DNA from: a virus
Taxonomy: Duplodnaviria; Caudoviricetes
DNA: 43,272 nucleotides
IMG/VR virus record: IMGVR_UViG_3300010362_000039
Location: 1-43,272 of that record
Reading direction: 5' to 3' (one strand)
Shown here: one piece after another, positions 1 to 43,272 of the stretch
Numbering within the stretch: position 1 is the stretch's first letter
Layout: each line of letters opens with the position of its first letter
Translations under genes and position numbers: made by a program
The notes under the pieces: generated by a model
The model's input: the letters and a program-made list of their open reading frames with translations, nothing else
Told to the model about the DNA's origin: nothing
Databases searched by the model: none

Positions 1-186
1 ACTTGTCGCAAACTTTACAGGAGATTGAAAACTTCGAAAAGTGCTTGTAAGTCTCTGACCTACTGGACGATATGGCTGTGGTTGACGTCCGGATTTGCTA
101 CGCTCTAGACTCCCGCCTCCTCGCTGCTCCTTGAAATTTCGATTCACTGTTGAGCGTTTTCTTTTTCCCAGAAAGAGGGCGCGCCG

Positions 187-441
187 ATGCTTCCGGAACT
201 CGTCGACCTTGAGAATTTTCGCCTCGAATGTGACTGGACGTACGAGCAACTCATCCATGAGATGCGACTCAAGCGTATCCGGTTGTCGTTGAGCACCCTT
301 TACTACCTCCTGAAGCGCCACGGGAACCCGACCGACCGGACGCTCCACAAAATCCGCCTCTACCTCCAGCGCACCAAAGCAGAACGGAAGCGGGCGCATC
401 GCAGCCGCGGCCTCGATCCCGAACCGGCGGTGCTCTCGTGA
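187..441 (+). CDS. Cro-like HTH transcriptional regulator
   Basis: Short basic protein with HTH-like segment (WTYEQLIHEM...LSLSTLYYLLK...PTDRTLHKI); first gene of the rightward operon. Confidence 0.6.
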   Translation: MLPELVDLENFRLECDWTYEQLIHEMRLKRIRLSLSTLYYLLKRHGNPTDRTLHKIRLYLQRTKAERKRAHRSRGLDPEPAVLS

Positions 442-692
442 AATCCGCTCATGCCCTGGCGGACGTCGAGACCCTCCCGCCGCGGTTACTCGACCGCGAG
501 GCGGCCGCGGCGTATCTCTCCGTCTCGGCCGCCACGCTCGATCGCTTGATTCAATCCGGCGCGCTCGCCGTCATTCGCCTGCCCGTCGAACGTGGGCGCA
601 CTGGCCTCGGCGTGCCGGGTCGCACACGGCGCATTCTTCTCGATGTGCGGGATCTCGACGCGTTAATCGAACGCAGTCGAGAACGATCGTGA
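438..692 (+). CDS. Excisionase-like HTH protein
   Basis: LLDREAAAAYLSVSAATLDRLIQSG...DLDALIE is typical of MerR/HTH_17 excisionases. Confidence 0.75.
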   Translation: MKSAHALADVETLPPRLLDREAAAAYLSVSAATLDRLIQSGALAVIRLPVERGRTGLGVPGRTRRILLDVRDLDALIERSRERS

Positions 693-886
693 GCCGGCGA
701 TGGTGGCCGATCCTCGTGGTCCTCTCCCGACGTGTACGGTGTTGGCGCCGTGGGCATCTGTGGATGCTCAAGATCGAAGCCCGCGACGAGTATCGGCATC
801 GGCCCTCGCGGCTGTTCCTCGAGTGCCGGCGCTGCCTCACCACGACGCCTGGCTGGACGGCCACACCCGCGCGCAAATTCTTCTGA
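689..886 (+). CDS. Hypothetical small Cys-containing protein
   Basis: GTGA overlap with upstream stop; CxxxGH...CxxC pattern. Confidence 0.5.
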   Translation: MSRRWWPILVVLSRRVRCWRRGHLWMLKIEARDEYRHRPSRLFLECRRCLTTTPGWTATPARKFF

Positions 887-896
887 CGAGGGCGCG

Positions 897-1097
897 ATGA
901 ACCGCGCGGACCGCCGGCGCGAGCAAGCCGAACTCGAGGTCGAATACGAGCGCCAGCAGCACGCCCGCCAGGAACGCCACGTCGCCCTGCCGGCGCCGGG
1001 CTCCCCCGAGTATTGCCCCGTCAACATGCGCGGGCATCGACACTTCTTCCACAAGAACCGCTGTATCTGGTGTGAGAAGCGAAGAGGGCAATCGTGA
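897..1097 (+). CDS. Hypothetical protein
   Basis: ATG 897 with GAGGG upstream; stop overlaps the next start. Confidence 0.55.
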   Translation: MNRADRRREQAELEVEYERQQHARQERHVALPAPGSPEYCPVNMRGHRHFFHKNRCIWCEKRRGQS

Positions 1098-1945
1098 CGC
1101 TCACGCCTGGCGTGTACCAGATTCCCGCGGCGCTCTATCACGCGGACCCGTGTCCCGAACCGTCGCTCTCGTGCTCCATCATCAAACTGATTTGTCTCGA
1201 ATCGCCCGCGCACGCCTGGGCGGCACACCCGCGCCTCAATCCGCAGTACGCCCCTGAGAACGGCGAGCACTTCGATATTGGAACGGCTGCGCACGCCGTA
1301 CTCCTCGAGGGCGAAGCCGCGGTCACGATCATTGATGCCCCGGACTGGCGCACGAATGCCGCGAAGGCCTCGCGCGAACTCGCCCGCATCGAGGGACGTG
1401 TGCCGCTCCTGGCCAAGACGTGGGCGGATGTGCAGGCGATGGTGAAGGCCACGCGCGCCCAACTCGATCGCCACAAGGACGGCGGCGCCGAGATGTTCAC
1501 CGCCGGCGAACCGGAACGCACGCTCATCTGGCAGGAGGACGGGATCTGGTGTCGCGCCCGTCTCGATTGGCTGCGCGCTGGCGCGATTGACGATTTCAAA
1601 ACCACGGGCGCGAGTGCGAACCCGGACGCCTGGACCCGGGCGATGTTCAACGCCGGCACCGATATTCAAGTTGCCTGGTATCTCCGCGGCCTCAAAGCGA
1701 TCTCGGGTGAGGACGTGACGTTCCGCTTCGCCGTGCAAGAAACCTATCCGCCGTACGTCCTGGCCGTCATCGGCCTCGGTCCTGATGCGTTGATGCTCGC
1801 CGAGAAAAAACTCCTTTACGCGCTCGAGGTGTGGCGGCGCTGTCTGAAGAAGCGCGACTGGTTCGGGTATCCGCGCCGCACCTGCTACGCGACCTTGCCG
1901 CCGTGGCACGAGGCCCAGTGGCTCGAGAAGGAGTTGACGCGATGA
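1094..1945 (+). CDS. RecE/exonuclease VIII-like PD-(D/E)XK nuclease (DUF3799-type)
   Basis: YHAD...SLS, GTAAHAVLLE, CRARLDWL, DDFKTT, QVAWYLRG, FAVQETYPPY motifs. Confidence 0.85.
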   Translation: MTLTPGVYQIPAALYHADPCPEPSLSCSIIKLICLESPAHAWAAHPRLNPQYAPENGEHFDIGTAAHAVLLEGEAAVTIIDAPDWRTNAAKASRELARIEGRVPLLAKTWADVQAMVKATRAQLDRHKDGGAEMFTAGEPERTLIWQEDGIWCRARLDWLRAGAIDDFKTTGASANPDAWTRAMFNAGTDIQVAWYLRGLKAISGEDVTFRFAVQETYPPYVLAVIGLGPDALMLAEKKLLYALEVWRRCLKKRDWFGYPRRTCYATLPPWHEAQWLEKELTR

Positions 1946-2169
1946 CCCGGAAGCCGCCGCTCACGCAACGCGATCTCGAGGCCGTGACGTGCGAGATGCC
2001 GGGCTGTGATCACACCGGGCACGATGGCGGGCTGATCCTCTCGGGCCGGTGTCATCCGGGCGCACCGATTCGGGCGCTCTATCGCGACGGGGTGCTCGTG
2101 GTGTCGTGTGCCGTCTGTCAGGGGTTCATCGTCAACATCGCCGTCGCGGCGGGGGCGGGGTGGCACTGA
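1942..2169 (+). CDS. Hypothetical Cys/His-rich protein
   Basis: ATGA overlap, AAGGAG upstream; CxxxxC...CH...CxxC. Confidence 0.55.
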   Translation: MTRKPPLTQRDLEAVTCEMPGCDHTGHDGGLILSGRCHPGAPIRALYRDGVLVVSCAVCQGFIVNIAVAAGAGWH

Positions 2170-2240
2170 TGGAGTTTGTTGCGGTTCTCGTCGCCATCGT
2201 CATCGGCTGGCTCGTGATTGCGCTCGTGCGCCGGAATTGA
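2169..2240 (+). CDS. Tiny single-TM peptide
   Basis: TGATG coupling; MEFVAVLVAIVIGWLVIALVRRN. Confidence 0.4.
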   Translation: MEFVAVLVAIVIGWLVIALVRRN

Positions 2241-2248
2241 GGGATTTG

Positions 2249-2485
2249 ATGAGAGTCACGCTCGACAACACCGACAAGATCGTGGAGCTGCAGCTCGCGC
2301 CGAATACGTTCGTCCTGGCGCGCGTGTGGGAAGGCCACACGGAGAACGGGATTCCCTGTCACGCGTACATCGTCCGCATTGCCGTGGACAAACAGGCGGA
2401 CGCCTCGGAGTTCGCACGCGATCTCGAAGAGATGCGACCGGCCACACCAGCGATCGCCGCACTGCCGGCGCGCCTGGTGATTTGA
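2249..2485 (+). CDS. Hypothetical protein
   Basis: ATG 2249 with GAGGGA upstream; normal composition (RVWEGHT motif). Confidence 0.6.
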   Translation: MRVTLDNTDKIVELQLAPNTFVLARVWEGHTENGIPCHAYIVRIAVDKQADASEFARDLEEMRPATPAIAALPARLVI

Positions 2486-2513
2486 ACAACCAAACCAAGG
2501 GGAGGGCGAGCAA

Positions 2514-3254
2514 ATGACCCGAAAGTCTCACGCTGACATTCCGCAACTGTGGACGAACTATCGCGTGCGCTGGCTGTTCCTGACAAAAATCTGCGCCTCA
2601 GTACCGGCCGACCCTGAACTCGTGAAGAAGTGGCTCGATGCACGAGCGCCCCGCGTGGCGCCGGCCGGCGCGTTATCGATCGAAGAAATCAACGAGGAAG
2701 TCCTGGCGAGTATCGAACGCGGTGAAGGGGACGCCGATCAGTCCTATTCGATGCTGGTCTTTCAACGCCACCAGGGCTCACTCGTGCAGCGAGCGGCCAC
2801 GGTGAAAGCGCACATCAAGGACTGTGCGCGGGTGCTCTCAGCGCAGTATGTCGGGCGGATTCAGGGCGAGCGCGCCTTCAGCACGCGCGTCATCAATGGC
2901 GTCTATACGGACGCGGCGGTGTATTGGTTGCCGATCACGCGCCCGGACGGCACCAACGTCGAACGCCCTGATGGCGAGTTCGATAAAGCCATCCACGTCA
3001 AAGGGCCACGCGGCACGATGAACGCGATCAAGCGGTTCGAGTACATCGAGCCGCCCTCGGTGCTCACGTTCACACTCAACGTCCTCGGGCGCTCTGTGTC
3101 CGAAACAGATCTCCACCATCTCTTCACCTATGGAGGCGTGCATGGCTACGCAGGCGAACGCGGCGACGGAGAAGGACGGTACGAGTACGAACTCGAACTC
3201 ATCACCGACCCGATCGCTGCTCCGGGACGACGCGCCGCAGTTGCGAACCGTTGA
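2514..3254 (+). CDS. Stand-alone RAMP (Cas7-like) RNA-binding protein
   Basis: N-terminal strand YRVRWLFLTKICAS; LVQRAATVKAHIKDCA resembles the RAMP 'ipgssiKG.lr' helix; FEYIEP..LTFTL; C-terminal glycine-rich loop YGGVHGYAGERGDGEGRY; AAGGGGAGG RBS. Confidence 0.75.
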   Translation: MTRKSHADIPQLWTNYRVRWLFLTKICASVPADPELVKKWLDARAPRVAPAGALSIEEINEEVLASIERGEGDADQSYSMLVFQRHQGSLVQRAATVKAHIKDCARVLSAQYVGRIQGERAFSTRVINGVYTDAAVYWLPITRPDGTNVERPDGEFDKAIHVKGPRGTMNAIKRFEYIEPPSVLTFTLNVLGRSVSETDLHHLFTYGGVHGYAGERGDGEGRYEYELELITDPIAAPGRRAAVANR

Positions 3255-3525
3255 GGCGATTCTGAAAAAGAACGAACAGATCCTCGATGGCCTCGAGCGC
3301 GGCTCCCTCACGCCGAAGATGGGCGAGCAGATGGGCCAGTGCATCAAGACGCCGCAGAACCTCGTGCGCCTCGAGATCGCGTATCACCGAATGATCAAGG
3401 ACTACGGTCGCACGGTGCCGGTACCGCGCTCGCCGCTCCTGCGCTCGATGATCCCGGGACTGAATCCGGACAAGGTCGAGCCCACGGACGGCGAGAAGGT
3501 CCGCGCGTTGATCGGTGAGAAGTGA
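3142..3525 (+). CDS. Small, probably helical protein; putative accessory subunit of the RAMP/array system
   Basis: GGAGG at 3132-3136 precedes ATG 3142; lies between the RAMP gene and the array. Confidence 0.6.
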   Translation: MATQANAATEKDGTSTNSNSSPTRSLLRDDAPQLRTVEAILKKNEQILDGLERGSLTPKMGEQMGQCIKTPQNLVRLEIAYHRMIKDYGRTVPVPRSPLLRSMIPGLNPDKVEPTDGEKVRALIGEK

Positions 3526-4271
3526 CGACGAGTCCTGTCGTGGCGTGCGCTGATTTGGCGTGAGTCGAAGCGTTCTGTTGTGACGTCGAGTAGTGATTTG
3601 CGGTGTGCCGTGTGCGCCATGTCGTGACGTCGAGGCGTGTCGTGATTCGTTGTGTTTTGGGCTGCACTGATCTGGCGTCGAGTGGTGGTGCGCAGTGATG
3701 TCGGGGTGACCTGAAGTGACGCCGAGTAGTGAAGTGTCGGGCCGTGCGATGTGATGTTCTGCCGCCGAGTAGTGTTGTGAAGTGCCGTGGTGAGACGTGA
3801 TCTGCCGTGAATTGGCGTGCCGTCGAGTGGTGAAGCGATCTGGCGTCGTGTGTTCTGCCCTGGCGTCGAGTCGTGTGGCGTAGTGAACCGCAGCGATCTG
3901 TCGTGCCGTCGAGTTTTGTCGTGAGCTGCACTGCACTGGCTTGTCGTGGCGTCGAGTGGTGTACCGGCCTGTCCTGTCGTGGTGTGACCTGACGGCGAGC
4001 AGTGGTCTGGGCCGTCGTGTTCGGGTGTGTGCTGTCGTGACGCCGAGACGTGCCGTCTAGTGGGCTGGGACGTCGTGGTGTGACGTGGCGCCGAGGCGTG
4101 TCGTGGTCCGTCGTGAAGAGACGCGAAGTGCTCTGTCGCCGAGGGGTGAAGGTGCGTTGTTCCGTCCTGTGGTGACCTGACGTCGAGTAGTGCTGCGCAA
4201 TGCGGTGACGTGAAGTGACCGTCGAGGCCTGTCGTCATCTGATTTGTTGTGTGCTGTCGCCGAGTAGTGAT
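3526..4271 (+). ncRNA. Pentamer-periodic guide-like array: 16 units of (NN-BTG)n separated by CGNCGAG
   Basis: 17 delimiters (GNCGAG at 3527, 3585, 3629, 3677, 3721, 3764, 3822, 3865, 3908, 3951, 3994, 4042, 4090, 4138, 4182, 4221, 4259); spacings 38/43/48/58 nt, four units +1 nt; no credible ORF. The repeat is seen directly; expression as RNA is inferred. Confidence 0.8.
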
Positions 4272-4273
4272 CC

Positions 4274-5257
4274 ATGCCTTTTGAATTTCGTCCGGCCATC
4301 CGTGAGAACGTCGGCCTCCTGATCGGCCTCTCGGGCGGGAGTGGCAGCGGGAAAACGTGGTCCGCGATGCTCCTGGCGAAAGGCATCAGTGGCGCGAAAC
4401 GGTTCTGCGTGCTCGACACCGAAGCCGGGAGAGCCCGCCACTACGCCGATCAATTCACCTTCGACCACGGCGATCTCGGTCCCCCGTTCACACCCGCCCG
4501 CTACAGCGAAGCGATCACCGCGGCGGACAAAGCGGGCTATGCCGCGATCGTCGTGGATAGCGCGAGCCACGAGTACGCCGGCGAAGGTGGCGTGCTCGAG
4601 ATGCAGGAGGCGGAACTCGAGCGCATGGCGAAGGGCGACGATCGCCGGCGCGAGACGATGAAGATGTCCAGTTGGATTCGCCCGAAGATGGAGCACAAGA
4701 AGTTCATTCAGAAGCTGCTCCAGATCCGCGCGCACCTGATTTTGTGCTTCCGGGCGGAACCCAAGGTCGAAGCCGTGAAGGACGAACACGGCAAATTGAT
4801 TTGGCGTGAGAAGCAATCGCTCGTCGGCCTGAATGGCTGGATCCCGGTCTGCGAGAAGAACATGCCGTACGAGCTGACCATCAGCTTCCTCCTGATGGCC
4901 GATCGCCCTGGTGTGCCGATTCCGATCAAGTTGCAGGAACAGCACAAAGCGATCTTCCCTCTTGACAAACCGATTACCGAGGAGTCCGGCCGTCTGCTCG
5001 CCGCCTGGGCGCACGGCGCATCGGAGCAACCGACGATGAATTTATCTGAAGCCACCACGAGCACTTGGCTGAAACGGATTGCCGAGGCCAAGACCCGCAA
5101 GGATCTCGAGACCATCAATGGCGAGATCGCTGCCGCGAAAGCGATGCTGTCGGCGCCACAAAAAACCACGCTCCGCAACGCCGTCAAACAGAAAAGCAAC
5201 ACGTTACCGCGCACGACAGCGGGCGGTGTGAAACAAAGCGACATTCGATGGTCGTGA
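4274..5257 (+). CDS. Sak4-like AAA ATPase / single-strand annealing protein
   Basis: Walker A GGSGSGKT, VLDTE, IVVDSASHE; located in the recombination module. Confidence 0.8.
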   Translation: MPFEFRPAIRENVGLLIGLSGGSGSGKTWSAMLLAKGISGAKRFCVLDTEAGRARHYADQFTFDHGDLGPPFTPARYSEAITAADKAGYAAIVVDSASHEYAGEGGVLEMQEAELERMAKGDDRRRETMKMSSWIRPKMEHKKFIQKLLQIRAHLILCFRAEPKVEAVKDEHGKLIWREKQSLVGLNGWIPVCEKNMPYELTISFLLMADRPGVPIPIKLQEQHKAIFPLDKPITEESGRLLAAWAHGASEQPTMNLSEATTSTWLKRIAEAKTRKDLETINGEIAAAKAMLSAPQKTTLRNAVKQKSNTLPRTTAGGVKQSDIRWS

Positions 5258-5263
5258 GGACTC

Positions 5264-5650
5264 GTGAACGCAAACGGGAATGGTGCCGATCCCAAACTTC
5301 TCGCCGAATGGTTCTGGACGGACCGGTGGATGGGCTCGCGCGGATTCATGTTGCCCCTCGAACCGCGGGGACTGTATCGGGAAATGTTGACGCAGGCCTG
5401 GCGACGGGCCACACGGATCGGCCGGCCCGAACTCCCGAACAGTCCCGAAGCCATCCGCCGCGTGACGGGTGCCACGATGCGCGAATGGCGCCGCTCCTGG
5501 CCTCGCGTGCGGAAGTTTTGGCGCGTCGATGGCAAGTGGCTCGTCAACGATACGCAACTCGAGGTGTATGCGGCCTGCAAGGCGAAGCACGACGTCCTAA
5601 CAAATCGCGGAATCAAAGCGGCGGCGGCGCGCTGGGGGAAAAATGCTTAA
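5264..5650 (+). CDS. Replication initiator N-terminal part (DUF1376/YdaU-like)
   Basis: WFWTDRW...LEPRGLYREMLTQAW...LP...GIKAAAARW pattern. Confidence 0.6.
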   Translation: MNANGNGADPKLLAEWFWTDRWMGSRGFMLPLEPRGLYREMLTQAWRRATRIGRPELPNSPEAIRRVTGATMREWRRSWPRVRKFWRVDGKWLVNDTQLEVYAACKAKHDVLTNRGIKAAAARWGKNA

Positions 5651-5975
5651 GCATGTGCTCAAGGTATGCCCTCCGGATCCGGATCCGGATCTACGTACGT
5701 ACCGTCGCAACTTGTACGTAATTAGTACGATTAGAACCTCGCGCTTCGCGCGATTGACGGCTTCAGAACAAAAGCAAAACCAAACGCCGCGACTGATTGC
5801 GAAGCTGACGCGGGAACTCCTACACGCCAAGGTCTACGACTCGTTCGTCGATCTCCTCGAGGACATCAAAGGCCGGTGCGCCCGGCTGCGCATCCGCTAC
5901 CAGCCACACGACATCACCGAGGCACTCCGGTTGATCGAATCGAATCGATCGCTCACGACGGAGCGCCTGCGATGA
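5643..5975 (+). CDS. Hypothetical protein; possibly the C-terminal part of the replication initiator
   Basis: Begins with a CPPDPDPD linker typical of the middle of DUF1376-type initiators. Confidence 0.45.
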   Translation: MLKHVLKVCPPDPDPDLRTYRRNLYVISTIRTSRFARLTASEQKQNQTPRLIAKLTRELLHAKVYDSFVDLLEDIKGRCARLRIRYQPHDITEALRLIESNRSLTTERLR

Positions 5976-6244
5976 GGAGATGGCTACGCGCCACGTCCGA
6001 TCGCTTGTGTGGTCTGTGCCACGGGCTGATCCACGAGGGCGAACCGGTGCTCCTCATCGACATCGGCCCCACGATCAAGCTCTATCGCTGCGAGCGATGT
6101 GCCGGGCCGGCACCGCCGGATCTCCCGCCGCTCGTGGCACCGGTCCCGATTCCGCGGACCGTCCTCACACGTTTTAGCCGCGGCATGTTGCCGCTCGATT
6201 GGAAAACACGCGGTGTCGGCCGCGAACCGGGCGAGGAGGGGTGA
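5972..6244 (+). CDS. Hypothetical zinc-binding protein
   Basis: ATGA overlap; CGLC...CERC. Confidence 0.55.
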   Translation: MRRWLRATSDRLCGLCHGLIHEGEPVLLIDIGPTIKLYRCERCAGPAPPDLPPLVAPVPIPRTVLTRFSRGMLPLDWKTRGVGREPGEEG

Positions 6245-6678
6245 TGTACGCCGCTACGACCAAGGTGCCGGTTGCCAAGACTCGGAGCGAGATCGAGCAG
6301 CTGCTCGAGCGCCACAAGGCGAAGCAGTACGGGACTGCCGTCGACTACGACCAGATGCGGGCACGGGTCCAGTTTCGTCTCCACGATCGGATTGTCCGGT
6401 TCATCATCGCGCTCCCGGACCGCAAGAAACTCGGCGAAGGCGTGCGGTTCGAACGCGAAGAACGGCAACGCTGGCGGGCACTCCTCCTCGTCATCAAGGC
6501 GAAACTCGAATCCGTCGAGAGCGCGATCGAGACGTTCGAGCACGCCTTCCTCAGTCAAATCGTGATGCCCGACGATCGGACCGTGGCGGAGATCGTGACG
6601 CCGCTCGTGGCGTTCGCCTACAAGGACGGGAAGATGCCCAAGGCGCTCGCGCCGGCACCTGAGGAGCCGAAGCGATGA
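6244..6678 (+). CDS. Conserved phage hypothetical protein
   Basis: GAGGAGG RBS; YAATTKV...EIEQLL...WRALLLVIKAKLESVE...FEHAFL pattern common in phages. Confidence 0.7.
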   Translation: MYAATTKVPVAKTRSEIEQLLERHKAKQYGTAVDYDQMRARVQFRLHDRIVRFIIALPDRKKLGEGVRFEREERQRWRALLLVIKAKLESVESAIETFEHAFLSQIVMPDDRTVAEIVTPLVAFAYKDGKMPKALAPAPEEPKR

Positions 6679-7004
6679 GCGACGAGCACACGTTCCTGAT
6701 GGACCTGATGCCAATGGCGGCGAAGAGCCAGGTGTTCATCGACGGCAAGGACATCAGCGGCCTCCTCGCGGGCGTGATGGTGTCCTCGCACGTCCACGGG
6801 ACCACGAATGTCAATCTCTTCGTGGCGGCCGGCCGGCGGGTGCAACTCAAAGCGATGCTGCCTGAAGCGTCGATCATCGTGAACACGCATATCAGCGATG
6901 ACGATCTCTCCGATGCGATCGCCCAGGTGCTCACCGCGTACGACGTCAAGAACGATGGTCTACATCAGGCGCTGTTCGGGCGGATTCGCTCGTTATTCAA
7001 ATGA
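6675..7004 (+). CDS. Hypothetical protein
   Basis: ATGA coupling, GAGGAG RBS. Confidence 0.6.
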   Translation: MSDEHTFLMDLMPMAAKSQVFIDGKDISGLLAGVMVSSHVHGTTNVNLFVAAGRRVQLKAMLPEASIIVNTHISDDDLSDAIAQVLTAYDVKNDGLHQALFGRIRSLFK

Positions 7005-7108
7005 CCCTGACGTTCACGATCACCGGAGCCGATGTGGTGTTTTTGTACGTCATGGGCGTGATCGTCGCCGCGATCGTGGCGAATGTTCGAGCGGAGCTGA
7101 CGCGGTGA
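7001..7108 (+). CDS. Small membrane peptide (35 aa, not in ORF track)
   Basis: MTLTFTITGADVVFLYVMGVIVAAIVANVRAELTR; overlaps the upstream stop and the downstream GTG. Confidence 0.45.
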   Translation: MTLTFTITGADVVFLYVMGVIVAAIVANVRAELTR

Positions 7109-7599
7109 CGCTGGCGTTCACGGTCTACGGCGTGCCGCAACCAAAGGGCAATCTCCGCGCATTCATGAAACGCGGGATGAAATTTCCGATCGTGACGGAC
7201 TCGAACCGCAACGCCCGATCGTGGTCGCAACTCGTCGCCGAAGGGGCGAACCGGGCAATCGGGGCACTGCCACGCCAGGACCGCGCGTTGATGTTCGCCA
7301 GCGCCATCCGCCTCTCGGTGGCGTTCTACCTCCCGCGGCCGAAGAAATATCAGAAGCGCGGCCTCGGCATCGCACACCTCACGGCACCCGACATCGACAA
7401 GTTAGTCCGCGCCATCCTCGATGCGTTGACTCAAGTCGCATGGGGGGACGATAGCCAAGTCGTGGAACTGCTCACCACGAAAGCGTATGCCGACGTCGAT
7501 GCACCTCCCCGCGCGGACATCCGCGTTGAGCGCACGACCGGCGCGCATCCGGTGGTCGTCCCTCCAGCGCCGCTCCCGCTATTGGAGTTGGTCCCGTGA
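7105..7599 (+). CDS. rusA: RusA-family Holliday junction resolvase
   Basis: FTVYGVPQPKG, FYLPRPK, PDIDKLVRAILDALT..WGDDSQVV. Confidence 0.85.
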   Translation: MTLAFTVYGVPQPKGNLRAFMKRGMKFPIVTDSNRNARSWSQLVAEGANRAIGALPRQDRALMFASAIRLSVAFYLPRPKKYQKRGLGIAHLTAPDIDKLVRAILDALTQVAWGDDSQVVELLTTKAYADVDAPPRADIRVERTTGAHPVVVPPAPLPLLELVP

Positions 7600-8006
7600 T
7601 CTGCCGGTTCTGCGGCGCCGACATCACCGACGATCTCCTGCACGTCTTGAAGTGCGACGGCCGCCAGGGACACCTCGAGGCGGTCGAGGCCGAGTTCCCG
7701 CCGCACACGAAAGCGCGCACGACCGATCCGATCACGAGTCATATTGCGGCGCGCCCCGACCGCGTCACCGATCGTGCCCGCGCCCTGACCGCGCTACGCA
7801 CCGCAGGGATGGAGGGTCTCACGGATTTCGAATTAGGCGATCGAATTGGCCGGCAACAGACGAGTGCCGGCAAGCGGCGCCTCGAGTTGTGCGCGTTAGG
7901 CCTCGTCTGCAATTCAGGGCAACGGCGTCCCGCGCCGAGTGGAAGTCCGGCGATCGTGTGGCGCATCACCACGGACGAAGAACGACAACGACGGAGGACC
8001 GCATGA
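7596..8006 (+). CDS. Putative winged-helix DNA-binding protein
   Basis: ARTTDPITSH, GLTDFEL, KRRLELCALGLV, AIVWR. Confidence 0.6.
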   Translation: MICRFCGADITDDLLHVLKCDGRQGHLEAVEAEFPPHTKARTTDPITSHIAARPDRVTDRARALTALRTAGMEGLTDFELGDRIGRQQTSAGKRRLELCALGLVCNSGQRRPAPSGSPAIVWRITTDEERQRRRTA

Positions 8007-8353
8007 GTCTCGCGTTCGAGTATGAACGGGCACTGAACCGCCTGGCGAAGTGGCGCAGCATCTTCACCGGACGATGGCTAGGTACGCGGACCTTGCAGGA
8101 CTCCGAAGCGATTGCCGTCCGTGACGTGTTCGAAAAACTTCTCCTGCTCCGCGTCGAACTCTCGGCGCTCTCGAATCTCTTGATCGATCGGAAGTCCATC
8201 ACCTTGCAGGCCTACCAGGCGCAAATCGTGATCGAGTGCGAGCATCTCCAACACGCCCTCGAGCAGCAGTTCCCCGGATTCAAAGCGTGCGACTACGGCA
8301 TGGATGTGGAGACGGCGAAGGCGGCCGAGACCACGAAAGGATGGCCAAAATGA
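8003..8353 (+). CDS. Hypothetical protein
   Basis: GGAGGA RBS, ATGA overlap. Confidence 0.6.
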   Translation: MSLAFEYERALNRLAKWRSIFTGRWLGTRTLQDSEAIAVRDVFEKLLLLRVELSALSNLLIDRKSITLQAYQAQIVIECEHLQHALEQQFPGFKACDYGMDVETAKAAETTKGWPK

Positions 8354-8925
8354 AATTGTTTGATGCGGACAAAGTGCCCTGCTATCTCGATGACATCGGC
8401 CACCGGGTCGAGCGGATCAATGACGAAGAGGTGAAGATGGTCGACCTCACGTTGCGGGTGCAACCATTCACGCTCGAACTCGCCACCGCACTCGATCCGG
8501 ATGTACGCGCCCTCCTGTTCTCGATGAACTCCGGGGAACCCAAGCCGAAGATCAAGTCCCTCGAGTTCCGCCTCACCGTCGATCGGCAACGTGTGGACGT
8601 CTACACCTTGCCCGAGGAAAACGGGCGCCCGCAGATTGCGTTCTCCGATGTGGAGATTTCGAGTGTGCGCGCCAGGACGGAAAAAGGCGTGGATGGGTTC
8701 GGCCTCGTGTTCTACGCGAGTTTCGGCCCCGTGGGGAAGGATGAACTCGAGTACGTGTGTAACTGGCACACGCAGCAACGGTTCGTCACCTTCGAACCGC
8801 AAGATCCCGCGCTCGACTTTGCGAAACCTGCCGCCGTGGATGATGCGCCCCGTCCTCGACGCCGGCGAGGCGTCGCCATCGCGCCCGGCGATGAAGTGCG
8901 CCCCGGGGTCCATGCGCAACATTGA
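8350..8925 (+). CDS. Hypothetical protein
   Basis: ATG overlapping the upstream stop; normal composition. Confidence 0.6.
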   Translation: MKLFDADKVPCYLDDIGHRVERINDEEVKMVDLTLRVQPFTLELATALDPDVRALLFSMNSGEPKPKIKSLEFRLTVDRQRVDVYTLPEENGRPQIAFSDVEISSVRARTEKGVDGFGLVFYASFGPVGKDELEYVCNWHTQQRFVTFEPQDPALDFAKPAAVDDAPRPRRRRGVAIAPGDEVRPGVHAQH

Positions 8926-8934
8926 CGGGACGAG

Positions 8935-9306
8935 ATGGGCACCGCCCCTCCACATCCGTGTGCCCGATGTGGCGCCTATATCTCCGGTCGTTGTCCGCGG
9001 TGTGCACGGAAGCAGGACCGGGCACGAGGCACGGCGCACGCTCGTGGCTATACGGCGGAGTGGGCGGAGTTCTCCCGCGCATGGTTGCAGCGGCACCCGT
9101 GGTGTGGTGAACGCGCGGACGGACGACTCTACGCGGAGCATAGCTGGTGTGTCCGTGCCGAACGTCGCACCCGCGCCACTGTGACCGATCACATCCGCGC
9201 GCTCAAGGATGGCGGTGCGCACATGGTCGACAGCAACCACCAGTCGTTATGCGCGGACTGCAATCGACGGAAGGCGATCAAGTTTGAAGGAGCGCTCGCC
9301 CGGTGA
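8935..9306 (+). CDS. HNH endonuclease (packaging-associated, HK97 gp74-like)
   Basis: RGY...W...HPWC...ATVTDHI...NHQSLCADCN. Confidence 0.85.
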   Translation: MGTAPPHPCARCGAYISGRCPRCARKQDRARGTAHARGYTAEWAEFSRAWLQRHPWCGERADGRLYAEHSWCVRAERRTRATVTDHIRALKDGGAHMVDSNHQSLCADCNRRKAIKFEGALAR

Positions 9307-9324
9307 CGACGACGAGTGACGACA

Positions 9325-9420
9325 GCGGGGCGAGGGGGGGTCGCAAATCTCTAGGGAAAACTCGCGCCAAACCACCTGGCACCCCCTCTCGCACGGCCGC
9401 GAAATTGACATCGGGGGGGT
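9325..9420. other. Candidate cos/packaging-initiation region
   Basis: Non-coding, directly after the HNH gene; G-run + AAATCTCTAG...CGCGAAATTG + G-run layout resembles cos regions of HNH/P27-terminase phages. Confidence 0.45.
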
Positions 9421-9469
9421 CTGTGACGACCGAGTGACGAGATGACGACCGAGTGACGAGGTGTTTTCT

Positions 9470-9841
9470 ATGTGGACGTTGGCCAAATCGTTCCGGTTCG
9501 AGGCCGCCCATCACCTCCCGAGTCACGATGGGAAATGCCGGCGCGTGCATGGACATTCCTGGGTCGGAGAACTCGAGGTCCGCGGCGACATCCTCCACAC
9601 GACGGGCCCGAAACGCGGGATGGTGATCGACTACGGGGACCTGAGTGCCGCCCTGGCGCCGCTCGTGGAGGAGGTACTCGATCATCACGACTTGAATCTC
9701 ACGACGGGACTCCCCGATCCGACCTCGGAGGCGATCGCCGAGTTCATCTTCCGGTGGCTCACCTCCCGTCTGGAGGGGCTCGTCGCGGTGACGATTCACG
9801 AGACCTGCACATCGAGGTGCCGCTATGCTCCGGGTGACTGA
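9470..9841 (+). CDS. queD: 6-carboxytetrahydropterin synthase
   Basis: FEAAHHL, CRRVHGHSW, GMVIDYG, LDHHDLN, PTSE, ET motifs; GAGGTG RBS. Confidence 0.92.
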   Translation: MWTLAKSFRFEAAHHLPSHDGKCRRVHGHSWVGELEVRGDILHTTGPKRGMVIDYGDLSAALAPLVEEVLDHHDLNLTTGLPDPTSEAIAEFIFRWLTSRLEGLVAVTIHETCTSRCRYAPGD

Positions 9842-10439
9842 AATCTTTCGATCCTTACAAGGTGAGGGACGGCGGGCCGGTGAGCCGTCCGTGTTCGTCC
9901 GGTTCTCCGGGTGCTCGGCGAAACATGCGTGCGCGAGTTCGGGTGTTGTGTGCGATACCGAGTTCGAAAGCGGGACCGCCTTCGAGACTGAGGAACTCCT
10001 CGAGGTGGTCGAGCGTGTGGCGCGGGGCATCAAGTGGGTCGTGTGGACCGGTGGCGAGCCGATCGATCAACTCACCGAGGCGATCGTTCGGGAGTTCAAA
10101 CGCGCCGGCTACCATCAGCAGATCGAAACGAGCGGGATCGGGCGCGTGCCCGCCGGCCTCGATTGGGTCACCGTCAGCCCCAAGGTCGCGGAGCACATTC
10201 TCGTCCGGCATTTTCCGGAGCGTCAGGACGGCCTCCACGTTGACGAGTTGAAGTACGTCCGTCACGTCGGCCAGGCGATCCCGGAGCCGGCGCTCAAGGC
10301 CGCGGTGTATTGCCTCTCGCCGCACAGTGACGGCGATCTCCTCAACCGGGCGAACCTCGAGCACTGCATTCAACTCTGCTACGACCATCCCGCCTGGCGT
10401 CTCTCGGTGCAACAGCACAAGCTCTGGCGGGTGCGATGA
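9825..10439 (+). CDS. queE: 7-carboxy-7-deazaguanine synthase (radical SAM)
   Basis: EIFRSLQGEG, FVRFSGC...CDT, TGGEP, IETSG, TVSPK, WRLSVQQHK. Confidence 0.9.
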   Translation: MLRVTEIFRSLQGEGRRAGEPSVFVRFSGCSAKHACASSGVVCDTEFESGTAFETEELLEVVERVARGIKWVVWTGGEPIDQLTEAIVREFKRAGYHQQIETSGIGRVPAGLDWVTVSPKVAEHILVRHFPERQDGLHVDELKYVRHVGQAIPEPALKAAVYCLSPHSDGDLLNRANLEHCIQLCYDHPAWRLSVQQHKLWRVR

Positions 10440-11101
10440 AGAAGAAGCCCGCCGAAACGACGATCGAGGATCTGACACCGAACCCGCGGAATCCCCGCGT
10501 GGCCTGGAAGGCGGAGCAAATCGAACCGTTCAAGGCGAGTCTCCGCCGCTTCGGGGATCTCGGGGGCATCGTTCGCAATCTCACGACGGGGCAACTCGTC
10601 GGTGGACACAAGCGGGTCGAGGTGTTCCGCGCCTCCACCGATGTGCGCGTCGTGAAAACCACGCAGGCGAAGGATGAGCAAGGCACGGTTGCCCTCGGCT
10701 ACGTGATCGTCGACGGCGATCGCTTCGCCTACCGCGAGGTCGAGTGGGCACCGGAGATCGAGGCCGCGGCGAATCTCGCCGCCAATCGTTGGGGCGCCGA
10801 GTGGGCGTGGCAGCTGGTCTCGGAAACCTTGCAGGGCATCAGTGATCCGTCGCTGCTCGAGTTGACCGGCTTCCCGGCGCACGAATTGGAAAACCTCCTC
10901 GCCGCGGACTGGACGCCACCAGCCCGCGAGGCCTTACCGGATGACGGAGCGCCCGGGCACCTCGTGAAGTTGAGCAACGAACAGCACGCGCTTCTGCAGC
11001 AGTGCAAGGAACGCCTCGCCTTGCGGTACGAGGAGGACGGCCTCACCGATGCGCGTGTTGTCGCCCTGGTGTGCACGGAGTTCCTGAACCATGCCTCCTG
11101 A
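10436..11101 (+). CDS. ParB/Srx-like domain protein
   Basis: DLTPNPRNPR, SLRRFG, IVRN...LVGGHKR, LELTGF. Confidence 0.75.
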   Translation: MKKKPAETTIEDLTPNPRNPRVAWKAEQIEPFKASLRRFGDLGGIVRNLTTGQLVGGHKRVEVFRASTDVRVVKTTQAKDEQGTVALGYVIVDGDRFAYREVEWAPEIEAAANLAANRWGAEWAWQLVSETLQGISDPSLLELTGFPAHELENLLAADWTPPAREALPDDGAPGHLVKLSNEQHALLQQCKERLALRYEEDGLTDARVVALVCTEFLNHAS

Positions 11102-11939
11102 TATTCGACTCGCCCTCGCGGACGGCCAGGCGGAACGGAACGGCAGTCTCGATCGGCACCCGACCTCCGCACACGACCACGCGCCCGCGTTGCTCGTCTC
11201 GTACGTGTACCTCGAGCCGTTCTTCGAGAACCGCGCGCATTACCACTATCGTGACTGGGTCATGGATAGCGGCGCCTTCTCCGCGCATCACAGCGGGATC
11301 GAGATTCCGCTCGAGGCGTACATCGAGAAGTGCCGCGAACTACTCGCCACCGATCGGACGCTGACCGAGGTGTTCAGTCTCGACGTGATCGGCGATCATC
11401 TGGCGAGCCGGCGCAATTGCGAGGCGATGTGGTCGGCCGGCATCCCGGCGATTCCCTGTTATCACCACGGGGAGCCCGAGTCCGTTCTTCTCGAACTCGC
11501 CGCGGCGTATCCGAAGATTGCCCTCGGCGGCGCCGTCGGTTTGCGGTCCGCGTATAAGTTGCGATGGGCGCAACAGTGCTTCGCCCGGGTGTGGCCGAAG
11601 CGGATTCACGGGTTCGGGTTCGGCGCCGGTACCCACATTCTCGCGTTGCCCTGGCACTCCGTCGATGCCACGAATTGGGAAAGCGGGCCGTGCCTCTGGG
11701 GCAATTGGAAACGCTACGGGAAGATGAGCGTCCGCGGGAGTAAGCAGAACCTTCGCGGGGAAGTCGAGGATCTCCTCACGCTCGAGCGCCGCGCGCAAGT
11801 CCGGTGGCGTCCTCAGATGGTGGAGCTCGACGCCCTTCCCTCCACCGCGCCCGTCGTGCGCCTGGCGATGGCGACCAATCGCAACGTGAAGAGCGAGCGC
11901 TACACCTCCGGACTCGGACCGGTGAAAGGCACCTCATGA
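11091..11939 (+). CDS. TGT-fold transglycosylase, DpdA-like (candidate DNA 7-deazaguanine insertase)
   Basis: MDSGAFS, LDVIG, IPCYHHG, IALGGAVG, IHGFG, SVDATNW; embedded among preQ0 genes. Confidence 0.7.
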   Translation: MPPDIRLALADGQAERNGSLDRHPTSAHDHAPALLVSYVYLEPFFENRAHYHYRDWVMDSGAFSAHHSGIEIPLEAYIEKCRELLATDRTLTEVFSLDVIGDHLASRRNCEAMWSAGIPAIPCYHHGEPESVLLELAAAYPKIALGGAVGLRSAYKLRWAQQCFARVWPKRIHGFGFGAGTHILALPWHSVDATNWESGPCLWGNWKRYGKMSVRGSKQNLRGEVEDLLTLERRAQVRWRPQMVELDALPSTAPVVRLAMATNRNVKSERYTSGLGPVKGTS

Positions 11940-12604
11940 CGACTCTCGTGATCCTCTCGGGCGGGATGGATTCCGCCGTGCTCCTCGCCCATTTCCTCGA
12001 CGCCGGGCACATCGTCTCGGCGCTCAGTGTCGACTACGGGCAACGTCACCGAATCGAACTCGAGCACGCGCACGCCCTGGCGGACTATTACCGGGTCCCG
12101 TGGGAGTGTGCCGATCTCTCCGCCCTCCGTCCGCTCCTGGCGGGCAGTAGTCAGACGAGTGAGGTACCGGTTCCGTACGGGCACTATGCGGATGCGTCGA
12201 TGCGGGTGACCGTGGTCCCGAATCGCAACATGATTCTGCTCGCGGTCGCCGGCGCGAAGGCGATCGGGATGGCGGCGGACCAGATTGCCTACGCCGCCCA
12301 CGCGGGCGATCATCCGATTTATCCGGACTGCCGGCCCGAGTTCGTTGACGCGCTCGAGGCGGCGCTCCTCCTGGCCGACTGGCAACAGGTCCGGATTGCC
12401 CGCCCGTTTATCCGGTGGACGAAGGCGGAGATTTGCACCCGCGGCGCCGGCCTCCGTGTGCCGTTCGAGTTGACGTACTCGTGTTATGAGGGGCGCTCCG
12501 ATCGGCACTGCGGGCGCTGTGGTACGTGTGTCGAACGGCGCGAAGCGTTCACGCTTGCCCGGGTGCCGGATCCCACGCGGTACGCCGCCGAGGTGTCCGC
12601 ATGA
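11936..12604 (+). CDS. queC: 7-cyano-7-deazaguanine synthase
   Basis: LSGGMDS, DYGQRH, VPNRN, YPDCRPEF, TYSCY...CGRCGTC. Confidence 0.95.
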   Translation: MTTLVILSGGMDSAVLLAHFLDAGHIVSALSVDYGQRHRIELEHAHALADYYRVPWECADLSALRPLLAGSSQTSEVPVPYGHYADASMRVTVVPNRNMILLAVAGAKAIGMAADQIAYAAHAGDHPIYPDCRPEFVDALEAALLLADWQQVRIARPFIRWTKAEICTRGAGLRVPFELTYSCYEGRSDRHCGRCGTCVERREAFTLARVPDPTRYAAEVSA

Positions 12605-13155
12605 CCGTCGCTACTGATGCCGTGATCGAGCACCTCCACGGCCTCCTCGTCGCCCTCGGCGAAGATGCCACGCGGGAAGGCCTCCAACGCACACCCGAAC
12701 GAGTCGCACGCTTCTTCCGCGAACTCACGACCCGGCAACCGTTCGAGTTCACGACGTTCGATGCCGAGGGCACCGACGAAATGATTGTGGTCGGGCCGAT
12801 TCCGTTCTATTCCCTCTGCGAACATCATCTGATGCCCTTCTTCGGGACGGCCTCGATCGGTTATGTCCCGAACGGACGGATCGTCGGCCTCTCGAAACTC
12901 CCGCGATTGCTGGAGTACTTCGCGCACGGATTCCAAAACCAAGAGCGGATCACACAGCAAGTCGCCGCGGCGCTGATGGCGCGGGTCGAGCCGAAGGGCG
13001 CCGGCGTGGTCCTCCACGCGCGGCACCTCTGCATGGAAATGCGTGGCGTCCGGGTGCCAGGGGCGACGACGACCACCTCGGCGCTCCGGGGTGTATTCCT
13101 CGAGGATGCCCGCTGCCGGCGAGAGTTTCTCGAGTTCGATGCCCGTCAATCATGA
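12601..13155 (+). CDS. folE: GTP cyclohydrolase I
   Basis: REGLQRTPERVA, SLCEHHLMPFFG, GLSKLPR, QERIT, HLCMEMRGV. Confidence 0.95.
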   Translation: MTVATDAVIEHLHGLLVALGEDATREGLQRTPERVARFFRELTTRQPFEFTTFDAEGTDEMIVVGPIPFYSLCEHHLMPFFGTASIGYVPNGRIVGLSKLPRLLEYFAHGFQNQERITQQVAAALMARVEPKGAGVVLHARHLCMEMRGVRVPGATTTTSALRGVFLEDARCRREFLEFDARQS

Positions 13156-13676
13156 GAGGCCGTAAACCGAAACCGACCGCTGTCAAGGTGCTCGAGGGGA
13201 ACCCGGGCAAACGGGTGCTCAATGCCCGCGAACCGCAACCGCCGATCTCCCCGGAGACGTTTGAGCCACCACGGGAACTCGCGGGCGATCCGGTCGCACT
13301 CGCCTACTGGCAAGAGTTGGTACCGGTCCTCCGTCAAATCCGACAGATCACGGACGTCGATCGCGGCGTGCTCGTGGCGCTCTGTGTCCAGTGGAGTCGG
13401 TACATCGAGGCCACCGCCGCCTTGCAGCAACGGGATGAACAGGGACGCTCCCGGATGTTGATTCGCCTGGAGGGCGGCACGTTTCAACAGAACCCGTACA
13501 TTGCGATTGCGAACAAATCGCTCCTGCTCTGCACGAAGCTGTGGATCGAACTCGGGCTCACCCCGTCGAGTCGATCCCGCGTGCACACCGACGGCGCCCC
13601 GATCGGCGGGGATGCCTTCTCCGAATTTGATACACCGCCCGTGCTCGTGGACGATGACGATCTTGTCAAGCACTAA
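13152..13676 (+). CDS. Terminase small subunit (P27 family)
   Basis: RGRKPKPTAVKVLEGNPGKR, QNPY, LGLTPSSRSR. Confidence 0.9.
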   Translation: MRGRKPKPTAVKVLEGNPGKRVLNAREPQPPISPETFEPPRELAGDPVALAYWQELVPVLRQIRQITDVDRGVLVALCVQWSRYIEATAALQQRDEQGRSRMLIRLEGGTFQQNPYIAIANKSLLLCTKLWIELGLTPSSRSRVHTDGAPIGGDAFSEFDTPPVLVDDDDLVKH

Positions 13677-15337
13677 TGCATGTGATCGATCGGTACGCCC
13701 GCGATGTGTTGCGCGGTAGGTTTCCGGCCGGCACCTACCATCGCAAAGCGTGTGAACGCCACCTCCGCGATCTCGAGCGCCAGGACACCCGACGCTTTCC
13801 GTATCGCCTCCGCTACAAGCTGGCCGATCGGTTCTTTCGATTCACCGAGCAGCTGCGGCACTACAAAGGGGAATGGGCCGGACGGCCGATCGTCCTTGAA
13901 CCGCATCAGCGCTTTCGTCTCGGGTCCGTCATCGGCTGGGTCCATCGTGAGACGGGGCTCCGTCGCTTTCGGACGGCCTACAACGAAGAACCGCGGAAGA
14001 ACGGCAAGTCTCTCGAGGCGGCCATGATTGCCCTCTACATCTCCTTTTTCGACGGAGAACCCGGGGCGGAAGGCTATTGCATTGCCACGAAACGGGACCA
14101 AGCCAAAATCGTGTGGAACGATGCGAAGAAACTGACGGAGAAAAGCGGACTCCGCTCGCGCATCGTGGTCCTGTCGGCGAATCTCCACCTCAACGCCACG
14201 GCCTCGAAACTCGAACCGCTCGGTGCCGATCACGACTCGACGGACGGCCTCAACCCGAGTCTCATCATCACGGACGAATTTCACGCCCAGAAAAACCGGG
14301 ACCTCCTCGACGTGATGGAAACCGCCACCGGCGCCCGGCGCCAGCCCCTCAACTTTCAGATCACGACCGCCGGCAACGATCCGATCTCGCCCTGCGGGGA
14401 CCAACACGACTACGCCTGCAAAATTCTCGATGGGGTGATCGTCGATGACACATTCTTCGCCTTCATTGCCCACGCGGAACCGACGGACGACTGGTTGAGC
14501 GAACAGACCTGGCGGAAGGCGAACCCGAATTACGGGGTGTCGGTCAAACCGGACGATCTCCGGGCACTCGCGGCGAAGGCGAGTCACATGCCCGCCGCCG
14601 CCGCCGCGTTCAAACAAAAGCGGCTGAACCTCTGGGTCAATGCCACGTTGCCGTGGCTCTCGCTCGAGGGGTGGCGCCGCGGGCAAACACGCTGGACCCT
14701 GGCGGAGATGGCCGGCGAGCCCTGCTGGATCGGGATCGACCTGAGTTCGAAGATCGACCTCACGGCCGTCGTCCTCGTCTTTCCCCCGACGGAAGCGCGG
14801 AAGTCCTGGCGCTTCGTGGTGTGGCCACTCACACCCGCCGATACACTCGAGCAACGGGAACGGCGCGATCGTGCCCCGTACGCGCACTGGGTCCAGGCCG
14901 GCTATCTGCGGACGAATCCGGGGAACCGGATCGACCAAGGCGAAGTCGTAGAACTCGTACACCAGGCGGCGGAGCAATTCGACGTGCAACGGATCGGGGT
15001 CGATCCGTGGAATGCCGGCAACCTCGTCACCGAACTCGCGGACGCCGGTTTTCAAGTCGTGGAGATTCCGCAAACGCTGGCGCAGATGAGCGGACCGGCG
15101 AAAGACTTTGAAGCCGACGTCCTCGACGGCCTCGCCGATGCCGGCCACAATCCGCTCATGGAGTGGTGCGTGAGCAACGTCATCGTGCAACGCGATAACA
15201 AAGACAACATTTTCCCGGTGAAAAAAAAGAGCCGCGGCAGAATCGATCCAGTCATTGCGGCGCTGATGGGTCGCAAGCTGGCGGCGATTGATTGCGCGGC
15301 GCCGCCGGCAGCAGAACCGGATCTGGTGGTCGCATGA
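13676..15337 (+). CDS. Terminase large subunit
   Basis: PRKNGKS Walker A, IITDEFHA Walker B, ITTAG, WRKANP, GIDLSSKIDLT, RIDPVIA. Confidence 0.95.
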   Translation: MHVIDRYARDVLRGRFPAGTYHRKACERHLRDLERQDTRRFPYRLRYKLADRFFRFTEQLRHYKGEWAGRPIVLEPHQRFRLGSVIGWVHRETGLRRFRTAYNEEPRKNGKSLEAAMIALYISFFDGEPGAEGYCIATKRDQAKIVWNDAKKLTEKSGLRSRIVVLSANLHLNATASKLEPLGADHDSTDGLNPSLIITDEFHAQKNRDLLDVMETATGARRQPLNFQITTAGNDPISPCGDQHDYACKILDGVIVDDTFFAFIAHAEPTDDWLSEQTWRKANPNYGVSVKPDDLRALAAKASHMPAAAAAFKQKRLNLWVNATLPWLSLEGWRRGQTRWTLAEMAGEPCWIGIDLSSKIDLTAVVLVFPPTEARKSWRFVVWPLTPADTLEQRERRDRAPYAHWVQAGYLRTNPGNRIDQGEVVELVHQAAEQFDVQRIGVDPWNAGNLVTELADAGFQVVEIPQTLAQMSGPAKDFEADVLDGLADAGHNPLMEWCVSNVIVQRDNKDNIFPVKKKSRGRIDPVIAALMGRKLAAIDCAAPPAAEPDLVVA

Positions 15338-15522
15338 AGCAACAACCATCTCGAGGACGCCCGCCACTCGATGACGAATCGGCTAGCGTGTCCGTGCATC
15401 TGAAGATGCCGGCGGCGCAGTACGACGACACCTATCGACGCGCCCAGCGCGAACGTAAGAGCGTGCAAGACGTCATTCGTGCGGACGTGCGCGCCGGCGC
15501 CGCCAAGAAAAAAGAAACCTAA
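15334..15522 (+). CDS. Small ribbon-helix-helix-like protein
   Basis: GRPP...VSVHLKM...YD...A...SVQDVIR. Confidence 0.5.
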   Translation: MKQQPSRGRPPLDDESASVSVHLKMPAAQYDDTYRRAQRERKSVQDVIRADVRAGAAKKKET

Positions 15523-15564
15523 AATCGACACCCGCCTCGGCCGCGCGCCACACTGCCGAACCAT

Positions 15565-15786
15565 GTGACGTGGCTTTGGTGGCGACCGCCTTGTCTACTT
15601 CGGGCGGTGATCGTCAATCTCAAAGACGATCCAACGACAGCCATTAAGGGCGTGCTGTGGTCCTCACGGGGACCGTGGCTCACGCTCCGCTCAGCATCAC
15701 TGCTGAAAGCGACCCTCCAACCCACGCCCATCGACGGCGAAGTGATCGTCCATCGCGACAACGTGCTGTTCCTGCAAGTGCCCTGA
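15565..15786 (+). CDS. Small hypothetical protein preceding the portal
   Basis: VIVNLK...IKGVLW...IDGEVIVHRDNVLFLQV; abuts the portal start. Confidence 0.65.
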   Translation: MTWLWWRPPCLLRAVIVNLKDDPTTAIKGVLWSSRGPWLTLRSASLLKATLQPTPIDGEVIVHRDNVLFLQVP

Positions 15787-17292
15787 ATGCCGGTCGTGCA
15801 GAGTTTCGGTCAACTGCAAACGCTGACGGACCTGCGTCCGCCGTACTACTCGTTTAGCGCGAGTAGTCGCGCCGTGCCGCTCTACGGTGAGAGTCAGACG
15901 TACGCCGAGCTCTATCGGTGTCAACCGAACGTACGCACCTGCGTGGACTTCCTCGCCAGAAACATCGCGCAACTCGGGATCCACATCTTCCGCCGCATCT
16001 CCGATACCGATCGCGAACGCCTGAACGCCCATCCGCTCGCTCGGTGGCTCGAGAAACCGAACCCGACCACGACCCGGTACCGACTGATCGAAAGCTTGAT
16101 CGGGGACCTGGGTGTCTACTTCAACGCGTACTGGCTCAAGGTCCGGTACCGCGATGCCGACGGCACGGAGCAAATCGGCCTCGTGCGCCTGCCGCCGGAA
16201 GAGATGGCGATCGAGGGCGGCCTCCTCCCGTCGGAGTTCTACTGGACATACCTCGGGGTTCAGAAACCGCTCGCGCTGAGTGAAGTCGTCTACTTCAACG
16301 GCTACAGCGCGGCGAATTGTTTGGCCGGGCTCTCCCCGCTCGAAACGCTCCGCCGCATCCTGGCCGAAGAACAAGCGGCCGGCGAACATCGCGAGGCCTA
16401 CTGGCAGAACGCCTCGCGCATGGACGGCATCATCGAGCGGCCGGCCAACGCGCCACGCTGGCAAAAAGATCAAAAGCGGGAGTTCCGCGAGCAGTGGCAG
16501 GAACGTTTCTCCGGTGGCGCGGGTGCCGGTCTCGTCGCCGTTCTCGAAGACGGGATGACGTTCAAGGCGGCGTCCTTCTCCCCGAAGGATTCCGAGTACC
16601 TCTCGTCGCGCAAACTCACCCGCGAGGAATGTGCCGCCGCGTACCACATTCCGTTGCCCATGGTCGGCATCCTCGAGCACGCCACGTTCTCCAACATCAA
16701 GGAACAACACAAGCAGCTGTATCAGGACACGCTCGGCCCCTGGCTCGAAATGGTGCAGCAGGAGATCGAGCGGCAACTCCTGACCGAAGCGAACGACCAG
16801 ACCAACGTCTACGTGGAGTTCAACATCGCCGACAAAATGAAAGGCAGTTTCGAGGAACAGGCCACGGCGCTGCGCACGCTCGTCGGCCGTCCGGTGATGA
16901 CGGCGAACGAAGCCCGCGCTCGCCTGAATCTCCCTCGTGTGGACGATCCGACGGCGGATCAACTCGCCGCGCAACAGGGCGGACCGAGTGACGCGACGGC
17001 CAATCCAAACCGCCAGGCGGACGCCACCGCCGAGGAACCGCCACCGGACACCACGGCGGCGATCGCCGCGGTCATCACCTCGAACCAAGAGCGTCAACGC
17101 GCTCGCCTCGACAAAATCCCGGTCGCCGATCGCCCCGCGGCCTTCCACCGCCATCGCGATCGGTACACGCGCGAACTCGCCGACGACCTGACGCCGCTCC
17201 TCGGCTCCCGCGACACCGCCTGGCAACTCGCACTCACGACGAACGCCGCGATGCTCGCGTCCCTCGAAGCCGACGCGCTCCCGACGCACTAA
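15787..17292 (+). CDS. HK97-family portal protein
   Basis: HPLARWLEKPNP, GLSPLE, VLEDGM, ATFSNI, MTANEARARLNLP. Confidence 0.93.
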   Translation: MPVVQSFGQLQTLTDLRPPYYSFSASSRAVPLYGESQTYAELYRCQPNVRTCVDFLARNIAQLGIHIFRRISDTDRERLNAHPLARWLEKPNPTTTRYRLIESLIGDLGVYFNAYWLKVRYRDADGTEQIGLVRLPPEEMAIEGGLLPSEFYWTYLGVQKPLALSEVVYFNGYSAANCLAGLSPLETLRRILAEEQAAGEHREAYWQNASRMDGIIERPANAPRWQKDQKREFREQWQERFSGGAGAGLVAVLEDGMTFKAASFSPKDSEYLSSRKLTREECAAAYHIPLPMVGILEHATFSNIKEQHKQLYQDTLGPWLEMVQQEIERQLLTEANDQTNVYVEFNIADKMKGSFEEQATALRTLVGRPVMTANEARARLNLPRVDDPTADQLAAQQGGPSDATANPNRQADATAEEPPPDTTAAIAAVITSNQERQRARLDKIPVADRPAAFHRHRDRYTRELADDLTPLLGSRDTAWQLALTTNAAMLASLEADALPTH

Positions 17293-17303
17293 AGGAGTTT
17301 CTG

Positions 17304-17711
17304 ATGGCGCTGCAACCTTCACTCGCCAACGTCGCCGCCAACGCCGCGGCGGACGCGGTGTGCGTGCTTGCCAATAACGGCTATCTCCGGATCTACAGCG
17401 GCACGCAACCGGCGACGGCCGACACCGTGCTCAGTGGTAACACGCTGCTCGCGGAGTTGCGGTTCGGCGCGACGGCGTTCGGCGCCGCGGCGGCTGGCGT
17501 GGCCACGGCGAACGCGATCACGTCCGATAGTTCGGCGGACAACACGGGCACGGCCACGTTCTTTCGCGTGCTCAAGTCGGACGGCACGACGGTGCTCTGG
17601 GATGGATCGGTCGGGACCGCCACTGCCAACTTGATCCTCAACTCGACCTCGATTCAGTCCGGCGCCGCCGTCTCCATTAGCTCGTTCACGTACACGCAAC
17701 AGAAGTCATGA
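17304..17711 (+). CDS. Putative virion structural protein
   Basis: AAAGGAG RBS; Ala/Thr/Gly-rich LRIYSGTQPATAD...GTATFFR...DGSVG. Confidence 0.6.
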   Translation: MALQPSLANVAANAAADAVCVLANNGYLRIYSGTQPATADTVLSGNTLLAELRFGATAFGAAAAGVATANAITSDSSADNTGTATFFRVLKSDGTTVLWDGSVGTATANLILNSTSIQSGAAVSISSFTYTQQKS

Positions 17712-17714
17712 GCC

Positions 17715-18017
17715 ATGCCAGGACTTGAAGTCAGCGGGCGCGGCGACGTCGCGCCAGGAGGCACAGCAATGGAACCGGGCACGACCGATCTCACGAAGGC
17801 GTGGCTCCTCGTCATCACCTCGCAGGAGGACTCGGAGTTCGAGATCACGCAGGCGGCGATTGACGCGGGACTCGCGGCACCCGTGACGAGTTTCGACACG
17901 GAGCAGGAAGCGAACGATGCGAAAGACGCCTGGCTGGCGAAGCCGCATCCGCCCGCCTACACAGCGGCCGTGATTCCGAACGCGAACGCCGCACCCGCGC
18001 CGCCACCGACGGCGTAA
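17715..18017 (+). CDS. Hypothetical acidic protein
   Basis: ORF fills the gap in the head module; start uncertain. Confidence 0.45.
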   Translation: MPGLEVSGRGDVAPGGTAMEPGTTDLTKAWLLVITSQEDSEFEITQAAIDAGLAAPVTSFDTEQEANDAKDAWLAKPHPPAYTAAVIPNANAAPAPPPTA

Positions 18018-18035
18018 GGACGGGCACGGGTCCCC

Positions 18036-18118
18036 CGTGGCGCGACTCGATGCCTGGTGGTCCCCCGCGATCGAGGCCATTTCGATCGCTCGTGTGGCCG
18101 GGCATCGGGTCCGTCACG
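18036..18118 (+). ncRNA. Long intergenic RNA hairpin upstream of the protease gene
   Basis: Nested stems CGTGGCG/CGTCACG, GACTCGATGCCTGGT/GCCGGGCATCGGGTC and GCGATCGA/TCGATCGC, with G-U pairs on the + strand. Confidence 0.5.
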
Positions 18119-18141
18119 CGGGTTCGCTATGAGGAACGGTC

Positions 18142-19110
18142 ATGAAAAATCACGGCTACGAACATCTGCTCAGTTTCGCGCTCGAGCATCCGTGGGCGCT
18201 CACCGATCCGATGCGCCAAGTCGTGGCGGGCATCCTCGCGCGGCACCTCGCCGGCCAGGACACCTCGCCCGACGTGATCGAGGCGGCGGTCAAGAGTCGG
18301 AAGGAGACGCCGCAACCGACCCGCGGCGGTGTGGCGATCATTCCCGTGCATGGCGTGATTGCCCCGCGGATGAATCTCTTGAGCGACATCAGCGGCGGGA
18401 CCACGTTCGAAGGCCTCACCGCGCAACTCCGCGAGGCGCTCGCCAACGAAGACGTTACGACCGTTCTCTTCGACGTCGATTCCCCTGGCGGCAACGTGGC
18501 CGGCGCGTCCGAGTTCGCGGCCGAAGTGATGAAGGCACGAGCGAAAAAGCCGATCGTGGCGCAAGTGCAATACCTCGGCGCCTCGGCGGCGTACTGGACG
18601 ATGGCGGCGGCGACGCAAATCGTCGCGGCCCCTTCGGCGCTCGTCGGCTCGATCGGGGTGTTCGGGATGCACGATGACCTCACCGATGCGCTCGCCAAAC
18701 TCGGCGTCAAGCGCACGATCGTGGCGGCCGGCAAATACAAGACCGAAGCGCTGCCCGGTGCCGCGCTGAGTGACGAAGCCCGCGAGCATCTCCAACACCT
18801 CGTCGATCAGCACTACTCGCGCTTTGTCGCTGACGTGGCGCTGGGTCGGGGTGTGAAGGAATCCACCGTGCGCGGCGGCTATGGCGAAGGGCGCGTGCTC
18901 GTCGCTGCCGAGGCGCTTGACGAAAAGATGATCGACAAGATCGCCACGCTCGATGAGACGCTCGCGCGCCTCAGCGACACGCCCCATTCGAAAGCGCGGA
19001 TGACTGCCACGGCCCAGGAGCTGCCCCTCGCAGCCACGGCCCAGGAGCGGACCTCCGACGTCGCCTGGCAGAACAGCATCACGGCTGAACTGCTCACTCT
19101 CCACCTCTGA
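18142..19110 (+). CDS. S49 (SppA-like) prohead protease
   Basis: DVDSPGG, ASAAYW, VGSIGV, AGKYK. Confidence 0.9.
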   Translation: MKNHGYEHLLSFALEHPWALTDPMRQVVAGILARHLAGQDTSPDVIEAAVKSRKETPQPTRGGVAIIPVHGVIAPRMNLLSDISGGTTFEGLTAQLREALANEDVTTVLFDVDSPGGNVAGASEFAAEVMKARAKKPIVAQVQYLGASAAYWTMAAATQIVAAPSALVGSIGVFGMHDDLTDALAKLGVKRTIVAAGKYKTEALPGAALSDEAREHLQHLVDQHYSRFVADVALGRGVKESTVRGGYGEGRVLVAAEALDEKMIDKIATLDETLARLSDTPHSKARMTATAQELPLAATAQERTSDVAWQNSITAELLTLHL

Positions 19111-19130
19111 CGCACGAAGGAAGAACCGTC

Positions 19131-20408
19131 ATGAATATCGCGCAACTCGAAGCGGATCTCAAAAGCAAACAGGCCGCGGCGAAGACACTCCTCGAGCAAA
19201 CGATGCACGCCTGCGAGGAACACATCGTCACACCCGCCACCGATAAAACGCCGGCCGTCAAAGGTCGTTTGATGACGACCGAGGAGAAGGCGGCGATTCA
19301 GGCGCTACTCGATGAAGCGAAAGGCATCAAGGCGCGGCTCGATGGTGTCACGACCGACGCGAACATGATGGCCGAGATCGATCGCCTCACGAGTAATCTG
19401 CCGGACCGCAACACCGTCGCCGGTCAACGGAAGATGCTCTCGATCGGGCAGCAATTCGTCAGTAATCCGGAATATCGCAAGTTCATCGAACGCCAGGGGC
19501 ATCGGAGTTCGAGTGCCTGGAATGCGCCGGCCACGGAGGCCGTCGTGCAATTTCAAGCGACGACCCTCACGGAAGATCCGGCCTCGGGCGGCAAGCTGAT
19601 TCTTCCCGACGTGCAACCGGGGATCTTGTTTCTCCTCTTCAAGCGGCTCGTCATCGCGGACCTCGCGGCACCCGGCACGACCACGAGCAACATGATTCAG
19701 TTCATGAAGGAGACGCTCTTCACGAATAACGCCGCCGCGGTGCTCGAGGGCGGGACCAAACCGGAGTCGGCGCTCGCCTTCGATAGCGCGACCAGCCCCG
19801 TCCAAAAACTGGCGCACTGGATTCCAGTCACGGAGGAGATGCTCGAGGACTTCGCCCAGACGCAATCGATCATCGACGCGCGCCTGCGACTCGGCCTCGC
19901 GCTCACCGAGGAAGATCAACTCCTCAACGGCAACGGCACCCCGCCCAATCTTCGCGGCTACATGAATCTCGCCGGCCTCGCGGCGCCGATCGCCCGCGGC
20001 ACCGACACCAACATGGATGCGATCTTCAAACAGATCACGGCCATCAGTACGACCTCGTTCGTCACGCCCGATGCCTGGGTCATGAATCCGACCAACTGGC
20101 AGACGTGCCAACTCTCGAAGGATGCGCAGGGCCAGTACGTGGGCGGCGGACCGTTCACGACCGCGCAAACGCCGACGATGTGGGGCTTGCCAGGGGCGAT
20201 CACGCCGTCGATCGTCGCGGGCACGTCGCTCGTCGGCGGGTTCCGCTCCTCCTCGCAAATCTTCCGCCGTGGCGGCGTGCGCGTCGAGGCCTCGAACAGC
20301 CATCAGGATTTCTTCATCAAGAACCTCGTGGCCATTCGAGCGGAAGAACGCCTCGCCCTGGTGGTCTACCGCGAAGCGGCCTTCGGCAAAGTGACGGGTC
20401 TGAACTAA
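19131..20408 (+). CDS. HK97-fold major capsid protein
   Basis: EGGTKPES, KLAHWIPVTEEMLED, EEDQLLNGNG, WVMNP, FIKNLVAIRAEER. Confidence 0.95.
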   Translation: MNIAQLEADLKSKQAAAKTLLEQTMHACEEHIVTPATDKTPAVKGRLMTTEEKAAIQALLDEAKGIKARLDGVTTDANMMAEIDRLTSNLPDRNTVAGQRKMLSIGQQFVSNPEYRKFIERQGHRSSSAWNAPATEAVVQFQATTLTEDPASGGKLILPDVQPGILFLLFKRLVIADLAAPGTTTSNMIQFMKETLFTNNAAAVLEGGTKPESALAFDSATSPVQKLAHWIPVTEEMLEDFAQTQSIIDARLRLGLALTEEDQLLNGNGTPPNLRGYMNLAGLAAPIARGTDTNMDAIFKQITAISTTSFVTPDAWVMNPTNWQTCQLSKDAQGQYVGGGPFTTAQTPTMWGLPGAITPSIVAGTSLVGGFRSSSQIFRRGGVRVEASNSHQDFFIKNLVAIRAEERLALVVYREAAFGKVTGLN

Positions 20409-20417
20409 TTCACTCGC

Positions 20418-20444
20418 GGGGCGGGCCGCGCGGCGGTCCGCTCC
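20418..20444 (+). terminator. GC-rich hairpin after the capsid gene (stabiliser/attenuator)
   Basis: GGGGCGGGCCGC-GCG-GCGGTCCGCTCC; no U-tract. Confidence 0.35.
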
Positions 20445-20464
20445 ACCGGAAAGGAACGCAACCG

Positions 20465-20818
20465 ATGCCCCGCTACGATCCCGTCAAAAATCAGTACGTC
20501 TACGACGCGACCGGTCCCGCGATCGTCTACACCGCGAACGGCGCGATTCAACACAGCGACGGTGTCCACGCGATCGCCAAGACGAGCGCCGCGGCGATGA
20601 CGTTGACGCCACCGCTCGCCGGCGAAGAAGGGATGCGGATCACGATCACGGGCCGCACCGCCTTCGCGCATACCGTGGTGATCACGGAAGGCCTCGGCGG
20701 GAAGGGCGGCAACTTCGACACGATGACGTACGCCGCCGTCGGCGATTCCATCACGCTGCTCGCCGACAACCTCCACTGGGTCCCGATCGCGGGCGCCTAC
20801 GGAGTGGCGATCGCGTGA
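20465..20818 (+). CDS. Putative head decoration/structural protein
   Basis: AAAGGAA RBS; follows the capsid gene; beta-rich Ala/Gly/Thr composition. Confidence 0.55.
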   Translation: MPRYDPVKNQYVYDATGPAIVYTANGAIQHSDGVHAIAKTSAAAMTLTPPLAGEEGMRITITGRTAFAHTVVITEGLGGKGGNFDTMTYAAVGDSITLLADNLHWVPIAGAYGVAIA

Positions 20819-21048
20819 TCCTCTGGCTCGGCGATCCCGGTCCGTGTCCGGTCTGCGGAGCCCCGCATACGACCTGCACGGCGTACACCGGCCCGATCGT
20901 CGTGGCCCAACTGCCCCTGCGGGACGCCGCCGCATCTGCTCCGTCTCCGGTCTCGCCCCCGTTGATGGCGGAGCGGATTCAAGCGGCGCTCCCGCCCGGG
21001 CAATTCACAACGGGCACCTACCGCCGCCAGAAGCGAGGGCGGAAATGA
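20815..21048 (+). CDS. Hypothetical protein
   Basis: GTGA overlap; CPVCGAPHTTC. Confidence 0.5.
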   Translation: MILWLGDPGPCPVCGAPHTTCTAYTGPIVVAQLPLRDAAASAPSPVSPPLMAERIQAALPPGQFTTGTYRRQKRGRK

Positions 21049-21884
21049 TCGAGCCGACGTACGTGTCGCCGCATCCCGTCTCGACGCGTGTGGAACTCGT
21101 GACCGCCATCGCGTTTTCGACGACGGGTAATCCGGCGATTCTCGTCACGCAGACGCCACACGGCCTCGTGACGGGCGACACCGTGGAGATCGTGAACCAC
21201 GACACCTCGCCCCCGCTGAACGGCACGCGGGTGGTCACGGTGATCGGCCCGAGCACGTTCACCGTCGACGTCAACGGCGGCGGGCAACCCGGGACCGGCG
21301 GCACCGTGCGACGGACGATCCCGGTGGAACCGTTGACGCTGGCGGAAGGGAAACTCCGCGCGGGCCTCGATTGGCCAGACGGCGATCCGCGGGATGCGCT
21401 GATGAGGGGCTTCATCACAGCCGCCCGGCAACACGTCGAGCGCCGCACTGAACGCGCCCTCCTCTCGCAGACCCGGGACGTCTACTTCGATGCCCTGACA
21501 GGCTGGGTCATTGAGATGCCCCCGCTCTGTATTCCGTTACAGGCCGTGCTCTCGGTGGCGTGGACGGACACGGCGGGCGACGAACATCTCCTCGATTCCT
21601 CGACCTACATCGTGGATCTCGTGAGCGGACGCATCGGTCTGACGATGAGCGTCACCTGGCCGACGGGTGTCCGCGCCTTTCAACCCTGGCACCTCCGCAT
21701 CATTGCGGGCGCTCCGGAGATCGCACAAATCCCAGCGCCGCTCGTGCAAGCGGTCGGCCTCCTCGTCGGGCATTACGCGACGGCTGGACGTGATCTGGTG
21801 TCGCTGACGGGTGCCAACGCGATCGAAGTGCCGCAGGGGTTCGAGGACACGATCGCCCCGTGGGTACCGGTGGCGGTGCCATGA
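21045..21884 (+). CDS. Head-tail connector (gp6-like) with an N-terminal beta-domain insertion
   Basis: EPLTLAEGK...FITAARQHVERRTERAL..QT, IPAPLVQAVGLLVGHY; insertion with PHGLVTGDTVEI...LNG...FTV. Confidence 0.8.
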   Translation: MIEPTYVSPHPVSTRVELVTAIAFSTTGNPAILVTQTPHGLVTGDTVEIVNHDTSPPLNGTRVVTVIGPSTFTVDVNGGGQPGTGGTVRRTIPVEPLTLAEGKLRAGLDWPDGDPRDALMRGFITAARQHVERRTERALLSQTRDVYFDALTGWVIEMPPLCIPLQAVLSVAWTDTAGDEHLLDSSTYIVDLVSGRIGLTMSVTWPTGVRAFQPWHLRIIAGAPEIAQIPAPLVQAVGLLVGHYATAGRDLVSLTGANAIEVPQGFEDTIAPWVPVAVP

Positions 21885-22237
21885 GCACGATCGGGATGAC
21901 CACGGCGGTCGGGTTCCGTCCGCATCGTGTGACGGTGCAGAACGCGGGGACGCTCGTGCCGGACGGCGACGGGGGTTTTGTCGAGGGCTGGGGGGATGCG
22001 GTGCCGCCGCAAATCTCCGTCTCGATTCAACCGGCGAGTGCGCGTGACCTCGAGCGCGTGGCCGCCGGCACCGTGGTCGCTAACGCAACGCATATCGTTC
22101 ACGCGCCCTATCACCCGCAATTGACGGTGAAGTCCCGTCTCATCTTCAACGCCCGGACGTTCAACGTCCTCGGTGTGGCGAACATCGAAGAACGGAACGC
22201 GGAACAGATCCTCATCTGCGCAGAGCTATTGCCATGA
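21881..22237 (+). CDS. Head closure / head-tail adaptor
   Basis: HRVTVQ...DGDGG...W...RLIFNARTFNV; synteny. Confidence 0.8.
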   Translation: MSTIGMTTAVGFRPHRVTVQNAGTLVPDGDGGFVEGWGDAVPPQISVSIQPASARDLERVAAGTVVANATHIVHAPYHPQLTVKSRLIFNARTFNVLGVANIEERNAEQILICAELLP

Positions 22238-22683
22238 AGCACCTCGAACGCCACTTATTCGACACCCGCGTGCAGTGGGATGGCCTCGCCGAATTTCAGG
22301 CCTCCCTCAAACGCCTCCCCGATGAACTCGCGGGCGGTGTCGGGCCGATCGTGCTCCGTCATGCCAGGGTCGCGGAGCAGGACATCCGCGCGGCCTATCC
22401 GGTGCGGACCGGCAACCTCCGGGAAGGGATGCGGACCGAGATGATCGCGGCAGGTCGGTTCGGTGCCGCCGCCCGCGTCGTCAATCGCGCGCCGCACTCG
22501 GGGATTTTTGAAAGTGGGACGCAAGCGCGTCACACGAAGATCGGCGCCAACCGCGGCGCGATGCCACCGGGGAACGTGTTCATTCCGATCGCGATGCGCG
22601 AACGGCGGGCGATGTACGAGGACATCAAAGACTACCTGCGGGCGATGGGGTTTGTCGTGACAGGTGAGGCGAGCGATGCCTGA
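22234..22683 (+). CDS. HK97 gp10-like neck protein
   Basis: PVRTGNLR, FESGT, MPP..FIP. Confidence 0.75.
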   Translation: MKHLERHLFDTRVQWDGLAEFQASLKRLPDELAGGVGPIVLRHARVAEQDIRAAYPVRTGNLREGMRTEMIAAGRFGAAARVVNRAPHSGIFESGTQARHTKIGANRGAMPPGNVFIPIAMRERRAMYEDIKDYLRAMGFVVTGEASDA

Positions 22684-23095
22684 TTCCTCAGACATTGATG
22701 CGGCCCTCATCTCGAAACTCTCGGGCGATGCGCAGTTGACGACGCTCATGCCCGACGGGGTGTTCTTCGACCAGGCGCCGCAGGGCGCGACGAAGTTTGT
22801 CCTGCTGTCGATTGTCGATGAAGTGGATCTCCCGATGTTCCGGCAACGCGCCTTCGAGGACCACACCTACTTAGTGAAGGCCGTCGAGCTCTCGACCAGC
22901 GGCGCCAACGTGAAGGCCGCGGCCGCGCGCATCGACGCCCTCCTCGAGCAAGGCACGCTCACGGTGACCGGCTACAACACGATCGTGATTCAGCGGATTT
23001 CTCGACTTCGCCTGACCGAAGTCGATGACGTGGACGCGGCGATTCGCTGGCAACACCGCGGCGGGCGCTATGAAGTCGTGGTGACGGCACCATGA
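22676..23095 (+). CDS. Tail terminator/completion protein
   Basis: GVFFDQAPQGA...ARIDALL...WQHRGGRY; synteny. Confidence 0.75.
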   Translation: MPDSSDIDAALISKLSGDAQLTTLMPDGVFFDQAPQGATKFVLLSIVDEVDLPMFRQRAFEDHTYLVKAVELSTSGANVKAAAARIDALLEQGTLTVTGYNTIVIQRISRLRLTEVDDVDAAIRWQHRGGRYEVVVTAP

Positions 23096-23739
23096 TTGCG
23101 GAGCGCACCGTCGACGCCTACGGCTATTGTCCGCGGCACGGTGTGCCGGTGCTGCCGGAGCACGCGTGTGTGGCCTGTGTCGCGGACCGTCCACCGATCG
23201 ATCCCTCGCGGCGCCTGAATGTCGGCTGCGGGCTGTGGCCGCTGCTCTACTTCACGAACCTCGATGAATCCGCCCAGGCGATCGCCGACGTGATCGTGCA
23301 CGTGCCGCCGCTCCCCTACGACGCCGGCGGACTCGATGAAATTTACGCGGGGCATTTCCTCGAGCACCTCACGCCCGACGAGGCCGAGGCGTTCCTCGCG
23401 GATTGCTATCGCTGTCTCGTGCGCGAGGGGCGGATCGGGATCGTGGTTCCGGACACGCGGGCCATTATGGGGCGCTGGCTCTCGGCCGATCCCGGGGACT
23501 TCGTGGAATATCCGGCGGGCGTGTTTCATCCCGTCGCGGACCTCACCACGATCTGCGAACTCTTCCTCTATAGCACCGTGCAGGAATCGCCGCACCGCTG
23601 GTCGTACGACTTGGACACACTCGGCGCCACGTTGCAGCGGGCGGGGTTCGCGCTAACAGCGCCGATCAATCGCTATCACGATCATCGGATCCCGGTGGGC
23701 GCCTGGTATCAATGCGGCTGGGACGCGGTGAAGCGATGA
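23092..23739 (+). CDS. Class I SAM-dependent methyltransferase
   Basis: RLNVGCG, DEIYAGHFLEHL, CYRCLVREGRIGIVVPD. Confidence 0.8.
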   Translation: MIAERTVDAYGYCPRHGVPVLPEHACVACVADRPPIDPSRRLNVGCGLWPLLYFTNLDESAQAIADVIVHVPPLPYDAGGLDEIYAGHFLEHLTPDEAEAFLADCYRCLVREGRIGIVVPDTRAIMGRWLSADPGDFVEYPAGVFHPVADLTTICELFLYSTVQESPHRWSYDLDTLGATLQRAGFALTAPINRYHDHRIPVGAWYQCGWDAVKR

Positions 23740-24848
23740 CGGTGCTCCTCGTCCATCCTGGCGCGAGCTGGTCGACGACCGACGTCGAGGCCGGCCTCCG
23801 GTACGGCCTCACGCAACACGGGGTCCGCGTCGTGCGGTACCGCCTCGATGAACGGATCGATCGATCGAAGCGCTGGCTGTACGCGACGTGGAGACACGCG
23901 AAGAAGCGGAACCCGGATCTCGACCGTCCAACCACGGCGGATTTCTTCTATCAGGCGGGTGTCGGCGCCCTCGAGATGGCGCTCCGTCATCAAGTCGATG
24001 CGGTGCTGATCGTGAGCGCGATGTTCCTGCACCCCGACGTGATCATTCTGCTCAAACGCGCCGGCCTCTTCGTCACAGTCCTCTTCACCGAGAGCCCGTA
24101 CGACCAAGCGCAAGAACTGAAGATCGCGCCGCTCGTGGATGGGTGCTGGACGTGTGAGCGCTCCTCCGTCGAGGCGTTCCGCGCCGTCAACCCGCGGAGC
24201 GGTTATCTCCCGCACGCCTGGCACCCGGAGCGCCACCATCCCGGCACGCACGCCGAGGATGCCCTGGTCCCCGCGCATGACGTGGTGTTCGTCGGGTCCG
24301 CCTTCCGCGAGCGGATCGAGTGGTTCTCCGCCATTGATTGGCGCGGGATCGATCTCGGGCTGTACGGCGAATGGTCCGCCCTCGGCTCGCGGCACTGGCT
24401 CCGTCGCTTCGTGCGCGAAGGGCCGGTGACGAATCTCAAGACGGCCGCGCTCTATCGGCGGGCGAAGGTCGGACTCAATCTCTATCGCACCTCGCAAGGC
24501 TGGGGCAAAGACGCCCCGTCGATCGCACATGCCGAATCCCTGAACCCGCGAGCGTATGAACTCGCGGCGTGTGGCGCCTTCCACCTCAGTACGCGGCGGG
24601 CGGAAGTTGGCGAAGTCTTTGGCGATCGGGTTCCGACCTTCGGAACCGCCGCCGAAGCTGAATATCAGATCCGCGCCTGGCTGGCCGATGACGCGCACCG
24701 CGCGTCCATCGCGTCGAGCCTTCCGGCCTGTGTGGCCGAGTCGTCTTGGGTCGAACGGGCGACCCGAGTCATCGGAGATATGCAAACGCTCTTGCCGCGA
24801 CGGGCCGGCGCGATCGCGATCGACGCCGTGGGTACCGTGGCCGCGTAG
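23736..24848 (+). CDS. Glycosyltransferase (CgeB-like, GT-B)
   Basis: TESPY, YLPHAW, DVVFVGS, AKVGLNLYR, NPRAYELAACGAF. Confidence 0.8.
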   Translation: MTVLLVHPGASWSTTDVEAGLRYGLTQHGVRVVRYRLDERIDRSKRWLYATWRHAKKRNPDLDRPTTADFFYQAGVGALEMALRHQVDAVLIVSAMFLHPDVIILLKRAGLFVTVLFTESPYDQAQELKIAPLVDGCWTCERSSVEAFRAVNPRSGYLPHAWHPERHHPGTHAEDALVPAHDVVFVGSAFRERIEWFSAIDWRGIDLGLYGEWSALGSRHWLRRFVREGPVTNLKTAALYRRAKVGLNLYRTSQGWGKDAPSIAHAESLNPRAYELAACGAFHLSTRRAEVGEVFGDRVPTFGTAAEAEYQIRAWLADDAHRASIASSLPACVAESSWVERATRVIGDMQTLLPRRAGAIAIDAVGTVAA

Positions 24849-24865
24849 GAGCAAGGAGAACACAG

Positions 24866-25264
24866 ATGGCGCGGTATCACGGCAACAAGGGGGCGGTCTA
24901 CGGGAGCACGACCGGTGCGGGTGTGGCCTCGCCGCTCGCCTCGCTCTCGAAGTGGTCGCTCAACATGGCGACCGACAAAGTCGAAGTGACGGCGTTTCTC
25001 GATCCCAACAAGGTCTACGTGCAGGGTTTGCGCGATATCAAGGGCCAATTTTCCGGCTGGTGGGATAACGCCGACGACTCGCTGTTCGATGGATCGGAAT
25101 CGAACGACGGCGTCCGGCTGTACCTCTATCCGGCAACCACCTATCAGAACGCGTACTTCTACGGCCCCGCGTGGCTCGACGCGTCGATCGAAGTCGACGT
25201 CAACGGCGCAGTTTCCGTCACCGGCAACTTCGTGGCGAACGGCGCATGGGGGCGCAAACCCTAG
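24866..25264 (+). CDS. Tail tube protein
   Basis: AAGGAG RBS; WSLNMATDKVEVTAF...VQGLRD; position before the chaperones and tape measure. Confidence 0.8.
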   Translation: MARYHGNKGAVYGSTTGAGVASPLASLSKWSLNMATDKVEVTAFLDPNKVYVQGLRDIKGQFSGWWDNADDSLFDGSESNDGVRLYLYPATTYQNAYFYGPAWLDASIEVDVNGAVSVTGNFVANGAWGRKP

Positions 25265-25273
25265 CGAGGACTG

Positions 25274-25543
25274 ATGGCGCACGTCCTGACGATGCGCGGC
25301 GCTGAGGGCTTCATCGAGTGGGGCTATCAGCGCGCCGCGCGAGTGACGGGCTTCACCGTCACTCGAGAACCCGACGGCCTCCTACTCACCGGCACGGTGA
25401 TGGAGGCCAATACGTTTCGGCTCTCGCAGGAACCGTTGACGTTTCGGGTAGCGCGCAATCCCGGACCGGCCTGGACGTGGTCGATCCGTGAAGTGCAACT
25501 CACGGGCGATGCGGTTACCGCGCGGCTCGTCCGGCAGGAGTGA
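25274..25543 (+). CDS. Hypothetical tail-module protein
   Basis: GAGGA RBS; synteny. Confidence 0.6.
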   Translation: MAHVLTMRGAEGFIEWGYQRAARVTGFTVTREPDGLLLTGTVMEANTFRLSQEPLTFRVARNPGPAWTWSIREVQLTGDAVTARLVRQE

Positions 25544-25544
25544 C

Positions 25545-25928
25545 ATGGCACGCGAACGGTTTGTCGAACCAAGTATCACGCGACTCGACCTCAGCGACGG
25601 CGATTGGATCGACGTCAAGAACGAACTCAACGCCGGCGAACGGCGCCATGCGTTCGGGCAACTCGTCAAGGAAATGCGCTCGGGGGAATCCGCGGTGCTC
25701 GATCCCGAGAAGGTCGGGCTCACGCGCCTCGTGGAATACATCGTGAGGTGGTCGTTCACGCGCCGCGGGAAGCCTGTCGAGGTGACCGAGGCGGCAATCA
25801 ATGCGCTCGACATCGACTCGTTCGGCGAACTCGTCGAGGCGATCGATAAACACGAGGCCGCGATGGAAGCGAAACGCGCGGCTCAAAAAAAAGACCTGGC
25901 TACATCGACGGAATCCGCAGCGATCTAG
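25545..25928 (+). CDS. Tail assembly chaperone (gpG-like)
   Basis: AGGAG RBS; precedes the tape measure; ends just after an A8 slippery run. Confidence 0.75.
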   Translation: MARERFVEPSITRLDLSDGDWIDVKNELNAGERRHAFGQLVKEMRSGESAVLDPEKVGLTRLVEYIVRWSFTRRGKPVEVTEAAINALDIDSFGELVEAIDKHEAAMEAKRAAQKKDLATSTESAAI

Positions 25929-26044
25929 CCATCTGTCGATTCATGGGCGGATGGAAGTACGAGTGGGCGGGCCAACTTCCACCGGATGTCTACGATGAAC
26001 TCGTCGCGATCATGCGCCAGGCGGCGAAGGAACCGGACGAATGA
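25885..26044 (+). other. -1 programmed frameshift and gpGT-like extension
   Basis: A AAA AAA at 25886-25892; the -1 frame is open (RPGYIDGIRSDLAICRFMGGWKYEW...EPDE) to TGA 26042-26044, overlapping the tape measure ATG. Confidence 0.75.
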
Positions 26045-28917
26045 TCAGCGCCAAATTTCAAGCGGACTTCACGTCGTTTGAAGAGGCCGTCAAAAAAGCC
26101 GACGTCACGCTGAAGACCCTCGTTTCCGATGCGGACAAGGTGCCCGCCTCGCTCGCGCGCATCGGCAACTCGCTGCAAGGGACGAAGCTGATTCAGGACG
26201 CGACGATGATGGCCGATGCCGTCCAGCGCATCGGCGGCGTGGCCGTGCTCACCGAAAAAGAACTCCAGCGCGTCGGCGCCCAGGCACAAGAAGCCGCAGA
26301 GAAGATGCAGAAACTCGGGATCGGTGTGCCCGAGAACCTCCAGCAGATCGCCGATGCCGCGAAGGCCGCGCAAAAACCAATGGCCGAGATGCAGACCAGC
26401 GGCCTCGACAAGTGGTTCGGGGATCTGTCGAAACAAGTGCTCGCGACCGCGACCGGGTTCATCTCGGCGCAAGGGGTCATCAACGCGGTCTCCGCCGCGT
26501 ACCGCACGCTCACCGGGTTCGTCGCCGATTCAGTCAAAGCCTACGCAACTGCCGAAGCCGCGCAGGTGAAACTCACCGCCGCGCTCAAGGCGCAGGGCGA
26601 CGCCACACCTGAAGTCATCGACCAGTACAACAAACTCGCCACGCAATTCGAAAAGACGACGGTGTTTTCCGACGACCTCATCACGAGCATGGAAGCGTTG
26701 CTCGTGCAAGTCGGGGACGTGATGCCGCAGGACATGGAGAAAGCCCTGAAGGCGTCCACCGATCTCGCCGCGGGACTCGGCATCGAACTCGAGCAAGCCA
26801 CGATGATCGTCGCCAAAGCCGCGGCCGGCCACACCGAAACGCTCGGCCGCTACGGCATCACCGTTGACAAGGCCGCGTATGCCACGAAGGGCTTCGACGC
26901 GGTGCTCGACTCCATCAATAAGCAATTCGGCGGGCAAGCGGTCGCGCAGATTGATACCTACGCCGGGAAGGTGCAGCAGATCGCGAATGCGTGGGACAAC
27001 GTCCAAGAGGCGGTCGGCAAGGCGATCGCGAACGATCCGATCCTTCAGGCCGGACTCCGCACGCTCAACGATACGCTCGGCGGTACGGCCGACAGCGCGG
27101 GGAAAGCAGACACGAACCTCGCCAGTCTCATCACGACCCTGGGCAATCTCGGACCAGCCTCGGGTGTCGTCCTCGGGTTTTTGGAGCTGTGGGCGAGGGA
27201 CGCCAACGATGCCGCGGCGGCAATGGAACGATTGAGGGCGGCCGGCCTCAAACCGGAACCGTCGCACCTCCCACAGATAGCACCCGTCGCGAGCCACCTC
27301 CCCGCCGGCACGCCCGATCCGGGCTTTGTCGAAGGACTGCGCCAGGGCTCCGACGCAATGGATGCCATCCACGAGGCGTTCAAAAAATTTAGAGACGAAC
27401 ACGTCGAGGCCGAACTCAAGAAGCAGGAAGAGGCGTGGAAGCAGTGGACGAAGGGCATCGAGGACGCAACGATCAAAATGCACCTCAGTACCTTCGCGCT
27501 GAACCGCTGGGCATCCACGCTCCCCGGGGTGACCTCGGGACTCCAAGCGGTCCGCGATCAATGGGAAGGCTGGGTCGAGCCCCTCGACGGTGTAGCGGTC
27601 GGGATCAAACTTACCGCGGATCAAATCGAAGGGCTCATGCGGGCCGGGCAATTTGCAACGGTTCGCATGGCCGAACTCAATGCCCAACTCCTGAAATTGC
27701 CGGACGTGCATTCCTCGCTCGAGGGCGCCGATGTAGCCCTCAAATCCGCGGCGTACGACACCACCGCGCTGCATAGCGCACTCGAGTCGGTGGACACCGT
27801 TCTCAGCGGCATCAACAGCGAGTGGGCACAGATGGCGACCGTCGCCGCCCGCACCGTCGATACCGTGATCGCGAAGTTCTCCTCGGGCGATTGGATTGGC
27901 GGTATTGCCGCGGGTGTGGCCGGCGGGATCGATTTGATCACGAAGATCGGTGCCCCGTCCGCGGCGGAGAAGGAAGGCCGACAAGTTGTCAAGACCTTCG
28001 AGGAGGGCTTCAAAAGTACCGCCGACATGATCAACAAAGTCGGCGCCGCCTACATCGCACTCGGCAAAACCGCCGAGGATGCCCAACGCGACATCAAAGC
28101 GATGTGGGATGCCGAGAAGCGCGGGGCGGACGCCACGAAAGCCGCCGTCGACAAAGTGCAGGAGGCGCTCGATCGGCAGAAGATGCTCGCGCAAGGCGCG
28201 GCGAAGTTTGGTCCCTCGAAAACGGAACTCGAGCAACTCGCGAAGGACGCGAAAGACGTCTACGACTACATGCTCGACCAGGGCACGTTTACGGCCGATC
28301 AACTCGCTGCCGCCTTCAAGGCCTCCCAGGAAGCCCAAGCCGAGGCGCTCGGCATCAACACCGCGGCGACGAAAAAACACCTGGACGAAATGCAGAAGGG
28401 GCTCGAGGACTTGATGCAGCGTCGAGATGCCCTCTGGACCCAGGTCTCGCAGGAGGCACCCGAGGAAGTGATGGGCGTGATCGAGACGGCGCAACGGGCA
28501 CAACTGGGGGTCCTCGATGATCAAATCGCCGCGCAAAAATCCGCGATCGAGAAGGAAGCCGCGGACGCGGCGGATGCCCTCGAGCGTGCCCTCGGCGGCA
28601 TCACACCCGACACGATCCATGTGCCCGTGGTGTTCGATTTCGCGAACGCCGGCGATTTCTCGTACCGCGGCGAAGCGCCGGAACCGTTCCCAATGGCACG
28701 CGGTGGCGATTTCCTCGTGACGAAGCCGACGCTCTTCATCGCGGGCGATGCCGGTCCGGAGCGCGCGACGTTCCAGCCGCTCGGTCGTTCCGCCGCCGCC
28801 CCTGGCGAATCGAGTGTGCTGAGTACGCGCCTCGCCTCGCTCGAGCGCACGCTCACCCGACTCCCCCGCACCATCAGTCGCGCGGTCACTGACGGCCTCG
28901 TGGGCATCACCGGCTAA
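26041..28917 (+). CDS. Tape measure protein
   Basis: 958 aa, Ala-rich and helical; C-terminal MARGG...PTLFIAGDAGPE. Confidence 0.9.
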   Translation: MISAKFQADFTSFEEAVKKADVTLKTLVSDADKVPASLARIGNSLQGTKLIQDATMMADAVQRIGGVAVLTEKELQRVGAQAQEAAEKMQKLGIGVPENLQQIADAAKAAQKPMAEMQTSGLDKWFGDLSKQVLATATGFISAQGVINAVSAAYRTLTGFVADSVKAYATAEAAQVKLTAALKAQGDATPEVIDQYNKLATQFEKTTVFSDDLITSMEALLVQVGDVMPQDMEKALKASTDLAAGLGIELEQATMIVAKAAAGHTETLGRYGITVDKAAYATKGFDAVLDSINKQFGGQAVAQIDTYAGKVQQIANAWDNVQEAVGKAIANDPILQAGLRTLNDTLGGTADSAGKADTNLASLITTLGNLGPASGVVLGFLELWARDANDAAAAMERLRAAGLKPEPSHLPQIAPVASHLPAGTPDPGFVEGLRQGSDAMDAIHEAFKKFRDEHVEAELKKQEEAWKQWTKGIEDATIKMHLSTFALNRWASTLPGVTSGLQAVRDQWEGWVEPLDGVAVGIKLTADQIEGLMRAGQFATVRMAELNAQLLKLPDVHSSLEGADVALKSAAYDTTALHSALESVDTVLSGINSEWAQMATVAARTVDTVIAKFSSGDWIGGIAAGVAGGIDLITKIGAPSAAEKEGRQVVKTFEEGFKSTADMINKVGAAYIALGKTAEDAQRDIKAMWDAEKRGADATKAAVDKVQEALDRQKMLAQGAAKFGPSKTELEQLAKDAKDVYDYMLDQGTFTADQLAAAFKASQEAQAEALGINTAATKKHLDEMQKGLEDLMQRRDALWTQVSQEAPEEVMGVIETAQRAQLGVLDDQIAAQKSAIEKEAADAADALERALGGITPDTIHVPVVFDFANAGDFSYRGEAPEPFPMARGGDFLVTKPTLFIAGDAGPERATFQPLGRSAAAPGESSVLSTRLASLERTLTRLPRTISRAVTDGLVGITG

Positions 28918-28924
28918 AACGCCC

Positions 28925-31900
28925 GTGGCAACGACGCGCACCCTCCTCGGTTCGAATGCGCTCAAGACAGGTCTGCCTGTCGCGACGACGTGGACGGCGC
29001 TCACCTCGATCACGCTGAGCGCCGGCGATACGTTGATCGTGTTGTCCGCGCTGAACAACGCGAACACGTTTGTCAAAGCGACGTGGAACGGGATCGATCT
29101 CGCCAACGACGCGATCAACAAAGCCAACGTCACGTCGTGTTGGATGAACGCGTGCTCGCTTTACATCACGTCGGGCGGCACGGGCAATCTCGTCCTCACG
29201 AACTCCGTCAATTGGAGCACCGTTGCGGCCGTCGGCGTCATCGCGATCAAGGTCACCGGCCTCGCATCCTCGGGGGCATTCGACCAGTGGGCACTGAACG
29301 GCGCAGCAGGCACGGCAACGCCGGTCACCGGCACCACGGGCACGCTCGCGCAAGCCGACGAATTTCTCGTCTCGATCCTGGGGTTCCTCGGGCCGAATAC
29401 CGATGCGGCGGGCACTTGGGGCGGCGATACGCCGAACGCGGGCGCGCGGGTCGGCACGAGCGGCGGTGGCGCGGCCTCGAACATCGTGCTCGACGAGGGA
29501 TACCTGCTCGACTCGTCCTCGACCACGGCGAAGCAAGGCAGTAAGAGCGGGGTCGGTGGCACTCGTGGGTATTGCGGGCTGATCGTCACCTACAAGACGG
29601 GCGCGACCTCGTTCACCGGAACCGGCGACGTGTCGTTCGGTGTGGCCGGTCTCGCGGGCACTGGCACCGTGCCGATCACCGGGACGGGCGCGGTGGCGTT
29701 CGGCGTGGCCGGTCTGAGCGGGACGGGCGCAGAGACGTTCACGAATGTCGGCACGGCGAACGTCACGTTCAAAGGCCCGCTGCTCTCGGGCGTCGGCACA
29801 TGGGGCGTGGATGGCACGGGCGGCGTGGTGTTTCGCGGGCCGGCGCTCGCCGCGACCGGCGCGCAAACATTCACCGCCGCGTCGGGCAACGTCACCTTCC
29901 GCTTCGCCCTGGCGGGCACCGGAACAGTCGCCCTGCCACCGATCACGGGGACGGGCGCGATCACGTTCGGTGTGGTCGGCCTCGCAGGTGTAGGCACAAC
30001 GGGCGGCGCCACGGGAACCGGCGGCGTCTCGTTCGCCGTCGCCGGCCTGGCGGGCACCGGCACGATCCTCGTCGCGATCACGGGCACGGGTGACGTTACG
30101 TTCCGCGTCGCCGGGCTCGCCGGCACCGGATCGATTCCGCTCCCGCCGCAGGGCATCTTCCTCGAGATGGAGTTCGCCGGCCGCGGCAATGGCTGGACCG
30201 AAGTCAAAGACTGGCGGCGCGCGGATGGCTTGCGCTGGGATCGAGGCCTCCCGGGGAACGGGGTCGCGGACTGCATCGCCGACACGGGCACGCTCAACTT
30301 CGTCCTCAATAACGCCGCCACGAATAGCGCACACCTCATCGGCTATTACAGTCCCGATCATGTGAACTGCCGCGCGGGCTTCCAATTGATGATGGGCGTC
30401 CGGGTGCGGATCGTCGTTCAGCAGAACGAATACATTCGCTTCACGGGCTATCTCGATTACATCGCGCCGCAACCCGGGATGCACCAGAGTTTCTCCGTCG
30501 ATTGCGAGGCGATCGGATGGATGGGGCTCGCGGCACGCACACGCCTCGGCGATCTGCCGATTCTGCTTGATGCAACCGGCGATGAGGTGTTCCAAACCGT
30601 TGTCGATTCACTCCCGACGTTCTCCCAGCCGCGCGCCATCGAGAAGGACGTGAGCGCCGATGTCTATCCGTACATCCTCGACCGCATCCGCGACGAAGAA
30701 ACACACGCGAACGATGAACTCTATCGGCTCGCCTTGAGTGGACTCGATCGGATTTGGGAGCGCGGCGACGGCACGCTCGTCTATGAAAGCCGAACCCGCC
30801 GGGCCACGCGCACGGCGAATAGCGACAGCTTCCCCGACACCCACGGGTTCAGCGCCCCGCGCACGGCGGACACGGTGGCGAACTCCACGCAAACGACGGT
30901 GCATCCGCGCTTGCCGAGTCCCGTCACCGACGCCGTGCTCTTCAGTCTGAACCAACCGATGCAACTCGCCGTCGGCCAGCCGGTGGACATCCTCGGGCCG
31001 TGGACGGACGTGAACAACCCGAACGTCCGTGTCGGCGCCGTGGGCCTCGTCTCACTCGTGGCCGGTACCGACTACATCGCCAACAGCCAGCAGGACGGGA
31101 GCGGCAGCAACTTGACGCCGTACCTCACGGTGACGGTCGGCCTCTCGGGGAACGCGACGGCGTTTACCGTCACGCTCGGCGGATCAAGCGCGGGCTATCT
31201 CACGAAACTCCAACAGCGCGGCCAGGCACTCCTCGACTACGGCGACGTCCAATCGTTGCAAACCGATCAAGCGAGCATCGACCAGTACGGCCTCAATCCG
31301 CTCAACGTCGATCTCCCCTATCAGGCCGATCCGAATTTCGGGATCGAGGTGGCGCAATACGTCATCTTCACGCGCGGGCAACCGGTGACGCTCGTCGAGG
31401 CGTTCCGCCGCGTGATCGGGATGACGAACTCTCCCGAACTCGCGCGCAGTCTCGGGCGAGAAATCAGTGACCGGATCGGCATCACCGAGCCCGTGACCGG
31501 CGTGCAGCGATCGTTCTTCATCGATCGCATCACGGAAACGGTCTACGCAACCCACGTCGAGACGGAGTGGTCCTTGTCGTTGCCGATTGATGGCCGGCAA
31601 TTCTGGCAACTCGAGGTGGTCGGGCGTGGCGAACTCGACATCAACACGCGTCTCGGGTTCGGCTTGATCGTCGGGCACACCGACGTGCTCCACTCCGACG
31701 AGCACGGCGACAGCGAGCACGGGGACGTCGCCCACTCCGATACGCATACCGACAACCCCGCGCTCAATCAATTGCACGGCGATGGCAGCAGTCACGGCGA
31801 CTCGGCCCATGCCGACGCCGCCCACAGCGACCGTGCTCACAGCGATGTGGCGCACCAGGATTTTCACCTCGATGATCGGTTTCAAGATCACACCGACAAC

Positions 31901-32266
31901 ACTCACAGCGACTCGGCGCACATCGACACCCATTTCGATTACCACGGGGATTTTGTCGATGAGGCACATGGCGTCTCGTTTGGCGATCACGGCGACACTC
32001 ACACCGACCAGGCGCACGGCGATGCCCACGGCGATAGCCCGCACATTGATGAAGCGCATGAAGACGGGCACGACGACATCGGCCATACCGACGTGTCCCA
32101 CGGGGACACCGCGCACGTCGACGTCGCGCACAACGATGCCTCGAGCCATTCGGACGTTCAGCACGCCGATCAACTCCACGGCGACGTGCCGCACGTCGAT
32201 GTGATCCACAGCGATGCCCCGCACAGTGATAGTCACGGGGACACCGCCCACGGAGACGCGAATTGA
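28925..32266 (+). CDS. Large tail/baseplate protein with Gly/Thr repeats and a C-terminal His-x-Asp repeat region
   Basis: Follows the tape measure; tail-hub-like middle (WTEV...RG...GTLNFVLNN...YSP); HxD-repeat C-terminus. Confidence 0.8.
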   Translation: MATTRTLLGSNALKTGLPVATTWTALTSITLSAGDTLIVLSALNNANTFVKATWNGIDLANDAINKANVTSCWMNACSLYITSGGTGNLVLTNSVNWSTVAAVGVIAIKVTGLASSGAFDQWALNGAAGTATPVTGTTGTLAQADEFLVSILGFLGPNTDAAGTWGGDTPNAGARVGTSGGGAASNIVLDEGYLLDSSSTTAKQGSKSGVGGTRGYCGLIVTYKTGATSFTGTGDVSFGVAGLAGTGTVPITGTGAVAFGVAGLSGTGAETFTNVGTANVTFKGPLLSGVGTWGVDGTGGVVFRGPALAATGAQTFTAASGNVTFRFALAGTGTVALPPITGTGAITFGVVGLAGVGTTGGATGTGGVSFAVAGLAGTGTILVAITGTGDVTFRVAGLAGTGSIPLPPQGIFLEMEFAGRGNGWTEVKDWRRADGLRWDRGLPGNGVADCIADTGTLNFVLNNAATNSAHLIGYYSPDHVNCRAGFQLMMGVRVRIVVQQNEYIRFTGYLDYIAPQPGMHQSFSVDCEAIGWMGLAARTRLGDLPILLDATGDEVFQTVVDSLPTFSQPRAIEKDVSADVYPYILDRIRDEETHANDELYRLALSGLDRIWERGDGTLVYESRTRRATRTANSDSFPDTHGFSAPRTADTVANSTQTTVHPRLPSPVTDAVLFSLNQPMQLAVGQPVDILGPWTDVNNPNVRVGAVGLVSLVAGTDYIANSQQDGSGSNLTPYLTVTVGLSGNATAFTVTLGGSSAGYLTKLQQRGQALLDYGDVQSLQTDQASIDQYGLNPLNVDLPYQADPNFGIEVAQYVIFTRGQPVTLVEAFRRVIGMTNSPELARSLGREISDRIGITEPVTGVQRSFFIDRITETVYATHVETEWSLSLPIDGRQFWQLEVVGRGELDINTRLGFGLIVGHTDVLHSDEHGDSEHGDVAHSDTHTDNPALNQLHGDGSSHGDSAHADAAHSDRAHSDVAHQDFHLDDRFQDHTDNTHSDSAHIDTHFDYHGDFVDEAHGVSFGDHGDTHTDQAHGDAHGDSPHIDEAHEDGHDDIGHTDVSHGDTAHVDVAHNDASSHSDVQHADQLHGDVPHVDVIHSDAPHSDSHGDTAHGDAN
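29615..30133 (+). repeat. About 8 degenerate protein repeats of TGTGxVxFxxxGLAGTG
   Basis: Visible in the translation of 28925-32266. Confidence 0.7.
31676..32266 (+). repeat. 37 His-x-Asp tripeptide motifs
   Basis: HTD, HSD, HGD, HAD, HID, HVD etc., mostly every 4-6 residues; 37 of 38 His are followed by Asp at +2. Confidence 0.9.
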
Positions 32267-33570
32267 GCATCGAACTCAATCCTGTCGGCGTGAAGTGCAA
32301 TCTCCAGTGTGCGTACTGCTACGAAGATCCGATGCGCGCCGCGGGTAACTACGCCGCCGGCTACGACCTCGAGGCGATGAAGCGCGGCCTCACCGCCGAG
32401 GGACACCCGTTCTCGCTCTTCGGCGGAGAGCCGCTCCTCCTGCCCCTGGCGGACCTCGAGGCGATCTTCCGCTGGGGCTTCGAGACGTATGGCAGCAACA
32501 ACGTCCAGACGAACGGGAATCTCATCACCGAGGCACACCTCGCGCTCTTCACCCGCTACCGGGTCGGGGTCGGGATTTCGATCGATGGTCCTGGCGATCT
32601 CAACGACGTGCGGAGCGCGGGCTCGCTCGAGAAAACGCGGGCGCTCACGGCGCGTACCGAGTGGGCGATCGAGGAACTCTGCGAGCGCCGGCACCCGCCA
32701 AGTCTCATCGTCACGCTCCACCGCGGCAACGCCGTCGGCCGCCGCCTGCATCGCTTGAAGGCCTGGCTCACGCACCTCCACACCCGCGGGGTTCGCTTCG
32801 TCCGTCTCCATCTCCTCGAAGTGGAATCACCCGAAGTCCGCCACCAGTGGGCACTCACCGAAAACGAGAACGTTGCCGCGATGCTCGATCTCGCGCACTT
32901 CGGGCACCTCCATCCGGATCTGCATCTCGACGTGTTCCACGATCTCGAGCAACTGCTCCGCGGTCAGGACAGCACGGGCGGCGGCGTGACGTGTGTGTGG
33001 AATGCCTGCGATCCGTACACCACGCGCGCCGTCCGCGGGATCAACGGCCTCGGCGAGAACATCAATTGCGGACGGACGAACAAGGACGGCGTCGATTGGC
33101 AGAAGGCGCAGACGGAAGGCTTCGAGCGGCAACTCGTGCTCTACGACACCCCGCAAACCGAACGCGGGTGCCGTGGGTGCCGGTTCTTCGTGGCGTGCAA
33201 GGGGCAATGCCCTGGCACGGCGATCGATGGGGACTGGCGCAACCGCACCGAACATTGCGGCGTATGGATGCGCCTCTTCGATCGGACGGAGCGCGATCTC
33301 CTCGCCGCCGGCGTCGTGCCGATCACGCGGTCGCCGGAACTCCCGGCGATCGAAGCGGTCATGCTCAACGCCTGGCGCGAGGGGCGGAACCTCTCCATCG
33401 AGCAGGCGATCGGCGTGCTCCACGGGCACCCGGTCCACCAGGGCGACCAACAGCATGGCGACCATTGGGACGCGCCCGACGGCTATCAGCACACCGATGC
33501 CGGCCTCGAGGTGCACGGCGATACGGGCACGACGGTCATGCACGGAGACACGCCACATGCCGACACGTAG
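32263..33570 (+). CDS. Radical SAM/SPASM protein (peptide-maturase-like)
   Basis: CNLQCAYC, FGGEPLL, QTNG, GISIDG, Cys-rich CRGCRFFVACKGQCP...C; TTG start overlaps the upstream TGA. Confidence 0.88.
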   Translation: MSIELNPVGVKCNLQCAYCYEDPMRAAGNYAAGYDLEAMKRGLTAEGHPFSLFGGEPLLLPLADLEAIFRWGFETYGSNNVQTNGNLITEAHLALFTRYRVGVGISIDGPGDLNDVRSAGSLEKTRALTARTEWAIEELCERRHPPSLIVTLHRGNAVGRRLHRLKAWLTHLHTRGVRFVRLHLLEVESPEVRHQWALTENENVAAMLDLAHFGHLHPDLHLDVFHDLEQLLRGQDSTGGGVTCVWNACDPYTTRAVRGINGLGENINCGRTNKDGVDWQKAQTEGFERQLVLYDTPQTERGCRGCRFFVACKGQCPGTAIDGDWRNRTEHCGVWMRLFDRTERDLLAAGVVPITRSPELPAIEAVMLNAWREGRNLSIEQAIGVLHGHPVHQGDQQHGDHWDAPDGYQHTDAGLEVHGDTGTTVMHGDTPHADT

Positions 33571-34675
33571 CGCCGAGTTCACCCGGCGAATGTGGGCCTC
33601 GGGCGCCGCGCGCCAGGCATGGGACCCGCGCATCCACCAGGCGGCCGAGGCGTGGCTCCGTCTCGAAGTGGAAACCGTGGTCACGGGCTTTCGGTCCGCC
33701 GGGCTGATCTTCGGGACCCGACACGTGCAGGGCACGCGCCTGGCGCTGGTCGACGTGGCGCCCGATCGCTTCGCCATCGGTCCTCGCGCCGCGGATCTCG
33801 CCGAGGCCTACCGCTGCGGGGACGATGAAACGATCGGCGCGTTGCTCGGATTCCCCTCGTGTTGTCGGGAGTTCTACGCGGCGACCTGGGCGCAAGGAAC
33901 CGGCGATACAACGTGGCAGATGGCGCGCGAGGGGACCGATGGGCCACTTGAGTGCAACATTCTCGGGCGCTGGCTCGGCCTCCGGTGGGTCATGCATCTG
34001 CCGTGCTCCTTCACCTGTCCGCAGAGCGCCGCGCTCGGCGCCGCACATCGCGGCCTCCTTCGCGCGATCGATCGCTCCGCCGTGGAGGTGATCGATGAGG
34101 TGTTGACGTGGCCGATCGAATGGTCCGCTCTCCACGGTGCCGCGGAGATCCGGTATCCGGTCGTGAAGGTGGTCACGCGCACCGGCTACACGACTGACAA
34201 ACGCATCGTGCAACGACGGGGCACGAGTTATCCGCCTGAAGGCGCGCGGGGACTGGCGTTCCCCTATTCCGCCGCGGAGATGCGCACGCCGCAGGAGAAC
34301 GGGTTCCCCTCGAGCACCACGCAGGATGCCGGCCACGCGATGATCCTCGACGCGCTCCGCCGCTCGCCCCCGCACGGCGCCGTGCTCGACCTCGGTGCCG
34401 GTAACGGCCTCCTGATGGAACGGATCGCCTCGACGTTTCTCCGTCCGGTCTACGGCATCGAAGTCGACGCGCGGAAGGCGGCGAAGCATCCCGGGATTCG
34501 CTGCGGCGATGTACGCGCCCTGGAGACGCTCGTTAATCGTGTGGACACGATCGTGGTGTCGCAGCGTCGGTTCGAAGAGATCCCGGACCTCCGCGCCACC
34601 GTCGATCGCCTCGCCCGCCAAGTGCTCGTCTACTCGTACGACGATCCGCGGTTCGCCCGTGTGGAGGCGTGCTGA
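33557..34675 (+). CDS. DUF483-like Cys-rich domain fused to a class I methyltransferase domain
   Basis: GALLGFPSCCREF and HLPCSFTC; C-terminal VLDLGAGNG...YGIEVD; ATG 33557 with GGAGA upstream. Confidence 0.65.
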   Translation: MPTRSAEFTRRMWASGAARQAWDPRIHQAAEAWLRLEVETVVTGFRSAGLIFGTRHVQGTRLALVDVAPDRFAIGPRAADLAEAYRCGDDETIGALLGFPSCCREFYAATWAQGTGDTTWQMAREGTDGPLECNILGRWLGLRWVMHLPCSFTCPQSAALGAAHRGLLRAIDRSAVEVIDEVLTWPIEWSALHGAAEIRYPVVKVVTRTGYTTDKRIVQRRGTSYPPEGARGLAFPYSAAEMRTPQENGFPSSTTQDAGHAMILDALRRSPPHGAVLDLGAGNGLLMERIASTFLRPVYGIEVDARKAAKHPGIRCGDVRALETLVNRVDTIVVSQRRFEEIPDLRATVDRLARQVLVYSYDDPRFARVEAC

Positions 34676-35064
34676 TGTTCATCACGCTCAACGGGCCGGA
34701 ACAATTGCAGTTTGAGACTGGTCGACGCGTGCAGAACACCGCCGACTATCTCGAGTGGCACGCGCGGAATCTCAATCCGACGGCGCGCGGGGAACAGTTC
34801 CATAGTCCGATGCCGGTGGTCGTCGAGCACGGGCGATGGCTGGTGCACTGCGTCTGTGGCTGTGGCGTGCTCACACGTCCGGAGATGCCGATCGCCTGCT
34901 GTATCTGGTGCGGCAACATTTACGACCGGGTGATGTTCCCGACAAATTGGCGCACCATCGAACGTGTGTTGTTACGCCGCCCCATGCGCGAGCAGCAAAA
35001 CTGGATCGGCGAAACGGTGGATGCACTCCTCGCGGAAAACGAGGAGCACTTAGGGGTGATGTGA
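34669..35064 (+). CDS. Hypothetical zinc-binding protein
   Basis: GRWLVHCVCGCG...CCIWCG...NW.GETV..L.AEN. Confidence 0.6.
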   Translation: MLMFITLNGPEQLQFETGRRVQNTADYLEWHARNLNPTARGEQFHSPMPVVVEHGRWLVHCVCGCGVLTRPEMPIACCIWCGNIYDRVMFPTNWRTIERVLLRRPMREQQNWIGETVDALLAENEEHLGVM

Positions 35065-35576
35065 TGGCGTGGACAGTTCCTCGCACCTGGGTCCCGGGTG
35101 AGCTCGTGACCGCCTCGATGATGAACACGCAGATCCGGGACAATCTGACGTACCTGTTCTCGGCGCGCGGGTCGTGCATGTTGTACGCGAGTTCGCTGCT
35201 CTTCGCGCCAGTCGATTCCACGACCTACTATGCCGGCCATCCGCAAACGTCGTCGGTGCAAACCGCCGCCGATCTCTCGCGGGTCTACGTCCCGGCCACC
35301 GGCACGATCAACGCCGCCTATCTCTCGATTGTGGTCGAGGGCACGATCGGATCGACGGAAACCTCGTCGGCCTGGATTCGCAAGAACAACACGAGCGACA
35401 CGCTCATCTCGAGCAGCGTCCAGGCGAATCAAGCGGCGCAGTACTACAGCCTGGTCCCGAATCTCTCAGTCACCGCGGGCGATTCCCTCCAATTGAAGTG
35501 GACGACGCCCGCCTGGGCAACCAATCCGACGAACGTACGGATGGCCTTGCAGTTGGCGCTCCAAGCGAGCGGCTAA
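35064..35576 (+). CDS. Tail fibre / minor tail protein
   Basis: N-terminus AWTVPRTWVPGELVTASMMNTQIRDNL is typical of siphovirus minor tail proteins. Confidence 0.7.
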   Translation: MAWTVPRTWVPGELVTASMMNTQIRDNLTYLFSARGSCMLYASSLLFAPVDSTTYYAGHPQTSSVQTAADLSRVYVPATGTINAAYLSIVVEGTIGSTETSSAWIRKNNTSDTLISSSVQANQAAQYYSLVPNLSVTAGDSLQLKWTTPAWATNPTNVRMALQLALQASG

Positions 35577-35590
35577 CACGGAGGAGTTCC

Positions 35591-35725
35591 ATGACACCGC
35601 CCTATGTCGCGCTCGTGCTGAAGATCATCGCGATCCTCTTGTTCCTGACGGCCGCGTTCGGACCGCCGCTCGCCGGGGCACCGGTTCCACTCGGGCTCGC
35701 GTGCTGGTGTGCGAGCACGATCTGA
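35591..35725 (+). CDS. Small membrane protein (holin candidate)
   Basis: GGAGGAG RBS; two hydrophobic stretches; end of the late operon. Confidence 0.45.
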   Translation: MTPPYVALVLKIIAILLFLTAAFGPPLAGAPVPLGLACWCASTI

Positions 35726-35749
35726 GCGTGACCTAATCTGTCACGCCTC

Positions 35750-35806
35750 CAGTTTCGACCGCTGACAGTTTTCGACCGCTAACAGTTTTCTCGTTCTGCA
35801 GTTTCG
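35750..35806. repeat. Four CAGTTT(T)C boxes at 16-17 bp spacing
   Basis: At 35750, 35766, 35783 and 35799; the first two share CGACCGCT. Confidence 0.55.
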
Positions 35807-35881
35807 GGCCTCTGCCAATGGCCGACGGACGCCCGCGCGCTCGATGCGCGCCCGTTCGTCAACCACTGCCCCGGAGGTCCT

Positions 35882-37039
35882 ATGCGTCAACTCTTCTTCA
35901 ACGTTTCCGGCAACTGCCGCGACGATCGTCCGTACCTGCAACCGTTCACCGAAGGCGCCGCACGGATTCCGCTCACGTTCCTCGAGGGCGCCACGCCGCC
36001 GAACCGCGCCATGGTCGACGTGCCGCCCGATGTCACCGGCGGCGCCGAAGTGTTCTATCAACTCGGGCGCAAAACGTTTCGCGTCATCCTGCCGCCCCTC
36101 GGCGAAGACGTCCAAGCCGAAGCCGGTCAACCGCCGCAGCTGCCGCCCGAGTACAACGATGACTCCTCGCTCGTGGTCCTCGCGTACGCCTGGACGTTAC
36201 CGCGGCCACGCTGGGATGGTGTGTACCTTCGGTTCGGCGATGGGCGCCGCTACGTCGCGCGGCACATCACCGGATTCTGCGATTACAAACTCTGGCTCGA
36301 TGGCGGCAAGGACGCGCTCGGGCCGATCCTCCGCCAGTCCCAAGACCTCGACGTGCGCGGCCGGCGCGTGCTGCCGCACATCGTCAACATCACCAATTTC
36401 AACCCGGACGATTACGGCGAACGCTACTGGCAAGAGCTATTGCCGTACCTCGCCTTCAATCTTCAGTACGAGCAGGAAGTCGATTTCGCGGTCCTGAGCG
36501 ATACGCAGTACCGCGGCTGGCCGCTCGGCAAGTGCCAAGATTTTTGGAATCGGTTCTGCGCGACGGTCCTGAATCAATGCTGGCTCTCGCTGACGAACGA
36601 ATTTGATCACGGCGGAAACCTCGTCGGCACCCCGAACGATTACAACCGCCCGAACGATCCGCTCGTCTCGCAAGGGTCCGCCGTGAGCGATGCCCCGCCG
36701 CCGCGGCCGGGCTGGGGCTCGCGCGAGTTCCACGTCCAGAAGCCGTGGCCGAAGAACGGACTCACCGAGGACATGTACTTCAACCGCCTCGGTGTGGATG
36801 CCGACGGCAAACGCTGGGGCCCGGTCCTCCCGACACGGCTCACCGAGGTGTGCCGGTTCAGTGAAGATGCCGCGACGTACTCGCCCTGGCTGGCCAACTG
36901 CCTCGCGTATCAATCGATCGCGTACGGGGACGGGATGACGTTCCACTGCGAGGACGGGAAGTACTCGCGGTTGCTCGGAGCGAACCAAGCGGGGTGCTGC
37001 CAGGCGGCCATGCGATCCCTCGCCCGGGCGGAGTTCTGA
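35882..37039 (+). CDS. Putative TIM-barrel glycoside-hydrolase-like protein
   Basis: GGAGG RBS; LSLTNEF, LTE and TFH motifs reminiscent of clan GH-A; function uncertain. Confidence 0.45.
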   Translation: MRQLFFNVSGNCRDDRPYLQPFTEGAARIPLTFLEGATPPNRAMVDVPPDVTGGAEVFYQLGRKTFRVILPPLGEDVQAEAGQPPQLPPEYNDDSSLVVLAYAWTLPRPRWDGVYLRFGDGRRYVARHITGFCDYKLWLDGGKDALGPILRQSQDLDVRGRRVLPHIVNITNFNPDDYGERYWQELLPYLAFNLQYEQEVDFAVLSDTQYRGWPLGKCQDFWNRFCATVLNQCWLSLTNEFDHGGNLVGTPNDYNRPNDPLVSQGSAVSDAPPPRPGWGSREFHVQKPWPKNGLTEDMYFNRLGVDADGKRWGPVLPTRLTEVCRFSEDAATYSPWLANCLAYQSIAYGDGMTFHCEDGKYSRLLGANQAGCCQAAMRSLARAEF

Positions 37040-37163
37040 AGGTTCCGCTCCTGGCGTGCCAGGACCCGCCAGGAACCGCGAACCCGGAGGCGGACGGGGA
37101 ACCGATCGTGGTTCCCCCTCGCGGTTCCTAGGCGTTTCTGGGAGTTCCGGAGAACTCGATTTG

Positions 37164-37399
37164 AATGGTTACCTTTTCGGTTACCGGTTACCTGCCAGGG
37201 AGGGAGATCCGGGCGGAAACCTTCAAATTTGTTAAGGATTTTGGAGGCGCCGCCCGGATTTGAACCGGGGGTGGAGGTTTTGCAGAACTTTGGACGGCCT
37301 TTTTTCAGGCCTGTTTTTGCGTTTTTCCTAAGGATTTCTCATCCCGTGTCATCCCGAAACATCCCGTTTTTGCCCTCAATGGTTACCTTTTCGGTTACC
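37164..37399. other. attP with integrase arm-type repeats
   Basis: 22-bp direct repeat AATGGTTACCTTTTCGGTTACC at 37164-37185 and 37378-37399 flanks the core; extra GGTTACC at 37186; CATCCCG x3 at 10-bp period (37340, 37350, 37360). Confidence 0.85.
37242..37286 (-). tRNA. 3' half of tRNA-Cys(GCA), att core (not a complete tRNA)
   Basis: Minus strand TCTGCAAAACCTCCACCCCCGGTTCAAATCCGGGCGGCGCCTCCA: anticodon loop, T arm and CCA; the 5' half is absent. Confidence 0.85.
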
Positions 37400-37597
37400 T
37401 CGCCCCAGGCGCTGGAGTGCCTCCTCCCGCGAGGAGGTCGCCAGGACCACCTCCACCTTGCCCCGGCCGGCATCCGCCCACACGCCGTATCGAGGGAGTG
37501 TGAACCCGGGTCCGCCGTCCGTCCGTTCCACCGCGAGATCCGCGCCGAGGTCCGTCACGAAGCCGGCCGCCGTGTGTTGAATGATCGTGATGCTCAT
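37376..37597 (-). CDS. Hypothetical protein
   Basis: ATG overlaps the integrase stop; the 3' end runs into the attP arm site. Confidence 0.45.
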   Translation of the reverse strand: MSITIIQHTAAGFVTDLGADLAVERTDGGPGFTLPRYGVWADAGRGKVEVVLATSSREEALQRLGRGNRKGNH

Positions 37598-38733
37598 TTC
37601 GTCGTGCCCTTCTTCGCCCGTTCCTGGGCCCCGTCGTACCGGGTGATGGCATCGGAGAGATCGCCCGGGCTCACGATGTCGTAGCGCTTGAACACCTCGT
37701 CGGTCAGGTGCCCGGTCAACTTCTTCGCCACGCTCTGGGGCACCCCGGCGCGCACGAGGTTCCGGCACGCCGTCCGCCGGAAGTCGTGCGGGATGCGTTT
37801 GATGCCGGCCGCCTCGCACGCCTTCCGCCACGTCTTCTCGAACCGCTTGATCCGCCGCGGGGTCTTCGGTCCGCCGCGCCCCTTCGCCACCTCTCGGACA
37901 AACACCGCGGGGCAGAGCGTGCCCGCTTTGACCCACTCGTCATGCCGGTCCTTGAGGGTCTGGAGCACCCGGTAGAGTTCGGTCGTGAACGGGAACGTCC
38001 GCCCCTCGCCGTTCTTCGTTTCACCCGGTTCGAGTCGCACCTCACACGCCTCGAAGTCCACGTTCCGCCAGTCCCGCGTGAGCACTTCGCTATCAATCCG
38101 CCAGCCCGTGATGTACGCGAACTCGATGACCGGTTTCAGGAAGTCGGGCAGCTGCGCCATCACGGCATCAAACTGGTCCCGCTCGAAGAATCCTTTGCGC
38201 ACGTTGTGCTCCTCGAGTTCGGCAATGTACGGCGCGTAGAGGAGTTTGCCGTTCTCGAGCGCCAAGTTGAATGCCCGCCGCAGGATGGAGAGTTCCCGAT
38301 TGATCTGCCCGTTCGAGGGCTTCCGGGATTTCCGATCCTTCCCTGTGCCCGTCACGATCGGTTGCGCCTTCCGCCACTTGATGTAGTCGAGAATGTCGGC
38401 CTTCGAGATCGTCGCCATCCGCCGCCCGCCGAAAAACTTGAGGAGGTGGAGATCGATCCTCCGTTGCGCATCGTCGATGCTGTCGTACTTGTTCAACTCG
38501 TAATCGGTGATCACGTCGGCCAGGGCTTCATCCACGCGCAACTTACCGATCTTCGCCGTGACCGGCACGCCCTGGTCGATGTCGCTCTCCTTCTTCCGCA
38601 TGATCTTTTTCGCTTCGGTTCTGTTCTTAGTACGGCTGCTCTCGAAGATCGCTCGCCCGTTCCGGTAGTACTTCATCATCACCGGTCCGATCGGGTTCCC
38701 GTTCTTGTCTTTTTTCTGATAGAGGTGTCCCAT
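37594..38733 (-). CDS. int: Tyrosine integrase
   Basis: TGWRIDSEV, TKNG, HDFRRT, LTGH, KRY catalytic residues. Confidence 0.95.
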   Translation of the reverse strand: MGHLYQKKDKNGNPIGPVMMKYYRNGRAIFESSRTKNRTEAKKIMRKKESDIDQGVPVTAKIGKLRVDEALADVITDYELNKYDSIDDAQRRIDLHLLKFFGGRRMATISKADILDYIKWRKAQPIVTGTGKDRKSRKPSNGQINRELSILRRAFNLALENGKLLYAPYIAELEEHNVRKGFFERDQFDAVMAQLPDFLKPVIEFAYITGWRIDSEVLTRDWRNVDFEACEVRLEPGETKNGEGRTFPFTTELYRVLQTLKDRHDEWVKAGTLCPAVFVREVAKGRGGPKTPRRIKRFEKTWRKACEAAGIKRIPHDFRRTACRNLVRAGVPQSVAKKLTGHLTDEVFKRYDIVSPGDLSDAITRYDGAQERAKKGTTK

Positions 38734-38757
38734 TGTTCTCGCCCTTCTGTTAGTTGG

Positions 38758-39102
38758 TTAGTCGTTCGGTCCCGTGATGCGCTGCCCCGGATAATCCTCA
38801 ACGAGTCGCATCCGTTCATAGGTGGCGAACGCCTGGAGGATTTCATCGCGGATGCCGTTCTGAGCGTCCGGATCTTCGATCGGTCGGAGGAGGGCGAACG
38901 ATCGCCGCTCCCCGTTCACGGAATACTGCCGTGCGGGGAAGGTCACATTGCGCCCGCTGTGCCCGCTGCGCCGCTCCCAAATCGCGAACCCGATCAACTT
39001 GAGGCCGACGAGGGGTCCGTCCCCGAAGTGCAACTCGATGTCCGCCAATTTGCCGGGAGGAGTCCCTTGATCGTTCGGGAGGACTTTGATGGTGTAGGTC
39101 AT
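38758..39102 (-). CDS. SpoVG-like nucleic-acid-binding protein
   Basis: KLADIELHF...LKLIGFAIWE...NVTFPARQY...IRDEILQAF. Confidence 0.5.
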   Translation of the reverse strand: MTYTIKVLPNDQGTPPGKLADIELHFGDGPLVGLKLIGFAIWERRSGHSGRNVTFPARQYSVNGERRSFALLRPIEDPDAQNGIRDEILQAFATYERMRLVEDYPGQRITGPND

Positions 39103-39371
39103 CGGGCACCGCCGATCACGAGGCGCGCGAGTTCCACCGCGAGCCGATGAAACTCGGCCCGATGATGAAAACCGTCTCCCTCCTCCACGACCCAGCCCGC
39201 GCCCGTCCCGTGGAGGTCGAGGATCTGTCGGGCGATCGCCTGCTGCGCCGTCGGGCGTCCGCCCTTTGCCCCGTTGAGCCGCGAGGCCTTCGCCTTCGCC
39301 GCGCTCTTCACTTGTCCGCCCTGGCGCCCGATCTTCACCATCGCCCGACTCTTTCGTGGTCGTGTGGCCAT
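39099..39371 (-). CDS. Small basic DNA-binding-like protein
   Basis: GRQGG...KAKASRLNGAKGGRP motif; AAAGGA RBS. Confidence 0.6.
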   Translation of the reverse strand: MATRPRKSRAMVKIGRQGGQVKSAAKAKASRLNGAKGGRPTAQQAIARQILDLHGTGAGWVVEEGDGFHHRAEFHRLAVELARLVIGGAR

Positions 39372-39415
39372 CTCGCCGATCCTTTCGAATGTGCTGAACG
39401 TTCCGTCATTCATGG

Positions 39416-39748
39416 TTAGTACTCCCGCGCAAGCATGATGGTGAGGACGCGATAGCACTGGAGCCCATTCTCCGCGCCGTATTCGCAGTCCGCGTTTTCG
39501 AAGTAGTCGAATTTGAAGAACACGTCCTCCACACCCGCACACCGCACCCGACCCATGTCGTGTTCACCGTACGGATCGTTGTCGGAGGTGAAGGTGTTGA
39601 AGGTGGCAACGCCCCGGAGGATCTGTGCCACCGTATCGCCGGGCAACGAGGCGACCCCGCGAGTCATCACGGTTCGCCCGTGCACCTCGGATCGGAAGCC
39701 GAGGGTCAGGCGGAAAGCATCATTGAGGGCGGCGATCTCTCGCTTCAT
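39416..39748 (-). CDS. DUF3768-family protein
   Basis: IAALNDAFR...FTSDNDPYGEHDMG...FKFDY...RVLTIMLAREY. Confidence 0.8.
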   Translation of the reverse strand: MKREIAALNDAFRLTLGFRSEVHGRTVMTRGVASLPGDTVAQILRGVATFNTFTSDNDPYGEHDMGRVRCAGVEDVFFKFDYFENADCEYGAENGLQCYRVLTIMLAREY

Positions 39749-40023
39749 CGCCGCACCGCCTTCCGGTGCTTGGCGTTCACGGCATCGAGGCGTGCTTGCC
39801 CTTCCGGTGTTCTGAGGTGGCTGATGTGGCAGTGTTCGCCGTTCGCCATCGTCACGGTGTCGCCGTCGATCGCCGTGATGGTGGTCGGCCCGAGGAACAG
39901 CTTGTAGCCGAGGCACGCATCACCGATCGCCCACTCGGTTTTGCCGGCCGCGTTCCGCGCCAGGAGGTACTCCATGTCCTGGGCCGTGGTCGTGCGATGG
40001 AGGCGTACGCGTTTGGTTTTCAT
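39745..40023 (-). CDS. Hypothetical protein
   Basis: ATGA-coupled in the leftward operon. Confidence 0.55.
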   Translation of the reverse strand: MKTKRVRLHRTTTAQDMEYLLARNAAGKTEWAIGDACLGYKLFLGPTTITAIDGDTVTMANGEHCHISHLRTPEGQARLDAVNAKHRKAVRR

Positions 40024-40334
40024 CGGTACACCGCCAGGCGGAGCGCCGCTCCGAGATTGGAGAACGCGAGGCGGACGAGTTCGTTGCGTCGGGAGGTTTC
40101 GAACTCGGGCAGGAGGACGGGAGTCGTGCCGAGGTGTTCGAGTTCTTCGGCCAGGGCGCCCGCCTCCTCGAAGGTGAGTTCCACGGCAATGCGCCCCTTC
40201 CATGTTCCGAGGGTCATGCCGTCGAGGAGTTTCGCCTTCGCCGTGTCGAGGACGTCCCCGTCCATTGTTTCGGTGAACATCGCCCGAAGTGCGTGGCTCG
40301 AGGCAAGTCCGAGCTGGTGTCTGAAGGTGATCAT
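40020..40334 (-). CDS. Hypothetical protein
   Basis: Coupled ORF with normal composition. Confidence 0.55.
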   Translation of the reverse strand: MITFRHQLGLASSHALRAMFTETMDGDVLDTAKAKLLDGMTLGTWKGRIAVELTFEEAGALAEELEHLGTTPVLLPEFETSRRNELVRLAFSNLGAALRLAVYR

Positions 40335-40336
40335 GA

Positions 40337-40678
40337 TTACCAGCCCGCCTTGAGTTCGAGGGCTCGCTGGAGTTGCTCTGCCTTCGTCACCCGCTCCTGG
40401 CGCGAGGCCTTGTTCGGTTCCTCGTCGCCCATCTCGTGGAGATCGTCGTGCTCGTTGCCGATCCACATCTCGAGGGCGTTGATGAGGATCTCGAAGTCGT
40501 CCGGTTTCAATTCGAGGACCACCTCGAAACTCGTGAAGAATCGGCCCGCGAAGGTGGATTGCACCTGCACATCCACGAGTTGCGAGGGCGCGAGGTCCTT
40601 GAGTGCCTTGAGATCCCGTGCCTGCATCCACCGCTCTTGGAACTCGGCCACCGTCATTCGCTGAACTTGAGTGCTCAT
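40337..40678 (-). CDS. Hypothetical acidic protein
   Basis: AGGAG upstream; first gene after the operator-like palindrome. Confidence 0.6.
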   Translation of the reverse strand: MSTQVQRMTVAEFQERWMQARDLKALKDLAPSQLVDVQVQSTFAGRFFTSFEVVLELKPDDFEILINALEMWIGNEHDDLHEMGDEEPNKASRQERVTKAEQLQRALELKAGW

Positions 40679-40739
40679 TCCGTTTCCGTCTCCTGTTCTC
40701 CGTGGCTCAGAACATCCGAACCACTCCCCAAAGTATACC

Positions 40740-40763
40740 GCTAACCTAAGCAGTTAGGTTAGC
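40740..40763. promoter_or_regulatory. Operator-like palindrome GCTAACCTAA-GCAG-TTAGGTTAGC
   Basis: Perfect 10-bp arms in an intergenic region next to a minus-strand TATACT. Confidence 0.6.
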
Positions 40764-40783
40764 AGGCAAACATGGTGAAAACA

Positions 40784-40936
40784 TTAGACTTTTACGGTGT
40801 TTTTGGCCTTAGGTTTCGTCTTTCTTGGGGTGGATACTCTCGCTAACCTGCCGGCAGATTTCCTGGTGTCCGCGCGGAAGCCGCGACGGAGCGCCTCGCG
40901 TTTCACGTCCTCGATCGCTTCCTCGAGCGTTTTCAT
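40784..40936 (-). CDS. Small basic protein
   Basis: ATG overlaps the upstream stop; MKTLEEAIEDVKREALRRG. Confidence 0.4.
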   Translation of the reverse strand: MKTLEEAIEDVKREALRRGFRADTRKSAGRLARVSTPRKTKPKAKNTVKV

Positions 40937-41211
40937 GACTCGATCGGGAGCGGCACGATGTCGGCACACTGCATACACACCTTCGGCGCCGACACCCGGC
41001 GCTGTGGATTGAAGACGATCACGGCGCGGCACTCCGAGCAGCTACCGAGCGCACCGCCGGCGGGCGCCTGGCCGTTCGGATAATCGGCGAGCCGGCGGCA
41101 GACCCACGCATCAGGCGCGCGGAGATCCGGCGGTGCGGGGACGAGCGGGCCGTTCTCCGTGATGCGGCCGTACCACTTGCCGCCCTGAATGAGCGTCGGT
41201 TTTTTCTTCAC
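40933..41211 (-). CDS. Hypothetical zinc-binding protein
   Basis: CSEC...CMQC; start uncertain (41211 or 41247). Confidence 0.55.
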   Translation of the reverse strand: MKKKPTLIQGGKWYGRITENGPLVPAPPDLRAPDAWVCRRLADYPNGQAPAGGALGSCSECRAVIVFNPQRRVSAPKVCMQCADIVPLPIES

Positions 41212-41420
41212 GTCCGCGGACTCACGGGTTCTTCCGAACCAGCCCACGTCGGCATCTCTCGATCATTCTCTTCGGCGAGAACGCGATTGATGCTTTGCCA
41301 GCCAGGGCAATCAGGCGCACCACACCGGCAGGGTCGTACGATTCGGCCCATCGCGCGAAGGACTTCCACGGTTATGCCTGAACGCTCCGCGTACCCACGT
41401 TCAAACTCCTCACGAGTCAC
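41208..41420 (-). CDS. Hypothetical protein
   Basis: TREEFERGYAERSG...PCRCGAPDCPGW. Confidence 0.6.
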   Translation of the reverse strand: MTREEFERGYAERSGITVEVLRAMGRIVRPCRCGAPDCPGWQSINRVLAEENDREMPTWAGSEEPVSPRT

Positions 41421-41806
41421 GTCCGCGGGTCCTCATTCGGCGATGGTGACGCCGCCGCATCTTCTGTCTTGGACCGGTACTGGCGTTCTTCTAAGCGAGG
41501 CATGGCGGCCTGGATCACGATCGTGAAGGCACGCGCGAGTTTCGGGTCTTTCACCATCGCCTCGATCATGATGTCCCAGGCACGGCGCACTCGCGGCGGC
41601 AACTTGCGATGGTTAAGCAGATATTCTTCCTGCTCTCGTGTGAGCGGGGGGTGTTCTTTTCCTCGTTTCTTTTGAGCCACGGGAATCTCCGCCAGCAATT
41701 CATCGAGGGCCGTCAATGCGGCCTCGCGGTCGGATGTGGAGGTGAGGGCGGTTTGGATTGCCCTCCCTCGGCGGACGAACTCCTCGGGCGTTAGCTGCTT
41801 CTTCAT
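41417..41806 (-). CDS. Hypothetical protein
   Basis: Coupled ORF, GAGG RBS. Confidence 0.55.
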   Translation of the reverse strand: MKKQLTPEEFVRRGRAIQTALTSTSDREAALTALDELLAEIPVAQKKRGKEHPPLTREQEEYLLNHRKLPPRVRRAWDIMIEAMVKDPKLARAFTIVIQAAMPRLEERQYRSKTEDAAASPSPNEDPRT

Positions 41807-41997
41807 TCCTCACCTTCCCGATCGGCATTCGTCACGAGCGCGAGGAGTTCCTCGGGCCGTGTTTCGGTTTGCCGTATGACGTCCACATAGAGATCCATTC
41901 GTAGCGGGCCGACCATCGACATTGAGATGAGGTCGAGGAGCGCCATCCGCTGCGACGGCGTGAGGAGGATCACGTAGGGACGTTCCGGTTCATTCAT
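41803..41997 (-). CDS. Hypothetical protein
   Basis: GGAG RBS; coupled to the downstream gene. Confidence 0.55.
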   Translation of the reverse strand: MNEPERPYVILLTPSQRMALLDLISMSMVGPLRMDLYVDVIRQTETRPEELLALVTNADREGEE

Positions 41998-42015
41998 GAC
42001 GGGGACTCCGTGGAT

Positions 42016-42117
42016 TTACTTGCGGCTACGGGCAACGATGCCCCCGAGCAGGAACCCGAAGGCAAAGCACGAGAACCCAAACACCAACAGCGAAAAGATT
42101 GCATCGAGAACGTCCAT
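42016..42117 (-). CDS. Small membrane peptide (33 aa, not in ORF track)
   Basis: MDVLDAIFSLLVFGFSCFAFGFLLGGIVARSRK; TGATG coupling. Confidence 0.45.
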   Translation of the reverse strand: MDVLDAIFSLLVFGFSCFAFGFLLGGIVARSRK

Positions 42118-42338
42118 CACAGCGTGTTCGCCGTCCTAATCAACTCGAAGACTACTTCCGCTAGGGCCATCTCACTGATCAGCCGCTGCGCGGCCACCCG
42201 ACAGCATGGCGCCATCCACAGCGCGGACAAGGCACGCTGTTGCGCGCCCTCGTCCAGATACTTCGAAACGACATCGAGCAAGAACTGCCGCTGCGGACCG
42301 TTGAGGGCCACGAGGTACGTGAATCCGCCGACCGTCAT
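42117..42338 (-). CDS. Hypothetical protein
   Basis: ATGA-coupled. Confidence 0.5.
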   Translation of the reverse strand: MTVGGFTYLVALNGPQRQFLLDVVSKYLDEGAQQRALSALWMAPCCRVAAQRLISEMALAEVVFELIRTANTL

Positions 42339-42736
42339 TGCACAAACGCTTTCGCGGTTCGCACATAGCCATCACCTTTCTTTTTGAGATAACCATGACG
42401 AATTGCCATACCGATGCCGAGGCGTCCGAGATTGCCGTCCGGCCGATGCGGTGTCTTTCGATCAAATTGCGCGAGGAGTTCCGCCGTCGCCTGGCGGCGT
42501 GCCTGCATCGCCGCTTTTTTCTGATCCTTCTTCTTCGTATAGCGTCGTTTGACTCGCGCCTGATCGACCGCGACCGCTGCGTCAATGATCGGCGCGTTCT
42601 CGGTGTGGTCCTGTTCACGCAGAAGATCGAGCGTCAAGCGGCACGCGTCCGCCTTCCGTTGATACTCGAGCATCATTTTTTCGATTTGCGCCCACGTCCG
42701 CCGTCCGCCGCTGTAGCCGTTCGTTGATGGTGCCAT
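42335..42736 (-). CDS. Hypothetical basic protein
   Basis: Coiled-coil N-terminus; basic, possibly winged-helix C-terminus. Confidence 0.55.
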   Translation of the reverse strand: MAPSTNGYSGGRRTWAQIEKMMLEYQRKADACRLTLDLLREQDHTENAPIIDAAVAVDQARVKRRYTKKKDQKKAAMQARRQATAELLAQFDRKTPHRPDGNLGRLGIGMAIRHGYLKKKGDGYVRTAKAFVQ

Positions 42737-43200
42737 TTACTCGCCCCCTGGGAATGACGCCGAACCGATCGCGACGTACCGCGCGTCGAACGGCGCGTCG
42801 AGTGGAGAACGTGATGTGCTTTCATCGTGGAGAAGGTGACGAACTCCCGCCGTGGCGATGGTGACGCGCGATGGGTCGTGACCCACGTTTCGAGCGGGTG
42901 ATCGCCGCCCAACTTCTTCGCCTCAAACGCCGCCCCGAGCACGGCCAGGGAGATCGCGCCGAGATGCGGCACGGCCAGGTCGCGCGGATCAATCCGCTCG
43001 AAGACGTCGCGGGTGTCGCGCACGGCGAACTCCGCCAGGATGCGCGAGAGATTTTGTGCCGCCCCAAAATTGAAACACTCGAGTGCGGAGAGGTCCGCCC
43101 GGGTGAACGCGTCCCGGCCGATGATCAAAACCGGGGCGGCGGCCCGATCCTGTAACTGCTGTGCGACGTGTCGCCCGAGTAAACGTGTCGAGAGGTACAC
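42673..43200 (-). CDS. Hypothetical protein; first leftward gene
   Basis: GGGGAGGA RBS before GTG. Confidence 0.6.
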   Translation of the reverse strand: MYLSTRLLGRHVAQQLQDRAAAPVLIIGRDAFTRADLSALECFNFGAAQNLSRILAEFAVRDTRDVFERIDPRDLAVPHLGAISLAVLGAAFEAKKLGGDHPLETWVTTHRASPSPRREFVTFSTMKAHHVLHSTRRSTRGTSRSVRRHSQGASKWHHQRTATAADGGRGRKSKK

Positions 43201-43272
43201 GTTTAGTTCCTCCCCTAAAAGGTGTAGTGAGTTGTATCAACTTGTAGCAGCGTGACGGTCTGGCGGCATGAC

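Follow-up and report, generated by a model that had tools for sequence, protein, structure and literature searches.

A pentameric array in a temperate phage as the probable guide store of a VIPR-type system matching two bases per codon in related phages

The window, meaning the whole stretch of DNA analysed (43,272 bases, 64% GC, the whole of a virus record), carries an array of 16 units (3527..4264, + strand) in which variable dinucleotides alternate with NTG triplets. The variable pairs match conserved genes of related phages; therefore, the array likely belongs to an RNA-guided system of the VIPR type. It is probably the guide store of that system, matching two of every three bases in conserved codons of kin phages; the neighboring RAMP-fold protein is predicted to silence the matched genes by means of these guides. 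The layout of two genes plus an array and the skip rule, both as in VIPR, and the RAMP fold of the neighboring protein favor this reading.

The phage carrying the array is temperate and encodes an integrase. Other gene products recognized by a PHROGs scan of the 56 window proteins include: terminase, portal, HK97-type capsid and tail proteins and enzymes of the 7-deazaguanine pathway. The array is flanked by a 246-aa ORF (2514-3254), an overlapping 127-aa ORF (3142-3525) and an AAA_24 gene (4274-5257). No cas families are recognized among the 56 proteins in the PHROGs scan, no CRISPR repeat-spacer array in the window, no nuclease gene in the RAMP/accessory/array locus and no Rfam match in 1900-4500. 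A sister phage (G001) is syntenic with the window at 65-83% identity and has 337 bases at the place of the 2.3-kb locus, without the array and the accessory gene; it carries a perfect site for unit 9 (14/14) and scores 18/20 for both units 1 and 6. Elsewhere in the window, genes for QueD, QueE, a TGT-like protein, QueC and GTP cyclohydrolase form a 7-deazaguanine DNA-modification cluster (9461-13152) within which a ParB-like gene sits. A 19-nt direct repeat (9423-9460), including TGACGACCGAG and resembling the array delimiter, lies in an intergenic stretch.

Array anatomy and decoding rule

The units follow the pattern GAG-(NN-NTG)n-NC-GYC and are 38-58 nt long. Seventeen G-N-C-GAG delimiters bound the 16 units, and the delimiter between units (NC-GYC-GAG) spans 8 nt. 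Unit length is 5n+3 in 12 of the 16; units 2, 4, 14 and 15 have one extra base, which natural targets place in the linker with the NN register kept (19/20 in G003, 18/18 in L005). Among the 93 pentamers of the 12 regular units, the first two positions are mixed, the third is G or C in 82, the fourth T in 77 and the fifth G in 90; the triplets include GTG (41), CTG (25) and TTG (6) but never GGY. The 5-nt periodicity of TG is strongest in the array within the window (peak of 19 vs a window average of 0.86). Each guide carries 12-20 informative bases (6-10 NN in the window). The array is co-oriented with the neighboring genes and starts at a stop codon, which would suit an RNA from the + strand; SUSP1 arrays, as far as the published account was consulted, also lie on the strand of their gene, but the tract beside a homologue in Microcystis phage Mae-JY09 is G-rich on the other strand.

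On recheck, the array coordinates and the literal two-base readings of the original prediction are correct, including A-V-T-D/E-P-P-Y-G-V for unit 12 and A-G-N/K-T-A-I/M-F/L-H/Q for unit 7, and its scores of 11/12 for unit 13 against 4409-4426 and 12/16 for unit 9 against 1907-1930 are reproduced. One correction applies to all of the peptides. The closing dinucleotide of a unit is NC in 166 of the 191 related units and is mostly mismatched where the target is good (0/2 for units 9 and 12). As it is a near-constant NC, this dinucleotide is left out of the decoding, and the first residue of each peptide quoted earlier is therefore dropped; that residue derives from the delimiter and probably carries no information.

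For target searches, the dinucleotides are reverse-complemented and joined with 0-3 skipped bases, and both strands are covered. The kin pool comprises 115 phage sequences, some of them overlapping, with 3.9 million letters in total and without the own genome; it was gathered with the RAMP, AAA_24 and capsid proteins of the window, a choice that favors capsid matches. Units 1 and 6 were first spotted in the window itself. Near-perfect targets of the 157 guides of at least 14 bases (from the window and related arrays) number 10 at a skip of one base, compared to 1, 0 and 1 at skips of 0, 2 and 3. Eight of the ten lie in recognizable genes (five capsid, an exonuclease, a methylase and one recombinase-like), and two are uncertain. 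The recombinase-like target (G002, 18/18) has a motif that we take to be serine-recombinase-like. A skip-3 count of 11 dropped to 1 after stricter array masking and is attributed to unmasked arrays matching themselves.

With a skip of one base, the best scores in the kin pool are 19/20 (unit 1), 19/20 (unit 6), 14/14 (unit 9) and 16/16 (unit 12), and in each case 0 of 300 order-shuffles reach the score; no other skip gives these scores. The alternative register (pentamer positions 2-3) and a complement-only reading give lower scores for all four units. Natural targets fix the register. Matches keep the reading frame of coding strands and leave the gap at the third codon position, as the original prediction had it, and the notion of a two-base-per-codon target list in competing phages withstands shuffles, other skips, the second register and the complement for units 1, 6, 9 and 12. 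It does not stand out from shuffles for units 2, 5, 7, 10, 11, 13 and 14, where 39-40 of 40 score equally well in the kin pool; the values for units 3, 4, 8 and 16 (13, 8, 4 and 9 of 40) are not significant. When weaker matches are clustered by family, units 2-5, 7, 8 and 10-16 do not rise above shuffles. Overall, a significant non-self target is found for 4 of the 16 window units, with a fifth moderate, and for 10 of the 157 guides.

Targets of the individual units

Two units correspond to the HK97-type major capsid gene. Unit 1 (3530..3587, + strand) reads the motif (N/K)NLLAIRAEE; its two exact matches in viral_contigs (L128 and L129, 20/20) are both capsid genes, and of 80 capsid loci 12 score 19/20 and 46 score 18/20. 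Unit 6 (3767..3824, +) covers the last nine codons and the stop codon; of the 80 loci, 2 score 19/20 and 17 score 18/20, and there is no exact match in viral_contigs. The capsid gene of the window (PF05065) has its own sites for unit 1 (20319..20348, +) and, by own-genome search, unit 6 (20379..20408, +, stop codon included), both at 18/20. The mismatches at own sites (20319-20408, 4400-4426) are partly synonymous: the guide calls for TTR leucine where the phage uses CTN, and leucine codons in eight genes are TTR in 37 and CTN in 351 instances. Such synonymous mismatches are a possible route to self-avoidance.

Unit 9 (3911..3953, +) reads EAWWLEK at the C-terminus of exonuclease VIII. This reading, already proposed, is borne out by the perfect match in the sister phage; G013 and G043 score 13/14, and 35 of 120 exonuclease VIII homologues are compatible at 14/14. 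The own site (1910..1930, +) scores 12/14, with Gln for Trp at one codon. HEAWWLEK occurs in 29 of the 120 homologues and HEAQWLEK in 2, one of which is the own gene. Judged by these homologues, unit 9 encodes the commonest kin form of the site and the window phage carries a rare variant. Unit 12 (4045..4092, +) reads VTDPPYGV, a motif of N6/N4 DNA methylases in kin phages. The DPPY reading was correct, with 16/16 in two kin-phage loci, G036 (L066, where the ORF is PF01555) and G051 (L104). Neither DPP[YFW] nor DG[HQ][HQ]R strings occur in any frame of the window.

Unit 15 (4185..4223, +), previously without an assignment, matches the own genome in sense orientation at 12/12, with 0 of 200 shuffles as good. 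The site (361..377, +) lies in frame within a small early gene (ORF 187-441, no Pfam family) that is repressor-like by position alone, and it is not kept in the sister phage.

The reading of unit 2 is moderately supported, whereas two readings compete for unit 7. Unit 2 (3588..3631, +) likely reads DGQHRIY of DUF6551/ParB-like genes: 34 of the 120 exact matches listed (about 180 estimated, not independent of each other) show this string, and seven loci of 57-65% GC with 14/14 are DUF6551, two of which have sub-threshold ParBc_2 matches. The single homologue in the kin pool (G042) scores 12/14. The ParB-like reading gains from the DUF6551 loci but not from the kin pool, where it is no better than shuffles, and the matched sequences lend moderate support to DUF6551/ParB-like genes as the aim of unit 2. 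Unit 7 (3825..3867, +) reads either a Walker A motif or NAGKTAILQ of HK97 portal proteins. Walker A spacing is found in 13 of the 120 exact matches listed (about 290 estimated); these include about six unrelated ATPases, judged by eye, and two portal proteins (L384 and L416), which share their Pfam family with the portal of the window. The proposed Walker A target is consistent with the spacing, but HK97 portal proteins fit equally. The own Walker A scores 6/14.

The readings of units 13 and 14 fail. Unit 13 (4093..4140, +) was likened to the own 'Sak4' gene, to which the tools assign AAA_24 and phrog_1366 of unknown function. This likeness is not significant: the own best score is 12/16 with 178 of 200 shuffles as good, and a one-codon bulge gives 14/16 with 27 of 200 as good. 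Among 120 homologues, 88 read PFAVIDTEA, the best protein-level score (13/16) is that of the own gene, and the 20 exact viral matches have no coding family in common. For unit 14, a likeness to an exonuclease FxVQE motif was claimed; 120 homologues read VQETYPP-like strings, none above 12/14. Units 3, 4, 5, 8, 10, 11 and 16 had been left without an assignment and are still so after the kin-pool search and family clustering. Unit 11 scores 14/16 at 5992-6014 of the own genome (1 of 200 shuffles) out of frame of the conserved ORF 5972-6244, possibly by chance. Unit 4 (3680-3723) decodes to (F/L)VP(I/M)WTH, near the P-x-W-T motif that starts Vipr-like proteins; the score of 11/14 in G007 and L342 is not significant, and by this likeness unit 4 may aim at rival systems.

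RAMP protein, accessory gene and related loci

The 246-aa protein (2514..3254, +) is a Vipr-like stand-alone RAMP with an RRM core, a thumb and a C-terminal glycine-rich loop (G-loop), found outside a CRISPR locus. Its model (pLDDT 84) resembles Cas7-11 (Z 12.7, rmsd 5.6 over 172), type VII Cas7 (Z 12.5, rmsd 3.4 over 147) and Csm3 (Z 12.5, rmsd 3.2 over 158), and from this fold it is predicted to be a guide-binding filament subunit. The G-loop includes invariant residues. The protein has 498 homologues but no Pfam or PHROG family and no match in a PDB sequence search. Membership of the published Vipr family is defined by PSI-BLAST from X1U2U4, according to the text consulted of 10.64898/2026.04.26.720920. 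SUSP1 Vipr, picked out through the residue numbers in the available text of the structure paper (10.64898/2026.04.26.720927), aligns at E 0.097 (hhalign) and E 0.054 (hmmsearch), neither significant. Weak as it is, this alignment sets Ala95-Thr96 opposite the Glu71-Met72 pocket and shows no counterpart of the GG-reading Asp177-Trp178 pair in either of two possible registers. With low confidence, these aligned residues would fit a changed triplet.

The accessory gene (3142..3525, +) is vap-like and encodes a 127-aa protein with a helical model and no fold-search match above Z 4.9. The gene starts within the G-loop codons of the RAMP gene, and its stop codon leads straight into the first delimiter. 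At the overlap, the His codon reads CAT and so supplies the ATG in 22 of the 23 loci whose frame is at least 100 aa (including the window's record). His codons in eight window genes are CAC in 83 and CAT in 23 instances.

An array of the same build, after a homologue of the 246-aa protein, is found at 27 other loci with 191 distinct units. Decoded by the same rule, relatives' arrays lead to capsid genes in G003 (19/20) and G007 (18/18 and 18/20). One guide is present in L001 (5727-5769) and L008 (5941-5983) with identical dinucleotides and different triplets; it recurs in the same or nearly the same form in a separate phage (L003, 2726). Distant homologues (L012, L013, L173 and L349; 33-39% identity) keep the delimiter and the triplet, and their guides appear sense-biased. 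In L013 and L173 the array directly follows the RAMP gene and the accessory gene is absent. A genome scan (44 of 64 parts) gave one distant locus, L173, in a Desulfobacteraceae bin.

Mode of action and relation to known systems

By analogy to published VIPR, the array would be transcribed with the operon, and the transcript would be cut or read at the NC-GYC-GAG delimiter to give guides of 38-58 nt. One RAMP protomer would bind each pentamer, hiding the NUG triplet and showing the NN to double-stranded DNA, such that binding may block transcription without cutting. The likely purpose would be to keep out close HK97-type relatives living on the same host. Partial self-matches would be expected because the guides aim at family-wide conserved sites. 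Pure kin exclusion does not, however, account for the perfect guide of G007 to its own capsid gene, and units 1 and 6 score alike in the window and the sister phage and do not discriminate between them.

The self-matches invite the alternative that the same system is chiefly self-regulatory, repressing the own capsid gene and first early gene (e.g., to keep the prophage silent) with kin exclusion as a by-product. Of 12 array-bearing contigs, four have self-matches equalled by at most 4 of 200 shuffles: the window, G003 (18/20), G007 (18/18 and 17/20) and L003 (13/14), of which the G003 site and the 18/18 and 17/20 sites of G007 lie in own capsid genes. The in-frame 12/12 match of unit 15 to ORF 187-441, absent from the sister phage, the 18/20 scores of units 1 and 6 on the own capsid gene and the encoded integrase are consistent with such a role. 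Yet the fit of units 9, 12 and 2 is better in other phages than in the own genome, unit 15 is a single case of 12 bases, and about 7-8 of the 12 contigs have no significant self-match (five of the twelve are fragments below 21 kb). A chiefly self-regulatory role is considered improbable. A second alternative, that guides act on messenger RNA like type III Csm3 and not on DNA, draws on strand: if the + strand is the RNA, other-phage targets in recognizable genes are all antisense to the message, and an antisense-like dinucleotide composition is seen in 126 of the 157 guides of the close clade and in 14 of the window's 16. In addition, SUSP1 Vipr can pair with RNA in vitro, as stated in the consulted part of 10.64898/2026.04.26.720927. 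The strand preference also fits a DNA roadblock, however; unit 15 is sense, the guides of the four distant loci are sense-like in 21 and antisense-like in 8 of 29, and the same portion of 10.64898/2026.04.26.720927 has the published complexes reaching full assembly only on DNA. We regard message targeting as quite improbable.

That the units are a degenerate repeat, with peptide readings as chance products of a two-letter code, accounts for units 13 and 14 and is in keeping with the many exact matches that units of 12-14 bases find in large collections (about 180 for unit 2 and 290 for unit 7). It fails on the in-frame capsid matches of 18-20/20, the 16/16 methylase motif and the skip-1 excess across independent arrays, and is refuted for units 1, 6, 9 and 12 by the shuffles and skip controls; as an account of the array, it is scarcely credible. 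A bolder version of the guide-store reading is unlikely: temperate phages may use the tail-less NUG-coded VIPR clade to repress, by RNA guides, their own relatives and themselves (the family capsid and the own first early gene), in place of or alongside a protein repressor of immunity, and perhaps at the level of the message.

Three features that the guide store would share, namely its system type, the skip rule and targeting at the wobble position, are already published. VIPR (SUSP1, P. fulva type II; seven types), in the sections consulted of 10.64898/2026.04.26.720920 and 10.64898/2026.04.26.720927, is a phage-borne stand-alone RAMP with a small accessory gene; its guides are built of pentamers in which NN varies, skip one base at the wobble position and have their targets in competing phages. 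All parts of the minimal VIPR locus in a phage (vipr, accessory gene and intergenic guide array) are present in the window, and the 1-nucleotide skip at the codon wobble position is observed (10 vs 1, 0 and 1, with in-frame targets). The pentamer consensus agrees in its wide form only, as NN-NTG fits NNNNG by letters. By contrast to the strict GGY and the structured invariant 3' tail described in those sections for type II, the window has NTG (mostly GTG and CTG) with no GGY, and its units are 8 nt apart with no room for a tail; guides have 6-10 informative NN, compared to the 9-16 repeats published. The consulted text of 10.64898/2026.04.26.720920 reports no self-match of at least 80% in its P. 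fulva, type III and type V sets and targets on both strands, whereas self-matches here reach 90-100% and the antisense bias is strong; lower self than non-self scores are also given in the part consulted of 10.64898/2026.10.15.759431. As 10.64898/2026.04.26.720920 also names, in that text, NNNGG, YNNNG and NNNNG repeats and staggered arrays, one published type may cover the NTG clade.

Non-canonical VIPR-like clusters (10.64898/2026.10.21.760802, compared by description from the text consulted) likewise combine Vipr-like folds with neighboring period-5 arrays, in which the triplets are different. That description is confined to motifs and folds and gives neither a register test nor a skip rule or targets for these arrays. 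Its CAC/NN is the reverse complement of GTG/NN and may be the window motif reversed, and its TGH/NN could be the same motif in another register. The RAMP fold with a glycine-rich loop is also shared with Class 1 CRISPR Cas7/Csm3; the array here is, however, pentameric, with a gapped and not a contiguous target code, and no cas operon is recognized. Natural targets of the NTG clade, the delimiter, kin-capsid targeting and perfect self-matches are absent from the VIPR texts and literature examined, of which the supplements and figures may hold them.

Thus, the gapped code of VIPR, with the same one-base skip, extends to a clade with another triplet, shorter guides and no tail. The clade offers a programmable binder that can be put to direct test and is possibly orthogonal and smaller, as well as a natural experiment to learn which residues recognize the triplet, and its self-matches raise the question of how the system tolerates, or uses, targets in the own genome. 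A homologue is also present, unannotated, in a cultured phage: Microcystis phage Mae-JY09 (L130, 2977-4150) encodes it (E 1e-11), and it is followed by a tract of weak 5-nt periodicity in which the opposite strand is the G-rich one.

Follow-up and report, generated by a model that had tools for sequence, protein, structure and literature searches.

In a 43,272-nucleotide stretch of Caudoviricetes DNA (IMG/VR record IMGVR_UViG_3300010362_000039; hereafter the window), a likely tail protein ends in a dense tract of His-x-Asp (HxD) triplets, and its gene is followed by overlapping genes for a radical SAM/SPASM enzyme and a DUF483-like partner (Table 1). Tract, enzyme and partner form one module. 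By analogy with the triceptide synthases, its product is probably a series of ring-to-Cβ crosslinks along a virion protein. A first-pass annotation, made from the sequence alone, had read the region as RiPP-like modification of a virion protein; that interpretation is partly supported, by the linkage of the module and by an aromatic-x-Asx rule, and we infer the crosslink, the place of the carrier in the tail and what the partner and methyltransferase do.

Table 1. Features of the module and its carrier in the window
Feature	Position	Strand	Basis
Carrier ORF, 1113 aa, likely tail-tip/hub protein with C-terminal HxD tract	28925..32266	+	position, sequence
Carrier N-terminal region, Gly/Thr/Ala/Val-rich, differing between relatives	28925..30139	+	sequence, tblastn
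Conserved phage domain, ~510 aa, inferred tail hub	30140..31675	+	homologs with and without tract
Predicted substrate tract, 37 His-x-Asp and 3 Phe-x-Asp, terminus HGDAN	31676..32263	+	sequence
Radical SAM/SPASM enzyme, 435 aa, anSME/ChlB-like fold, without N-terminal RRE, predicted maturase	32263..33570	+	motifs, model
Six HxD in the enzyme's own low-confidence C-terminal tail	33454..33564	+	sequence
DUF483-like domain, C102/C103/C150/C154 conserved	33557..34276	+	Pfam, conservation
Small SAM-dependent methyltransferase domain of class I, not constant across the family	34289..34675	+	fold match

Upstream of the carrier lie a major tail protein gene (phrog_1407) and a 958-aa gene that is taken as the tape measure by its position and size. 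The carrier itself has no match in Pfam, NCBIfam or PHROG, and is likely a tail-tip or hub protein located in the virion. Its N-terminal region was recovered by tblastn in only 1 of 140 hub loci. The hub-like domain has 51 homologs, with the tract present in some and absent in others; a sequence search against the PDB gave no match for it, and in the ESM Atlas its closest clusters are viral, the closest named ones being DUF5047, DUF5048 and YqbQ at 0.93-0.94, which serve as leads only.

All 37 HxD motifs of the carrier fall between residues 918 and 1111 (from nucleotide 31676, within the final 196 residues), where x-Asp comes after 37 of the 38 histidines; in 10,000 shuffles the mean was 8.1 motifs (SD 2.3, maximum 17). 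Three FxD triplets (FQD, FVD and FGD) accompany them, so that the count first read from the sequence holds. Histidine and aspartate make up 41% of tract residues, and the spacing of motifs is 3-6 residues in 37 of 39 instances and exactly 5 in 23. In a comparison with the tract of a close relative (L001), identity is 97% at the 74 His/Asp core positions and 60% elsewhere, with 27 synonymous changes in the core codons, and Tandem Repeats Finder (TRF) reports a single repeat only, of 12 bp and 2.1 copies. The motif is thus under selection at the protein level; the relative and the TRF result together rule out both a DNA minisatellite and an assembly artefact.

The radical SAM gene starts at a TTG (32263) that overlaps the carrier stop. 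Its product has a conserved CxxxCxxC cluster motif (C12/C16/C19), passes the PF04055 cut-off (31.7 against 29.5 bits), and carries eight SPASM-type cysteines (C244, C249, C269, C303, C306, C312, C316 and C332) that are invariant in 56 sequences, all of which bears out the original assignment. The model shows the partial TIM barrel expected of the superfamily. No Pfam SPASM match was found at E 0.01, and the cysteine set for two auxiliary clusters is read from pattern and fold. The modelled structure superposes across residues 1-352 on anSME (PDB 4K36-4K39; Z 29.3, rmsd 2.9, 327 aligned), the best neighbour in fold and sequence and one with the same eight-Cys SPASM spacing, and almost ties with the cyclophane synthase ChlB (Z 28.8, rmsd 3.1, 324 aligned); the third-best neighbour reaches Z 23.6, and the structural matches are enzymes that mature peptides or proteins. 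The anSME model TIGR03942 nevertheless fails (60.6 against 349.45 bits), and the enzyme differs from anSME in having Gly270-Arg271 after the auxiliary-cluster cysteine, a place occupied in anSME by the catalytic Asp. No sulfatase gene occurs among the scanned genes of the window.

The best NCBIfam matches include AmcB, DynA and YhhB, all below cut-off. For triceptide-type models the bit scores against cut-offs are 61/425 (AmcB), 50/445 (YhhB), 32/450 (XyeB), 40/310 (GrrM/OscB) and 31/370 (FxsB); four bacterial relatives likewise score far under the curated family cut-offs. At the four alignable positions among those described as proximal to the ChlB active site in the accessible part of PMC10288494, Y20, Q82 and S106 agree and F53 differs, ChlB having a His that precedes GGEP; Phe stands there in 142 of 153 enzyme rows. 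Covariation of Arg181 (strand 5) with the Asx residue of the tract was also considered, Asn or Ser being common at this position beside HxN-rich tracts, and was not accepted because enzymes with Asn181 often adjoin pure HxD tracts and one with Arg181 (L024) adjoins an FxN tract. The HxD motifs at the end of the enzyme itself, missed by the first-pass annotation, lie in a tail with pLDDT below 50, and at least three HxD occur in the final 110 residues of 54 of the 120 best homologs. PADLOC returned generic radical SAM and methyltransferase matches only.

The third gene (33557-34675; 372 aa) overlaps the radical SAM gene and is, as had been proposed, a fusion of a Cys-rich domain to a methyltransferase, given its four conserved cysteines and a class I fold. 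The first domain scores below the gathering score of DUF483 (PF04467; E 2e-4, 21.6 against 25 bits), which a homolog (L013) passes at 30.2 bits, and its structural neighbours in the ESM Atlas (TM 0.92) are clusters with DUF483 in 20% of members. Fold searches with the whole-ORF model matched the methyltransferase domain only (residues 245-372; Z 13.6, rmsd 2.5, 125 aligned). Among partner ORFs, a motif count places the methyltransferase glycine motif in 39 of 44 from viruses and 22 of 63 from bacteria. The partner is fused to the radical SAM enzyme in 6 of 120 homologs.

Homologous radical SAM genes had been predicted to sit beside HxD repeats, and a survey of non-redundant loci (32 viral, 64 bacterial and 56 control) agrees: the tract is present in 31 of the 32 viral and 49 of the 64 bacterial loci, against 3 of 56 controls at equal density, and the partner adjoins the enzyme in 32/32 and 62/64. 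The sole viral locus without a tract (L016) has its upstream end cut off. When 65 phage loci were picked by the tail domain alone, 18 had both tract and enzyme, 47 had neither and none had only one, a co-occurrence that reflects only about four evolutionary changes when traced on a rapidly built hub-domain tree; among five tract-less records, three of them at least 90% complete, none has the enzyme anywhere. A long tract is missing from 15 of the 64 bacterial loci, and a four-motif pattern run on five such genomes gave no convincing distant substrate. A reverse scan by DNA pattern found at least 123 loci, 80 with flanks, and those listed are for the most part 15-bp tandem repeats that have nothing to do with the module. 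Among the matches listed, 23 flanked loci combine 10 or more HxD with five or more kinds of x, and 16 of these have the enzyme in the locus. As to the other seven, one (L222) encodes both the enzyme and its partner some 50 kb off, two (L163 and L195, in records 30-41% complete) have the partner elsewhere, and two from one record (L197/L198) have neither; L159 looked like an off-frame repeat, and L219, of the same family, was left out of the search elsewhere.

A gene trio of this kind, the 'rSAM module' of Thermus phages Cumys and phiMa, is already published, with DNA modification as the proposed role; the accessible portion of PMC11437467 does not mention the repeats, and its main text, to that extent, is without the words 'histidine', 'RiPP' and 'precursor'. 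The Thermus enzyme is 50% identical over 96% of ours, its DUF483 partner is homologous, the gene order after the tail genes is equal, and the upstream gene has an HxD tract. That tract, however, is carried by a separate 343-aa fibre-type protein, whereas here it is fused to a hub-like protein, and in the part of the source available the annotation of the partner includes no methyltransferase. Cultured Thermus phages with the module are Cumys, phiMa and phiLo. It is very improbable that the module modifies phage DNA, although the published suggestion (PMC11437467, in its accessible portion) and the QueE-, TGT/DpdA-, QueC- and FolE-like genes at 9825-13155 of the window, with whose 7-deazaguanine pathway it might act, speak for such a role: the third Thermus module gene (Cumys_13, phiMa_29) is itself the HxD-tract protein, with 53-54 motifs, the module here stands among tail genes some 19 kb from the deazaguanine cluster, the Thermus phages are described in the same partial text as being without deazapurine genes, and maturases of peptides and proteins are the enzyme's fold neighbours.

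The rule that the tract obeys is broader than HxD. In a substitution analysis of 42 viral tracts, the residue preceding an orphan Asp is enriched for Phe (8.5-fold; 21 tracts), Tyr (6.0-fold; 15 tracts) and Asp itself (3.4-fold), with Cys, Glu, Arg and Gln in 1, 2, 1 and 2 cases, while the Asp following His is replaced by Asn in 40 cases (8 tracts) and by Glu in one, so that other metal ligands hardly ever stand in; in bacterial tracts Phe and Asn are weakly enriched. In locus L024, which has the same fibre-type N-terminal domain, the tract beside the partner and enzyme consists of 37 FxN, 2 FxD, 6 HxD and 1 YxD. The conserved trait is therefore aromatic-x-Asx and not metal binding, so that, of the rigid or metal-binding appendage first suggested, metal binding is weakened as a general function. 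Spacings across tracts range irregularly from 3 to 10 and Pro is frequent in many, which fits a motif read unit by unit better than a regular solenoid.

It is important to consider that the tract might be left unmodified, as a fibre that binds metal through His and Asp or forms an aromatic/Asx ladder, and to which the enzyme and partner are linked in some other way, such as cofactor supply or chaperoning. His-based metal sites are known in trimeric phage fibres, aromatic stacks and Asn ladders accept Phe and Asn too, and both this and the high His and Asp content agree with a plain fibre, as does a record estimated complete (G003) that keeps 50 HxD in near-exact HTDTA tandems with no radical SAM gene or partner. 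Such a fibre is improbable, since L024 retains the module beside a tract nearly without His, Glu and Cys scarcely substitute, the motif occurs on unrelated carriers and tiny peptides at such varied spacing, and tail-domain relatives without the tract are always without the enzyme.

The carriers are diverse. That the substrate is a tail protein agrees with the likely tail-tip protein of this phage and is not universal, for bacterial carriers include short peptides, proteins with twin-arginine-like signals and very large proteins. The sequence preceding the tract varies with carrier type and is 2-3 residues long in some bacterial peptides, some of which begin MP-HxD; tracts nearly always stop no more than about 13 residues short of the C-terminus.

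The closest characterised chemistry is that of the triceptide synthases or 3-CyFEs (HaaB, HtkB, YhhB, YxdB, XncB, OscB and ChlB), for which ring-Cβ links are described at Phe-x-Asn, Tyr-x-Asp, Trp-x-Asp/Asn and His-x-Ala/Arg/Lys (PMC11002830, PMC11499958; accessible parts of both). Shared with these are a linked substrate with aromatic-x-x motifs, a SPASM enzyme without an RRE and the fold tie with ChlB, and FxN and YxD are known substrates in the same texts, whose accessible parts do not list a His-to-Asp link. The present enzyme differs in falling below all family cut-offs and in its constant DUF483-like partner; in place of a short precursor with a leader and a released core peptide there is a likely structural substrate of 1113 aa, in which some 40 motifs occur and no leader is evident.

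In the mechanism that we favor, the tract would be the substrate of the radical SAM/SPASM enzyme, which, likely aided by the DUF483-like partner, would abstract a hydrogen from the β carbon of Asp in each triplet. That carbon would then be joined, as in triceptides, to the ring of the aromatic residue that opens the triplet (His-x-Asp or Phe-x-Asp; for His, a bond from C2 to Asp Cβ is predicted), so that up to about 40 three-residue cyclophanes, at -2 Da each, might be stapled along the C-terminal arm of the carrier. The MP-HxD peptides and the C-terminal position of the tract suggest recognition with no need of a leader peptide, and the reaction would occur in the host cytoplasm prior to tail assembly. 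The methyltransferase could add optional tailoring on a His nitrogen or Asp carboxyl. The product may be a stiff, protease-resistant appendage with a role in attachment or particle stability. Weighing against this mechanism are the low cyclophane-synthase scores, the equal likeness to anSME, the Phe in place of the ChlB His, the small number of changes behind the co-occurrence, the bacterial loci lacking a long tract, the array of G003, the Asp enrichment ahead of orphan Asp and the weak Phe and Asn enrichment in bacteria.

Two other repeat-modifying systems bear on this chemistry. In the anti-phage HXS system (HxsA-D), as presented in the accessible part of PMC13128918, two radical SAM enzymes and a small partner mature a whole protein with five His-x-Ser repeats, adding 8 Da at one site; here there are HxD motifs and one radical SAM enzyme of another family, and the module is phage-encoded and acidic. 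TvgB, the poly-cyclopropylglycine enzyme, resembles the predicted process in that a single radical SAM enzyme acts on every unit of a repeat array, and differs in its TVGG repeats, small precursor, want of an aromatic residue and non-viral origin (PMC9062424, accessible part). A HalA match on P0172 (41 against 250 bits, inside the repeat) was taken as low-complexity.

The same enzyme pair could instead perform other chemistry on the aromatic-x-Asx tract. It could add a SAM-derived carbon with accompanying oxidation, in the manner of HXS (+8 Da), epimerise Asx, hydroxylate or dehydrogenate Cβ, or close an N-linked ring of the dynobactin kind, or the methyltransferase could form a methyl ester or isoAsp. 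The linkage evidence serves this reading equally; the enzyme stands outside named families and depends on an unusual partner with four cysteines, most viral examples carry the methyltransferase as a fusion, and HXS, in the available text of PMC13128918, sets a precedent of a single +8 Da and not serial -2 Da. We nonetheless regard it as rather unlikely, as a motif that demands both an aromatic side chain at i and Asx at i+2, x being free, is the triceptide pattern, most bacterial loci are without the methyltransferase, and similarity to HxsB is low (32 against 370 bits in one relative, L100); HxsB and HxsC are absent among the best 25 of 38 NCBIfam matches of the enzyme.

Returning to cyclophane formation, a wider proposal is offered tentatively: that the aromatic-x-Asx tract is a portable, leaderless tag of phages and bacteria, on which the radical SAM enzyme and DUF483 partner would make a poly-cyclophane arm on any fused protein. 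In the present phage this might amount to some 40 His-Asp rings on the tail, which would be the first case of a virus particle protein crosslinked in RiPP fashion, with the enzyme marking its own tail as well. The probable ring closure would, if true, bring an antibiotic-peptide style of modification to a virus particle protein, and phage particles would carry, at high density, a covalent modification made by an enzyme and familiar until now from small natural-product peptides. DUF483 would gain a function, and a leader-independent, highly repetitive cyclophane synthase acting on fusion tags would be a useful tool of protein engineering. For the phages themselves, it would mean a new layer of virion chemistry, and possibly of host attachment or stability.

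The 1113-residue carrier holds 37 HxD (His-x-Asp) motifs, every one within its last 196 residues. Of the 38 histidines in this tract 37 are followed by x-Asp (mean 8.1, maximum 17 in 10,000 shuffles), and FQD, FVD and FGD lie in register with the HxD motifs. The first-pass annotation had reported this array with its Phe variants, and counting and shuffling confirm it; its gene order is likewise borne out, the start of a radical SAM/SPASM gene (rSAM) overlapping the carrier stop and a gene for a Cys-containing domain plus methyltransferase (the partner) overlapping the rSAM end. In a comparison with the tract of L001, a relative, identity is 97% at the His/Asp core positions and 60% at the others; core codons show 27 synonymous changes, and the tract lacks tandem structure at the DNA level. 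The rSAM C-terminus has six HxD motifs of its own.

Coordinates of the cassette, its neighbors and features in other records
Record or locus	Positions	Strand	Feature
Window	9825-13155	+	7-deazaguanine DNA-modification cluster (QueE-like rSAM, ParB-like gene, TGT/DpdA-like, QueC, GTP cyclohydrolase), just ahead of terminase
Window	23092-24848	+	inserted methyltransferase and glycosyltransferase pair, with tail completion and major tail genes on either side
Window	28925-32266		tract carrier
Window	32263-33570		rSAM
Window	33557-34675		partner
Window	34669-35576	+	131-aa Cys-containing gene and 170-aa fibre-type gene
Window	37594-38733	-	tyrosine integrase
L024	2908-3945	+	fibre-type carrier with 37 FxN, 2 FxD, 6 HxD, 1 YxD
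L055	5249-12622	+	two tandem rSAM paralogs with their own 13 and 25 HxD, a tract carrier on each flank
L075	9195-11057	+	DUF483-like partner with a DUF364 (putative heavy-metal chelation) domain in place of the methyltransferase
L140 (Thermus phage phiLo)	14807-19389	-	row of three adjacent HxD proteins (72, 101 and at least 26 motifs)
L197 (record G003)	1-11408	-	Cys-rich protein, 3,800 aa or longer, with near-exact HTDTA tandems

Homologs of the rSAM numbered 2,248 among 8,000 candidates scored. Loci were taken around 58 viral homologs and, out of 239 bacterial ones, the best 80. The count leaves out near-duplicates and 32 loci whose flank on one side was shorter than 3 kb, and a tract had to hold six or more His/Phe/Tyr-x-Asp/Asn within 60 aa. 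The expectation that rSAM homologs sit beside such tracts was upheld in 31 of the 32 viral and 49 of the 64 bacterial non-redundant loci, against 3 of 56 controls; the partner occurs in all 32 viral loci and in 62 of the bacterial ones. Peptides bearing a single motif or a pair are encoded at some tract-less bacterial loci; a search of five others with a four-motif pattern gave no convincing distant substrate. The carriers include hub-like tail proteins, fibre-type proteins of 200-530 aa, proteins of 800-2,260 aa, peptides of 60-90 aa starting MP-HxD, and proteins with what we take, by eye, to be twin-arginine-like signals. In phiLo, 4-9 kb separate the HxD protein genes from the rSAM and partner genes, which lie on the other strand.

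The linkage can also be viewed from the carrier, since some relatives of the 512-aa domain ahead of the tract end at its would-be start. This domain alone retrieved 140 loci, 102 of them non-redundant and 65 with at least 4 kb downstream. Neither tract nor rSAM occurred in 47 of the 65, both in 18 (tract fused in 9, on a separate fibre-type gene in 9) and one alone in none. The co-occurrence represents a handful of independent events, because a quick tree has only four changes. The rSAM is absent throughout five tract-less records, three of which are at least 90% complete. A reverse scan for HxD arrays found the enzyme within the locus for 16 of 23 diverse tracts among the matches listed, which also held one tract with the enzyme about 50 kb away and two fragments that have the partner elsewhere; one array was rejected as off-frame. 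The true exception is G003 (two loci), a 206-kb record whose arrays are near-exact HTDTA tandems and in which no radical SAM gene was found.

Substitutions were examined in 42 non-redundant viral and 63 bacterial tracts. Two residues before an Asp lacking its His, viral tracts favor Phe (37 cases in 21 tracts, 8.5-fold) and Tyr (48 cases in 15 tracts, 6.0-fold); Asp shows a 3.4-fold excess there as well, and Cys, Glu, Arg and Gln together account for six cases. As Phe is two base changes from a His codon, and Arg or Gln only one, the exchange of His for Phe reflects selection. After His, Asp is replaced by Asn in 40 cases (8 tracts) and by Glu once. In bacterial tracts Tyr is enriched 22-fold, Phe and Asn only about 2-fold. 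A natural experiment on what the motif needs is provided by the L024 carrier, whose fibre-type N-terminal domain is 70% identical to that of an HxD carrier and whose tract adjoins the same partner and rSAM. There, 39 of 42 Phe lie in the motif (shuffled mean 10.4), and five relatives have mixed motif types. His-x-Asp could chelate metal in a way not open to an array of Phe-x-Asn; what is conserved is therefore aromatic-x-Asx.

The rSAM reaches no NCBIfam cut-off (best AmcB 61/425, anSME 61/349, DynA 55/450 and YhhB 50/445 bits), and eight SPASM-type Cys are shared by every one of 56 sequences. Its predicted structure (pLDDT 85.6) matches two enzymes about equally well, anSME at Z 29.3 (rmsd 2.9, 327 aligned) and the cyclophane synthase ChlB at Z 28.8 (rmsd 3.1, 324 aligned); CteB follows at Z 23.6. 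At four comparable active-site-proximal positions, defined as in the accessible portion of PMC10288494, three match ChlB and one differs (Phe53 vs His). One branch splits viral from bacterial rSAMs (FastTree, 130 rows, support 95, unrooted).

Triceptide synthases, in the available text of PMC11002830 and PMC11499958, form a bond from an aromatic carbon to Cβ of the residue two positions further along. Links described there are Phe-Asn (XncB, OscB), Trp-Asn/Asp (OscB), Tyr-Asp (YxdB) and His C2 to Ala, Arg or Lys (HaaB, YhhB, HtkB); HtkB takes Phe in place of His. The cassette resembles these systems by motif and fold, but its rSAM falls outside every named family. Since the tract variants match the known set of links, serial ring-Cβ crosslinking is preferred and, by this analogy, is probably what the module carries out: the rSAM would join aromatic ring to Cβ, motif after motif, with leader-free recognition of the tract. 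Another chemistry acting on the tract is a distinctly smaller possibility, and a tract that serves as an unmodified fibre is improbable; the accessible part of PMC13128918 describes HXS, in which an rSAM-matured His-repeat protein can bear a different mark (+8 Da). In the Thermus phages Cumys and phiMa this gene trio was termed an 'rSAM module' and guessed to modify DNA (PMC11437467, in the text available); its third gene bears 53-54 HxD by our count, and we regard DNA as a very improbable target. A literature search, largely without subscription papers, turned up nothing on virion proteins modified at HxD among the matches listed, and nothing for radical SAM with His-Xaa-Asp.

The partner is confidently folded over its DUF483-like N-terminal 240 aa (whole-chain mean pLDDT 93.9), which carry four conserved Cys; its C-terminal 128 aa are predicted to adopt a class I methyltransferase fold, for which we infer a role in the cassette. 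Among the best 120 homologs of the rSAM, 6 are fused to the partner domain.

The window is an entire virus record of 43,272 bases; its terminase, portal, protease, capsid, head-tail connector, major tail and integrase genes indicate a tailed, probably temperate phage, and the 958-aa gene directly ahead of the cassette is taken as the tape measure from its position and size. The methyltransferase/glycosyltransferase insertion is possibly a second virion-modifying pair; relatives that lack the HxD module have its glycosyltransferase too. The 131-aa and 170-aa genes belong to the tail rather than the cassette, because relatives with and without the module have both; the start of the 170-aa gene resembles the N-terminus of separate HxD carriers.

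In Acidobacteriota (L102-L105, L109, L121), short peptides consisting nearly entirely of HxD units, several starting MP-HxD, lie just upstream of the rSAM and are good small test substrates. The module is real, conserved and widespread, and the chemistry predicted for its tract would yield a stiff appendage.
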